A stretch of DNA of 64,000 bases from Ginglymostoma cirratum. Its lineage: Eukaryota. The notes below the pieces were generated by a model. The model worked only from the letters and a program-made list of their open reading frames with translations. It searched no databases and had not been told where the DNA came from. The stretch is from the NCBI GenBank assembly GCA_024137785.1, contig JAHRHZ010000144.1, positions 19,792,482 to 19,856,481 on the forward strand, in the 5' to 3' direction. Of this stretch, positions 1-64,000 are shown piece after piece; within the stretch, counting starts at the first letter, position 1; each line of letters starts with the position of its first letter. The translations under genes were made by a program, and so were the position numbers.

Positions 1-164
1 CCCTCTCTCCCTATTTATTTCAGAACCCTCTTCCCCTCCCCCATTTCTGATGAAGGGTTTAGGCCCGAAACGTCAAGTTTTCCTGCTCCTATGATGCTGC
101 TTGACCTGCTGTGTTCATCCAGCCCCATGCTTGTTATCTCAGATTCTCCAGCATCTGCAGTACC
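1..164 (+). mobile_element. PLE-associated short repeat (5'-truncated by the window edge) carrying a hammerhead motif
   Basis: Same sequence family as 53200-53350 and 3175-3304 (cccatttctgaNgaagggt...cccgaaacgtcaa...tcctgctcct...gatgctgc). Confidence 0.7.
43..78 (+). ncRNA. Minimal type-I hammerhead ribozyme motif
   Basis: attt-CTGATGA-a-GGGT ttag GCCC-GAAA-C-GTC-aagt: intact core, stem II, short stem I, predicted cleavage after C74. Confidence 0.6.
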
Positions 165-865
165 TTTTATCTCTTAGAGAAATCTCAGTTGACCAAGATA
201 TCTAGGGCATCTGCAAGCTCCACCACGCCTGAAAAAAACAGAACAGCTCTGCAATCAGGACTTTGGTTTCACTTTTGTAACTCAAACGACTCCAAAGACT
301 GCAACCTGCATTGCCCTTACCTCTTTGTCCGTTCTAGGTACCCCTCCTCCCCAACCTTCCAACTTTTAAACTTATTACTTATGTTTTTTATGAGCATTTG
401 TTATATCTCAGCTTTTTTTTTTTGGCTAATATTCCATGCTGTCATTCAAAAGAAACCCGTGGAATTGAATGACTTTCAATTTATTTGGCCAAGTAAGCTT
501 ATTTGAAGTGTAACAGCAATATGCTAAAAATGTTTAAAAAAAATTTGCTGCGAATGACTGAAGCCGGGTTTAAATACAGGAGAGTGTTGAACACTCCTGA
601 TCTTGTCGTCACACATGGCACTATAAAAGTTATCTATAGTTAACATAGTAAACTTTTATTTTCAGCAATGCATAACAGAAACAGCAGTAGGGCATGCAGC
701 CTTCAAACAACACCTGTGGAGAGAGGAACAGAATTAATTATTTAGACAGACATTAATTCTCTTTCTTTGCAGATGCTAATCAAGCTTGCTGAACAATTCC
801 AGCACTTTGTTTCTATTCCTTATGCATGTCACTGATGCTGCAAAATCTTTTCACGAACTTCCTAC

Positions 866-1021
866 CATCAGAATTGTTGGTATCTTGGTCACTGATAACA
901 GACACTGTGGGAATATTGGGTCCAGCAGACACTTGTTCGGTGCATACATCTGGACAGGAGGGCAACAGAGAATTGGCAGTGTTGGTAGAGTTAGCCGCCA
1001 TGGTGGGCAATAAGCGATCTT
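866..1021 (-). CDS. PIKFYVE: PIKFYVE exon (EDRLLPTMAANSTNT...DQDTNNSD)
   Basis: Acceptor cttgcag, donor G|GTAGGA; 156 nt, phase 1-1; divergent low-complexity linker, so the 3' boundary is less certain. Confidence 0.82.
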
Positions 1022-2131
1022 CTGCAAGACAGAATTTATTTTGATCATACAGTGGTTTCATAAGTTTGAGATCACAAAAGTTGATGCTAAATTTCACTAC
1101 CTATTTAATTGCTGCGAAAATTACTTTTAATAAATGTAAAACTTTAAAAAAATCACCAAAATAAAAGAGTTAAACTTATGCTTACAGATGGTCTATATCA
1201 GATAGCAGTATTTGTTGCATTCAAAAGTTTGTATAATATATATAAAAACTTCACCCTCTTTATAGCAATCATCCCTCTATTACACACGGTGCTTGAGTTG
1301 CAACGTTAATTCTACAATATACAGAATAGAACTTTAATTTCTGATCACATTGAAGATGTGTTGCAAACAAAGTCTTTCAGGCATGGTAGTAGTACAAACA
1401 TTGAGCTGCGAGATGATACATACATTTGAACCCTCAATTCTCCAGTAACAACTAAATAGTCTGTGAAATACCATCTAGCGAAAACAAGGTGGTCCCTGGA
1501 GGGGAATGGCAACCTTGCCTACTTGCAGAACAGAACACTGGACGTCACAGAAGCTGAATCATAAAGGGAGAACTATTCCCCATTTTCCACCCAAAATAAA
1601 CAAAAAAAACTGATGGAGAAAATGAGAGTACAACATTTCAGAAGAAATTTTCTTGACAGATGTACAAATAACTTTCATTAGTTCAGCTGCCAAATATGTT
1701 TGTACTTCAGTATTCCAAAATTAGGTTTCAGGTAATCTTTACTAAACAAAAGCAGGCTAAGAAGTTTATTTGAAATCTCTTTATTTTTCTCTTTGATTTA
1801 CATTGCTTCCAAGATTGGGAAATTGAATTTTAAAAAACGATATAGCTACTAGAACAGAATGCAAGTAAGCTTCATGCAGCTTGAGATCAACTCCTGTAAA
1901 GGAGCAACAAAAGAAAATAAAAACTGCATATACCAGAACCCATGAAGGTGAACAGCTCTGCCATGAGAAAGGCAGAGGCAATCTACAGGGTGATGAGGAG
2001 GCTTTAATCGATTAAGGGCACGAATAGACCACAGTCCAGAATGTGTATTTTAATAGAGATGCTTGGTTTAAGTTTTATCATAATGAAGCACTTTTCATAC
2101 TGATTAGATTTTGAAAAAGACCAAGCCAAAC

Positions 2132-2192
2132 CTTTATCGCCATTTGGTAGCCCTAAAGCTGAACTGCGTGGAGATGTATCCAGTACACTGCT
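2132..2192 (-). CDS. PIKFYVE: PIKFYVE exon (SSVLDTSPRSSALGLPNGDK)
   Basis: Acceptor tttccag, donor G|GTTTGG; 61 nt, phase 0-1; required to bridge the phases of the flanking exons. Confidence 0.88.
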
Positions 2193-3174
2193 CTGGAAAA
2201 GACGTTAATAACACACGATGAAAGAAATGGAAACTAAAAAACATAAAAGTTTGAAAGATCAACAAACGGTCAGATCAACAGTGCATTATGAATATGAGAT
2301 AAGATAGTAGTTTTTAAATTGTCGCTTCCAATTGAACGTAAAACAGCACTTTCTTAAAAAGGCGAATGGTATGCAGCTATGTTGGACTCCATCTGGTTAC
2401 AAGTCAAGTCACATTTACCATTTGAATGGAGGTCCAGGGTATAATTAATTGAAGCCTGCCATTTTCCACACCTGAACAGAAAGAAACAGTCAGCCATCCT
2501 TGCGCTGTGAAGACATGAATTCCCAGGCAGACATGCTGGCAGCAGCCATTACAGGCAACAGGGAAAAATATGTTCCCTACTAGCTACGAGGAAAAATGCT
2601 AATGAATGCTGCCCTCTGGACAAAGCGAAGAAACCAATAGAGATCCAGGGACACTGGAAAGCAATCATGAGGATGGGCTTTACTGCAGGAAGTTGTTTTG
2701 GGAATTTTCACAACTATGGAAAAGGACTTTTGATGGTCACTGAACATTACGATTTGATGAAATGGGGAGAAGTGGAAACAGAGTAGGAGCGACTTTGTAA
2801 AATCTGCAATTTTGCAGAGATGTATATACATGATGCAGTGTTATTGGTTATATTAAGACATTAAAAGAGTTATTACTTCTGTAGTTTAAAGCATTGCTTC
2901 CCAATCCTTTTGCAAACTGTGACTCTGCCTGAAATATTATGGGGGATGGGGGATGAGGGAGTAGACCTGCAAAGAATAGGGAATTGGTGGGGGGAGGGTG
3001 ATGCAGAGCATTTTCTGTCTTTTTATTAGATTTCGTGCACCTGCAATTCTTCATTTTATATTAAAATAAAACAAAATATAAATAATATAAAATGTGTGTC
3101 TCCAATGCAGAAAACAAAGCACTTCTGCTTTGCTGCCAACCACACTTTGGGATCAAGAAAGAAATGAGAAAGAG

Positions 3175-3304
3175 ATAATAGGTACTGCAGATGCTGGATA
3201 ATCCGAGATAACAAGGTGTGGAGCTGGATGAACACGTCAAGCTTTCCTGCTCCTATGATGCTGCTTGGCCTGCTGTGTTCATCCAGCTCCACACCTTGTT
3301 ATCT
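3175..3304. mobile_element. Fold-back mini-element (PLE-tail derived) with 16-bp TSD
   Basis: Perfect 30-bp inverted repeat 3206-3235/3275-3304; flanks aagaaatgagaaagag (3159-3174) and aagaaatgaaaaagag (3305-3320). Confidence 0.8.
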
Positions 3305-3430
3305 AAGAAATGAAAAAGAGTTGGACACTGAAGCACAGAGAATATAAATGAAACTGTAAATGAAATAAAAAGGGGGAAAAGGTTGCAATCATTAGTTGAG
3401 TTAATACAAGTTAGTCAATAAGTTGATTAC

Positions 3431-3521
3431 CTTGGTTTCTTCAGTTGACCTCAATCTACCAGGACTTGGTGGTACTGTTGGTCGTTTCCGACCCTTTTCT
3501 TGTTGAAACAGATCCTGTAGT
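3431..3521 (-). CDS. PIKFYVE: PIKFYVE exon (RLQDLFQQEKGRKRPTVPPSPGRLRSTEETK)
   Basis: Acceptor cttgcag, donor AAG|GTAATC; 91 nt, phase 2-0. Confidence 0.94.
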
Positions 3522-4079
3522 CTGCAAGAAAGGGATTGTGTTTAAAAAAAGTTCATGCTGTACTATAAAATTTATTAGAATCTACTGAGCTATCTAAACA
3601 AGATGAACACCTCGCCCCCCCCGCCCCACAAATTAAAAACAAAAACTGGTCTTATCTGCTCCAATTAGATAGCTGGCAATTAAATATTGTCAATCAATTG
3701 ACTATACAAAACTATATTTGATACAGCTTGTAAATAATAGGCTGTCACTGCTATTTGTTATTCAATAACCACTCTTCTTAACTTTAACTATTTTTAATCA
3801 ACTTGGTCAGTGATGTTAAGACATGTCTTTGAAGCAAGAGAGGATGTGACCCCAGGTCTCTGGCTCAGTGGTAGAGACAGTAAAACTACACCACATGATC
3901 TCGCAAACAATTTCAAACCAAAGCTTCAAGCTGCTTGAATGCAGTACAATGCTCTTTGTTTTTATGAGATATTAACGGTGTTATTTTAACTTTGTATTCT
4001 TATATGTAATGTAAATTATTAAAACCAATTACTTTGAACTAACAAGTATTTGAAGTCATTAGAGTAGCCTCAATCCCAC

Positions 4080-4234
4080 CTGTTATTCCAAGCCTGTAAC
4101 AGCTCACACAAATTCTGTTTCTTGGTAATTAAGCAATCGTCCAAAAATACCAACTGCTGAGGGCTGTCGATGGAGGAGGTCAGCAATCTTGCTTGAGTTT
4201 TTTCAAACCAGTTTAGAAACTCTGCCTCTTCCAT
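4080..4234 (-). CDS. PIKFYVE: PIKFYVE exon (MEEAEFLNWFEKTQARL...LCELLQAWNN)
   Basis: Acceptor gatacag, donor AG|GTGGGA; 155 nt, phase 0-2. Confidence 0.94.
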
Positions 4235-4372
4235 CTGTATCCACAAGGAAAACACATCAGCCTCAAGAAGGAACAAGTTTAATGAGAGGAAAGGGAGCTT
4301 TAAACATTAAACAAAATTTTGAACATTATTTTACATATGCGGTGTTCAAACTGGTTTGAAAAATATAGTTAC

Positions 4373-4481
4373 TTCTTTTTGTGCAAACAAATCTTCAATT
4401 TTTTCTTCTCTTGTTTTGTTGAAGGTATCCGTTTTCAGGGACACCAGGCGATCGTCCACTGCTGAGTAGATTTGTGATACT
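4373..4481 (-). CDS. PIKFYVE: PIKFYVE exon (KVSQIYSAVDDRLVSLKTDTFNKTREEKIEDLFAQKE)
   Basis: Acceptor ttttcag, donor GAA|GTAACT; 109 nt, phase 2-0. Confidence 0.94.
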
Positions 4482-4571
4482 CTGAAAAATAGCCAATATT
4501 CATTAATCACCATCTTTAATCAAATTCTCCATTAAGCAAGAATTTTTTTTGCCAACTGTGTTCAAACTTAC

Positions 4572-4685
4572 TTTTGTGAAAAATCCTTCAAATCCTGAAC
4601 AATCAATTGCTTTGATGGCAATTGAGGTTTGATGTATATTTCTAGTGGGGGAAGGCAAATTTCAAGTATTCTAATGGGGGAAAAG
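4572..4685 (-). CDS. PIKFYVE: PIKFYVE exon (SFSPIRILEICLPP...QDLKDFSQ)
   Basis: Acceptor ctaccag, donor AA|GTAAGT; 114 nt, phase 2-2. Confidence 0.93.
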
Positions 4686-5751
4686 CTGGTAGTAGAAAAA
4701 GTTAACATATTTATCAATCAATAGCAGCAATAATACATTTATCGTAAAAAGTAGTTTCTGAAAATGATGCAAATGAACATGTTTAAGATGCCACTAAGAT
4801 AGCTCAATTAAAAAACAAGAAAAATGAATAAACTGAACACAGAAACATTATTCTGCAATGACGATTAGAAAATTCTAGCCAATGAGTAGAAACGTTTTTG
4901 GTAAAGTGAACATTCCTTGTTAACATTAACAAGGTGGAACCGGGCAAGTTTGGATTTCCTCGTGCCGTTACAATTTCTGACTACAACAAAGCAGTGACTT
5001 TGAGCCCATCCTACTTCATTGTACTCTGCAGCCTTCAATAGATTGCCAAAATAAAAAACTGCAGATACTGAAAATCTGAAGTTGTGAAGAAGGAAAAGTC
5101 TCTGGACTCAAAGCATTAACTCTGCTTTCACTCTGTCAGATGCTATCAGACGTGCCAAGCTGCTCCAGCAATACATTTCGTATGTGTAAGTTGCTCCTGA
5201 AGCTTTTCACAAGGGGCCTTTAGAGATGTTTTGGAAATGAAGGAAGAAGAGTTAAGTTCCCTGAGGCGCAGGACATTGAAGTTAGCTCCAATGTCATCGA
5301 TGACCTCGATATTATATGCTTAACTGACTACATGGCAATCATACTTTGGAGACAATTGAGAAACCATACCAGCTCAGGGTATTAATCATTCTGGATAAAA
5401 GATCTGATGCTTCACAAATACAGCAAGTGATTGACAAAACACATCAAGGAACAAAAATCATGCAGATAAAGATAATCGTAGATAAGACTTAAATGTTATT
5501 CGCTCAAGTGTAACTCTTATATGGATTTAAATAATTTGCTAAATGTGCAATGCTCACAAAATAATTTGCATGAAACTATGACAGGAACATTTCACATCTT
5601 CCATTAAGAATAACCAACTACTCAGCGGTGGATTTATATGGTTTCCTAAACATTAATAAAACTTCTTAGATGAATGTAAACAAAATTTTGATTTAAAGCA
5701 TCGACTATGAGCACAGCATGCTAAAACAGATATGACTAGACTCTTATTTAC

Positions 5752-5930
5752 CTGAATGATGCAACCATTTGATTATAGGAGAAATACTGGTGATAATCAT
5801 GATGCATCGAGTGACCACAAGGCTCTGCATTTGCTCTGCGGGTATACTGATAGCCATAGAATCTTAACTCCAAATACTTGGCAAAGGACATAGACCAAGA
5901 ATCCCCGGACAGCGGAACCACTGGAGTTAC
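5752..5930 (-). CDS. PIKFYVE: PIKFYVE exon (VTPVVPLSGDSWSMSFAKYLELRFY...QMVASF)
   Basis: Acceptor actgcag, donor AG|GTAAAT; 179 nt, phase 0-2. Confidence 0.96.
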
Positions 5931-6059
5931 CTGCAGTAATACACAATACATCACGTACAGTGTAGAAAACAAAATATTTCATCTATTGAATAAACTTTGG
6001 GAGAACACGACTTAACTTTATAAAATGGCTATCGCACGCAAGTGATTATTTTGAAGTAC

Positions 6060-6231
6060 CTGTTTACATATTCTGCACCAAGAGTATGTTAGTATTGTGT
6101 GTTGATAACCAGGAACAGGAGAGTCCAGCTCTTTTAATACAATCTGTACACAACCATTGCCATGCACAAAACGGCGTATATGATGCACCATAGGTGTCTC
6201 ACAGAACATGCTGGGACACTGATAGGAGGGT
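6060..6231 (-). CDS. PIKFYVE: PIKFYVE exon (RPSYQCPSMFCETPMVHHIRRFVHG...SWCRICKQ)
   Basis: Acceptor tttgcag, donor CAG|GTACTT; 172 nt, phase 2-0. Confidence 0.96.
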
Positions 6232-7403
6232 CTGCAAAGAAAAACAGAATATTTAACGTGTAAAATTCCCAATATTTAAAACCATAAAAGGTTTTGATAT
6301 TTATAATTGTATGGCATTTTGGAATTTGTTACTATTTCAAGATCCTTTTCAGTAATTCTGTTGATGTTTTCGTCAAAAGCAAAGTATCTTTGCCCATAAT
6401 TAAATGTTTCAAGAGTGTTCTGTTATGTCGGTTCTTCAAATTATGTACTGCATTATCTACTAGCAAGGATCGCAGTAGGAATTAGTGCAACCTAAGTCAC
6501 CAAATCATGCAAAGCAGTGAGGCAATTAGCAGCAAATCCTTTATCCTATTAAACAAATCCTATAATTAATAAACTTTACATCATGAATCAAATTAAGTAT
6601 TTGTTGTAAATAAATAAGCCACACTATTCATGCCGACTTATCAGCCACAACAAATGCCCAGAGTTTTAGTTACTATTGTCAACCTGTTCAACATGTTATG
6701 ACACACCTGGGAGGTGAGACCTGAACCTGGGCTCCAATGTTTTTTTATACATTGCTCTAGTAACTAATAAGGATACCTTTTGCAAGATTATTTTATGCAC
6801 TTGAAATACTGCAAGTCAGAATCTGCAACTGGTAACCGAAGCCACCAAATAACCTCAATGAACCACCTGTTCTCTCTTACACTTGAACTTGTGACTATAG
6901 ATACAGGCACTATAAAAAAAATTTAAACAGAAAAACTTGGATCAACAAATCAGTTCCTCTACATCAAAACATGATTTTGAATCAGCATAAAGACACAAAC
7001 ATTAGAACAATGGAACCTTACCATAATTTAGCAATAGTTACCAGTCTGATAGACGAAAAAAACTAAGTTTAAAAATGGCTAAATTTGAAATATCAGCTGT
7101 GCAATAAACAGAGGCCTTTGAGAGTAGTGTCTATTGATAGGCAGCTATCATTTGCAGGTCTAAACACCTCACAGTTCTATAGCAACATAAGCTGAAGCAA
7201 TCAAGAAATGCAAAAATAATTAAAACTTTGGTTACAGTTTAAATGGAATTAACAAGATTCTCAAATCCAAAGTGTGGTTTGAATCTATAATGAGTTGGGA
7301 GACCTTGACAACAGACTTTATGTAGAATTTAGCACAAATAAAAATCTGTCAAACCAGTAAAATAATTTTATTCCTGAAAATAATGGAGAATCACCATACT
7401 CAC

Positions 7404-7475
7404 CTAAAGCAGTACCTTTCCAAAAATATTCCCAAAGTCAGATCATTTTTTCCATAAAATTCCATTGTGACAATC
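7404..7475 (-). CDS. PIKFYVE: PIKFYVE exon (WIVTMEFYGKNDLTLGIFLERYCF)
   Basis: Acceptor cttttag, donor AG|GTGAGT; 72 nt, phase 2-2. Confidence 0.95.
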
Positions 7476-9627
7476 CTAAAAGTACAATCAACATTATCAA
7501 TAATTAAACGTATTTGTTTAAAATAAGTTCAGTAATAATCATGCATAGTTAAAATAGTAATTATTTCAATTCATGTCAGAACAATTCATCACATTTTTAA
7601 AATTTTTGGCAATGCCTAACAACGTGGAAGTAAATTATTTCACAGATGGTCTGTACTGGAGACAAATGATTCTCAATGAATTATTTCACTCATGCTCTTT
7701 AGTGTATTGGCAAAAAAAAACATTTCTGTATGGATTTTAGGTTGTAGACAGGAGGAAAACATTTCTTAAATTATTTCAATATTGTGGGATTAAGTCAACC
7801 CAAACGTCATAATATGGATTTGAAAAGGTTACCTATAAAATTGATGAAATGTACAATAACATTAAGAATTTACAAGATTTTTAATTGAAATAAAGTGTTA
7901 CATCAATCAAAAAGCTTGCACATACAATGTGCTATTCATAAACATAAACATTTCATAAAAAAAACATACCGGCAATTGGAAAGATCTCAACCTAGAAAAG
8001 AACATTACCTACTCAGTTTCACCTTTTCATTTAGAAAATTAATAACCCTTGTCTTCTGACATCATAAATTAAGTGTGTTTGCAGGCAAGTTGCACTTTAG
8101 CCACTGCCTCATCAATGTCACCTCTTGTGTGTTGTGGTCATCCTTGAATCAGAAGTCGGGAGACTCAAGTCCTGCTCCAAAGCCTTAAGGACAATAGTGA
8201 ATGGAGTATAATCCTGCTAAGGGTTGCAGCTTTCAGATTAGACCTTAATATATGGCCCAGTGACTTTTCTCTCGTAATTATAAAAGATTCCTTGGCACTA
8301 ATCAAACAGCAGCAAGGATATTTACTCAATGTTCTAGCCAATAACTACTCAATTAATATTGCAGAAAAAATATCAGCTCATTTGTCTCATTACTATTTGT
8401 GCACACTTCATCTGACATTTCGCTCAGATACCAACGTAAATATATTTCATTTGTCGTGAAGCAGCTTGAAACTGAAAAGGACAAATAGATATGCAAGTTC
8501 ATTCTGTAATGCTGCTGCAGAGCAAGCTGTTAACATTTTCTAAAGAAAAATAGCTTACATTTATACTGCGGCTTTAGCATACTAAAATTGCTGAGGTTTG
8601 TATGGCTGTTTTCTCCAATGTCCTTTTAAAGAAGAAATGCCTTCCTCTACTCAGTGTCTCTTGACTGGTTAACAAAGCACAGGAAATGAAAAAGCTAGAA
8701 TGTCACACTTGGATCCAACATGTATTCACTATAAAGTAAATGTCACAGCCCTATTGATATAAAATGCAATATAATTAAATGTACAGCATTAAACCATTCC
8801 ATTACAAGCTATTGCAAAGCCTCTTCTTGTCACCAAACAATAAAGCAAGAGGCTGAGGAAGAACCACCAGCTACAACACCTCTTTGAAGCTGATGGCTAG
8901 TTCAGGATTTAGTCTGTGGTTAGATTAATGACAAAACCCTGAAATTAGTTTTTTTTAGGTACTGCTCTACCACAAGCCCACAACCCACAGCATCAGCAAA
9001 TCACTGAAATTAGCTGATGTGGCACTTATTTCCTCATATTTCACTATCTCAAATGATTATAGGATTCCCTAATTGTTCAATTAGGGGTGACTGGGCATTT
9101 ACTGGTGATAGGATTTGCACCTTTTGTTAATAGATTTGGTACAAAAATATTAATTTGTTAAATACCACTGTCATGATTCCTTGTTAGATTTCTTAAAGAC
9201 CAGTAATTGCAATTTATGCCTTCAAACAATTATTTCCAATCATTGTTTTTCTCTTTATAAATTTCCAAGAGGAATTTAACGTGTGCTTTTCATTTCTTGG
9301 CTAGCTATCTAAGAATTCTTTAGCGAGATTGGTTGCTTGGATAGCACGATGATATCACAGTAGGATCAAGCTGGGAATCCATGCTGATGTATGTGGCAAC
9401 CGACTGCAATGTAGTAGGTAATGGTTCTATGACTAGATCTCTCACTGAGGCTTTATTTAAAGTCATCTGTGAATAGCCATTGTTGCCCTGAAAACAAATT
9501 TCAAAGGTTCTCTTAATTCCATCAACTTTTATGTTATGTATAGTTCGATATTTTGAGCTCAATGAAAATAATTATACAAAATGGCAATGTAGTCAGATAA
9601 TTTGAATGAAACAATACTCAAGAGTAG

Positions 9628-9814
9628 GAGATAGCAAGAACTGCAGAAGCTGGAATCAAAGTCAATACAGTGTGGAGCTGGAGGAACGCAGGAGGTCAGG
9701 CAGCGTCAAAGGAGCAGGAGCATCCTGGTTAAGGGTCCCGAAGCAAAACGCCAACTCTCCTGATCCTCTGACGCTGCCTGACCTGCTGCGTTCCTCCAGC
9801 TCCACATTGTAATG
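9628..9814. mobile_element. Fold-back mini-element with decayed hammerhead centre
   Basis: About 58-bp inverted arms 9663-9720/9757-9814; the centre ctggttaagggtcccgaagcaaaacgcc resembles the ribozyme core. Confidence 0.7.
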
Positions 9815-10309
9815 CTCACGTGTATATGGCGACACAAACATAGCTATCCCTACTTCAGATAATTAGGACAAAATAAAGACAAAATTAAGGGATTTGTGGA
9901 CCTTATTCAAACCGATTATAATTTTCAACTGGCTCCTAGGATTCATTTCATGGAGTATATATCAGATGGTAAGCACTCCATCTTCACACATCTTTACAAA
10001 GACTGAAGTTAGCAATACGTGACTAGTACAAAGTTACCACAAAATTTGTTCTTCCCATGTTGTTATTTACTACAAAATACATATTCAGCAACATACTGCA
10101 TATACAAGGACAGTGTAAACAGCACACTGGATTTTCATGCAAAACAATTATAAACACTAGGCTTCCAAAAACAAATTTATGCATTTTCCGATCTTGGAAC
10201 ATTATCGTAAATATTTTTACTGATTTTAAAAAAAACTAGATAAACTGTATTTGTACTGACAAATGAAGAACGAGGGACAAAAATAAGAGGGGGCACTGGC
10301 AGCATATTT

Positions 10310-10735
10310 AAACAGGAAATAAACATAAACAGGAAATAAACATACACAGGAACAGGAATAGGCCCATTCAGTCCCTCGATTGCCCAAATTCCTTAATATC
10401 TGTGCAGAACAAAAATGTTTCTACCTCATAATTAAAATTAACAACGGATCCTGCATCCGCTGCTATTTGTGGAACAGTTCCAAACATCGATCACCCTTGC
10501 GTCTAGAAGTGTTTCCTAACAACTCTCCTAAATGATCTGCCCCTCATTTTCAGATGATGTCCCTTAGTTCTAGAATCCTCAAATAGTGGAAATAGTTTAT
10601 CTTTATCTACACTGTATTTTTCTGTTAATATCTGGAAACATTCCTCTTAACATTCTAATTCCTGGAGAAGACAACCCAAATTTGGATAGTCTCACCTCAT
10701 AACTCAACTCCTTAAGTCCAGGTATCACACAACCA
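10310..10735 (-). mobile_element. CR1-type LINE 3' fragment
   Basis: Decayed GLKELSYEVRLSKFGL C-terminal CR1 ORF2 peptide; short tandem aacaggaaat tail. Confidence 0.7.
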
Positions 10736-10812
10736 GTGTAGAGTTCAAATTTACAGCAAGTTTTCCGAAAAAATTTAAGACTAAATAAAGTGAAAGCAAA
10801 ATGTTTACTCAC

Positions 10813-10913
10813 CACGGACTAACACATGGATTTGGTGCATTGCTTGACTGAACAGAGGAACTACTGAAGAGAACACAAAGCTTCTGATGATTTGCAGGGC
10901 TCAAACAGTCCAC
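10813..10913 (-). CDS. PIKFYVE: PIKFYVE exon (VDCLSPANHQKLCVLFSSSS...PCVSP)
   Basis: Poly-T tract with ttccaag acceptor, donor TG|GTGAGT; 101 nt, phase 0-2. Confidence 0.94.
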
Positions 10914-12533
10914 CTTGGAATCAAAAAAAAAAATACACCTGACAAACACATTCCGACTAACAGTCAAAAACGCTGCATTCATTCCTATGGTTTATGCAGA
11001 CAAAAGCATCATGCTCACACACCAGTGATTGACTCAGTACTCAAGCTTGCCATTGTTTGTACGACTTTTGGGTCCACATGTTCACCCAGTGGATTCCTCA
11101 ACCAATAAAAACCTGAATGACAAAGTCATGATTACTTCACCGTCAAGTCAGTCATCAGAGAAGCTAAAAATTAATTTACCCGATTTCTGTTATAAAATTT
11201 TAAGTTTTTTTTAATTCATCTGTGGGACGTGGGCATTGTTGGCTGGACAGCATTTATTGCCCAGCCCCAGCGGTCCTTGAGAAAAGTGGCAGCGAGTTGC
11301 CTTCTTGAACCACTGCATTCCATGTGCTGTGGGTGGACGCACAATACCATCAGGGAAGGAATTCCAAGATTTTAACCCAGCAAAGAGACAGATGTATTTG
11401 TAAGTAAGCATGTTGAGTGGTTAGGAGGGGAACTTGCAGGTGGTGGTTTTCCCATGTATCTGCTGTTCTTGTCCTTCGAGATGGAAGTGCTCGCAGGTTT
11501 GGAAGGTGCTGTCTAAAGATCTTTGGTGAATTGCTGCAGTGCATCTTGTAAATAGCACACACTGTTGCTACTGACTGTCAGTGGTGGGAAACTGTGGATG
11601 TGATGTCAATCGAGCAGGCTGCTTTGTCCTGGATGGTGTCAAGCTTTGAGTGTTGTTGGAGCTGCTCCCATCCACGCAAGTGGGCAGTATTCCTTCACAC
11701 TCTTGACTTGTGCCTTGTTGATGATGGGCAGGCTTTGGGGAGTCAGGAGACATGTTACCCGTTGCACACTTCCTAGCCTCTGACCTGTTGTGGAAGACAT
11801 TGTCTTTATGTGGCCAGTCAAGTTGAGTTTCTGGTCAGTGTTAACCAAAGGATGTTGATAGTGGAGAATAGTGGTAAATTCAGTGATGATAATACCATTG
11901 AATGACAAAGGACGATGGTTAGGTTGTTAGAGACAAGAGCTGGCTTTTGTGTGACACAATTGTTACTTGCCTCTTATCAACCCAAGCCCAGATATTGTCC
12001 AGATCTTGTTGCATTTGAACATGGACTGCTTCAGTATGGAGTTGTCGCAAATAGTGCTGAATTATTCTATAATCATTGGCGAACATCCTCACTTCTGTCC
12101 TTACGATGGAGAGAAGGTCATTGATGAGGCAGCTGAAGATGGTGATGCCCAAGAAACGATCCTGACGAACTCCTGCAGCCAAGATGACTGACTTTCAACA
12201 ACCACAACCATCTTTCTATCTGCGAGAAATGACTCCAACCAGGGGAGATATCCAATGATTCCAGTTTTGCTAAGGCCCCCCGGATGCCACACTTGGCTGA
12301 ATGTGGCCTTGATGTCAAGAGCTGTCATGCTCACCCCATCTCTGGAATGCAGGTCTTTTGGCCATCTTTAAAACAAGGGTATAACAAGGTCGGCAGTTGG
12401 GTGGCCCTGGCAGAACCCAAACTGTGCATCACTAAGTAGGTTATTGCTGAGCAGGAGCTGCTTGATAACACTGTTGATGACACCTGTTGATTGAGAGTAG
12501 ACTGACAGGGAAGTAACTGATGAAGTTGGATTT

Positions 12534-12883
12534 CACAGAATCATAGAATCCCTACAGTATGGAAACAGGCCCTTTGGCCCAGCAAGTCCACACTGCCCCT
12601 CTGAAGAGCATCCCATCCAGACCCATTCCCCTATCTCTGTATTTCCCATGTCTAACCCACCTAACCTAAACATCCCTGGGCACTATGGGCAATTTAGTAT
12701 AGCCAATCCACCTACCCTGCACAGCTTTGGACTGTGGGAGGAAACCAGAGCATCCAGAGGAAATTCACGCAGACACGGGGAGAATATGCAAACTCCACAC
12801 AGACAGTCACCAGAGGGTGAAATTGAACACAGATCCCTGGCACTGTGAGGCTGCAGTGTTAACCACTGAGCCACCGTGCTGCC
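12534..12883 (-). mobile_element. HE1-type tRNA-derived SINE nested in the LINE
   Basis: Reverse complement begins ggcagcacggtggctcagtggtta (A box) with a B-box-like gttcaattt; ends in the gattctatgattct tail; LINE sequence resumes on both sides. Confidence 0.88.
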
Positions 12884-13550
12884 ATGCTTTGTCCTGCTTT
12901 TGTGTACAATACATACCTAGGCAGTTTTCCACATTATTGGGTAGCTGCCAATGTTGTAACTGTACTGGAAGAGTTTAGCTAGGGGAGCTGCAAGTCTCTG
13001 GAGTATACACCTTCAGCGATATTGCTGGAATGTTGACAGAGTCCATCGCCTTTGCACTATCCAGTGTTCTCAACTGTTTCTTGATATCACGTGGAGTGAA
13101 TCGAATTGGCTGAAGATGGATATCTGTAATGCTGGGGACCCCTGGAGGAGGCCGATATCGATCTTCCACTCAGAACCTCTGGCTGAAGATTGCTGTGAAT
13201 GCTTCAGTCTTATCTTTCGCACTGTTGTTCAGGCCTCTTCCATCATTGAGAGTTGGCATATTTGTGGAACCTTCTCCTCCAGCATGTTGTTTAATGGTCC
13301 ACCATCATTCAAGACTGGATGTGACAGGACTGCAGGGCTTAGGTCTGGTTGTGGGATCGCTTAGCTCTATCACTTGCTGCTTATGCTGTTTGGTGTGCAA
13401 GCTGCCCCATCAGTAGCTTCAACAGGTTGACACCACATTTTTAGCTATGCCTGGTGCTACTTCTGGCATGCTTTGCTGCACTTTCCATTGAACCAGGGTT
13501 ATCCCCTGGTTCAATGATAATGGTTAAATGGGGGGGGGGGGGGGGGGGGG

Positions 13551-13650
13551 NNNNNNNNNNNNNNNNNNNNNNNNNNNNNNNNNNNNNNNNNNNNNNNNNN
13601 NNNNNNNNNNNNNNNNNNNNNNNNNNNNNNNNNNNNNNNNNNNNNNNNNN
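13551..13650. other. Assembly gap (100 N) preceded by a G21 run
   Basis: Seen directly in the sequence. Confidence 1.
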
Positions 13651-14137
13651 CCCAAGAGATGCTGGGCCATGAGCTGCAGATTATGCAGGAGTACAATTCT
13701 GCCGTTGATCGCTCACAGTGCCTTATGGATGCTCAGTCTTGAGTTGCTACATCTGTTCGAAGTCTGTCCCATTTAGTAAGGTCATAGAGCTACACAACGT
13801 GATGGAGGGTATTCTCAATTCCTCCTAGAATACCTTTTATCAAAGCAGTTTCACTGCAGAAGACTTCTAGTTCATTCGTTTTGACTTTCTTAATCCTGGT
13901 GATTACTCAGACTTGTTAGCATAACTGTTCTAATGCAACGGAAAAGTTAAAGACAGTTTATTAATGCAATTCAGAGGGAAACAAATCAACGATGCTATCT
14001 TAATTGCTAAAATTGTAATGTATTCAAAGTAATGGCATGTTATTCTCTTATGTCTGCAGCATGCCTGCAAACATGTTCTAAGTCACATCTGGCGCATTAA
14101 TACACCAAATTCAGAAGAACTTAAATTTATCCATAAT

Positions 14138-14348
14138 AAAAACCAAATGAACTGAAGATACTGTAAATCAGAAACAAAAACAGAAGTTGCTGACAAAGTT
14201 CAGCAGGTCTGGCAGCATCTGTGAAGAAAAAAATCAGAGTTAGCATTTCAGGTCCAGTGACCACCGGACCCGAAATGCTAACTGACCCTTTTTCTTCACA
14301 GATGCTGCCAGATTTGCTCAGCTTTTCCAGCAACCTCTGTTTCTGTTC
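14138..14348. mobile_element. Fold-back mini-element with 15-bp TSD
   Basis: About 85-bp inverted arms meeting at ggtccagtgaccaccggacc; flanks aaatttatccataat (14123-14137) and aaatttatccatgat (14349-14363). Confidence 0.8.
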
Positions 14349-14804
14349 AAATTTATCCATGATCATATATTACCGGGCACTGACGAATTGCCAAACTTTC
14401 CCAATTACATGTCATTTAAGGACTGTATACAAATATCAATATCTTCTGGAATTCTTAGCATTTCAAGACGACCGATTGGCTTGCTAGGTCATTCAAGAAG
14501 GCATTAAGAGTCAACCATATTGTTGTGTGTCTTGACTCGAGTGGTGCAATTCAAAACCATGCCCTACAGAAATAGCCAAGTCCTCTGGATTACTAGTTTA
14601 GTCACACTGCCACTACGCTTGAAAAACATTGGAATTGTCAAGTTTACAGTTAACAAAAGCATGGATGTCTGTTGCAGCAGCAGATAAGCTGAGAAAGGGC
14701 AGATTTCAGCAATGACAGTTGAAAATACACGGCCTTAGTGATAGCACAGTTTTGTGTTCAGAAACTCAACCCGGGATCAAAGGTTAGGAACAGTATGGTT
14801 CATG

Positions 14805-15725
14805 AAATCATAGAGTCACAGAATAATACCGTACACAAGAGGCCCTTTGACACATCGTCTCTACACAGATACGCGAGAAGCACTTGGCCTTCAACCTAAT
14901 CCCATTTACCAGCACTTGGTCAATAGCCTTAAAATGTTATGACATGCCTAGCTCACATGCAGGTACTTTTTAAAGGATGTGAACCAACTCACTTCTACTA
15001 CCCTTACAGGCAGCATATTCCAGGCTGTCACCACCCTCTGAGTCAAAAAGTACTTATGCATTTTCCCCCAAACCTCCTGCCCCTCACCTTGAACCCGTGT
15101 CCCCTCAACTGACTCTTCAACTAAGGGGAACAGCTGATCCTTGTCCACTCTCTCCATGCCCTTCAATCTTGTACACCTCAATCAGATTTTCCCTTCATCA
15201 TTTCTGCTCCATTGAAAACAACCCAAACCTACCCAACCTTTCCTCATGACTTGAATTTTCCATCCAAGGCTGTATAGTGGTGAATCTCCTCTGCACCCCC
15301 TCCACTGCAATCACATCCTTCCTGTAATGTGGTGACCAGAACTGCGCTCAGTAATTTAGCTGAGGTCTCACCAAGGTGTTATACAATTCCATCACGATTT
15401 CCCTGTTTTGGTATATACCTCAACTGATAAAGGCAATCATTCCATATGCTTTTTTCACTACCCTACTAACATGCCCTTCATCTTTCAGAGATCTATGGAT
15501 AATCATGCAAAGATCCCTTTGTTCCACAGAAATTCCTAATGACATGCTGTTCGTTGAATACTTTCTTGTCAAACTACTCGTTCAAAGTGCATCACCTTAC
15601 ACTGTTCAGCATTTAATTCTATCATTTATCTGCCCAGTTGACCATCCCACTTATATCTTCTTGTAGCTCAAGACACTCAACTTCACTGTTAAACACCTGA
15701 CCAATTGTTGTAATAGCATCAAACA
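14805..15725 (-). mobile_element. CR1-type LINE 3' fragment
   Basis: Decayed peptides LKGMERVDKDQLFPL and FLTQRVVTAWNMLP. Confidence 0.8.
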
Positions 15726-16222
15726 ATTTCCACAGAACATAATGGAATTGGTAGCTAGTGAACAATGTCTCCTGCAAAGTTAGGGTTGGGGAGTGGTATC
15801 TGCAGTCTTCCCAATATTTAAATTGAGTAAATTATTATTGTTCAAACTCTGTATTTTAAATAAGCAGTCTGATAAATTAGCAACATCAAAAGGAGTTGAG
15901 AGGGATGGTGGTGAGATGAACCTTCATATCATCAGTACACACATGAAAGCTGACACACTGCTAGTGAATGATGTTGCTGAGTGCAAACAAGTCGCTAGGA
16001 AGTATGAACGGCAAAGGATAAATTATTTTGGAGACGCCAGAAGTAACGCTGGAAATGCTCAGGTCAGTGAACATCTGTAGAGAAGGGATCAGAGTTAACA
16101 TTTCAGTTTGATGACATTCCATCAGAATTGGTTGAAATTAGAAACATTAAAAGGTTTTGAACAAGTAAAATTGTAGGGGGAAAATTAAAATGCGAAAGTC
16201 TGTGACAGGTGGAAGACAGAAG

Positions 16223-16576
16223 AACAGCGCAGTGGCTCGGTGGTTAGGACTGCTGCCTCGCAGCACCAGGGACTTGGGTTCGATTGCACAGTTGCTCGCC
16301 AGTGGAAATTTCACAGACATTCGCCCCAGGACTGTGTGGGTTTCTTCCGGATGCTCCAGTTTCCTCCCACAGTCCAAAGATGTGCAGTTTAGGTGAACTG
16401 GCCATGCTAAATTGCCCATAGGGCCCAGGGTTGTGCATGCTAGGTGGGTTAATCATGGAAAATGCAGGGACGGGGGAAGAGGGATGGGTCTGGGTGGGAT
16501 GCTCTTCGGACGGTCAGCATGGAGTCAGTGGGCCGAATAGCCTGCTTCTACATTGTAGGGATTGTACGATTCTGTG
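16223..16576 (+). mobile_element. HE1-type tRNA SINE
   Basis: gtggctcggtggttag...gggttcgatt A/B boxes, conserved core cccacagtccaaagatgtgcag, gattct tail. Confidence 0.85.
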
Positions 16577-16836
16577 AAAACAACAAGAGCTGGTTATGCA
16601 AGATCAAAAGATGTGGCAATGGCACAGATCTGGTGAAAGATGCATCAGCCTAAAACGATAGCTGTTTTTCTCTCCACAGATGTTTTGAGTATTTCTTGCA
16701 TTTTCTACTATTTGTTCAGTGGTTGAATGCATCTTATGTTCAATGCGTATTTTTCTAAATTGGGTAGCTGATTAGAAATTTACATGTATGTCATAAATAA
16801 ACTGTTTTCACAAATTTAAAAAAAAAACTTTCTTAC

Positions 16837-18053
16837 CTTTGACGCCCACACAAACTCATTTTGGGTTTGCCCTCGTGGGATTTCCTCTTCCCCATTTTTC
16901 ATGGTTGATTTACTGTTATCCTCTTTGCTCTGCAAAAAATGATCGTCCAGTTTGTTCTTGATCCTACCACCTCTAGCTCGATAATCAGCTAAAAGCTTTG
17001 ACAAGCTCTGGTTATTTCCTAAGGAATGAGTTATTCTGGTACTCAGCAGATCATGAGATGGAAGAATTTGAGTGCTTTTTGCCTGCATATTACCATTCAG
17101 ACTTTGAAGGTTTGTCAAGTCCTTTAGTAGTTGTTTCTTCCTCCTGCATTCTATTTCCTTTATATCTTTGTGCAAGAGAGGGGACCAATAGACTTGTTCT
17201 GGGAAGTAACCTCTTGTTGGACACTTCATACCTTTCTCAGTCAATAGGAAAGGCTCTTTGAAAGTAATAAAAGGAGATATGCAAAGAATGACATCTTTAA
17301 GTTCCTGCTTGAATGCAACAGAGTAGGATTTCAACCGATCTTCAGAGGAAGTAACATGTTCAGTAATGAACAGATCTGTATCATCCTGAAGGGGATCACG
17401 GAAACGTTTAGGTCTGTTTCCGACAGATGGTTCAGAGTTATTTAACAAACTGGGTTGTTCACGTAAGAATGCATGGTAAGTGTCTGAAGGCCCTTGGTCT
17501 TTCTTGTTTTCAGATAAGATGGAGTCTATTACAGGGGCATGGACAGATGACGTCAAAGGAGGGTCAAGAAAAGGTGTCTCAAAATCTGGAGGGGCCATAT
17601 CAAGTGTGGACCCCTCAGGTTTTACAAAAATACTGTCTCTGGAAACACTTCTTCTCAATGGCTTCTCTTCTTCACAAAACGTATTATCTTTTGGATAGTC
17701 AAAACTGGCAGTTGGTGCAAATTCAGATCCCAAGGAAATGTCTTCAATTGGACCATCAGAGTCTTTGGAAAGACTGCCAAAGTTCTCATCAGTAAACAAG
17801 TCCTGTCCATCATTTTCAGCAGTCTCACCATCAATAATGGAATGAATTGATCCACTTTTAGATAAACTTGGGGGCATGGCAAACTCATCCATGAGAAAAG
17901 AAAGCTCCAGTCGAGAATGATAAGCTACACAGATCATGAATATAATAATTTCTTTCACTCTTGCTAATTCATATTCTGTAGCACCTCTCAGCTTCACAGT
18001 GCAGCCCAAATGTTGGGGGCAACCTTCAAAAAACATGAGTGTCTTTATGTGAC
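16837..18053 (-). CDS. PIKFYVE: PIKFYVE large exon (GHIKTLMFFEGCPQHLG...LLADYRARGG...FVWASK)
   Basis: Lies inside the 486-aa ORF; acceptor cacctag, donor AAG|GTAAGA; 1217 nt, phase 1-0. Confidence 0.96.
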
Positions 18054-18893
18054 CTAGGTGGAGAAAATGGAAATAAATTAGTGACATTTCCAAACTGTCT
18101 GTTACATTGCATACAGTAGCAAAGACATCCACATATAAAAGCTGCCAATCAGTACATTTTAATCCTGATCTGATGTAATCTGCAAACGCTCTTGATAATT
18201 TTTTTTTAAAAAAAAAATTGTTCCGTTTAAAGCTTTTTGCCAAACTGTCAAAGTAATCCTGTAAGAGGCCTTTCAAGATGGGTCGAATGGCCTTCTTCTG
18301 TATTGTAAATTCTATGATTCATAGCAGATTAAAAATCACTCCGTATGCAAGGCAAAACATGAATTAAAGCAAGAGCTGGCAGAATGCCACATTCTACTAA
18401 TTCCTATATTGGCTGTTTATGCCATAATTTGGAATTACAAATGCACGAAATAGTGAAAATGCTGGTTTGCAAATAGCATCAATAATTCCCTTACTATAGG
18501 AACAATAAATCGTTACGTCTATTTTATGTCTTGCAGAACTCAAAGTTTTTGCTTTTTATGAACAGGACAATTTTTAAAGAGTAATTAATTGGAATTTTCT
18601 AAGAACAGATGATAATACAATACATTGGGCTATAACAGTCTCCCAATTGTACCCCGAAGTTTACTCTGATTTTTAATTAATTGAAACTTCCCCAAATCGA
18701 GAAAGGAATAAAAAAGCAAACAATGGTTTTGTGGATATTTATTGCTCGAAAGATAGCAATGTAGCAAACTAGAACCTTTGAACTAATATCCAGTCTGCAC
18801 CTAGTTAGCTGTAAGGCCACTAACTTAGCAAGATGTGAAATATTAAAAAATTCCTATTTAATGTAAGCATTCTCTGAAAGGGGTCGGTGATTT

Positions 18894-18915
18894 GTATGTA
18901 TGTATGTATGTATGT
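18894..18915 (+). repeat. (GTAT)n microsatellite
   Basis: gtatgtatgtatgtatgtatgt. Confidence 0.9.
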
Positions 18916-19132
18916 GCGTGAGCATGTATAAGTGGTGTGGAATACGATAGAGGGCACATTAAGCGAGCAAAAAGAAAGGTTTCACTGCCACAACATTCTG
19001 AGGTGAAATGATTTACGAACATCCAATTGTCCAGCTCTCATACCACCACAGAACTCACGTAACCACCACATAGCCTCTTTCAGAAAAAGGAGCAAAAATG
19101 ATTCTGTAGAAGCAAGGTGCAAAATTACTTAC

Positions 19133-19259
19133 CATTAGGTAGTTGGAAGGGTTGAAGGAAAAATTTATGGCATGTTCCAAGACGAGGCTTTGTAAGAAGT
19201 TGGTCCATTGACATGACCAAATCACCCTGGGTAACACGACTCACTCGCTCTAGCACTTG
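19133..19259 (-). CDS. PIKFYVE: PIKFYVE exon (QVLERVSRVTQGDLVMSMDQLLTKPRLGTCHKF...PN)
   Basis: Acceptor tgcatag, donor G|GTAAGT; 127 nt, phase 0-1. Confidence 0.95.
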
Positions 19260-19766
19260 CTATGCACAAAAACAAATAAGATGTTCGCAGTCATCAGTTT
19301 CCACTGAAATAAAACTTGAAACGACACCGCTTACATCTCTCCCCATCAAAAACAGATTAAATCAGAAATAGCACACAATTTATAATTTTTTTTGCTTGTC
19401 AACCCAATCAGTGGTTCAGTGTGCCTGCACATTTCACTACATTTTCTTTGGACTAACCTAAGGACATTCAGCCAGATTAATAATGTCTTTTTTCCAAATA
19501 AGATTTGAAACACCAGCTGTATTAAGATAATAATATGAACTGCAGTGAAGTTCCTCAAAATACCACAGAAAAAGTACCTCAATCAACTTTTATAGAATTT
19601 CAAACTCACGGAAACATTTATTCAATTCAAACATATTTTGAATACCTACATAGCAGTTGATTTCCTTCGTATTAAATAAAAACATGAACCATATCAATTT
19701 GTACGGATAACGTATCACCAAAAAGTCAAGGTGTTAAATGCTGACTGACAAAATTGGGAAACTTAC

Positions 19767-19907
19767 TTGTTTTACGTTTATCACTAGGGTAATTCCATTT
19801 TCCAGAAGCATATCTTGAGCAATACGAGAAACAGTCTTTTCCACAAGAACCAGATTTGGTCGAACATCCACTATTCGTTGCACATAATTCTTCAGAAATT
19901 CTCTTTC
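19767..19907 (-). CDS. PIKFYVE: PIKFYVE exon (EREFLKNYVQRIVDVRPNLVLVEKTVSR...INVKQ)
   Basis: Acceptor tacttag, donor CAA|GTAAGT; 141 nt, phase 0-0. Confidence 0.95.
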
Positions 19908-20123
19908 CTAAGTACCATAATGAGGATAACACTTACTCTGTGATTTATAAACTATACATGATTAAGTGAAGATTTGAAAATCAAACTGAACTTTGTCTCA
20001 TCAATTAGCTTTCTGCAAAATAGTGCAGCTAACCTGCATCCAAATGCAGACTAGTATTTAGGAATGCACAACAGCAGTAAATGATTTTCACAAACAAGTT
20101 TTAACACAATTTAAAACACAAAC

Positions 20124-20231
20124 CTGTAGGACAATGGGATCTATGCATGTAAACTTTGTCTCCTCTCGATAGAGGTATTCAATAGAGCATTTCAACAGCA
20201 GAATCTTTGGATTTTTTATGTGAGGGTTCAT
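20124..20231 (-). CDS. PIKFYVE: PIKFYVE exon (MNPHIKNPKILLLKCSIEYLYREETKFTCIDPIVLQ)
   Basis: Acceptor ttcttag, donor CAG|GTTTGT; 108 nt, phase 0-0. Confidence 0.95.
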
Positions 20232-20348
20232 CTAAGAAATATTAGAACAATAGTTGTATTAAAAGGATACAAATGAGCACAATCATTTCAAGTAACAAAC
20301 TTTCAAATGTAAACAATAATTAGCAGATGACTGAAATTTCACTGTTAC

Positions 20349-20423
20349 CTTTTTATGAGCTATGTTCTTGGTACAAACGAACCCATTAACCACTGCAGAA
20401 TCAAACTTTTTGCCACCTGGTAT
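20349..20423 (-). CDS. PIKFYVE: PIKFYVE exon (IPGGKKFDSAVVNGFVCTKNIAHKK)
   Basis: Acceptor tttgcag, donor AAG|GTAACA; 75 nt, phase 0-0. Confidence 0.95.
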
Positions 20424-20492
20424 CTGCAAAGCAAAAACAAACAAATAGAGTAAATATTGGGATACATTTGATGTCTAGCAAGCAGTTCCATT

Positions 20493-20594
20493 TGTTCTGA
20501 GGAAAGATCACTCGACCTGAAATGTTAACTCTGATATCTCTCCACAGATGCTGCCAGACCTGCTGATCTTTTCCAACAATTTCTGCTTTTGTTT
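20493..20594 (+). mobile_element. Second family of hammerhead-motif short repeat
   Basis: gtt-CTGAGGA-a-AGATC actc GACCT-GAAA-TGTT-aac followed by the cacagatgctgccagacctgctga tail that is also at 14280-14345 and 26750-26820. Confidence 0.65.
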
Positions 20595-20699
20595 AAATCC
20601 ATTTGTTACTTAGAATTGAAAAGATTATTTTAAAATTAGTTTTATCATTAATCTATTCAAAAAGTGCATACAAGACTTGCGTTCATGATTTTATTACTT

Positions 20700-21095
20700 A
20701 TTCATTATGTAGCATTTGTTATGAACATGGAACATTCAAGCGCTTTTAAAGTGTTGTCAATGTAGGAAACACGACAGCTAATTTTTGCACAGCAAATTCA
20801 CACAGATAGCAATGTGATAACGACCAGATAATTTTCTTTTGTGATACTCATTGAGGGATAAATATTGTTCAGGGCATCGGGGATCCTATTCTCACTCTTG
20901 AAATGGTGGTATGCGACCATTTAGGTCCCTAGAGGAGGCCACAGAGGCAGATGTCTCATCTCAAAGCCAACACCTCTAATAATACTGCACCAGAACTATA
21001 GCTTTGAATTTTGTGCTCAAGTAGTGAAGTGTGACTTGAGCACTGAACCTACCGACTCAAAAGATGAGAGCACTACCCATCGAGCTACAGCCGAC
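20700..21095 (-). mobile_element. Old tRNA-derived SINE (probably Deu-domain/SacSINE1-like)
   Basis: tRNA-like head at about 21030-21095 on the minus strand; similar decayed copies at about 8140-8480 (+) and 41020-41280 (-); family assignment from memory. Confidence 0.5.
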
Positions 21096-21562
21096 AAGTA
21101 ATGGCTAAAAACAAAACCATTAGAAGTTCTAACAAGTAGAGATTTTTTTTGGTGGGTTGTGCTAACATGAATCTTTGTAAGCAGAACACATCTTTTAAAC
21201 CAAAAGGTAATTTGTATGGGTTGATTTTAAAATTCACTCGTGCAACACAGGCATCCCTGGCTGGCCAACATTTATTCCCTGTCCCTGGCTGCCATTAAGA
21301 AGGTACTGCTGAGCTACCTTCTTGAACTGCTGCAATCCATATTCTGTAGCTAGACCCATAAAGTCACTAAGGAGGGAATTCCATGGTTTTGACTCAGGAC
21401 AGTGAAAAAACGATATATTTCCAAGTTAGGATGCTGAGTGACTTGGAGAGGAGCTCGCAGGTGTTGGTGTTCTCATGTATCTGCTGCCCTTGTCCTTCTA
21501 GATGAAAGTGGTTGTGGGTTTGGATGGTACTGCACGTGAAACTCAGATTCAGCATTTGATAC

Positions 21563-21743
21563 CTTTTTTATATGAACAAATTGGCGGATATCCATGTCAT
21601 CATCATTGTTCTTGACATCTGGACGCACAGCCTGTACAACCTGGCGGACCACAGGAACAATTATGTCTCTCCAGGACAGTGAGAGGGACTCGCTATATAG
21701 CAGTTGCTGCAACAAGGCCATCATATGGCTATGGTTAGCTGAA
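21563..21743 (-). CDS. PIKFYVE: PIKFYVE exon, start of CCT-like domain (SANHSHMMALLQQLL...DIRQFVHIKK)
   Basis: Acceptor catccag, donor AAG|GTATCA; 181 nt, phase 2-0. Confidence 0.95.
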
Positions 21744-22736
21744 CTGGATGTGAAAAGATGATAGAAAATAGAAGTCAATGAATTTTTGAATGAACACACA
21801 TGCAATGAAGCAACTAATTTTCAAATTTTCCATATTCTTATGGCAATGTAAATTTAAACTGAAAACTGCATACATCATTAAAAGCACATACAAGACTAAA
21901 AATATTTTCCAACATAATATTAGAATTATGCTTAGAATGCTAGCAATTATTAAAATAGTGATAACACAAACTCTAACTTTCAAAGTAACATAAAAACAAA
22001 AAGTTTCCCGAAAACACTAATGTCTGTGTAAACAGAAATGACAAGAAATGGGCAACTGTAAATTAACTATATTTTTTACATACAGAGGGGCTAAACCTTC
22101 ACAAAGATTACCTATTGTTCACCAATTTTAAATGCAAGTTTGATTTCTTGTATATTGACATCAATATAAATTGATTGCAGTGTTGACAGGTATTTCTCCC
22201 AAGAGTCAAGATGGCGCCAACACCAGACAACCCTTTGCCAGTTCTCTACAGCAGATCTTATTCTCACATTTCTTATAACCGTTCTGCACTATTCAAACTA
22301 AATTCTAAATCTGCAAAAATTACTAATAACATTCTTGCTAATATTGATTGTACTTTGTGCAAAACCTGTGCAGTGTAACCTGTATGCCTTGTTCTTTCTA
22401 AGCACCCTCCGCCCTCTGTGTCCTTGTTTACTATGATCTGCCTGTATGCTCATAAAACAAAGCTTTTCACTGTACTTAGGTACATATGACTACAATAAAT
22501 CAAACCAAAAGCTTGTTTTTCCAGTGATAACACCTTTGCCGTAGGAAAAAAAGGATTTTAAACAGTGCTTCATGCGCCTCAAATATAAAAGTTGCATTGA
22601 ATAACAAAGATCATATAACGTACCAGAGGAAGTCGATTATTTTCTGCCTCATAGCGAAAAAAGGCAAGCTTTTATTTGGGAAAGATTGAATTAGAGCTAC
22701 AATTGACCACATTGTAGCTTTAATACGTGCACTCAC

Positions 22737-22866
22737 AGTAATCTCTCCATTGCTTGTTTCTCGCCATTTTCTTCCCTAAGATGTTCCAGGGAACTGTGAT
22801 GCCAACCAAGTGGTGTAAAAAGAAGATCTTTGGACTTTTCTTCAACACGACGATTAAAGAGAGATT
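22737..22866 (-). CDS. PIKFYVE: PIKFYVE exon (ESLFNRRVEEKSK...EENGEKQAMERL)
   Basis: Acceptor tctccag, donor CT|GTGAGT; 130 nt, phase 1-2. Confidence 0.94.
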
Positions 22867-23622
22867 CTGGAGATGTAGAGAAATAATTTAAAATGTATCT
22901 TCAAACTGCTTGAAAGGAAATATCAGAAATCAAGACCTTGATTATTTCTCTAGTGTATTTTAAATTCATCCAATATTCAACATCAACAAACCAATTAAAT
23001 AGTCATCACATTGCTGCTGCTGGCAGCTGGCTGTGACAAAATTAGCTACGTGTTCTACATTAAACGAGTACATTTCTAAGTACATCAATGGCTGTAGTGT
23101 TTGGGATGTCTGGTGGTCATAACATTTTAAAGCATTCCAAAGTCTTGAAATAAAGTGTTTAACAAATTGATTACCTTCAAAAGCAGAGTCACTGTCAATC
23201 AGGTAAAACACTTTACTGTGCACAGTTTACTTTTAAGTCAAACAGCAAATGACCAGATAACTAATGTTTTTAAACGACGTTGATCTTTGATATACGAGAA
23301 CAGATTCTTTAAATGGAGTTCAAGATTGATTACATTCACTTAGAAAGAAGGCAGGAATGTCTTAACTTTAAAAAAAGGCACTTTACTTGGTATTAACCAA
23401 AATTAATTCCAAAATTTTGGGACGAATTTAAACCTTCTGTCTCACGAGATATGTAAATTGAATAGATCAAACTCCTACAAGCAAAAACAACCAGTATATC
23501 TTGCAAAACTTATACAAGTCTTTCAGCTACTTAAGGAAAGTTCATACTCACAATTATAAACCTCTTGAACAAATCATTGTTATTTGATTCTTTATAAGTG
23601 TTATACCTAAATGCTTGCTTAC

Positions 23623-23685
23623 CTTTAATAAAAGCATCACTTATGCCAATGACCTGTTGTACTCCATCTTCAGATACCAAGAACT
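23623..23685 (-). CDS. PIKFYVE: PIKFYVE exon (EFLVSEDGVQQVIGISDAFIK)
   Basis: Acceptor ttgacag, donor G|GTAAGC; 63 nt, phase 1-1. Confidence 0.9.
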
Positions 23686-24719
23686 CTGTCAAAGGATATA
23701 ATTGACATGCGTTACCAAGCTGCAACACTAACAGCTGCACATTTGTCATCCACAATCAGCATTTTATTTTAATAATTTGTTTATAGTAGTGCAACAAGGG
23801 CAGTTTGTTATCACAAAACTAAAGTTTGAGTACTTTTATTTTATAAAAAGGTATTGCCCCATTCACAAAATACAAAATACTAAACCATTAGTCTTAGCTA
23901 TGTACCAAAAGGCCCTCTTTTAAAATGAAGGATTATGTGCAAATGCCAGCAGTCAACAATCAACAGAGAGGAGGCTAGACAAAACTTGATACTGCACAAC
24001 AAGATGAGAGAAGACAAAGACTAAAACCATAGATGCATATTACTGAGCAAATTAGGGTGCCTTGCAACAATGACTTTAGCTTAGGGAGACTGAAATAAGG
24101 AGATATTTGAATAGCAGTGGTACTGCGAGTGAACGTAGTAACTGCAGTTCAAATTGACAGGCCAAGAAAGGACAAAAAAAAAAGACAAATACAAATAAGG
24201 ACACAAAAGATCTTAATCAGCATAGCAAATAGAAAATGATATTATTTGCAAAAAGTGCTTGGTTAGTCATAGTTCAAAAGCCAGCTGCAAAGCATATATA
24301 AAAAATGATTACCATGCAGAAATCTGGTTTAAAAAAATACAGCAATGATAATACTATTCTTTTCTACAGGGACTAATGATAAAGCAGTGGGCCAGGAGGA
24401 GGCAGCAGTGAACAGGAGGAAAAATAATGAGGACTGTTTCATTGGCAAGCCAAGGTGCAAAGCCAGCCCAATCTTCACAGGCTTAAGGTTCACTCCTTCA
24501 ATTAACATAAAAGTTGTGTTTAAACAAAAACAGATTTTCTTCAAAGTAAATGCTGCAGTTCAAATTGCTAAACTAACCATAAGGTGTGAGCCATTGCTTC
24601 ACCTTCAGTTCAAATATAGTCTGTCGTGGGTATTATCTTCATCCAAAACATTGGAGTAAAGAACTAAACTTCATTCCTACCACTGTCTCTTTCACTGTGT
24701 TTCTTTCTCCCTTCCATAC

Positions 24720-24887
24720 CTTTCTGATCTGCTGGATGTGTTGGGACATACGGGTACTTGGAATGTTTCTTGATATGAAAGTTGACATTGTCCAGTTCCA
24801 CATTTAGGCTGATAGAAGCTGCAGAGTCGCTGTCCACGACTGACTGAAAGCTGCTTACTGATGTACGTTTGCTAGGGCTGGAAAAGC
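24720..24887 (-). CDS. PIKFYVE: PIKFYVE exon (SPSKRTSVSSFQS...NVELDNVNFHIKK...HPADQK)
   Basis: Acceptor tttacag, donor G|GTATGG; 168 nt, phase 1-1. Confidence 0.94.
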
Positions 24888-25724
24888 CTGTAAAAAATGA
24901 TGACGACTGTGTTCGTGGAAATTCAAGCAAAGCACTTTCAGCTTATGACATGCAAACTGTGTAGCAAGCCACATTATGGCCTTTATTTAAAAAAACGTTT
25001 AACACCAAACCACTTGGCATTCAATTCCAAATCCATTTGCCATGATCCAATGTAGTCTGTACAGCAGTGGAGAGGAATCTATGGCAGAGGTGCCTAAAGT
25101 AGCAAGTGGTTAATTTGAGTGAAAAGTGATATCATATTTGGCCAAGGTATTTAGTAGCAATCCAAGATTGTTTCAAGTTGAAATGAAGCCATACTCACAC
25201 CTGAAGTTAATCAATTAGCTTATACCTTAGACAAATTCCCATTTAGGTGACTGTGCATAGCTGACTGGTATGTTAAAGTTAATAACCTAGACCAACGAGA
25301 GAATACCATAAAGTGAGTAGTGAGAGGTCTCACTGATAGTGACATAAAAATCTGGTAAGTCTACATTTTGCCATACAATGGCAAAATTTCAAAAAGATTG
25401 CCCTTGTTATGTAAAAATTGTTTAACTTCTATAAGAGAGAGATTGTGCAGTTGAAAATAAAACTAAAAATGTCTTATAAGCATCCACATTCTTCGTCCCC
25501 TGCTTTCCCACAGCTGTGGAGGCTTTTCTTCTCAATACTTTACAGAGTTCATTCAACTTTTAATCAGTATACAATGTTTCAACCGCAACTTGCTTTATCA
25601 CATGTAGGTCATAGCGGATATCATGCCTACTATTAGCCAGAAAACTGCATGCTATTATTAAAGCTATTTCACTTGAATAGTTCAGTTTAGTAGCTTTCCA
25701 CACTTCAAAACACAAAAAAGCACT

Positions 25725-28685
25725 TTTATTTGTCCATGGAATGTGGACGTTGCTGGCTTGGCCAGTATTTATTGCAGATCCACAGTAGCTCTAGAGAGGT
25801 GGTGAGCTGCATTCTTGAACCAGTGCAGTCCTTGCGGCGTAGAGGCATCCACTGTATTGTGAGGAAATGAGTCTCAGGATTTTGACCCAGCAACAGAAGG
25901 AACAGAAATATAGTTCTGATTCACAATGATGCCGAACTTGGTGTGGCAATTCGAGATGTTGGTGTTTCAATGCACCTGCTGTCTTCATCTTGTAGGCGGT
26001 AGTGGTCGTGGTCGTGGGTTTGGAAAAGTACTGTTGAAGCAGTCTTTGAATTACACCAGTGCACCCTGGTGATGGTACATGCTGCTGCCACTGTGTACCA
26101 GTAACGAAGGGAGTGAATGTTGAAGATTGTGGTTGGAATACTAATCAAGTAAACTGGTTTGCCCTGGGCGATACTGAGGTTCTTGAGTTTTGTTAGCGCT
26201 ACATTTATTTAAGTAAGTGGATAATATTCTATCACACTTCTGACTTCTGCCTTGGAAATGTAGGTGAGGACATTGGGAGACAAGAGGGGAGTTACTTAAC
26301 ACAGTATTTCTAACCTCTGAACTGTTCTTGTAGCTGCAGTATTTATATTGCTAGTCCAGTTCAGTTTCTGGTCAATAGTAACCACCAAGATGTTGATGGT
26401 GGAGAATATTCAGTGATGGTAATGCCACTGAATGTCAAGGGACAATAGTTAGGTTCGTTTACATTGGAGATGAGGTCATTATTTAGCACTTATTTGGCAT
26501 AGATATTAATTGCTACTTATCTGTATGTAGTGCAGGTATTGCTGCATATAGACATCATCTGATTCAGTATCTGAGGATTTGCACAATCAGCAGTAAATAT
26601 CCATAATTCTGACCTCACGATTGAAGCAGCAGCTGAAGATGGTTAGGTCTAGACCACTCCCCTGAGAAACTCCTGTAATGATGCTTTCGGAATGACCTCC
26701 AAAATCCACAGGGCAGAGCTTTCCAGATTCTGGGTCACCAAACCCGAAAAGTTAACTCTGATTTTCTCTTCACAGATGCTGCCAGATTTGCTGAGCTTTT
26801 CTAGCAACTTCCGTTTTTGTCCCATGGACTCCAGTTTTGTTCAGGATCCTCAATTGAATGGTTCCTTGATGTCAATGGCAGTCACTGTCACCTCAGCTCT
26901 GGTGTTTAGATCTTCTGTCCATGTTTAGACTGAGGCTGTAATAGGATCAGCAGCCAAGACACCCCCGCACAATACAAACTGAGCATCAGTGGGCAGGTTA
27001 TTAGTTTGAAAGTGCCACTTATTAGCACTGTTGAAAATCCCTTCCATCAATTTACTAATGATCATGAGTAAACTCATAAAACAGACCTAACCTCTCCTGA
27101 TTTTTGTGAACAAGACCCATAAGACAATTTTTTCTACATTACCAGATGTCCGCATTGTAGAGCACTAGAACAGCTTGGCTAGAGGTACAGTTAGTTCTGG
27201 AGATCAAGTCTTCACTCCTATTGCCAGACTGTTATCAGAGCCTTTAGCACTGTAGTATTCAGTTCAACGGTCCAGCAGAGTTGAAATTGCTTAGCCCTGT
27301 TTATTGTTTGCTGCTTTTACTGTATGGTACCCATGTAGTAGTGCTGTAGTTTCACCAGGTTGTCGTTTCATTTTTAATGGCTAATTTTTAATGCTACTGG
27401 CATGCCCCTGCACTCTTCATTGAGTGCAAGGTTGACCATTTAGCTTGACGGTAATGGTAGAGTCGTGGATACGCTGAGCCATGAGGTTGCAGTTATGGCT
27501 GAATACAATAACGCTGTCGCTGACAGCCCACTGCCTCAAAGATGCCCAGGTTTTCTTGCTACATTTATTCAAAGTCTCTCCTATTTAACAGTGGTTGTGC
27601 CACACAACATAATGGAGAGTATCCTCAATGTGAAGATAGGATTTTGTCTCACAATGACCGCACAGTGGTCAGCCTTAATGATGGAAATAGTGACATAACT
27701 GCGACAGGTGGTTTGGAGAGGACCAGGTCAAGTACGTTTCTTCCCCCTCACCACTTGCCGCAAACCTATAACTCAAGAAGCTCGACATCCTCCAGAGCAA
27801 AGCAGAACAGTGGATTGTTTGATTGTGATGCCATTCACTCAGCTTGTCACAGATGCTTGGTAGTGTGTACTACCTACAAGATGCACTGCTGAAATTCACC
27901 AAAGCTCCTTACACAGCACCTTCAAAACACAAGACTACATCCATCTAAAAGGCCAAGGGCAGAAAATATATGGGAAGATTACCATCCACAACTTCCTCTC
28001 CAAGCTACTCATATCTAGACTTGGAAATATTATATTGCTCCTTCAGCGTTGCTGGGAAAAATCTTCAAACTCTTTCCCTAACAGCATTGAGAGTTCACAT
28101 ATAGTACACGGACTGGAGCACTTCAAGGGGGCAGCTCAACACCATATTCTCAAGGAAACTAGGGATAGGCAATAAGCAGTGGCTAGCCAGCAATGCCCAC
28201 ATCTCACAAAAGAATAAAAAAAATTTTGCAGCTATGTCCTTTAGGACTTGACAGGTCCAGTCAATAATGGTGCTTCCAAGTCACTCTTGGTAATGGACAT
28301 TGATGTCCCCTACCAGAGTACATGACATGTTATTACCACTCTCAGTGCTTTCTTCAACTGGTCTTCACCATGGAAGAGTACTGATTCATCAGGGAAGCGG
28401 AACTCTCATTTGACCTGACACCATAAGATTTCATGGGGTCAATCATCAACATTGAGTACTTCCAGGGAAACTCCTCTCTGACTGCGTACCTCTGTGCCAC
28501 CGTCTCTGGTGGATCTTCCTAGCAGTGGGACAGGGCATACTAAGGAATGGCGATGGTGGTGTTTGGGACATAGCCTGACAGGTCAGGCTATTGCTTGACG
28601 AGTTATAAAAGGACACCCATCTCAATCTTGGCACTGATCTTAGATGTTGGTAAGTGGGACTTTGTAGGATTGATGGGTGGTCCAT
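25725..28685 (-). mobile_element. Decayed CR1/L2-type LINE of the same family as 11205-13820, with nested fragments (a plus-strand 3' tail at about 27800-28225)
   Basis: Shared 3' tail (tttattgc...gcattcttgaacc) and collinear similarity to the 11.2-13.8 kb copy. Confidence 0.7.
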
Positions 28686-30399
28686 CCAGTTTTATTCATT
28701 TTCATTAGCAAAGTGAGTGTGCAGAAAACCTACATTGTGGAAAACACAATAATAAGGGAAAAGGGCAGGGATGGTTTTAATTACAAAATTAAAAACTTGT
28801 AGTAATAGTCTCATCGGATACATAAATGTGTCATAAATCCATGGTAAGGCAATTTAATCAAAGTTCTCACAACTATGACCACTAGAGATAAAATATGGAG
28901 ACATAATGTATAAAACAGTGCACATTCTCAATTTTGAGCAACCTCTCACTGCAAACAAAGCTTAAATTGCAAAAGTAGAAATAGAATGTAAGATTTACTA
29001 ATTTCATGATACATTCTACGCTACATTTGAAATAAAGATTGCCTGCAGACTGCAATGATCTTGTGACAGAAGGAGTGATTTGAACTCTTGGCTGCACTAT
29101 AAACAGACCACGACAAGTGTGTGGATTCTGATGGAGCTTAAAGTCATTTGTGCTTTTGATGTTCAAATATTTTAATAAATAGAATACACCAATCAGCACA
29201 TGAGACAAGAGAATCTTATTAATACTCTACAAATTCAAAATTGGAAGTGGAAAAAATACACAACTAAAAAAACATAAGCACCACACACCAAAGTTAGAAT
29301 TTAGTAATGAACAGCAAACATACATACAGATGTACAATGTTCAAGCACCAGAGAAGCCACATTTGGCAAATGATTTTAACTTTTAAAAACCTCCCACTTA
29401 TTTATATCAATAGATGAACTTTTAAAACATTTTATGGAATGGAGTACATAAAATATAAATGTTTCATTACCAATAGAACAAAATCAATGGGCATTTATTC
29501 GGCCACAAACAAATTCTCATTGGTACGCACCACTGACAAACATTTACAAAACTGTAGTTCTAACAGACCTCAACAAATCAGCTGTAGTTTTTTTTGTTGT
29601 CTCTCGTTTTACTTTTTGACTTTCCTGACCCATGTACCTCTTGTAGGGAACAGCTTTAGGGACCTCCCTTCATCAAGAAGCGATCACAACATGCCTGGTG
29701 ACAACCTTTGATCTTTCAGACTCCACCCAGGTGCGGAATTGCTTACCATCTTCTCAGCACCACACAGTAGCAGAACATGGAATTCCCGTTACTGCCCATT
29801 TCTGCTATAATTCCAACACACTGTGCAGCTTCTCCCACTCTAGGTTTTTCATGAAATTAGGAAGTAGACAGAGCCTGTAATAATTCACACTTCATTGTGT
29901 TGCTGAAGTCTAATGAACTTACCTGTCAGATCCTTTGTTACTCATTGGAAAACCCTGTTCTCTTTTAAGAATCGTGAGGAAAAGTATAGCTTACTTAAAA
30001 AAAAAGCCGTCACGCACAATGCTCTAATTAGATATATCTAGAAATGCATAAGTTTGATATATTCCTCTCGTTCCAACCCTTCTATCGCAATAAACTGAAC
30101 AGCTTAGTTTCATTTTCTGTACAAATATTAGGTAAAGTCATTTACAAATGAATACTGCAGATTAGGTATGGGTGGGGAGGCAGTTTATAGTGATGGAGGA
30201 ACCTTGGTCTTTAGCTCTGATCAACAGATAATTACTACCAACTAGCTTTGTGGGAGGAGAAAGAGAACAAGATGGGTGTCTGGGAAAACTGACCACAACA
30301 CCATGATGCAGGAAAACAGTGGTGAGAGTTCTTTACTGGCCAATAGTCACATTTTTGCCAGATAATAAAACAAGAAACAACTAAAATATGTATCAAAAT

Positions 30400-31400
30400 A
30401 CAAAGTAATGATCATGGGAGACTTCGACCCCCATACAGTTCGGTCAAATCAAATTGACAAAGGCACTCTGGAAGAGGAGTTTATAGAATGCTTTTGCAAC
30501 AGCTTTCTAGGATAATGTCAAAAGGAACCAAAAGAGAGTCAAGTTATTTTAAATCTTCTATTGTCCAATATGGCAGGGTTAATTTGCAATCTCAGTGAAG
30601 GAACCCTTGGGAAAGTGTAATTGTAAAACAATTAAATTCCATATTAAATCAGAGTGATATGTTTCAGTCCAAAACAAGAATGACTAACTTAAACAAAGCC
30701 AGTTATAGAGGTATGAAATGAAAGCTGGCTAAACTTTATAAGGCAAACTTACTGAAAGCCTCTAAATGGTGAGATACTTTTCAAGGAATGATTCAAAATG
30801 TTCAACAAGAATATGCTTAATTAGAAAACAAAAATTCAGCAAAATTAGTGGATTGGGGGATTTTTAGAAAGCAACAAAAGGTGACCAAAAATTTGATTTT
30901 TACGCAAAAACAAAAAGACAGTAGACTAGCCAGGAACATAAATTCCAAGAGCTCCGACAAATATGCACACCGAAGAAGAGTGACTCAATTAAATTAATAT
31001 TTCAGAGACAGAGACAGGATAATAATCGTGGTGAATGAGGAAATGGCAGAGAAGCTGAACAAACATTCACATGTTTTCTCAGCAAAAGACCAAAACAACA
31101 TACCAGAAATTCAGGGTAACCAAGAAACTAATCAGCATGACTAACTTAAAAGTAATTAATATCAGAACAGCAAGAAGTACTAGAAAAATTTAAAGCACTA
31201 AAATCTAATAAAGTCCCAGGCACTGATGGCCTACATCATAACATATTAAAATAGACTGTTACAAAGATGGCGGATGCACAAGATATAATTTCCTAAAATT
31301 TTGTAGATTCCAGAACAATCCCAGCAGATTGTAAGTTACCAAATATAACATTTGTTTAAGGAGGAGCCAAGAAAACAGGGAATGATTGGCCTGTTAGTAC
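30400..31400 (+). mobile_element. Decayed CR1 ORF2 fragment (APE endonuclease to linker)
   Basis: gtaatgatcatgggagacttc (VMIMGDF) and aagtcccaggcactgatggc (PGxDG-like) remnants. Confidence 0.65.
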
Positions 31401-32011
31401 GAACAGCAGAGCAGGCTCAGGATTGTAGGCTGCTAGGTTGACTGATAAGAAACTCATTCTAGTTGGTGTAATTGGAGTGTGATAGAAAAGGTTATTATAG
31501 TTGATGAGTTCATAAAAATATGCTTCGCCAATTTCTCAGATATTGAACCAGCTCAAGTGTGTTCCAATTATTTACAGAATAAAACCCAAAGTCCCTCTGC
31601 TTTCTCCCTTCATTTGAGGGGAAAAAATTCAGCAAGAGCTACTTATACGTTAAAAAAAAAAAATTGCTGTCTGTATGCTTCAAATTAATTGTTCTCTATT
31701 GAGACAACACAAATACCCTGCTGCTGTTTGTAAGTACTCCTGTAAGATGATCTGCCATCACGGTATGCCATGTTTATCTGTCTTGCCCACTGTAGTGTGT
31801 CTACGACTATTCTTTGATGTCTATCCTTAAACTACACAGACCAATCCCACTTTCGTTCCCTTCTACTTTGCTCTCCAGAATAGACCTCTGAACCACTGGC
31901 CAAAATACTGAAATTCCAAAGAGAATTATTATTAAAATACAACCTCTCACTTCTTTTCACCTCAGTATTATGAATTAACCTCACCTCCTGTATCTTAAAA
32001 ATGTGACTTAC

Positions 32012-32159
32012 TTTGCATGATTTCTTCTCCATCATCCTGCATCTGCTCAGTATCGCTGTCATCAAACTTGATGTCCTTAAACCATGACGGTTCAGAATTG
32101 CCTTCCACCGAATTCATTGAATCACTGTCTGGAGATGGTGTCTCAGAAAACTCTGTACT
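32012..32159 (-). CDS. PIKFYVE: PIKFYVE exon (STEFSETPSPDSDS...WFKDIKFDDSDTEQ...)
   Basis: Acceptor attgcag, donor A|GTAAGT; 148 nt, phase 0-1. Confidence 0.93.
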
Positions 32160-33074
32160 CTGCAATGTAGACATTGGTTCTTAAAGCCAAAATGGAAGAC
32201 AAAAAGTGTTCTTCCTGTACAAAAAAAAATCTTGCTTCTTGGTACAACAGACTTGAATGAGATTATTTGAAACAGGTTGTTTATAACTGGTACTCTTCAA
32301 TCTTAAAATACTGTATTTAATATAGACTAACTTTAATCAGCATGAAATATGAACATATGGGGAAAAATACTTCCTGTTAGTCAATAACTTCCTTAGATAC
32401 CACTTTCATTTCTCTAATTTCTTTATTGTTAATAACCAGGGAACGTTGACATTTAGTACCTCCAGGTACACATTATGAGAATGTAGTAGAAAATAATATT
32501 TTTCCTTGCCTCAGAAAAGAGAACACAAAATATACACATCATGCAGCAAATCAACTGACAAATCAGAGAAATCAAAGGGACATCGTCAATTGGAATCCTA
32601 CGCAAGATGAAAGGCGACTATGATACGAGTAGAGAAACATTTAACGTGGTAAGACACACCATCACCTCACTATCCCGATCATGATTTTTCTCCCAAAACC
32701 CCAAGAGCGGGTCACCACTGGCCTTTCTTTCTCTGCCAACTGCACACAAGTGGGGCCTTTTGCACAAGGGTCAAGTCCGAAGAGGATTTCGCATCTGATT
32801 GCCTCTCAATTCTCTTCCAGAGCCACCATGTGAAAGGAAATCCTAGGATGTAGAAGGTTCAGAGCCTTCTGACCATAGACAGAGTGTCTTGTATCAGCAT
32901 CCTCTCCAAGTCTGGCCCAATATATCCCTGGCCAAGCCTTTAGTATTAAGAGTTTGGATGTCACCCTTGGAGAGCATCTGCCTTTAAGGTTCCTCACTAA
33001 ATCTACTGTACCACCAGGATTTTTATTGTTTAGCACTGGCAGGTTACTTTTGGCAGCAGGAAGCAAACTTGGGG

Positions 33075-33625
33075 ATCAATATAGTCGTACAGCACGGAAA
33101 CAGACCCTTCAATCCAACTAGCCCACGCTATGTTTCCAAACTAAACTAGTCCCACTTGCCTGCATTTGGTCCATATCCCTCCAAACCTTTCCTATTCATG
33201 TACTTATCCAAATGTCTTTTTAATGTTGTAACTGTACCTGCATCCACCACTTCCTCTGGCAGTTCATTCCACACACAATCCACACTGTATAAAAAAAGTT
33301 GCCCCTCATGTCCTTTTTAAAACTTCCTCCTCTGACCTTTAAAATGTGCCCACCTCTTTTGAACTCTCCCAACCCTAGAGAAAACATCCTTGCTATTCAC
33401 CTTATCTGTGCACCTCATGAATGTTTATAAGCCTGTAAAAAGGTCACCCCTTAACCTGCTACACTCTAATGAAAAAGTCCCAACCTATTCTTATAACTCA
33501 ACTCTCCATTCCCAGCAACATTCTAGTAAATCTTTCTTAACCGTCTCTAATTTAATATCCTTCCCATAGCAGGGCAATCGGAGCTGCACACAGTACTCCA
33601 GAAAAGATCTCACCAACATACTGTG
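33075..33625 (-). mobile_element. CR1-type LINE 3' fragment
   Basis: Typical CR1 3' sequence (ccaccacttcctctggcagttcattccacac...aggtcacccctt). Confidence 0.7.
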
Positions 33626-34204
33626 ACAGCGTGAACATTGAATAAGGAAAATTGGTTGGAGTTGGGACAGAGTTGGTAGGAAAGGCGGCCAAATCCTGCT
33701 TCAGTAGTATTCCATGCTGAAAAGTAAACTTACAGTCTACTGTCTTTTCTGGACTGTTATTTAAGGGACTGAAAACAAGTTGGCCTCACCTGCTTTTCAA
33801 GTTAAAATATTTAACATTTAAGTTTACAATGCGCAAAATGATAGCAGAGACATTACTGGATAAGAATTTGCTTTCCAGGCTTATTATGAAACTTTAATAT
33901 TTGGGAAACAACCATCTATCTGATAGCGAAAACAAATTAACTTTGTTAACTTTGTTTTTAATTTTAAAGAAAATACTATTGACAAAGTTGAATGCAGACT
34001 ACACTTGGGTTCAGTAGAGGTTTGTGCTGAAGCCAGAAACACAATAGTTCGTTCCTCTTTCCTCTGTGACATTGTCTAAATCATTTGAAATATCTTCTTG
34101 TTTTAGGAAGTTGAAGACACAACCATCAACGGTGAAGTAATTAATGATTAGGAATACACAACTGATCAGACTAGGATTAGAGGAGTGCAAATGTTTTAAG
34201 ATCT

Positions 34205-37058
34205 AAGACTTAGGTGCAGAATTTGGCCATTTGGCTGATCGGATCTACTCTGCCATTCCATCACGACTGCTAGGTTTCTCAACCTCATGCTCCTGGCTTC
34301 TCCCCATGACCCTGGAGGCCCTTACCATTTAAGAGTCTGCCCATCTCTGTCTTAAACACACTCAATGACTTGGCCTCCAGAGTTCTTTGTGGCAATGAGT
34401 GCCACAGATTAACCACTGACTGGCTGAAGAAATTCCTTCTCATCTCAGTTCTAAATGGTCGTCCCTTCACTCTGACACTGTGCCCTCTGGTCCTAGTCTC
34501 TCTTACTAATGGAAACATCTTCTCCGTATCCACTCTATCTAAGCACCTCGGTATTCTGTACATTTCAATGAGATCCGCCCTCATTCTCCTGAACTCCATT
34601 GAGAAGAGGTAGTTCTCCCCTAACGTGATAGTTGCGTTCTTGTGTGACCTTGTGCTATAGAAAAATCACCAAATATCGTGTTATAGGAAAGTCACTATAC
34701 CTGTACAGCAGAAAGCTCACGTTATCCAAACAGCATCCACTATTTATCAATTGTGTTACAGCCAATCCACATTAATGAGACACACGTTATAGCAGAACTA
34801 CCTCTACAGATCAAAAGTCTTCAACTTCTCCTCACAGGACAAGTCCTTCATTCCTGAGATGATTCTTGTAAAACCCCTTCCAGACACCCTTCAATGTCAG
34901 AACATCTTTCCTTTGATACAGGGACCAAAATTGTTCATAATATTCCAAATGCAGTCCGAGCAGAGCCTTATTCAGCCTGAGCAGTATATTTCTGCTCATA
35001 TATTCTAGCCCGCTTGAAATGAATGCTAACATTGCATATGCCTTCGTACCTGCCAACTGAACCTGCATATTAACCTTCAGAGGATCCTGAACGAAGATTC
35101 CCAAGTCCCTTTGTGCTTCAGGCTTCTGAAGCTCTTCCCCATTTAGAAACTAGTCTACTCTTCCTACCAAAGTGCATAACCTTACACATTGTATTCCATC
35201 TGCCATTTCTCCACCCACTCTCCTAGCCTGTCCAAGTCCTCCTGTAGTTCCCCTGCTTCCTCAACACTACCTGACCCTCCAGCTACTTGTGTCATCTGCA
35301 AACTCAGCAACAATGCCCTCAGTTCCTTCGTCCAGATCGTTAATTTACGACATCAATAGTTGTAATCTCAACATGGACCCCTGCGGAACTCCACTAATCA
35401 TTGGCTGCTATCCTGAAGACGACCACTTTTATCCCTACTCGCTGTCTTCTGCCAGTCAGCCAATCCTCTATCCACACCAGTACCTTGCCCCTAATAGAGC
35501 CCCATGGACTCTTTAGCAGCCTCCTGTGCAGCACCTTGTCAAAGGCCTTCTGGAAATCCAAATAGATTATGTTCATTGGTTCTCCTTTAAATAATTTGCT
35601 TGTTACCACATCAAATAATTTTAACAGATTTGTCAGGTATGACCTCCCATTGACAAAGTCATCCTGATTCAGTCCTATTTGCCAGGAACTTCCAAAAACT
35701 CTTCAGTCTCATGCTTAATAAGGGACTCTAAAATTTTGCCAACGACTAAGGTCAGGCTAACCAGCCTACAGTTTCCTGTATTCTGCCTTGCTCCCTTCTT
35801 AAATAGGGGTATTACATTAGCTATTGTCTAGTCCTCCGGCATCTTCCCGGATTCCAGCGATTCCCAAAAGAATGTTTTGACAATCTCCTCAGCTATTTCC
35901 TTCAGAACTCTGAGGTGTAGTCCATTTGGTCTGGACCATTTATCCACCTTCAGACTTTTCACCTTCCCCTTAGCGATAGCCACTGCTCTCACCTCTTCCC
36001 CTGACTCAAAGCTCTGATATGCTGATGTTTTCCAGCATGAAAACTGATGTTAAGTACCTAGTCAGTTCCTCTGCCATTTCTTTGTTCCCCATTACAACTT
36101 CTCTAGCCTCATTTTCCAGTAGTCCAATGTCCACTCTTGCCTCTCGCTTATCATTTAGATATCTAAAAACTGTTGCAATCTTCTCTTATATTACTAGCTA
36201 ACCTGCCGTCACATGTAATCTCCCTCCTTATTTTTGGTGCGGAATCAATGGGCCTTTTCTGCAGCTGTAGGAATCTATTGTTTTTTTTTAAAACAATTAC
36301 CTCTGCTGGTTTCTCTCATGCTTCCAAATCCTCTAGATTTCCATTAATCTCTACCATATCGTATGCCTTTTCTCTTGCTTTTATGCTGTCCCTGACTTTC
36401 CTGATCAGTCACAGTTGCCTTGTCCTTCCTTTCATCTATTTACAATGAATTTCTGCTGTGCCTCCCAAATTAACCCCAGAAACTCCTGCATTTGCTGCTC
36501 CACCTTCTTCCCTGCTATGTTCCCCTTCCAATCAACTCTGGCCAGCTCCTCACTCATGTTTTTGTAGTTATCTTTACTCAACTGCAATATGATTACATCT
36601 GATTCCAGCTCAAACTGCAAGGTTAATTTGGTCACATATTATGGTCGCTGGCCCCTCGGGGCTCCTTCACCTTAAACGCCCGAATCAATTCTGCCTCATT
36701 ATACATCACCAAATCCAAAACTGCCAGCTTCCTAGGGAGCTCTACCACAAGTTACTCCAAACAAAAACCCATCACATTGACATTCCACAAATTCTTTTTC
36801 TTGACATCTGCTACCAACCGGATTTTCCCAGTCTACCTGCATATTGAAGTGTCCCATGATTACTGCAGCAGTGCCTTCCTTACATGCCTTTTCTACCTCC
36901 TGATTTATTTCCTTCCCCGCATCCTTACCAATGTTTGGAGATCTAAATGCAACTCCTATCAGTGTCTTGATTTCCTTTGTGGCTCCTCAACTGTACCTGC
37001 ATAGATTCTACACTTTCTGACTCGATAATACTTCTTGCCATTGATTTCATTTCATTTT
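34205..37058 (-). mobile_element. CR1-type LINE, long decayed ORF2
   Basis: Peptides IIYLDFQKAFDKVLHRRLL, WIEDWLTGRRQRV, EFRRMRADLIEMYRI and RNFFSQSVVNLWHSLP. Confidence 0.9.
34606..34804. mobile_element. MITE (Tc1/mariner-pogo/Tigger-like) inserted into the CR1
   Basis: TIRs gaggtagttctcccctaacgtg and cacgttatagcagaactacctc (19/22); TA on the right, AA on the left; CR1 sequence resumes on both sides. Confidence 0.8.
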
Positions 37059-37965
37059 GGAAGGTTACGGGGTTTGAGGAAATTACAGACATTAGAAGAA
37101 GCAAGACTATATTACGGATTTGAAAACCAGGATAAAAATTTTAAAATTAGACATTGCTTGACAGGGAGCTAATACAGGTCAGCGAGCACAAGGCTGATCG
37201 GGCAAAATGGGCCTTGCTGCGAGTTAACTCTCAGGAAGCAGAGTTTTGGATGACCTTAAAATCAGGGAGGGCAGAATGTGGGAAACCAGCCAGGAATGTG
37301 TTAAAATATTCTAGTTTAGAGGTTACAACAGCCTGATAGAATATTTCTTTATTCCTTTGCAGACCTTGTCAGTGATGCCACATCTATCTAATTTTCCTTG
37401 CATGGAATGCCTTGCTCAGTCATTTAGAAGGTGGTTAACAGTCTACCACATTGCTGTGGTAGATAAATGTGGATCAGACCATTTAAAGATGGAAACTTCC
37501 ATTTTCTACGGAGATTGCTGAGACTGGTGGAGTTTCACACAATTCGTGATTGTTTCATGATCTAACTGAGGCTAACTCAGCTGCTGTGGAGGGATTTGTA
37601 CCTGCATACCTATAACATTAGCCTGGGTCTCTGCATTATTAATCCAGTGACATTACACTCTGCCACCACCTCCCCTGACAAACAGGCAGAATGAGTCAAG
37701 GATGAAGTCAGGCAATGTCTTGGAAGTGAAAATTTGTGGTCTCAGAATTGGCAAGTGGGAAATTCAACTTGGAATCAAATCTGATTCCAATAATACGAAC
37801 AAACTGGCTTAATCTCAATTGTTGCCACAAAACAGATATAATCAGTAACTCAGGAATTTGAAGCAGGGACTGAAAACAATGATTTCAGTTTTCCCACTAT
37901 CTAATTGGAGAAAAAGTACTGAATGATCAGAAGTTATTTTAGATAAGCAGTCTGATAAACATGCA

Positions 37966-38320
37966 GAGGCAATAGCCTAGTGGCATTATCACTGGATTAT
38001 TAACCCAGAGACCCAGGTAGTGTCCTGGGGACCCGAGTTCAAATCCTGCCATGGCAGATGGTGGAATTTGAATTCAATAAAATATCTGGAATTATGAATC
38101 TAATGATGACCGTGAATCCATTGACAATTGTCAGGAAAAACCCATCTGGTTCACTAATGTCCTTTAGGGAAGGGAACTGCTACCCCTACCTGGTCTGGCC
38201 TACGTGTGACTCTAGACCCACAGCAATGTGGTTGACTCTTAACTGCCCTCTGGGCAATTAGGGATGGGCAAGAAATGCTGCCTAACTAGCGACACCCTCA
38301 TCCCATAAATGAATAAAGAA
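37966..38320 (+). mobile_element. tRNA-derived SINE with a LINE-derived 3' tail
   Basis: A box tagcctagtgg, B box gagttcaaatcc; tail gggatgggcaagaaatgctg...catcccataaatgaataaa. Confidence 0.8.
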
Positions 38321-38665
38321 GAAAACAAAAAATTTTGCAGCAGTGGAGAAATCAAGAGAGAGGTGCGAGTTAACACACAGGAAGTAGAGTTTTGGATGAC
38401 CTTAAGACTAGGGAGGGCAGAACATGGTAAACCGGCCAGGAATGTGTTAAAATATTCTAGTTCAGAGATAACAACAGCCTGAAAGAGAGTTTCTTTATTC
38501 CTTTCCAAATGTGGCATCACTGACGAGATCTATCTCTAATTTTCCTTGTGTGGAATGGCTTGTTAGGTCAAGTAGAAGGTGGACTGTTAGAAAAACTTTT
38601 AGAACTGGATGCCACCAGTGCACATGTAAAAGCTAACAAAATGGCAGAGAGGTAAGGAGCAAACA

Positions 38666-38935
38666 GGGCAGCACGGTGACTCAGTGGTTAGCACTGCTTC
38701 CTCATAGCACCAGGGACCCGGGTTCAATTCCAGCCTCAGGCAACTATCTGTGCAGTGTTTGCACATTCTCCTTACATATGCCTGGGTTTCCTCCAGGGGC
38801 TCTGGTTTCCTCCTGAAATCCAAAGATGTGCAGGTTAGGTGTATTGGTGATGGGAAGTGCAAAGCTACAGGGTTAGTGGGGGATGTTCTGCCCGAGGGTC
38901 AGTGTGGACTCAGTAGCCAAAAGGCCAGCTTCCAC
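38666..38935 (+). mobile_element. HE1-type tRNA SINE
   Basis: gggcagcacggtgactcagtggttagc...gggttcaattcc. Confidence 0.85.
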
Positions 38936-39123
38936 AATTCCTTGGAGGGCATCACAGATAACCATGATCAGATAAAGTTGGAAATAGATTAGGGAGTGAC
39001 AATACGTTCAAAGATTTTAAAAGTTGAGTAAATTAAATTATTAACTATATTATGCATAAAATCTTCAAGTACATTCAGCAGAAATTGGCGAAGCTGAAAC
39101 ATGTAAGTGCCATATTCACTTAC

Positions 39124-39235
39124 TTGCAAAGGCCTATACAAGGCATATTCATCCCTGAAGAGCTGATCATGATGGGTTACACAGTCAAACCATCGCCCAT
39201 CCACTAATGCCTGACCAATGGCAATTGCCTGAGCT
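39124..39235 (-). CDS. PIKFYVE: PIKFYVE exon, DEP domain part 2 (AQAIAIGQALVDGRWFDC...YRPLQ)
   Basis: Acceptor ttttag, donor CAA|GTAAGT; 112 nt, phase 2-0. Confidence 0.95.
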
Positions 39236-39419
39236 CTAAAAAGAACAGATAGTGGATGAAGTAGATGATCTGGTCACATTCAAATTCACAAAAATAAACT
39301 TCCAAAGTACTGCAGAGTAGTGGCCACGTTTGCACTCAAAATCCCAAGACACCAAGGTAAATTCATTTTCATGCACAACCAGTTCAGAGAAAAGTCACTT
39401 CTGTAAAGATATTTGCTAA

Positions 39420-39620
39420 AGAGCCTATTCTGAGATGTTGTCACACACCTCTGGAGCAGGAAGAACTTGAACCAAGGCCTTCTAATTCAGAGGTAGGGCC
39501 ACTACCACTGCACCACAAGAACCCCATTCGACTCCTAAAAGATATTTTTAATCAACTTCTGGAGCAGGTGGGACATGAACCCGGGCCTCCTGGATCCGGC
39601 CACTGTGCCACAAGAGCCCT
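39420..39620 (-). mobile_element. Two tandem short tRNA-head SINE fragments
   Basis: ctggagcagg...gaacc...accactgcaccacaaga occurs twice; similar copies at 3800-3905 (-) and 50860-50970 (+). Confidence 0.55.
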
Positions 39621-40711
39621 TAAACACTCCTGTAAAGTTCATTTCAACCTTCTCTTGCAGTACTTGTTGCTTATCAGTCTTGTGCCAGTATTTTGCCTTA
39701 GATGGTGTTGACCAAATGCTTTGGGCTGTATTCACAGGCAACCCAACTCCGAGAAGACTCAATCCCGACGAGATGGGGTTTAATTTAGGCTGAGTAGTAA
39801 TGACTTAAAATAATACATGACTAGGAGCACGAAGTAGGGAAACTTTAGCTTTATGGAACAGTACATATTGCCGGAACTGCAAACTGCCTATCTCTAGTTT
39901 GAGAAGTCACGAAGGATAGATAGCAAAAAGCTAGGGCTTGCAGCATCTGTACTCTCTTATCTTCACTGCATTCCGCTTCAATTAAATATATGTGCGGTTG
40001 CCTAAGTAACAACCTTGCCTTTCCAAAACACAGTACAATTGCAGTTTGTTTTAACTTGTTTGTACCACTGCATAAATTCTGCTTCTTTGTTGTGGAGTCT
40101 TCAGACGTGATTTTTTGTCAGATTTGACTCTGTGACATCACGAATAAAATCTCTTTGCCTCAAAGTCTGGGCCTTTTGTGTGTGATTTAATCTAGTCTCT
40201 TCGACACCCTCAAGCCTGCTCCACCATTTGATAAAATCAAGGCTGATCCGATTGCCTTCAGTTCACTATTTTATTAGGCATGACGTATTGCTGTGCATTC
40301 ACTTCTGTTAATTTTTAATAGGGTTTTCTTTCAATTTATGTTTTCAGTTCCAATTGTTCCCTTGCCGTCAATATCCTCCATTTAATCATTTTTCCTCCTT
40401 GATAAAGATGCCACGACTGGAAGCCCTTAGACGGACAGTGTTTTAGGACATTTTCTTCTGAAAAGGAGGAAACAAGGAAAAGATTCCAATCGCAAAACAA
40501 CAGCTAAGATTTTTTTAGTAACTAATAACCCAGTCACTATCATAAACTCTTTGTTAAACATGCTATTTAATGTTGATAATTTGACCTTTGAGATGTCAGC
40601 AGAGCTTGAAATTGACCTTACATTCACATTAATTGCTCATTTCCTTACTGGCTCATTTACATGTATGAGAGTTGCACTTCAGAATGTCTCAATTTCAACT
40701 ATGAAGATTAC

Positions 40712-40869
40712 CGTGTCGTAACATGTCCATTTCTAATCAACCAGTTCACCAGTTCCTTTCCTACAATGCAATTAGGATAAGTTCGCAACCAGTATCGATG
40801 ATCCTGAAACTCCATGCCAGTGCTGTGATGGCAAATTTTCTTCCACAGGTCTTTGAGTTGCACAGAGTC
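40712..40869 (-). CDS. PIKFYVE: PIKFYVE exon, DEP domain part 1 (DSVQLKDLWKKIC...LVNWLIRNGHVTT)
   Basis: Acceptor gttttag, donor CG|GTAATC; 158 nt, phase 0-2. Confidence 0.95.
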
Positions 40870-42267
40870 CTAAAACAGAAATTAGAAATTCAAGATGAAT
40901 TTTGAAAAAAGACAAAAATATTTTAAATGTAATTTCATGTTAGAGTGGATTATGTACATCAATTGAAAAAAGAAAAAAAAATCTAACATTTTTCATGAGC
41001 ACCAGATTCAATAAAATACTTTTGAAGGGTCACTAATGTTGTAACAGAAATGCAGAAGTCAATCTGCACACAGCAAGGTTTCAAAAAACCTACTGTTTTT
41101 TGTGACGCTGATTGAGGGATAATTATTGGCCATGGCATGTTTTACATCCACCTACAAAGGTAGACTAATCCTTAGTTTAATGGATCATCCAAAAGAAAGC
41201 ATTCCTGATAGTGTAGTGCTGCTGCCTAAGTTCTGTAAAGAAGTGTCAAGTGTGATTGGCATGTCCAAGACCTAAGGCTAGACGTTATGTGCCTCAGCCA
41301 GATATTTTCTGGACACGACAGCATATAAAATAGGTCAGATACTTAGCCCACCACATTTCCATGCACCCTTGATCTGGCCTCTTCATAAAATAGGTGTGAA
41401 AATTGGCATACACTCTTCATATGCAAATAAATGTTGAGATCAATTGGCCCGATAATACATTATCAATCCCAAACTACAGCTGGCATGGGCAGCCAGGCAT
41501 GAGGAAGGAAGCTATTTATCTCATGGCCAGCATAAACAAAGTTAGCATGGGGTGGGTGTACCTCATCTGGGGTTGCTGTGTGAATATTCCTCCTAAAATA
41601 CTACTCCATTCTTCCTTTTGTGCCACCTGCTTGGCAGAAACTGGCCACCTAACCTCCAACCTTTGTCTCTAGGATCCCTCCCCACTATAAAATACTGGCA
41701 CCTACCTTCTAAGGGCAGTCATAATCTAATTCTCAGGCCTGTTTCTGCAGTCACTGCCAGGGAAGATGGAGCCATCTGTCCATCAAATTGGTTGCCAACT
41801 CCTAAGGCCAGGATTAACTGTTTGAAGTGAGGACAGAGGATTCTTTTTAGTTTTCTGGCTCACCATTGACTTTCCCTTTGAACAGTCTGCAACCCTGAAT
41901 TTTCTGCACCTGGAGTTGGACCCGAACTCACTGAGAATCAGGATTGCTAAGAACCGAGCTATGGGCTGAATTACAAAATCATTGTCAAACAAAGCAAGTT
42001 AATTAAAATTTTGGACTGCAGAACACAATAAATAGTGCTCAATAACCATCCAGTTTTGAGATTGACGTGAAGGGATGTTATTGACAGAAATCAATATGAA
42101 ACACATGGTAAAGTAACACAATTACATTTGAGCGTATCGGGGATGAAAGAGACAGACAAAATCAAGTAAAACCATGTACCACAGTAATTTGCATTATACT
42201 ACTGCACACATGCAACATTTTGCCTCTTACATGTTGTCTAACCTCCAGAAACCACTAAAATAAGTAC

Positions 42268-42406
42268 CAGAAGAATTTTTCTTTCATCTTCATTGGGGTC
42301 AGTTTTAACATATGCCCGAGAGGCTTGAGGACTGATCGAGCTGTCATATGAAGGAACCATGGGTGAAGCTGACCGGTCCAAAGAAAGATTGGTGATGCTT
42401 ACAGAC
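42268..42406 (-). CDS. PIKFYVE: PIKFYVE exon (RSVSITNLSLDRSASPMVPSY...EDERKILL)
   Basis: Acceptor taacag, donor CTG|GTACTT; 139 nt, phase 2-0. Confidence 0.93.
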
Positions 42407-43138
42407 CTGTTATGCAGAGGAGAGTAAAATCACATAAACAAAACTGCTAAGGCTGGTAAATCTATCCATCACAGTTAAACTATATAGACCTAAGCCAATA
42501 GCGGAGATACCTAACATCCTTACTAGATTTGATAACACGTTGCTTTTGGCAACTATCTTTTTCTCTCAAGTATCAATTTTGAAGCAACTTTAATTCATTT
42601 CTCTGTGAAGCAAGCCGTCAGGATACTTCGTGTAATAGTACGTTCAAGAATACGGGGTGGGTCTTTTGATCAAGATAAAACAACTATATTGAAAACATCA
42701 AAAAGCAATTTCCTTTAGCACTGCATCAAACCAGTAATATTTGAACAAGTACTGGGGTTTCTTCAAAGAAGTCGTTTCACCGAATAGGAAAGCAAACTAA
42801 CATTTTTGAGATAGCATAAGACAAAGAGATCTTAAATGTTTTCTAATCAATTACTTTATCTTAAGGGACAATAATATAAAATATAAAAGACATAAAAGAC
42901 AAGGTAGCTATACATTCCAGAATATGCTGCAAAGACTACTCATTCTGTGGAGAACAAAGATTTTAGTTTGCAAAGTTCATCCTTGTAAAACAAGTTTAAC
43001 ACATGGTATTGTTTTGTACTATGAGTTTAAATGAACAATAATTCTAAGGTCAAGCCTATTATTGCAGGTGAAGTCCTATTGAATTGATCAGAACCTGGAG
43101 ATCATTCCCCAATGAAAACCAACTTCTTTTTTTATTAA

Positions 43139-43367
43139 GCGTGGGGTTAGATAGCTCAGTTGGCTGGATGGCTGGTTTGCATGCAGAGTTTGTCCAACAC
43201 CTTAGGTTCAATTCTTATACTGGCTGAGGTCACAATGAAGGCTTTGCCTTCTCATTCTCACAACTTGCCTGAAGTGTGGTGATCTCCAGGTTAAATTCAC
43301 CACCTGTCATTGCCCTCTAGTGAGAGAGCAGCCTATGGACCTCTGGGATTATGGCAAATTTCACTTT
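43139..43367 (+). mobile_element. tRNA-derived SINE
   Basis: tagctcagttgg A box, ggttcaattc B box, ends in tttcacttt. Confidence 0.65.
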
Positions 43368-44343
43368 CAGAATTAAAAGGGTCACAACATGCAAAGGCTT
43401 AAACACTTGTGAAGCAGCAAATTCAAGAGGTGGTTTTTACTGCTACCACATTGAGGCATCTTGCACATCAGCTGAGAGGGCAAATTCTGCCTTAAAAAGA
43501 GCTCAACTGCAAAGCAGGCAGAAGGCCCTTACACTGTAAAATGCTGTTGGAAAATAGTAATAGAAGAATGCAACATGTAGACTTTCAAATCTTCAAAGTC
43601 AGAATGGTCATAGCTACTTTGAACTGAGTGGGTTGGTGCACAGATCAAGTAAATGGTCAAACCAATTAATCAAGATGTATATTTATCAATATGGTTTCAA
43701 AAACTCTGGCTCATGCGAAGTCATCACCATATTTAAAAAAAAGTCAAGAAAAACCTGTAATTTGTTTAATCAAAAGGAAGAAAGTTCATACAGAAGTCTG
43801 TGTAATATATCATAGCAATGTGAAATATGAACGAAGACTTAAAAAAGGGGAGAAACAGATGGTCTAAGTAGATACAAAATCTGACAATTAAATACCTGAA
43901 ATAGAACAGTTGATACTAAAATGTTTTGATCTTTCCCTCCCATCCTGCTGTACCTTCTTTATTCTTCAAACAAAAACTTCAACAGAACTGATAATTCAAT
44001 GTTGATTTAACACTAATGATAGTACATTTCTCTATTGATCGTACAATTTCAATAATGCAAGACTAGCATATTTGTCACATTTTCAAAATGCTTAAAACAT
44101 TTATACAATTTTAAAATATAGAATACTGTTTCTTTTTTTAAAAAGAGTGCCCTAATCAATAATAGAAAAATTAACATTGCAGCTTCATTTCTATGTTTGT
44201 TCCTCCAAAAATCGACTTGTTAGCTATATGTCAAAAATGTATCTGATGAGATGAAATCCCTAACATTTAATGTTGAGTTAAAAAAAGTTCACATACAATG
44301 TAAAAAATGATGGCAAAAATAAGAGTATTCCTTTTAAACAAAC

Positions 44344-44430
44344 CTTTTTCGTGCTGGTGACTTTCCTACATCCTCCTGAACAGTTGGGAGACGTGTTGTC
44401 AAATTACTCTGAGAATCCTGGTGACCCAAG
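44344..44430 (-). CDS. PIKFYVE: PIKFYVE exon (SLGHQDSQ...VQEDVGKSPARK)
   Basis: Acceptor caatcag, donor AG|GTTTGT; 87 nt, phase 2-2; not in the ORF track, translated by hand. Confidence 0.9.
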
Positions 44431-47169
44431 CTGATTGAAAGAAAAAGATAACATCATCAATTCCAAAATTAAATGTTGGCTGTCCTAGCTTAACAACCAA
44501 GTTAAAATTTAGCAAGTGCATCACACGTGCCTGAACGATCAAAAACAGCAGGTCCTAATGCACTCATTCCATAACTGTTTCAAACTCCACTGATGTCTCC
44601 AGCGAAATTTTCAATATTAAATAGCCCATTATCACAAACAGTAATTTACTTTTGTTATCAAACTATTACAAGATCCGTTTGAAAAGAGTATAATAATGAC
44701 TGGCGTATCAACTACTGAAAAATCTTAGCTGCTGTTTTGTAATTGCAATTTTTTCCTCTTTCTTGATCCCTCCTTTCAGAAGAAATTGCTAATGTACTAT
44801 CCAAACATCTTCTAGTCATGGCATCTTGATATTTCTTTTCCTTGTCCCTTGGGTGTGGGTTTCGCTAGCCCATCACAAATGGACCTTAAACTTAGTAGCT
44901 TGCTACACCACTTCAGAGGGCAGCGGACAGTCAACCAGATTGATTACAGAGTCACATGTGGGCGAGTCAGGGCAAGGACAGCAAATTTCCTTCTTGAAAG
45001 GGCATCAGCTGGGAATAACTCAAGTGAAAGGAAATCCTATTGAAAAGGAGTTAAAATGTCTGCACAACAATGTATGCCGTCAAAAAATAAGGGAATTGGA
45101 GCTATAGCATCATGTGGAACTATATACTCTAGGGATTATGGAGACATGCTACAGAAAATTCAGGACTGGGAATTACAATTTACGTTAAGATATTTAGAAA
45201 AAAAAGGGGGTGAAGGTATAGTGATGTAACTGCACTTAGAAGAGATAACTCAATGGCAGTAGATAAAATATGACACCGTTATCAGCAAGACCAAAGCAGA
45301 ATCTCAGTGGCTGAACACTAAGATAACAAGGAATCAGATCAATTGGAATAGTTTATATACTGCATAATAGTGGAGAGGGTGTGGTAAAGGAGGAAATATG
45401 CACTTTGGAAAATTGAGCAAAAAGGTATCGAATAATCAAGGATTTCAATTACCCTAACATTAATTGCATAGAGGATGCAGGCAAAGGGGATAAAGGGAAT
45501 GAAGTTCATACAACGTGTATAGAACTCCTTTGTAACCCAATACGCGCAAAGGCCAACAAAAGAAGATTTGCTTTTGGTTCATTGCTCATTTTGAGATCCA
45601 AAGTACGAAAGTAAAAGATGGAGAACATTTAGGAAATAGTGGTCATCATACAATCTGCTTTAAGATGATAAATAGAGACAAGCCAATGACAGAAACAACA
45701 GGAACAGATTTATGAAACACTGATTCCAGAGTCTCAGACTTTTGGGGAAATAAATGGGCAATGAAGAGAGACTGAGTAGCCTATTCCTGCTTCTAATTCC
45801 AATGTTGGTATTTATTTGCAAATAACAATGTAGAGCAACAATGGATACAACTAAAAGCTATGTTCAAGTGAATGCAGGAAAAACACATTCTGCTAAATAA
45901 AAAGCAGAAATTAACGATTAGTAATTGGGTGAATGAACAATTGAGGTTTAGGAGGGTGGCTGGTGCAGGACTTTTGGTGAGGTGGCGACCTAGCCTGACA
46001 GCACAGCCAGGCACTCCTGGTTGTGGTAGGCCCAGAGCAGGGACTCCTGGTCATCAGCAAAGCAGTGACCACAGCTCCTAGTTGTGGTAGGCCCGGAGCC
46101 AGGAACTCCTGATTATCAGTGAGGCGGCGGTGGCGGCAGCAGCAGCAGTCAGGGGGGCTCCTGGTTGCGGGTCCAGCATGGGACCTGGCATTGGTACCCT
46201 GTCAGCAAGGTGGGCCCAATGGTTAAGAGATGGCACCTGAAGAATAGCAACTCCATCATTGGTGTATACATCAGTGGGGTGGCTCAGCAGTTGTCCTTCG
46301 TCAGCCAGCTCATGGCTCGCGATGGAGGTGGCAGAACAAAGATGGACATTCTTTCAGCTATATTCTTTTATTCTTAAACTATTTAAAATGGCACCAGATT
46401 ATGGTGACAGTCGAAGCTTTACACTATTTTACTGTGTTGACCATTCTAGAGTACAAGTGACGAATCGATCACATTTCCCCAACACCAGTTCCTTACAAAT
46501 ACCCAATTTCCTTTAGTTCCTCTCACCACACCCTGTATTCCGCAAACATTTTGGACATTTGAGTCCTTCTTTGAGAAAACAGAACCAAAATATGTATTGA
46601 ATTAGTCAGTCATCTCTTTGCTCCCCATGAAACTTCCCCTGCTTGTTTCTGACTGACCTACATTTTTCTTAACTTATCATTTTTACTCTCACAGACCTTT
46701 AGAAGCTTTTACAACCGATTTGTACGTTTTACTCAGTATTCCAATAACCAAGTCATTCATGTACGTCATGAAAAAGCAATCCAAGCACTGCTCCTTGTGG
46801 AAAATGACTTAAATCTGAAGTACACCTTTCCTCAAGTTTGTTAATCAGCCTTTTAAGTGATATTCACCAAAAGCTCTCTTGCAATCTATACATACAACCA
46901 CTGTATTCCTTTCATTAGCCTTATCTGTAACTCAAGTAAAAGCCCAACTCGACTGTGTTTGATCAATCTCCCTTCCACAAATCTGTGCTCGGTCTTGTTC
47001 ATTAACTCAAACTTTTCAAGTTTCGCAATTTTTTCTCCAAAATCTTAGTCACCACAGAAGTGACCTTTGCCCATTCAGCTATTCATGAAGCCTCAGACTA
47101 AGTAACAAAAGTGAGAAAGTTCTGATTTACTGAAATCATGAGTTTGTGATCCTATCATTAGCTTTCTTA

Positions 47170-49110
47170 AAATTAAAAACGAAGGAATCATCGATGCGGT
47201 GGCAACCCTATTATAGTGCCTGGCAGGGCAGCAATGTCATCAGCAAAGCTCAAATCTATAAATGGACAGCCATTGGTTCAATTAATCCCAGAAAGCCCTT
47301 TGTTGAGTTCCTTAATACCCACTCAATGGTGGCAACAAACAGAAGATGAGAAAGGATGCAACTTTGCCTGATGTCATTCAGCACATGGAACCAGTCACTA
47401 ACATCCTGTGTTTTTACACAGCATTTGAAATTCTCCACAGACCTTCCGAAGAGCTGCAATCATCCTCGGTTGAAGACTGATGTAGGAAATCCAAGGCTTT
47501 AGTGAAATCAATTAAACTAACTGCAAAGGATCCTGATATTCTGGGTAGTTCCAAACAATCCACATAGTGCAAAAATCTGCTCAGAGTGAAGGCACTTTGG
47601 TCCAAATTCTGCATACTCTTCTAATTTTCACCATCCACTGTGCTGCGAATAAGGTCAAGGATCAAAGCAGCACACTTTAAATTGGTATTGATAAGACAGT
47701 GACTGCCTTCCAATACTGATGAGAGTTGATGGTCTGAAATTATTGAACTCAAATAACGAACGCTGAAGGCTCTGATGTTCTTAAATGGAAACTAAGCATT
47801 TTGAGCTTCACTGAAACACTGCAACAGGCCTTGGAGAGACCCTCTCACACAGGAGCCAGATGGTGTATTGAAATGGCAAGTGACTGGAAGTTCAGAGTCA
47901 TGCTTATGGCTGCAGTGCAAGTGTTCTACAAACCAGCTACCCAGTCTATGTTTGGTCTCCACATCATACAGACTGCATTCTGAGCAGCAGACACTTACAA
48001 TTAGGTTGCTTTTTGCAGATACAGATGAGAGACCACAACACCAGTGCCCAGACCTGGTTACAAAGTATACATAGTCACCGAACAGTTGCTTCTCTGCTCG
48101 TCTTGAGCATTTCAGGACATTTGTTGTTCTTGAGCGAAGTACTGGTCTTTGTCATCTCATTTTCACTAAGTCTTTCTACATTTATTGGAAGCTCAATTGT
48201 GAGCTTATTGACTTGGGCTGAATTGGCCAGAGTAGATTTATTAAAGGCTTCCTCAAAGTGTTCTGCCAACAATGATGTTGTCTCCAGCTTTCAAGAAGAG
48301 TGTGCCATCTTGACAGTAATCAATGCCAACCTTATTTTTAAGTTCCCTGCAACATTCTTTCTAATTTGAAACAGTGATCTAAGGTCATTGCAAACAGCTA
48401 GGCCTCCTGATTCCTGTGCTTGTTTGTTGATCCATTTTCTCATGTCTTTTTCAGCACTCCTTTTCACCTCCCTTTAATTATATAAGCCTGATAAAAGGCA
48501 TTGCTTCCAGTTTTGCTTGTCTTGAAGTACCTTCATTTCTACTATAAAAGGTCCATATTTGGTCAGTGACCCAGGCTTCATTCAGAGATGCTTGATATCC
48601 AGATATCTTTTAGCCCTGCTACTTTTAATTCCTCTTACCTACACATCACATCTAGGTAAGCCGAAAATCATCTTTAGTTTCAAATGACGTTGACCTACTA
48701 ATATCAAATCTGTTCACAGTCTTCGGTTCTTTCATCTCTTCAGCTTGGTCTTGATCTTTACTATTATCAAATGGTAATCACTAAACAAGTTTATTCCTTT
48801 CTGCACTTTAATACTATGCAAACAAGCAGTTCTCCAACTTGGGACCATAGTTAACTGGTTAATTTGTGTTAGAGTTCTGTGGTCATTGAAAGTCCATGTA
48901 ATTTTGTAAATGTCTTTATGAGTGAAGAATGAGGACCCAATCCTGAGATTATGTATTGCAAAATAACTGTATAACGCTTTCTACCATGTGAGTATCTTCT
49001 AAATCTACAGGTGGGGAGGTGTGTGCGTGCATGCGTTCTAACAATGTTCAAAACCAGATCAGTCCTCACCCATTTGTGAATCCATGTGAGCCATGACTTC
49101 AGTAATGTCA
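47170..49110 (-). mobile_element. Decayed RTE-like non-LTR retrotransposon
   Basis: Remnant peptides LIDFTKALDFL, DIRQSCILSHLLF (GVRQGCILSP-like) and AEHFEEAFN. Confidence 0.6.
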
Positions 49111-50039
49111 CCTATCAGCAATCAGGCCAAGAATGGGTCACCATAAACACAAAAAAAAAAGGATGACAGGAAACCACTCAACAACAGACATTTATATCGG
49201 AGCAAAGTTGACATCACAGAGGACTTCTCCTGTCCAGGCAGTTCCACTAATATGCAGGGAGCCAGAGACAAAGAGTTCAATAGGAGAATAGTCAAAATAT
49301 CAGATTTCAACCTACTGAAAGATTTGAAACAGTTAAAAGGTTTTCCATTAAAACAAGCTGTACAATGCAAATATAATCTCTGCTCTGCTGTGGTTCTAAA
49401 CTGCAAACACGCTCTTTGCTCTATCGTATGGTTGTGAAATTTAGAACGTGAAAAACTGTCAAGAATGAAACTGGATACCATCATACCAGATTCCTTCAAA
49501 AATTTGAGGCAGATACTTACGGGATCCCAAAAACAAAAAAGTTGTTCAAACTAGTCTGCAGCTTCTTACGTCACCTGCAAAAGATCGCTCGGCTGATTTG
49601 GCCATGTCACTCCATTTTCTATACTGTAGCCCACACAGCAGGTTCCTACCAGATTTGGGAGAAAAGGTGTCCCAAGATGAACTGGATGTGTCAGATTGTC
49701 AGTAGAGACCTCCAGCTGAACACAAGGGTCTGGAGCGACACAAGAACTTTAATTGAGGACACGACAGAAGAACATCTATTTTCTGCCTCAGACACAGGAA
49801 CTGCTAAGTCTACATAAGTATTTCAAGAGGAAACGATTGGCATAAAGTTTGGAATATGATATTTCATGGCTCCCGTTTGCGCAAACATAAAAAAACAGAA
49901 TGACATTACAACAATTTTCACTATTAGGTCAGATTCTATTCTCAGTAGTGAAGGAACGACTTTTGTTGTTCGTGTTGCTGTTAACTGGCCAGATGTTTTA
50001 CAATTTTGTCAGAGATCAAAACTGAAAATTTGCCATCTA

Positions 50040-50420
50040 GAACACAGAACATAGAACAGTACAGCACAGTACAGGCCCTTTCGGCCCACAATGTTGTGCC
50101 GAACTTTTACCTGAAACCCAAGGTCTATCTAACCTCCACCGCTACCTTATACTATCATCCATATGCCTATCTAATAGCCGCTTAAATACCCCTAATGAGG
50201 CCAACCCCACTACGCTCTCCGGCAAGGCATTCCACACCCCTACCACTCGGAGTAAAGAACCTACCTCTGACGTCTCCCCGATATCTACCTCCTTTCACTT
50301 TAAAACCATGTCCCCTCCTAAAAGCTACCTCCACCCGAGGAAAAAGTCTCTGGCTGTCTATTCTGTCTATACCTCTGATCATTTTGTACACCTCTAAAAA
50401 GTCCCCTCTCATCCTTCTGT
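50040..50420 (-). mobile_element. CR1-type LINE 3' end, relatively well preserved
   Basis: MRGDFLEVYKMIRGIDRIDSQRLFPR...RGRFF; agaacatagaac tail. Confidence 0.88.
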
Positions 50421-51639
50421 TTCAATATGATGCCTTCTACATGAAGGCTGTGGCACTTTTAAAGAGGGCATGAAACAACCACCCTCTGATCAAATCAGAC
50501 TCATGAGACAGAGTCCAGATGAAGAAAATCCAAATTAGGAAATATAAAATTTGCGTTAAAATTGTGCACATAAAACTAAATAACAAATAGAAATTAGATT
50601 GAGAGAGAATAAAAGACAGATGAAGGCCTTTTTCTCTCACCTCTTTAACAGTAACTTTGAGGAAATGAAAATCCACATTTGTAAAGATTATTTGAATTGT
50701 GAGCTAGGTTACTCATCAATTATCATTTACCATATTATTAATACTCCACACTTCAATGCAACAGCTCTCATGTTTTCAGCTGTTTTACAAAACTAGTGGG
50801 CAAGCATCCAAGGTTCATGCATTTGATATTGAATTCAACATCAAGACTATCGAGGACGGCTCTGGTCAGGGTCAGAGTCAGAGTGTTCCTACCTCTGAGT
50901 CAAGGGGCCCAGGTTCAAGTTCCACCTGCTCCAGACGTGTGTAATAACATCTCTGAACAGATTTATTAGAAACTATTATCAAGGCTATTGGCAAGGATCA
51001 CAACAGCACACCTTCAAAGGAGGAAAGAGATATTTGGCAGCAACCATTACATTCTCGGATCTAATTGCTTCTCTCTAAATACCAAAAATTGCTGTCAGAT
51101 TTACCCCGTATTAAACATCAAGCACCGATGATTTCATTATTATTACAACAAAATCTAGGTCTTTAAGTTCGGCAAGCCTTTAATCTACCAATACTTATGA
51201 ACAATAGAATTGTTGGTGCATCATATCCCATTGAATCAAGATCATTGTGTTGGTATAAATACATGAAATCCCTCCAATTTCCGATTGTAAATCTTTAAAG
51301 CATTTTTTTAATGTCAGTAGTGGGCCAACAGGTTGTTAGAAAACCCTGACTGATCAGTTTAGTCTCTCAAGTGCTAAGTTGCAATCTGAAGTATTGCAGC
51401 CTGTCAGATCTGGCCATCTACTTTAATCAGAAGTTCTTATCTATGTGGGACTTTGACAGAGGTTGATTTTGACGGTTGTTGATCGCACTCTGACTCTACA
51501 CTAATCAGTCAGTTAACCTCTGACTCTACACTAATCTTCTGAATTACCCATGATGAGAAAAATTGGGAAAAGCATTCAACATTTTCTACGATGGGACTGA
51601 AAAGTATTTCAAAAATTGCAGTTTCTGGAGTTTTCCATT

Positions 51640-52740
51640 TTACATACGAACAAGGAACAATAGGCCACTCAACCCTTCCAGCCTGTTCTGTCATTCAAAA
51701 AAACTCATGGCTAATCTGGTGTTATTCTCATTTCTATACTCCTACATATATCCAATAATCTTTCATGCCCTTGATAATCAAGAATCTACATCTGCCTTAA
51801 AAATATGTAAAGATTTAGCATGCACTGGTTTTTGAGAAAGAGAATTGTAAAGACTGTCAACCCTCAAAAATGTTTCCTCATCTCAGTTTTAAATGTTTTA
51901 ATTTATTTTTAAACAATGCCCCCTAGTTCTATATTCTTCCACAACAGCGAATATGCTTTCTAAGTCCACCTAGTCAGGTCCCCTCAGGATCTTGTATGTT
52001 TCAATTAAGTCACCTCTGACTGTTCTAAACTCAAGAGGATACAGACTAGCCTGTTTAGCCTTTCCTCAGAAGACAATCTGTTCATTCCAAGTGTTAGTCT
52101 AGTAAACCTCTGAACTGCTTGCAAACATCAACATCCTTCCATAAAGTATGGTCACCTGTACTGTACACACTACTCCAGATGAGGTCTCACCAATGCCCTG
52201 TATAACTAAAGCGTAACCCTCCTTCTCTTGCATTCAATTCCACTCACAATAAACCATAACACTATCAGCTTTTCTGATTACCTGCTGTATATGAATACGA
52301 ACCTTCTATGATTCACATACCAGGACATGCAGATCTCTCTGCATCCTCTCACTATTTAGATAAGCTTTGTCATTCTTCCTGTCAAAATGAACAACTTCAC
52401 ACTTTTCTGCATTGTACTCCATTTACCAGATCTTTACCCACTCGCTTGTCTGTATCACTTTATAGGCTCTACGTCCTGTTCACAACTCAATTTCCTACTT
52501 AATCTTTGTGTCATCAGTAAATGTTGCTACCATACCATCGATCCTTCATCCAAATCATTTATATAAAGTGTAAAGAGTTGAGGCCCCAGCACTGACCCCT
52601 GTGGGACCACACTCGTGATATCCTACCAGGCTGAAAAAGACCCACTTCTGCCAACTTTCTACTTCCTGCTACCCAGCCAATATGTCACCCCCTACATTTT
52701 GAGCTTTTACTTTCCACAACAACCTTTCATGTGGCACCTA
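51640..52740 (-). mobile_element. CR1-type LINE 3' fragment
   Basis: CR1-like sequence (ggccccagcactgacccctgtgggaccac = GVPQGSVLG on the minus strand). Confidence 0.75.
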
Positions 52741-52779
52741 ATGAAATCAAATTTTTAAAAATGAGTTTTGGGCAGCTCC

Positions 52780-53350
52780 CAGAAATGGGGAAGGGGGAGG
52801 GAGGAGAAAGAGCTGGGAAATAAAAAGAGAGAGGAGGGGTGGGGCTGGGGAAGGTAGGCAGGATGGTGACAGGTGAGTGCAGGTAGGGAGTGGTGGGGAT
52901 TGGTCAGTGAGGTGGGAGAGATGATGGACAGGTTGTGTCATCAGGTCAAGGAGGCGGGGATGAGAGGGAGGGTTGGTCCTGGGATGAGGCCGGGGGTGGG
53001 GTGATTTGGTCATGGGATGACCATGGAATCTCCCCATCCCCAGCCTCATCCCATGACCAACCCTCCCTCTCATCCCCGCCTCCTTGATCTGACACAACCT
53101 GTCCATTTTCTCTCCCACCTATCCGCTCCTCCCACCTCACTGACCAATCCCCAGCACTCCCTACCTGCACTCCCCTGTCACCATCACACCCACCTTCCCC
53201 AGCCCCACTCCTCCTCTCTCGATTTATTTCCCAGCTCCCCCCACCCCAACCCCATTTCTGAAGAAGGGTCCCCACCCGAAACGTCAACTTTCCTGCTCCT
53301 CTGATGGTGCCTGGCCTGCTGTGCTTCTCCAGCTCCACACTGTTATATCG
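52780..53350. mobile_element. PLE-derived fold-back element (about 230-bp inverted arms) with hammerhead motif
   Basis: Purine-rich arm 52780-53007 is the reverse complement of the pyrimidine-rich arm 53027-53260, followed by CTGAAGA-a-GGG tcccca CCC-GAAA-CGTC. Confidence 0.8.
53254..53289 (+). ncRNA. Minimal type-I hammerhead ribozyme motif
   Basis: CTGAAGA 53258-53264, stem II GGG/CCC, GAAA 53278-53281, CGTC; predicted cleavage after 53285. Confidence 0.55.
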
Positions 53351-55163
53351 ATTACAAGTTGTACTCCTGCACTCTTTCCAAAGTGGCATCCATCTGATCC
53401 CCAGAAAAAGTAAATAATATTTTCTTAGGGTTGATGAACAGCCCTTCATTCAGTAAATTTCATAATCCATCAGCATAGCACTTTCACCATTTGGCAAATA
53501 TCTTCAAGATGACCATATGCTCTACTTCGTGCTGCATTACGTGAGGTTTGGTTGCTAAACTGAATGATGGTATGGATCAGATGCTGGAGGCAGTCTTGAC
53601 TTGACTGAAGCAAGGTAATTTGAGAGTGATACACTGAATGTCAGTATTGTCAAAACAACACCGATTTATTCACAAATACTGCTTTGTTATAAATGCAAGT
53701 AGAAATTCTATAAGAAAATTTACGCTTGAAAAATTTCACTGAGACGATTGTCAAAGCTACGGAAAAGATGCTTGACCAGCCTGACTAGCCACCACAATCC
53801 AAATATCTGATCTGATAAGCTTCCATTACCGGACTAGACCGCACCCACCCTTGACACAGTTATCCACTCACCCATTTATATACCTCACATGCGTGCCATC
53901 CTATCCACCTGACACCTTGCTTCACCCTCCCTACATTCATACGTACACTCATCTGTTCTCTGACATTCACGCTGGACCATTAAGTTAATGGCTGGGGCTG
54001 TTACAAGGAAACATCCGATGTTACATCCACCCCCAACACCCCAAAAGAAACTACAGCATTGCAATAGAGCACTTTGGTGAATACTGTGTAACAAATTTCT
54101 GGAGCAGTCAAGCGTAGATCTAGCAAGAATACACAGCCAAAGTTGAAAAGAGTAAAGGTTGGAGTGGAGCAGTAATCCAGTGACTACTGCTTCACAGAAT
54201 ATCCTAGTCAAAATCTTTTAAAAGATGACAGCAAGAATTGTTACAAAGGACAGAAAAGAACACAAAAGAAGAAAAAGATTGTATCTATACTCGAGCAAGG
54301 GAAAGATTCCAGATCAATAAATGGTTCCCTTTTTTGGATGATTGCAAATTTTAATCCGAAGGACAGATATTCATTGAACGAATAAGAAAGAGTTACCTTC
54401 ATTACACCAATTACTACAAGAAACTACAGACAGTATCCTTCCAAATAATGACTTTCATACGAAAAATCTGCAAATATGTCGACTATCCATTATGTGAGTT
54501 ACAAACAGAGAAAACAAGTATCACTCAATTGTTTTACTGCCACTAAATTTAAAAATACAAATTAGCAAATGTCTCATGGATAAAGTCAGAATAATGAGTG
54601 GTACTTTGCACATGACAGACTTCAACAGCTGTTTTCCCTTCACGTGTCTCAATCAAAACTTTTGCATCATGAAACATTTTTCTGAAGTCTTAAAAAAAAC
54701 TGCAATTAATTTGGCACAGTTTTCACTGTTCTTAAATACCACAAAGCATCCTGCAAAAGCTTTCCATAAAATGTCTGAAGACGGATGGTAAATACAAGGA
54801 CTATCAATGCCAGACAGAATGGAAACTTTACCCATTCTCTTCAATCAATTGTGAACATCAATATTTCAAAACTAAGAATAACGCAGGCCACAGGTGAGTA
54901 AAATTCTGATCAAATAATATACCTTAACCAAAAATGTGATGCCTATTGCATCAGTGTTTTTAGTCCTTAAATCATTCAGGATATTAGTCAAAACAAGATT
55001 GTCATTAATTTCCAACTTGTGCTGTGGACCTCCATGCTAGGAATTGTTCTACATTATAAATATATAGTTCTCTTGTAGCAACTTCTATCTGTCTCCCTCA
55101 GACAGAAACCTACATCTTGTGTGAAGGGACAGTTCAAATGTAAAATGCCTTATATATATATAC

Positions 55164-55371
55164 CTCTGCCACACGAGATCTTCTTCCAAAAATATATTTT
55201 TGATGACTTTTCTTCCACTTACAGGAGTTCTAGGTTCGACTGGATCCGATATGGATACAGAATACATTGAGTCAGTCAAAACATTTAGATCTTCACCGAT
55301 GGAACTGCTGTCTGTGGAATGTGCATAGTTCAAAGCTATTTTACGACAGTAAGTGCAAGCTCGAAGATCAC
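55164..55371 (-). CDS. PIKFYVE: PIKFYVE exon, end of FYVE (GDLRACTYCRKIALNYAHS...EEDLVWQ)
   Basis: Acceptor ttttcag, donor AG|GTATAT; 208 nt, phase 1-2. Confidence 0.95.
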
Positions 55372-56339
55372 CTGAAAAGAAAAAAATGACTATTTTAGAA
55401 TAGTATGCATTTCATCGAAACATTTGGAAACTTATTAGAGCAAAAGAGCAACTCAAAAAGTATTAAAGACAAGCTACAGGCATTCATTATCAAAGTTTGC
55501 AAGCTAGTTTGACCTTTTTTATGTATCAACATACATTTCTGAAAGAAGTGTTATTATTAACTGTGCCAAACACAGGAAAAATGTTTCACTTTGTGGGGAA
55601 AATTGGTCCACCCACAAGGTAAAATTAATGACTACATTTCATGAACTACATTTCACATGCAAGTGCTGTAGAATATGGATAAAATCAGTAGCACTTTTGC
55701 ATCACCTGCTGCAGCAGTAAATTGCACATTTAATATCTGTAACTTTGTCAACATCAATTGTTACTGATAACTTGAGAGACTAGATTTATACAACTTTTAT
55801 ATTTACCACTATATTGGTGTACGTTACAAGCCCATGATTTATTGCCTGAGAAGCTGATTTTTTCTACACATTTCATGCAGACATCGTTTTATTTTAAGAA
55901 GAGGAGATCAAACCACGCTGTGATTACTTAGGGCAATTACGACAATTCACTCGTTAAATGTATGAGTATCTAGATTTTTCATTCTCCAATTCTAGCAGCA
56001 AACTCCCAATCAACAGATTGATGTGTACCACATGATCTACAGCGATACTTTCAAGAATGAATAAAGAGAACTTGGTTCAATTTAAAACGAAAGTTGCAAC
56101 ATTCACAGAGAAGATTAATAAATGATACATCAGCCAGCAAGTTTAATGTTTTTAACAAAATAATGAAAGACAGAAGGAAGATATCTAATAAACTAAAAAT
56201 GTATAGAAAAAATAAATGCAGCAGCAGAGAAATTCTGAGTAAATGGCCTCGGCTACAGAATACGCAGAATAGGTTAACAAGCATTGTAACAAGATTAGTA
56301 ATATTAATGCCTCCAATATCAACTCATTCAATGCACTCA

Positions 56340-56675
56340 GAGAATCATGGAATCCTTACAGTGCAGATAGAGGCCTATTGGCATCACACCCGGACCAACA
56401 TCCCCATCCTATTCCCATAACCCTGCATTTCCTGCGGCTAACCCATCTGGTCTGCACAACCCAGGGTATTACGGGGCAATTTAATACGACAAATTCATGT
56501 AACCTGGGCATGTTTGGACTGTGGGAGAAAACTGGACTTCCCGGTGGAATCTCACGCAGACTCACTGAGAAACTCACTGCAAACTCCACACAGACAGACA
56601 CCCAAGGCTGGAATCAAACCAGTGTCACTAGTGCTGTGTGGCAGCAGGGATAAACAGGGAACCACCATGCAGCCC
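56340..56675 (-). mobile_element. HE1-type tRNA SINE
   Basis: agaatcatggaatcc tail; ttggactgtgggagaaaactgga core. Confidence 0.82.
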
Positions 56676-56821
56676 CAGAGAAGCGAAAATAGATGATATT
56701 TCAAAATTTAAGGTTGGTGCACATACAAAAGGTAGACTGACTACTCCACCAGAAAACCAAAACTTCACAGCGCCTGCCCCCCACCTCCACGAAGTAAAAC
56801 CTTCACCATTTTCTCATCCAA

Positions 56822-57106
56822 GGGTGGCACAGTGGCTAGCACAGCTGCTTCATAGCACCAGGGACCTGGGTGTAATTCCACCCTTGGGCAACCGTGTGTG
56901 GAGTTTGCACATTCTCCCCGCGTCTGCATGGGTTTGCTCCCACAGTCCAAAGATGTGCAGGCTAGGTGGATTGGCCATGCCAAATTGCCCATAGTGTTCA
57001 GGGATGTGTAGATTAGGTAATGGGTCTGGATGGGATGCTCTGAGGGTCGGTGTGGACTTGTTGGGTTGAAGGGTCTGTTTCCACACTGTAGGGATTCTAT
57101 GATTCT
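56822..57106 (+). mobile_element. HE1-type tRNA SINE
   Basis: gtggcacagtggctagcac...; cccacagtccaaagatgtgcagg core; gggattctatgattct tail. Confidence 0.85.
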
Positions 57107-58479
57107 TCTAACTTGAAGGGAAGAACTTTCATTGACTGACTTTCATTAAAAATGTGACTTAAACATTGATCAACCTCAACATGCCAGAAAACAAGGCCGT
57201 TACCAAATTTATTGAAAGGAAAACATCCTTTAAAAGACAACTGGCCACAAGAAGATGTAGGATACAGTAGTTCTATTTTGACAGATGATACAAACGTAAA
57301 GCCACGGTGATATTCAGGAGCTAGGTTGACGCTTAAAAAAAAAATTTCAAAGTCACTGCTGTCCACATTCACGAAAAAAGGGCTGGATTGATGAAAGTAG
57401 ATACAGGGAATGGATCAAAGAATCATGAAATTTGACGCCAGGCAGATTATGCAAAGAAAAGATTTTATTAATCTGGCATACACTCAAATCTCACCTGGTC
57501 GATGATGCATTGAATGATGGAAAATCAACCAATACTGATGTAGCAGTTTTTCCAACAACCTTTTGTTGCTTACCCCTGGAACATACTTATAAAATGAGTT
57601 TCTCAAGGACTTACCTCAAGAGCTGAGAAACAATTGGATGTTCACAGGTATAGAAACATAGAAAGACTGGAAATAAGACACTGACAAACAAAATGGTTTT
57701 AGATCCATAGATGTATGGAATGAATTTGATCCAGATAGTCCACATTTCAGATTTTTTTTTTGACTATCAAATGCATACGATGGTATCAAGATTTGTGAAA
57801 TGAGGATGCTGAAGTTACTGCACTATTGTCATAGTGACACAGGAACCCTTATGTACTTATAGACATGCTGAACTTTTAAGTATGTGCTCTTTCAAAATAA
57901 AAAAAAGAGACACAACCAAATGATGACTGCAGATGTAAATATAGTGAACTCTGGAGAGAGAGAAATCCCAGGCTATCACACCTGACTAGACATCAGTGAA
58001 GCTTCAAACAGAAGGACATAAATGATGAGAAATACACTACAAGCTGAAATATAACCTCGAGGGAATCATCTGCAATTGTGAATATGTTGGGGAACAGATG
58101 AATGTCAGGACAACAGACATGTTTTATGTTTTCTCTTTCAAGAAAACATAACAACAGGGATGAAAAATCAGTTCAATCTGTGTTGGTGTGTGCAAGTGAG
58201 CTGAGGTGCTAGTATTCCAATGGGTTGAAGTCCTTGTGAGTACTAGCCTAGGTTCAACAGCTAGTGTGTTACAAAACCAACACAAGTCGTAAGTAAAGGA
58301 CTCTCTCACGCTGAGTGCTACAAGTCTGCTTAGTAAAGGTGAGGAGACAGTTCCCAGTTCATTACTTTTCACCTGGAAGCTTGACAATTTGAAATCAGGA
58401 ACCATAGTAACTTGAGAAGTACTGTTCAGGGTCTGGTCATAACACAACTAATGATGAGGAAGGTAAGGAAAATCCACAC

Positions 58480-59250
58480 GTTATATAATCAGGGCATAGG
58501 GATGAATTATTTGGTGATTCTGATAGGGATTTTGATGTGATTTTGAACGCTAAGGGTTGCTAAGCTTTGAAATGCAGAGGGATCTGGGTATCCCAGTGCA
58601 GAAATCACAGAGTTATTATGAAAAGACAGCAAGCAATTGGGAAAGCAAACATAATTTTATAGACTGTTCCAAGGAGAATTGAATACACAAAAGTAGGTGG
58701 TTACATTTCAGTTATACATGACATTGGTGAGACCACAGCTGGAACAGTGTGTACAGTACTGGTCTGTTTCAGGAGGAACGTAAATGCATTGGAAGCAGTT
58801 CAGAGATTTACTAGACTAATAACTAGAATGGTCAGTTTTTCTCATTAGACAAGCAGGACAGGTTGGACCTGCATCCACTGACATTTAGAAAAGCAAAATT
58901 AACTTGATGGAAACATACGAGATCCTGAGGGGCCTTATCAGACTGCATGTGGAAAGGAAGTTTCCTTTCGTGGGAGAAGCTACAACTAAAGGTCACCCAT
59001 TTAAGATAGTGAAGTGTCTTCTCAGAAAGGCATGAGAATTGAAACTCTCTTTTTCAAAAAGGCAGTAGAAACTGAAGCCTTAAAATATTTTTAAAGCAGA
59101 GGTAGATAGATTTTGATAATGAAGTGGTGAAAGGTTATCGGGGATAGACAGAAGAAGTGTGGAGTAATCAGATCAGCCACAATCTTATTGAATAGTGCAG
59201 CAGGCTCAAAAGGCCGAGTGGCTACTCCTGCACCTAATTCATATGTATGA
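58480..59250 (+). mobile_element. CR1-type LINE 3' fragment
   Basis: cagagggatctgggt (QRDLG) and ttggtgagaccacagctggaa (LVRPQLE) remnants. Confidence 0.72.
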
Positions 59251-59713
59251 AGAATTTCAAGGCGAAGTATTGTGGTTGATTCAGTATAGTATATATTAAT
59301 ATTATGTTAGATGAAATGTATGTAGGTTACATTTTTAAATAAACAGTATTGTTTGTTTTAATCTGTTCCATTGTAACAATTCTGCACAGACAGGAATTGT
59401 TCAAAAGTGTTACTGCACAAAAGAATCAATATTATGACCTGGCCTAAAAGACTGGTTTAAAATTGAAATCAACTTCCTCCAAGTATATATGACAAATAAT
59501 GTAAGATAGTAAGATACAGTAAGACAACTCAACCTAACTTATGTCATCAATAAATCTTGCAATCACTGTTTTCTTTTTAAACGTTTTAATCATACTGCAT
59601 AATTTCTTTCTCCATAAAGATGAAAAGCATATTCATGACTGATGGTTATATTTATTTAGTCCACCATAATGTACGCAAAACTAATCACTTGCCCTCTTCC
59701 AGTTGTTCAAATT

Positions 59714-59738
59714 AATCAATCAATCAATCAATCAATCA
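59714..59738 (+). repeat. (AATC)n microsatellite
   Basis: aatcaatcaatcaatcaatcaatc. Confidence 0.9.
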
Positions 59739-59794
59739 TCGGCACATACTAAGAAGAAAAGTTCACCTCAAAATTGACTTTCCTATTTACGTAC

Positions 59795-59966
59795 CAGCAT
59801 AACCCATGAACTTCCCAGGTATTTCTTGATTGCAACAACGACTGCAAAAGATCTGTCCACACAAACGGCAATGATGTCGACGTCTGAAGGTGGTAAACTT
59901 CTCATTACAATCATAACACTCTTTACACTGACTATCTGGCATCCAGTATTGCTTCAGATCAGTATC
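59795..59966 (-). CDS. PIKFYVE: PIKFYVE exon, FYVE zinc finger (DTDLKQYWMPDSQCKEC...RRHHCRLCGQIFCSRCC...MGYA)
   Basis: Acceptor aaaacag, donor G|GTACGT; 172 nt, phase 0-1; WxxD and RRHHCR FYVE motifs. Confidence 0.97.
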
Positions 59967-60088
59967 CTGTTTTGCAAAACCAGGAAACAATCCAGGAATC
60001 AATGATTTTGAACTATTAGAACTTATGTGCATGCATTACAAATAAACACATCTTGCTGTATTCTGTTACAAGTAAAGCTTTTTCATGA

Positions 60089-60992
60089 CTTGCTCGCCGA
60101 GCTGGTTGGTTGTGGTTTAGACGTTTCATCATCGTGCTAGATAACATCATCACTGCAGCCTCCGCTGAAGCAATGCAGTTCTACTCCGCTTAGTATTTAT
60201 ATGATCCGGTGTGTTGAACTGTTTCGTGTCATTTTGGTTCTTTTTTGCAAGGTTTTGTATGAGGTCTAATTCCATATGTTTATTGCTTGCATTACGGGTG
60301 GAGAACCGGGTCTTTAGGAATTCCCCATGTGTGTCTATGGTTGACTTGAGTTAGGATGGTCACTTAGTCCCAGTTAAATTGATGGCCTTCATTGTGCGAG
60401 TGTACTGAAATGAGGGAAAGGTCGTCATGTCATTTTGCTGCTAGCTGGTGTTCGTGTATCTCGATGGCTAGTTTCCTTCCTGTCTGGAGGATGTAATATT
60501 TTTGGCAGTCCTTGCACAGTAATTTGTACAGTACGTTGGTCCTGCATGTTGTGGGTATGGAGTCTTTGGTTCTGGTGAGTGTTCGTCTAACACCAGCCAT
60601 GAGCAAAACGACACAACAAGCTTTCCCTCATTTCAGTACACTCAGACAATGAAGGCTATCAATTTAACCGGGACGATGTGACCATCCTAGCTCAAGCCAA
60701 CCACAGACACACATGGGAATTCCTGGAGGCCTGGTTCTCCACCTGTAATAAAGTCAATAAACATGGGGAATTAGACCCCATATACAAACCCTTGCAAAAA
60801 AGAACCGGAAAAGACAAAACACCTCAACTGACCGGATCGTATAAATGAGTAGAACTACATCGCTTCATCGGAGGCCGCACTGATGCTGATACCCAGCATG
60901 GTAACAAAACACCTGAACTACAACCAGCCAGCTCAGCAAGCAAATCAACAAGCTCATCCACAACCCGAGCTACAAATCTTCACAAGAACCTT
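60089..60992. mobile_element. Penelope-like element remnant with inverted 3' ends (pLTR-like), GIY-YIG fragment and 14-bp TSD
   Basis: Minus-strand peptide TNVLYKLLCKDCQKYYILQTGRKLAIEIHEHQ (60421-60540); arms 60089-60439 and 60602-60943; TSD aagctttttcatga at 60075-60088 and 60993-61006. Confidence 0.85.
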
Positions 60993-62002
60993 AAGCTTTT
61001 TCATGATTTCAGTTCCTCCTTATTTGGTACCTTGATATGCAACTTTGTTATAACGAGAACTTAAACTGTTCAGCATTACAATCTGAGCAAGAATGAAGGA
61101 CTGACAGAAATCAAATTTTTGCAGTTACTGTAACACATGCATCATCACTCTTGTACAGGACTATGGCACAAGGTGGTGACAGTTCATGTAATAAAAATTG
61201 TCCCATTTTCCCCCCAAACTCCAATCGTTTATTGTTTTTCTCGGAGTTCTTCTGGTCAGTGATTTGGCTCTTCACTTCCTTAACTTTCCATTTCCTATCT
61301 GTTGAGAGGTCGTGTCAGTCATTCTCACAATTAGACCATTGGAAGTCCACCTTCTCTTGAGGGCAGTTATCAGCAAAAATGCTATTTCTCCTTTCTGAAA
61401 TACATTTCAAAGACATCAAACCTATCCATCAATGGCCACCTTAAATCTGTTGGGGGCAGTTGTATGAAAAATACACTCGGGGAAAGATAGAAATGCATTG
61501 TCCTAACACTTGTTACAATAACTTCTGTTCCCTTTTCTTGAAAAGTTTTGCAATGAATCCTTTTATCCAAGCATTTGGCATTGCCCACACAATTGAAAAA
61601 ACATAAGATGACAAACAAGTTCTCTTTTCCAATTTCTTTGCAGAATTCTACATAAATGTGCATCTTTCTGAGTGACTGCCTGCTCTTCAAAGGTAGGAAC
61701 AGTGCATCGCAGATATTCAAAGCAATCAGATATTGTACTTGTTAATGAAATCCCATTGGCCATCTCTGCTCTTTATACCTTCAAGTTTGGCAACAAACCT
61801 GTTGCCCAAGTATTAGCACATTTTCTGTTTTTATGTTTGATGCAATCTTTTCTATGAGGATAAAGTACTCTTGGAAGGTTCTATACAATTGTTTAGTGGG
61901 TGGCCATTTATTCTAGTCCTTCCTGCCTTCCGAGCCTGTTTTCCCTTTCTAGTTTTATGTGCTGCAGGTTAACAATTTAACTCTGTTTACTGTGTACTGT
62001 AC

Positions 62003-62121
62003 CTGGCTTCTTCCCTCCATTATTTCTTTCAAGCGCTTTAGAACTGTTGTAAGGCTCCTCAGTTGTACTGCTGTTCGAGGATCATGGCTTCCCATTGACA
62101 CGTCTGGTTTTCTTGGACCAT
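62003..62121 (-). CDS. PIKFYVE: PIKFYVE exon (pre-FYVE; DGPRKPDV...RLKEIMEGRSQ)
   Basis: Acceptor ttattag, donor CAG|GTACAG; 119 nt, phase 1-0; HDPRTAVQLRSL motif. Confidence 0.93.
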
Positions 62122-62159
62122 CTAATAAGTCAAACACAAGCTTAAACATCAAACTAATT

Positions 62160-63115
62160 CATAGGGTTACATCAGGTACACAGCACAGAAACAAGCTATT
62201 CAGTTCAACCTGTCCATGCGAGCATTTCTGCTTCTCCCTTACTTCATCTAAATTTAAGATAACCCTCTATTCCTTTCTTCCACATGTGCTCAACTTCCCC
62301 TTAGATGCATTGATAATATCCACTTCAACCATTCCCTGTGGTAGTGCGTGGTTCCATATTCTCATGATTCTGCATTAAGAATTTTCTTCGAGTCCTCTAT
62401 TGAATTTCTTGGCCATTATCTTGTATTGATTGCCTCTAGTTAGGCTCTTCTCTACAAAAGCAAACTTTCTCTTTGTATCCATTATCAAAATTTTCATTAT
62501 TTTAGACCACTATTAAGTCACCACATAGCTTTCATTTTCAAGAGAAGAGAGACCCATTCCTTTCCTGACTTACCCACATATTCCTGGCATCATCACTGCG
62601 AACGTTCTCTGTACCTGTCCAGCATCATTTTCATAACATGGCAAGTAGAACTGCAGGCAGTACTCAACGCATTGAACTAAGGTTTGATATTTGAGGTTAG
62701 CATAACTTCCTTACTATTTTTAAAATTCTATCCCCCTTGATAGAAAGCTTATTGCTTAATGTCCTTTTATTTTTAAATGATATTGCCTGTGGCACAACTT
62801 TTAGTGATTGATTTAGTATGTGCACTCAAGAGATCCCTTGACAGTCTATCTCCACCTAGATTCGTATCTTCCAAGTAACAAGTAGCCTCCGTAAATTATC
62901 AAAAGTGCCAGTTCAATTTTGTGTGTTCAGCTTCACTTGCCAATTATTTGCCCATTCTGTAAGATTATTAATGTTCTTTTGTAATTTATTACAGTCCTCC
63001 TCAGTATAATACACAAATATAGAAAATTATTTTGATTCCAAATCATTAATGTCAACTGTGACCAGTAGCAGTATCAGCACTGACCCTTGTGGAATACCAC
63101 TTGCCATGTTCTGCC
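62160..63115 (-). mobile_element. Decayed CR1-type LINE 3' fragment
   Basis: cagcactgacccttgtggaatacc (GIPQGSVL on the minus strand) and a CR1-like 3' region. Confidence 0.65.
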
Positions 63116-63572
63116 CCGCCTAATTATCTTGTTTATCATGGTAAATGGGAGCTAAATAAATCTGTAAATTCATTGTTAACATACTAAAAAGCTTAATAAC
63201 TTTAGACCACTTACTACCACAAAAGCTAATGGATAACTCTAACCATTTCAATTTCACTGGGCAAATGAGTAGGAAAGACACCCTTTATACATCCTTACTG
63301 TCAACGTACAGCTAAACAGGAAGTACACTTAGTAGAATTTATAAACCATGTGCCAATGCCTAACTGGGAATAAAAAGAGGTGGTATCACTGGAAAGTATA
63401 TTCAAACGATAACATCTCTGTGTGCTGAAAGATATGCACTATGTAAAAACAAAAAATGTTTAAAGGCTGTAATTACTCTTGCATACAGCAATTCCCACCA
63501 CTCAATGTTACCTTGTAAAGGCAAATATAGCAGACTACTAACGGGTATTGCAAGCCCCATGTCGATAAGTAC

Positions 63573-63596
63573 CTTTTACTCCAGGATGCAAGTTTT
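63573..63596 (-). CDS. PIKFYVE: Candidate alternative PIKFYVE microexon (ENLHPGVK; 45-nt form from 63617 reads EGGKIIKENLHPGVK)
   Basis: AG...AAG|GTACTT, phase 1-1, frame-preserving and stop-free, just upstream of the phase-1 exon at 62121; weak polypyrimidine tract. Confidence 0.35.
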
Positions 63597-64000
63597 CTTT
63601 TATTATTTTTCCCCCTTCTAAACTCACAGACAAGTGAAGATTGGATTGACAGTGGGAGGAAAGGTGCACAGCAAGTTGAGCAGATACATGCATTTGGGAA
63701 AGGTGAGAATTTACTGCATCTCTAAAGTACAAATTGAGAGATCAACAATGTAAATATCCTTTTCTGCATCTTATTCAGTTACAATTTTGTCAGTTTTTCC
63801 CCAACTCACGTGTGTTCCTTCACAAGTAATTTCCTTAATTTCCTGATAATTTATTTTATTTTAATACGCTTTGTTGAATTCTGTACTTTTATCATTATTG
63901 CATGTTACGGTATGGTTATCCATTAAAACGTGTCATTGCCTTTGCCACAACGCAAGTCTATTATTCGAGGAACTCAGTCTGGTAATTGTGTTTCAGTTAT

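Follow-up and report, generated by a model that had tools for sequence, protein, structure and literature searches.

Minimal hammerhead ribozymes were described in the pLTRs of metazoan Penelope-like elements (PLEs) by Cervera and De la Pena (2014; PMC4209133), with low activity as dimers and with a bulged base after A9 among their listed traits. For PAc, a Poseidon PLE of Anolis carolinensis, Frangieh et al. (2024; PMC11167929) reported that the hammerhead cuts only with protein and that uncut RNA is the main substrate, and the tail of the element was traced to RT initiation at two internal sites. Craig et al. (2021; PMC8557442) gave the length of PLE tails as 30-40 bp and treated the role of PLE hammerheads as an open question. 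Retrozymes, as characterized in PMC7229834, are noncoding tandem units of 150-450 bp with canonical hammerheads, and those of the axolotl reach up to 120,000 copies (PMC7229834; 10.64898/2026.07.22.740005). Sharks are not named in the covered main-text portions of PMC4209133, and the literature searched contained no description of a shark or elasmobranch Penelope hammerhead family; supplements, which lay outside the search, may list shark motifs.

We analyzed a 64,000-nt stretch of the Ginglymostoma cirratum contig JAHRHZ010000144.1, referred to as the window, whose left edge cuts through a young PLE copy (Table 1). The motif at 43-78 is a real copy of the known PLE minimal hammerhead, and as a single copy it is ordinary; the new clue is that a few percent of the copies of the family start at the predicted cut site. 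With good confidence, we interpret 43-78 as a minimal hammerhead in the 3′ pLTR of a young and abundant RT/GIY-YIG PLE, lying in an inverted insertion antisense to PIKfyve, together with the mechanism that we propose below for the family.

Sequence, abundance, and variation of the hammerhead motif

Stem I is formed between 43-46 and 75-78 by U-A, U-A, U.G, and A-U pairs, and stem II (GGGT-TTAG-GCCC) by three G-C pairs and a U.G pair. C71, G72, T73, and C74 precede the AAGT of 75-78, with GUC as the cleavage triplet. The sequence traits of minimal hammerheads are all present: the order of the core, the bulge at A54, G55-C66 as the G10.1-C11.1 pair, and the palindromic 15.2-16.2. The initial annotation had read the complete core (CUGANGA, GAAA, and GUC), an extra A before stem II, a 4-bp stem I, and the palindrome ACGU in place of stem III, and each of these was found at its position. 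The motif resembles the minimal hammerheads of PMC4209133 in being of type I, in having a stem III reduced to a palindrome, a bulge after A9, the G10.1-C11.1 pair, and a short stem I, and it differs from the schistosome families described there in stem II, which has 4 bp here and 7-8 bp in those families.

Table 1. Coordinates of the hammerhead, the element end, and the host gene in the window
Feature	Positions	Strand	Evidence or remark
3′ end of a young PLE copy (end of 3′ UTR, pLTR, and tail), by sequence; extends left past the window	1..174	+	
Minimal type-I hammerhead ribozyme motif	43..78	+	motif reading, copy counts, older-copy alignment
Stem I, 5′ strand ATTT	43..46	+	the element RNA probably also begins here, with A43
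Core CUGAUGA (47-53) and bulged A54 between positions 9 and 10.1	47..54	+	
Stem II, 4 bp, loop UUAG	55..66	+	10.4:11.4 is U.G, U-A, or C-G in other copies
GAAA (67-70), palindrome ACGU (70-73) replacing stem III, and C74	67..74	+	predicted cut 74/75
Stem I, 3′ strand AAGU	75..78	+	just 2-3 contiguous pairs in older subfamilies
Optional PLE tail, ~35 bp	141..174	+	two classes of 3′ ends; RNA reads break at both
Target-site duplication (TSD), 12 bp, right copy	174..185	+	its left counterpart adjoins the inverted arm, ~5.9 kb beyond the left window edge
Exons of the host gene PIKfyve	915..62128	-	FYVE domain, PDB match, exon order

The hammerhead motif at 43-78 is not a chance match. A 28-mer of the motif matched once in the window and in none of 100 shuffles, the exact 31-mer occurs in 30,099 copies genome-wide, and the motif with N7 and loop II left free occurs 92,290 times, the reversed controls of both genome counts giving 0. 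A hammerhead descriptor was also run on 80 systematic 10-kb stretches, where it returned 16 rows representing 14 distinct sites in 360,484 readable bases, compared with 0-1 per shuffle in 10 shuffles; because 43 of the 80 stretches were all N, the genome copy numbers are lower bounds. The total stands against ~4,000 motifs in coelacanth and ~9,000 in Xenopus tropicalis (PMC4209133), and a third of the motifs here are identical, whereas that report stresses heterogeneity. A scan of window positions 1-2000 with the Rfam hammerhead models, the check that the initial annotation had proposed, did not recover the motif and gave no hammerhead match even at E 10. At least two further hammerhead families are present in the genome (L149, L167, L114, L135, and L118), one form having a 5-bp stem II with GUU at the cut and another a 6-bp stem II.

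To follow variation, older copies were chosen by their flank at 79-140 and not by the motif; 55 were found, 21 of them with the upstream flank, of which 10 were below 95% identity. Changes common to at least three of these 10 copies affected all five N7 and loop II positions and none of the 11 in the core (Fisher p = 2e-4), and position 11.4 was altered among them too, from U.G to U-A. The exceptions in the core were CpG-type transitions in at most two copies, plus single changes. Within the clade, 0 of 11 core positions and 8 of 61 positions of the downstream flank had changed (p = 0.34, not significant), in a comparison where the flank had served as the search query, which favours conserved flanks. 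No lineage-level change within the clade was seen in the three G-C pairs of stem II. Stem I is less constant, being broken after 2-3 pairs by a U.C or A.C mismatch in older subfamilies, and its pair 2.3:1.3 is U.G, G-C, or A-U across families and mismatched in the older subfamilies. A diverged family (L114), with 37% amino acid identity in GIY-YIG, keeps the core; its stem II has 5 bp, and its pair 2.3:1.3 is G-C or A-U. At positions 75-78, the youngest and largest subfamily has AAGU, giving four contiguous stem I pairs, and older ones have AAGC, AGCU, or AACU, giving two to three.

The predicted folds disfavour the active hammerhead form. The minimum free energy structure predicted for the monomer (−9.3 kcal/mol) mispairs the core, compared with −3.4 kcal/mol for the hammerhead fold, and monomer stability was not significant, with z from −1.68 (36 nt) to +0.28. 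For the dimer, the predicted double hammerhead reached −5.1 kcal/mol, against −28.8 kcal/mol for a competing dimer. The weak stem I and these predictions would fit the low, dimer- or protein-dependent activity that has been reported for PLE motifs (PMC4209133, PMC11167929, and PMC6765202).

Ends of element copies and a possible record of cleavage

The sampled copies have two classes of 3′ ends, at ~134-145 and ~171-182. An end at 177-178, drawn from the first 20 paralogs, was rejected as a product of their selection for likeness to this copy, the true end being 173/174.

For the 5′ ends, we sampled the first 100 listed of 57,809 copies carrying an anchor sequence (79-108), of which 83 were readable and 17 were unreadable and dropped. 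Ends between 24 and 79 were found in 49 of the 83, those at 37 and 38 probably being indels, and 21 of the 49 fall at 42-45, where 3.5 are expected (p = 5e-12). Another 12 of the 49 fall at 52-54, about half of them fold-backs, and no known RNA end lies there. Around the predicted cut, two of the 83 readable ends lie at 75-76, and the wider interval of 74-76 also has two of the 49, which is no excess (p = 0.75). A pile-up at −102 was discarded as a 5′ end, since it reflects an indel relative to the reference copy. The base before 43 is G, a candidate cap-derived base, in four of nine readable junctions, and CCATTTC at 41-47 matches YYANWYY, the initiator consensus. A43 is therefore the likely start of the element RNA, most of which would be copied without having been cut.

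Genome-wide, junctions were counted with patterns that demanded three mismatches before a given start. Positions 73, 74, 75, 76, and 77 gave 55, 108, 398, 375, and 125 starts, and an A-rich microhomology control with an AAA start, at position 68, gave 144, about threefold below position 75. When 30 copies starting at position 75 were inspected, 28 proved to be true junctions, ~18 of them to non-element DNA, and in at least two of the 30 (L267 and L271) the TSD ends exactly before A75. Many of the junctions at 75-76 are fold-backs with short AG overlaps, and at position 76, 28 of the first 100 listed look like single-A deletions in a manual count. A rough correction for the deletions and the filter brings positions 75 and 76 to ~700-800 each, against 120-290 for the controls; together the two positions would account for ~2-3% of the anchor copies, an excess of roughly three- to sevenfold over controls.

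The peak at 52-54, which has no known RNA end, indicates that microhomology alone can make peaks, and because of this we regard cleavage as an evenly balanced question. The excess at 75-76 is a possible trace, in the genomic junctions, of hammerhead cleavage in vivo. That the genome records two 5′ ends of PLE RNA, with about one-quarter of copies starting at the transcription start and ~2-3% at the cut, and hence cleavage in the germ line and insertion of cut RNA, is a proposal that we could argue equally well either way. If it is true, germ-line cleavage by a minimal PLE hammerhead, in a genome with more than 90,000 intact motifs, is followed by reverse transcription and insertion of the cut RNA. 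The near-identical young copies number in the tens of thousands, so that RNA ends can be read from their insertion junctions. Intact motifs, more than 90,000 in all, are dispersed in introns, and a genome-wide deficit of sense copies would be a test of their cost to the host.

RNA reads on the full-length junction numbered 22,324 from 12.9 million records in X18 and 7 in X19. In X18, the pLTR was covered at a depth of ~5,500 in each direction and the ORF start at 20-310, and 93% of the reads continue into unlike sequence; no place has many ends, in a fragmented poly(A) library that looks unstranded and cannot show a cut. For PAc, PMC11167929 reports no RNA-seq ends at the cut, whereas here a small excess of genomic copies starts there.

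In the mechanism that we propose for the family, the element RNA would begin at about A43, so that the ribozyme forms its first 36 nt. After nicking the target, the element protein would initiate reverse transcription within the leader, either near 140 or near 174, and so produce the two 3′ ends; most cDNAs would run off the uncut RNA start (42-45) or go on through tandem units. Two ribozymes may pair via ACGU, probably helped by protein, and cut a small share of the RNAs at 74/75; these cut RNAs would leave a few percent of copies starting at 75-76.

An unlikely but serious alternative is a decayed hammerhead that no longer cuts and persists through its overlap with the promoter or RNA start, the 75-76 peak being a microhomology artefact. 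The weak stem I, the unfavourable predicted folds, the origin of most copies from RNA reaching 42-45, and the many fold-backs with AG overlaps at 75-76 are all what such decay would give, and hammerhead mutants left the in vitro insertion of the anole element unaffected (PMC11167929). However, the 11 core bases are spared by variation, which occurs at tolerated positions instead, and the core is kept in the family with 37% amino acid identity; as for the peak, the AAA-start control is about threefold lower than position 75, and the TSDs ending exactly before A75 in at least two of the 30 inspected copies are likewise difficult to reconcile with an artefact.

The parent element

We compared window positions 1-178 with the genome and found 40 other best-scored places at 97-100% identity. 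The paralogs share their 3′ ends and have many 5′ truncation points, and the longer ones encode RT and GIY-YIG on the same strand. In longer copies, the same pLTR sequence follows the GIY-YIG ORF, and in tandem copies, it precedes the ORF; inverted arms are present in many element loci. One copy (L061) has an open frame of 803 aa with Pfam matches to RVT_1 (29.9 bits; cut-off 29.6) and GIY-YIG (23.9 bits; cut-off 22.6). Another natural copy (L057), near full length, has the order pLTR-ORF-pLTR, a single frameshift, and two hammerheads separated by 3,546 nt; its upstream pLTR continues into the ORF after position 174, with the ATG ~40 nt further. A short upstream ORF of ~40 codons starts from window position 91, 16 nt past the cut, and stops two bases before the main ATG in L057; it may possibly serve translational control or be due to chance.

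The translations of the element protein contain DKG (as KPADKG), YIDD, and a C-x4-C-x2-C linker before GIY-YIG, and the endonuclease has C-x2-C inside GIY-YIG and two His downstream (CCHH-type). A PDB search with the element ORF gave two weak unrelated matches and nothing else. In three copies (L057, L058, and L059), the N-terminal domain is separated from the RT region by a repeat rich in Thr, Ala, Asp, and Pro whose length varies. Judged by these sequence marks, the repeat appears to be the end of an RT and GIY-YIG PLE of the Neptune/Nematis type. The C-terminal GIY-YIG, DKG, and CX2-5CxxC linker are shared with Neptune/Nematis (PMC8557442), as are an inverted 5′-truncated arm and a 30-40 bp tail, whereas the junctions seen here, unlike those of Neptune/Nematis, are not (TA)n microsatellites. 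The element resembles PAc (PMC11167929) in its pLTR-ORF-pLTR organization, in a hammerhead near the ORF start, and in two 3′ ends separated by a tail. It is not a Poseidon element, since the CX2-5CxxC linker is present, and its ATG lies ~140 nt past the cut, downstream of the tail; in PAc, by contrast, the ORF begins within stem II. As with the PLEs of PMC4209133, the motifs occur mostly singly in truncated copies, with opposite-strand pairs and with tandem pairs ~3 kb apart.

The initial annotation had assigned the repeat to a PLE, which is borne out by the RT and GIY-YIG matches above the Pfam cut-offs and by the pLTR-ORF-pLTR copy, and had seen in it a non-autonomous, retrozyme-like derivative. 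Its reading of a minimal type-I hammerhead, of PLE membership, and of an intronic position stands, and its non-autonomous, retrozyme-like part does not: the repeat consists of the 3′ pLTR and tail of a PLE that codes for protein, and this copy belongs to an insertion of ~6 kb. It had 178 bp of the element before it because the window edge cuts the element, and many copies are 95-130 bp stubs, which explains the impression of a short non-autonomous unit.

We consider it very improbable that a short ribozyme unit spreads on its own RNA as a non-autonomous, retrozyme-like element mobilised in trans. Such stubs make up about half of the sampled copies, their starts lying at the ribozyme or within it, and some have TSDs; there is one short partial tandem (L218) and one 94-bp direct pair; and retrozymes are reported in the one chondrichthyan genome of a study that derives retrozymes from PLEs (10.64898/2026.07.22.740005). 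Like non-LTR retrozymes (PMC7229834; 10.64898/2026.07.22.740005), the family has a type I hammerhead, PLE ancestry, and a very high copy number. Against this, the copy at 43-78 is part of an insertion that includes GIY-YIG DNA, the stubs have the same ends and subfamily variants as ORF-bearing copies, and the loci examined contained no tandem array of 150-450 bp with canonical hammerheads, the copies being dispersed or inverted. The stubs resemble abortive copies of the parent element rather than the monomers of a tandem retrozyme. The unit here, unlike a retrozyme, is the end of a coding element and has a minimal hammerhead, and a non-LTR retrozyme was rejected as a class because of the RT/GIY-YIG ORF and the lack of tandem canonical hammerheads in the loci examined.

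The insertion in PIKfyve and other element traces

Left of the PLE copy, past a stretch of unreadable DNA that adjoins the left window edge, lies an inverted arm of the same element, with 893 readable bp that code for GIY-YIG, are 98% identical to L057, and end at the equivalent of base 55. The same 12-bp TSD borders this arm and the right end of the element, and both parts are therefore one inverted insertion of ~6.07 kb, a layout already described for PLEs (PMC3846280). The exons of PIKfyve succeed one another from 62128 to 915, and the following one lies left of the insertion. The matches are weak at 915-1022, the nearest exon (E 0.002), and strong at 3428-3538 (E 1e-11) and in the exon beyond the insertion (E 1e-15); three PIKfyve exon searches in PDB gave no match. 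The window is mostly PIKfyve, with FYVE, a chaperonin-like domain, and an exon of ~1.2 kb at ~16834-18075, and the kinase exons lie left of the window.

With PIKfyve exons on both sides and on the minus strand, in agreement with the intronic position first proposed, the hammerhead is intronic and antisense to the PIKfyve pre-mRNA, the host intron being placed by protein homology and its splicing not seen in RNA reads. In antisense orientation, it would not cut the PIKfyve pre-mRNA, and the arm that is sense to PIKfyve lacks stem II and the cut site. This hammerhead copy is likely an inert passenger in the PIKfyve intron, and the single insertion by itself gives no sign of selection. That an intact, intronic motif has been domesticated by the host to act on the PIKfyve pre-mRNA, like the conserved amniote intronic hammerheads, is extremely improbable: the motif is antisense to the gene and shares its sequence with 30,099 other copies, and the insertion is very young, retains an intact TSD, and has a sense arm that stops at base 55, before stem II.

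Other traces of such elements are scattered through the window. An older-subfamily pLTR at 53214-53353 (78% identity), also antisense to PIKfyve, contains an intact hammerhead at 53258 with U-A in place of U.G in stem II. At 3170-3308 lies a fold-back mini-copy consisting of an inverted arm (element 111-175) and a forward arm from about base 70, without the 5′ half of the ribozyme. Two pLTR pieces at 9625-9804 form an older inverted pair whose ribozyme has decayed, and a diverged PLE has left a decayed fragment of GIY-YIG (46% identity) on the minus strand at 47804-48010.

Follow-up and report, generated by a model that had tools for sequence, protein, structure and literature searches.

An old head-to-head insertion of two truncated Penelope-like element ends beside the FYVE exon of PIKFYVE, and the family pattern to which it belongs

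Two questions are raised by the intron next to the FYVE exon of PIKFYVE in Ginglymostoma cirratum: how an inverted pair of Penelope-like element (PLE) sequences came to stand there between two perfect 14-bp repeats, and whether the hairpin that the pair is predicted to form in the pre-mRNA matters to the gene. The reading that we favour, with a probability of roughly 0.8, is that the 3' end of a PLE was laid down twice, head to head and each time truncated at 5', in one old event, and that both copies are now likely inert. Taken alone, the locus is of little matter, since the genome has thousands of such dead copies and the layout is a published one; the pattern of its family (paired end types, non-nested arms, target-site duplications of 9-14 bp) bears on how PLEs finish integration. 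The analysis covered a stretch of 64,000 nt, called here the window, together with own-genome copies of the family.

The two copies fill positions 60089-60992 head to head (500 + 404 nt; Table 1), with no spacer DNA between them. Self-comparison confirmed the inverted repeat, arm against arm giving 303 identical positions in 363 columns (83.5%; 17 gap columns), in good agreement with the arms of about 350 bp given in the preliminary description of the locus. That description had spoken of inverted pLTRs; since the C-terminal half of the endonuclease is encoded in the right arm as well, the arms are truncated element ends, endonuclease included, and not pLTRs alone. A tail is found on the right arm only; the left arm is tail-less and stops 9 nt before the point at which tail-less copies of the family usually end, at TCA, a triplet also found in the target-site duplication (TSD). 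At 62588-62655 a short stretch resembles the pLTR region at chance level, and BLAST with the family did not recover it.

Table 1. Features of the insertion and of its surroundings in the window.
Feature	Position	Strand	Remarks
PIKFYVE exon, first part of FYVE finger, 172 nt	59795..59966	-	Pfam FYVE E 6.7e-17
Host intron, 2,036 nt	59967..62002	-	Insertion + one TSD copy = 918 nt of intron
TSD, left copy, 14 bp	60075..60088		Last 3 nt also match left arm end
Left arm, 5'-truncated PLE copy, 500 nt	60089..60588	-	Linker, frameshifted GIY-YIG region, pLTR
Minimal hammerhead remnant, sense in pre-mRNA	60120..60153	-	Core C3 reads G
GIY-YIG endonuclease remnant, N-terminal half	60433..60588	-	CxxC kept; YIG reads YIL
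Right arm, 5'-truncated PLE copy, 404 nt	60589..60992	+	C-terminal endonuclease half, pLTR, tail
Minimal hammerhead remnant	60880..60913	+	Core changes A9, G12, U of cleavage triplet
One-sided PLE tail, 38-39 nt	60957..60994	+	Ends ~112 nt past first in-frame ATG
TSD, right copy, 14 bp	60993..61006		AA at 60993-60994 overlaps right arm's last AA

The flanking repeat, AAGCTTTTTCATGA, is exact on both sides (60075-60088 and 60993-61006), as had been described, and has no further occurrence in the 64-kb window; its TSD score of 14 lies above those of all 1,256 mismatched-flank controls, whose maximum was 8. That a perfect 14-mer should have survived an arm divergence of about 15% is somewhat lucky, with a chance that we estimate at about 10-15%. 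The same repeat weighs on the notion of two separate insertions that landed back to back, the 14-mer recurring by chance, for which it may be said that the window arms are no more related than random copies and that the family is dense in the genome. The score above every control, the direct abutment of the arms, the failure of BLAST with the family to find any other copy in the 64-kb window and the family-wide occurrence of mixed ends described below lead us to reject that notion as extremely improbable.

The identity of the element follows from its endonuclease. On the minus strand, RRTLTRTKDSIPTTCRTNVLYKLLCKDCQKYYILQTGRKLAIEIHEHQLAAK (60433-60588) matches the endonuclease region of P0003 at 44% identity (pairwise, E 2e-13); this protein, like P0004, is a full-length RT + endonuclease protein used as a reference; on the plus strand, positions 60603-60845 of the right arm give the C-terminal half of the domain at 41% identity to the same protein. 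The matched residues of P0003 are 697-809 for the minus arm, whose frame is broken by a frameshift, and for the plus arm 752-820, and the CCHH motif of GIY-YIG is seen, as CxxC plus downstream H residues, in both the window and the family copies. A GIY-YIG peptide of the PLE type, as proposed from a first inspection, is borne out by the likeness to P0003; the Pfam GIY-YIG profile itself matched none of the PLE peptides of the window and a sister copy only weakly (E 0.0097, below the curated cut-off). The window retains the endonuclease part only, with no RT left. At the family level, both the RT and the C-terminal endonuclease of an EN+ PLE are found: RVT_1 is matched (Pfam, E 6e-5), and the long copies L073-L075 are collinear with P0003 and P0004 from their N-termini as far as the endonuclease at the C-terminal end. 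These long copies are near full-length and broken (L073 915-4785, L074 1596-4690, L075 1500-4968), and they run in the textbook order of inverted truncated copy, partial direct pLTR, ORF and 3' pLTR, L073 with a TSD of 10 bp.

The finer placement of the family relies on the linker between RT and endonuclease, in which Neptune and Nematis possess a CX2-5CxxC zinc finger (PMC8557442; here and throughout, comparisons with published systems draw on excerpts of the papers cited). This motif is absent from the 95 residues before the endonuclease in the in-frame copies L067, L075 and L069, which, on the scheme of PMC8557442, puts the family with Penelope/Poseidon; judged by that linker, it is classed as a Poseidon-type PLE. 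Its nearest database proteins, P0003 and P0004 among them, are 42-44% identical, the alignments covering more than 90% of the 323 residues of the query. One of these proteins is named from a trematode; with only 3 matches among 757 candidates, a nearest protein so named is weak ground for a claim of transfer.

How typical the locus is can be judged from its relatives. Own-genome searches yielded 3,691, 4,133 and 14,327 first-look candidates, of which 40, 40 and 150 were scored; by the first-look candidates the family has thousands of copies in the genome, and among the scored copies the best are 85-89% alike to the window element. The 3' ends of the family fall into two peaks, 38-39 nt apart, a distance that corresponds to the tail already known from PLEs. 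Ends were paired on 60 loci from two own-genome searches, less three duplicates, half of the loci having come from a tail-bearing query; of the 28 head-to-head pairs that kept both ends, 27 join one tailed to one tail-less end (one of them, L059, resting on a short 74-nt partner), and one joins two tails. Mixed ends were likewise found in all 13 pairs recovered by an endonuclease-region query, which did not select for ends. As to duplications, which were scored on longer stretches, 27 of 36 pair rows (two loci appear twice) lie above the control's 95th percentile for TSD score, and most of the duplications measure 9-14 bp. The near-constant pairing of ends and these short duplications together support a single event, and with the TSD of the window they uphold the single insertion that had been inferred for the locus. 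When loci were anchored on the tail (n=28), an inverted tail-less partner was present in 16, an internal-ending inverted partner in three, a tailed partner in one and none in the available flanks in eight, so that the layout of the window is the family's commonest form. Some individual loci may be mentioned in passing. The sole tail/tail pair, L040 (1362-1726), has a scrambled junction of 24 nt; L014 (G000:C23, 1139-3159) has a perfect 13-bp TSD and arms that are 8% apart, against 12.6% to other copies; and beside or inside copies such as L017, L027, L028 and L035 there is a short repeat of ~130 nt, not related to the family and probably a younger SINE, whose likeness from locus to locus is 85-96%.

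The inner junctions are more variable than the ends. Among the pairs they show overlaps of 0-4 nt or short inserts, and the differing breakpoints among loci indicate that each insertion builds the structure afresh and that it is not a mobile unit. The alternative, namely that the whole 918-nt inverted structure is a MITE-like non-autonomous unit copied as such, could appeal to L002, L003, L004 and L011, which match across the inner junction, and to L003, L004 and L006, which match over almost the whole element; however, their junctions differ on both arms and these loci are 75-80% alike, no closer than single-arm copies. With no common internal junction among the loci examined, this alternative is largely refuted and scarcely credible.

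The relatedness of paired arms tells of their source. In 27 of 29 pair rows the arms are closer to each other than to the median other copy, most markedly in the divergent subfamilies L003, L004 and L011, which points to a shared source for paired arms. Those same three loci, which are 75-80% alike to the window element, give the clearest sign of a single source, 14-22 derived variants being common to their two arms. At the window locus the arms are 14.8% apart against a median of 14.0% to other copies (non-CpG), 63% of other copies being as close as the partner arm or closer, with only 2 shared derived variants. Since the window arms are no closer than random copies, a shared template is not shown for this locus, and neither homogenisation nor selection for pairing is seen. 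Against the family majority the arms differ by 8.5% and 7.3% in non-CpG columns, the family median being 7.0% (n=90).

Some of these regularities may be accounted for by supposing that the endonuclease makes two nicks 14 nt apart and that both free 3' ends would then serve as primers for reverse transcription of element RNA, at the two internal start sites known from in vitro work. One cDNA would begin at the tail end (~+112 from the first ATG), the other at the tail-less site (+65 at this locus, +74 as a rule), with the help of a primer-template match of 2-3 nt. Both cDNAs would stop early and their unfinished ends would be joined to each other, the fixed pairing of unlike ends arising if two enzymes occupied different start sites on a single RNA or complex. 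Once inserted, the arms would decay independently; in pre-mRNA they are predicted to fold into an imperfect duplex of ~360 bp that lies wholly in the intron and would be tolerated. That such a coupled two-enzyme reaction, in which the enzymes are forced onto different start sites, makes the mixed and non-nested pairs is put forward tentatively. In vitro, the Poseidon of Anolis cleaves and extends both strands and uses two internal start sites, of which the main lies 111-118 nt into the ORF (PMC11167929). The paper reports no strand difference in start sites, so that the coupling of ends goes unexplained by that assay.

The way in which the two arms overlap bears on the making of the second arm. 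At this locus the tail-less arm has ~130 nt more 5' sequence than its partner and the tailed arm ~47 nt more 3' sequence; neither, then, is contained in the other or can be a copy of it, an argument against a simple fold-back. The same arrangement, with the tail-less arm extending further 5' and the tailed arm further 3', is shown by 11 of 24 simple pairs, this locus included (L073 being dropped from 25 as tandem), and in the tail-anchored set the tail-less arm is the longer in 3 of 12 pairs. It is also conceivable, though rather doubtful, that within the same single insertion the second arm arose by fold-back or self-priming, or from an antisense template as proposed in PMC3846280, and that a later central deletion gave the asymmetry. 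Junction palindromes have been read as self-priming (PMC3846280), the junction overlaps of 0-4 nt fit deletion joints too, in 9 of the 12 tail-anchored pairs it is the tailed arm that is longer, and a later deletion at the centre of the hairpin could mimic non-nested arms; conversely, the window junction has no palindrome, extra sequence is held by both of its arms, and the 11 simple pairs would each need such a deletion. The 3/12 share in the tail-anchored set, together with the possibility of central deletion, keeps self-priming (PMC3846280) a live rival. If the coupled reaction were true, the thousands of fossil products here would reveal the second-strand step of PLEs; the family pattern bears as well on the making of inverted copies, and the prediction can be put to the in vitro Poseidon system.

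Each arm also bears the damaged hammerhead string quoted for it in the preliminary description (60120-60153, minus; 60880-60913, plus), and the remark made there, that their consensus restores the core, is right: in the family the majority core is intact by column counts over ~97 copies. An intact core was seen in 38 of 96 family copies, the window arms showing 1 and 3 mismatches, and the core of an active ribozyme (CUGAnGA / GAAA / NUH) is present in neither. The plus-arm hammerhead overlaps the first codons of the element ORF; the link from pLTR to ORF start is seen in the long copies, and BLASTP of the 38-codon pLTR frame against P0004 gave no match. Neither window hammerhead folds as such when taken alone, both being buried in the long predicted duplex, and an Rfam scan of the window returned no hammerhead family, only four chance-level matches. 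The change of C3 to G found in the minus arm abolished cleavage by the ribozyme of PAc, the Poseidon of Anolis carolinensis (PMC11167929), and on sequence grounds neither window copy should be expected to cleave. Lying on opposite strands, the two could not form a dimeric ribozyme in one RNA.

The insertion is not private to this genome. Four of 24 listed sequencing runs were compared: a contig of organism C (59300-60323) crosses the left junction and contigs of organism B cross the right one by 41 nt, the insertion being present in each case and the flanks differing by ~5-7%. Because organisms B and C, both related to this one, carry it, the insertion predates those splits; no empty site was seen among the 15 joints listed (of 15 + 176). 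Shared insertions such as this one are usable phylogenetic markers.

There remains the question of the host gene. The FYVE exon and a DEP exon downstream of it lie on one strand, together with an open frame of 500 residues (16819-18318, minus) that matches 7k2v_A, a 1-phosphatidylinositol 3-phosphate 5-kinase, at E 6.5e-37 and corresponds to the large central PIKFYVE exon, and these three identify the gene as PIKFYVE; a PDB search with the FYVE exon gave other FYVE proteins only, and one with the DEP exon gave no match. A run of 100 N occupies 13551-13650 within the gene. The acceptor of the FYVE exon, placed in the first account about 120 nt from the insertion in PIKFYVE, is separated from the TSD by 108 nt and from the end of the arm by ~122 nt. 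The pre-mRNA strand of the insertion is predicted to form one long duplex (-532.7 kcal/mol, z -34 over 20 shuffles), in accordance with the long dsRNA foreseen for it and as any inverted repeat would fold; the sequence from acceptor to duplex, including a candidate branch point chosen by eye, stands outside it. One contig of run X1 (probably RNA) matches the FYVE exon from boundary to boundary and continues into different sequence at either end, as expected of a spliced message.

ADAR commonly edits long inverted repeats in introns, and incidental editing of this duplex is plausible by analogy. It is a different matter to suppose that the hairpin has been co-opted, ADAR editing the duplex and splicing of the FYVE exon being tuned thereby. 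The predicted stability of the duplex, its start so near the acceptor, its retention in organisms B and C and the plausibility of incidental editing could all be cited for such a role; yet retention is expected of any fixed neutral insertion, the arms show no excess similarity, and their wobble-forming and A-C-forming differences stand at 24:16 (p=0.27). A contig of organism C differs by 11% over 60540-60902 against 6-7% in the flanking intron, if orthologous. One intron holds both arms, whence no exon would be looped out, skipping of the 172-nt exon would shift the frame (the length not being a multiple of 3), and the X1 contig includes the exon. The kinds of substitution in X1 were balanced (A>G 20, T>C 18, C>T 25, G>A 23), but paralogues admitted at 85% likeness dominate these contigs, and the balance carries no weight on editing either way. 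Were the insertion to act in the splicing of PIKFYVE, that would be notable, and nothing in the analysis supports such a role: the effect on splicing suggested earlier is not sustained, given the commonest layout of the family, the lack of excess likeness between arms, their position outside the acceptor region and the exon-bearing spliced contig. We regard co-option as very improbable and the insertion as likely inert now, its hairpin showing no sign of being kept for function.

Viewed against known systems, the locus is in large part familiar. The insertion units of EN+ PLEs comprise an inverted 5'-truncated copy, a one-sided tail of 30-40 bp and a TSD (PMC8557442, Fig. 2), and the same head-to-head copy, one-sided tail and short TSD recur in Pen2/Pen2a_Av (PMC3846280) and in the window, with 5' truncation and a pLTR overlapping the first ORF codons also common to window and EN+ units. 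Unlike those units, the window copies are truncated in the endonuclease region and have no RT left, and the inner junction lacks a palindrome; the TSD, at 14 bp, is longer than the 8-10 bp of the rotifer examples. With PAc (PMC11167929) the element shares a C-terminal GIY-YIG domain, a hammerhead that overlaps the ORF start and an AT-rich target, and its tailed end lies ~112 nt past the first ATG where PAc starts 111-118 nt in; the window copy, however, is dead, and the likeness is one of described features and not of directly compared sequence.

The majority hammerhead of the family shares with the minimal metazoan PLE hammerheads of PMC4209133 its core, the extra base before helix II, the G10.1-C11.1 pair, the 6-bp helix II, the absence of helix III and the palindromic CG at 15.2/16.2; the window copies differ in their changed cores and opposite strands, and the family in a helix I of only 2-3 bp. 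Hammerhead pairs on opposite strands, 100-700 bp apart, have themselves been noted (PMC4209133). As with inverted Alu pairs in introns (PMC13019027), an intronic retroelement duplex in pre-mRNA offers a potential ADAR substrate, but here a single insertion probably gave rise to the pair, and its arms share an intron, so that no exon is looped out as in the exon skipping caused by inverted Alus. Our literature search, for which Arkhipova 2006 and Evgen'ev and Arkhipova 2005 may hold further material, met with no count of end pairing or of arm nesting in the excerpts consulted. The layout of inverted truncated copy, one-sided tail and TSD is already known (PMC8557442, PMC3846280); what this locus adds, in a small way, is a pair of arms neither of which contains the other.
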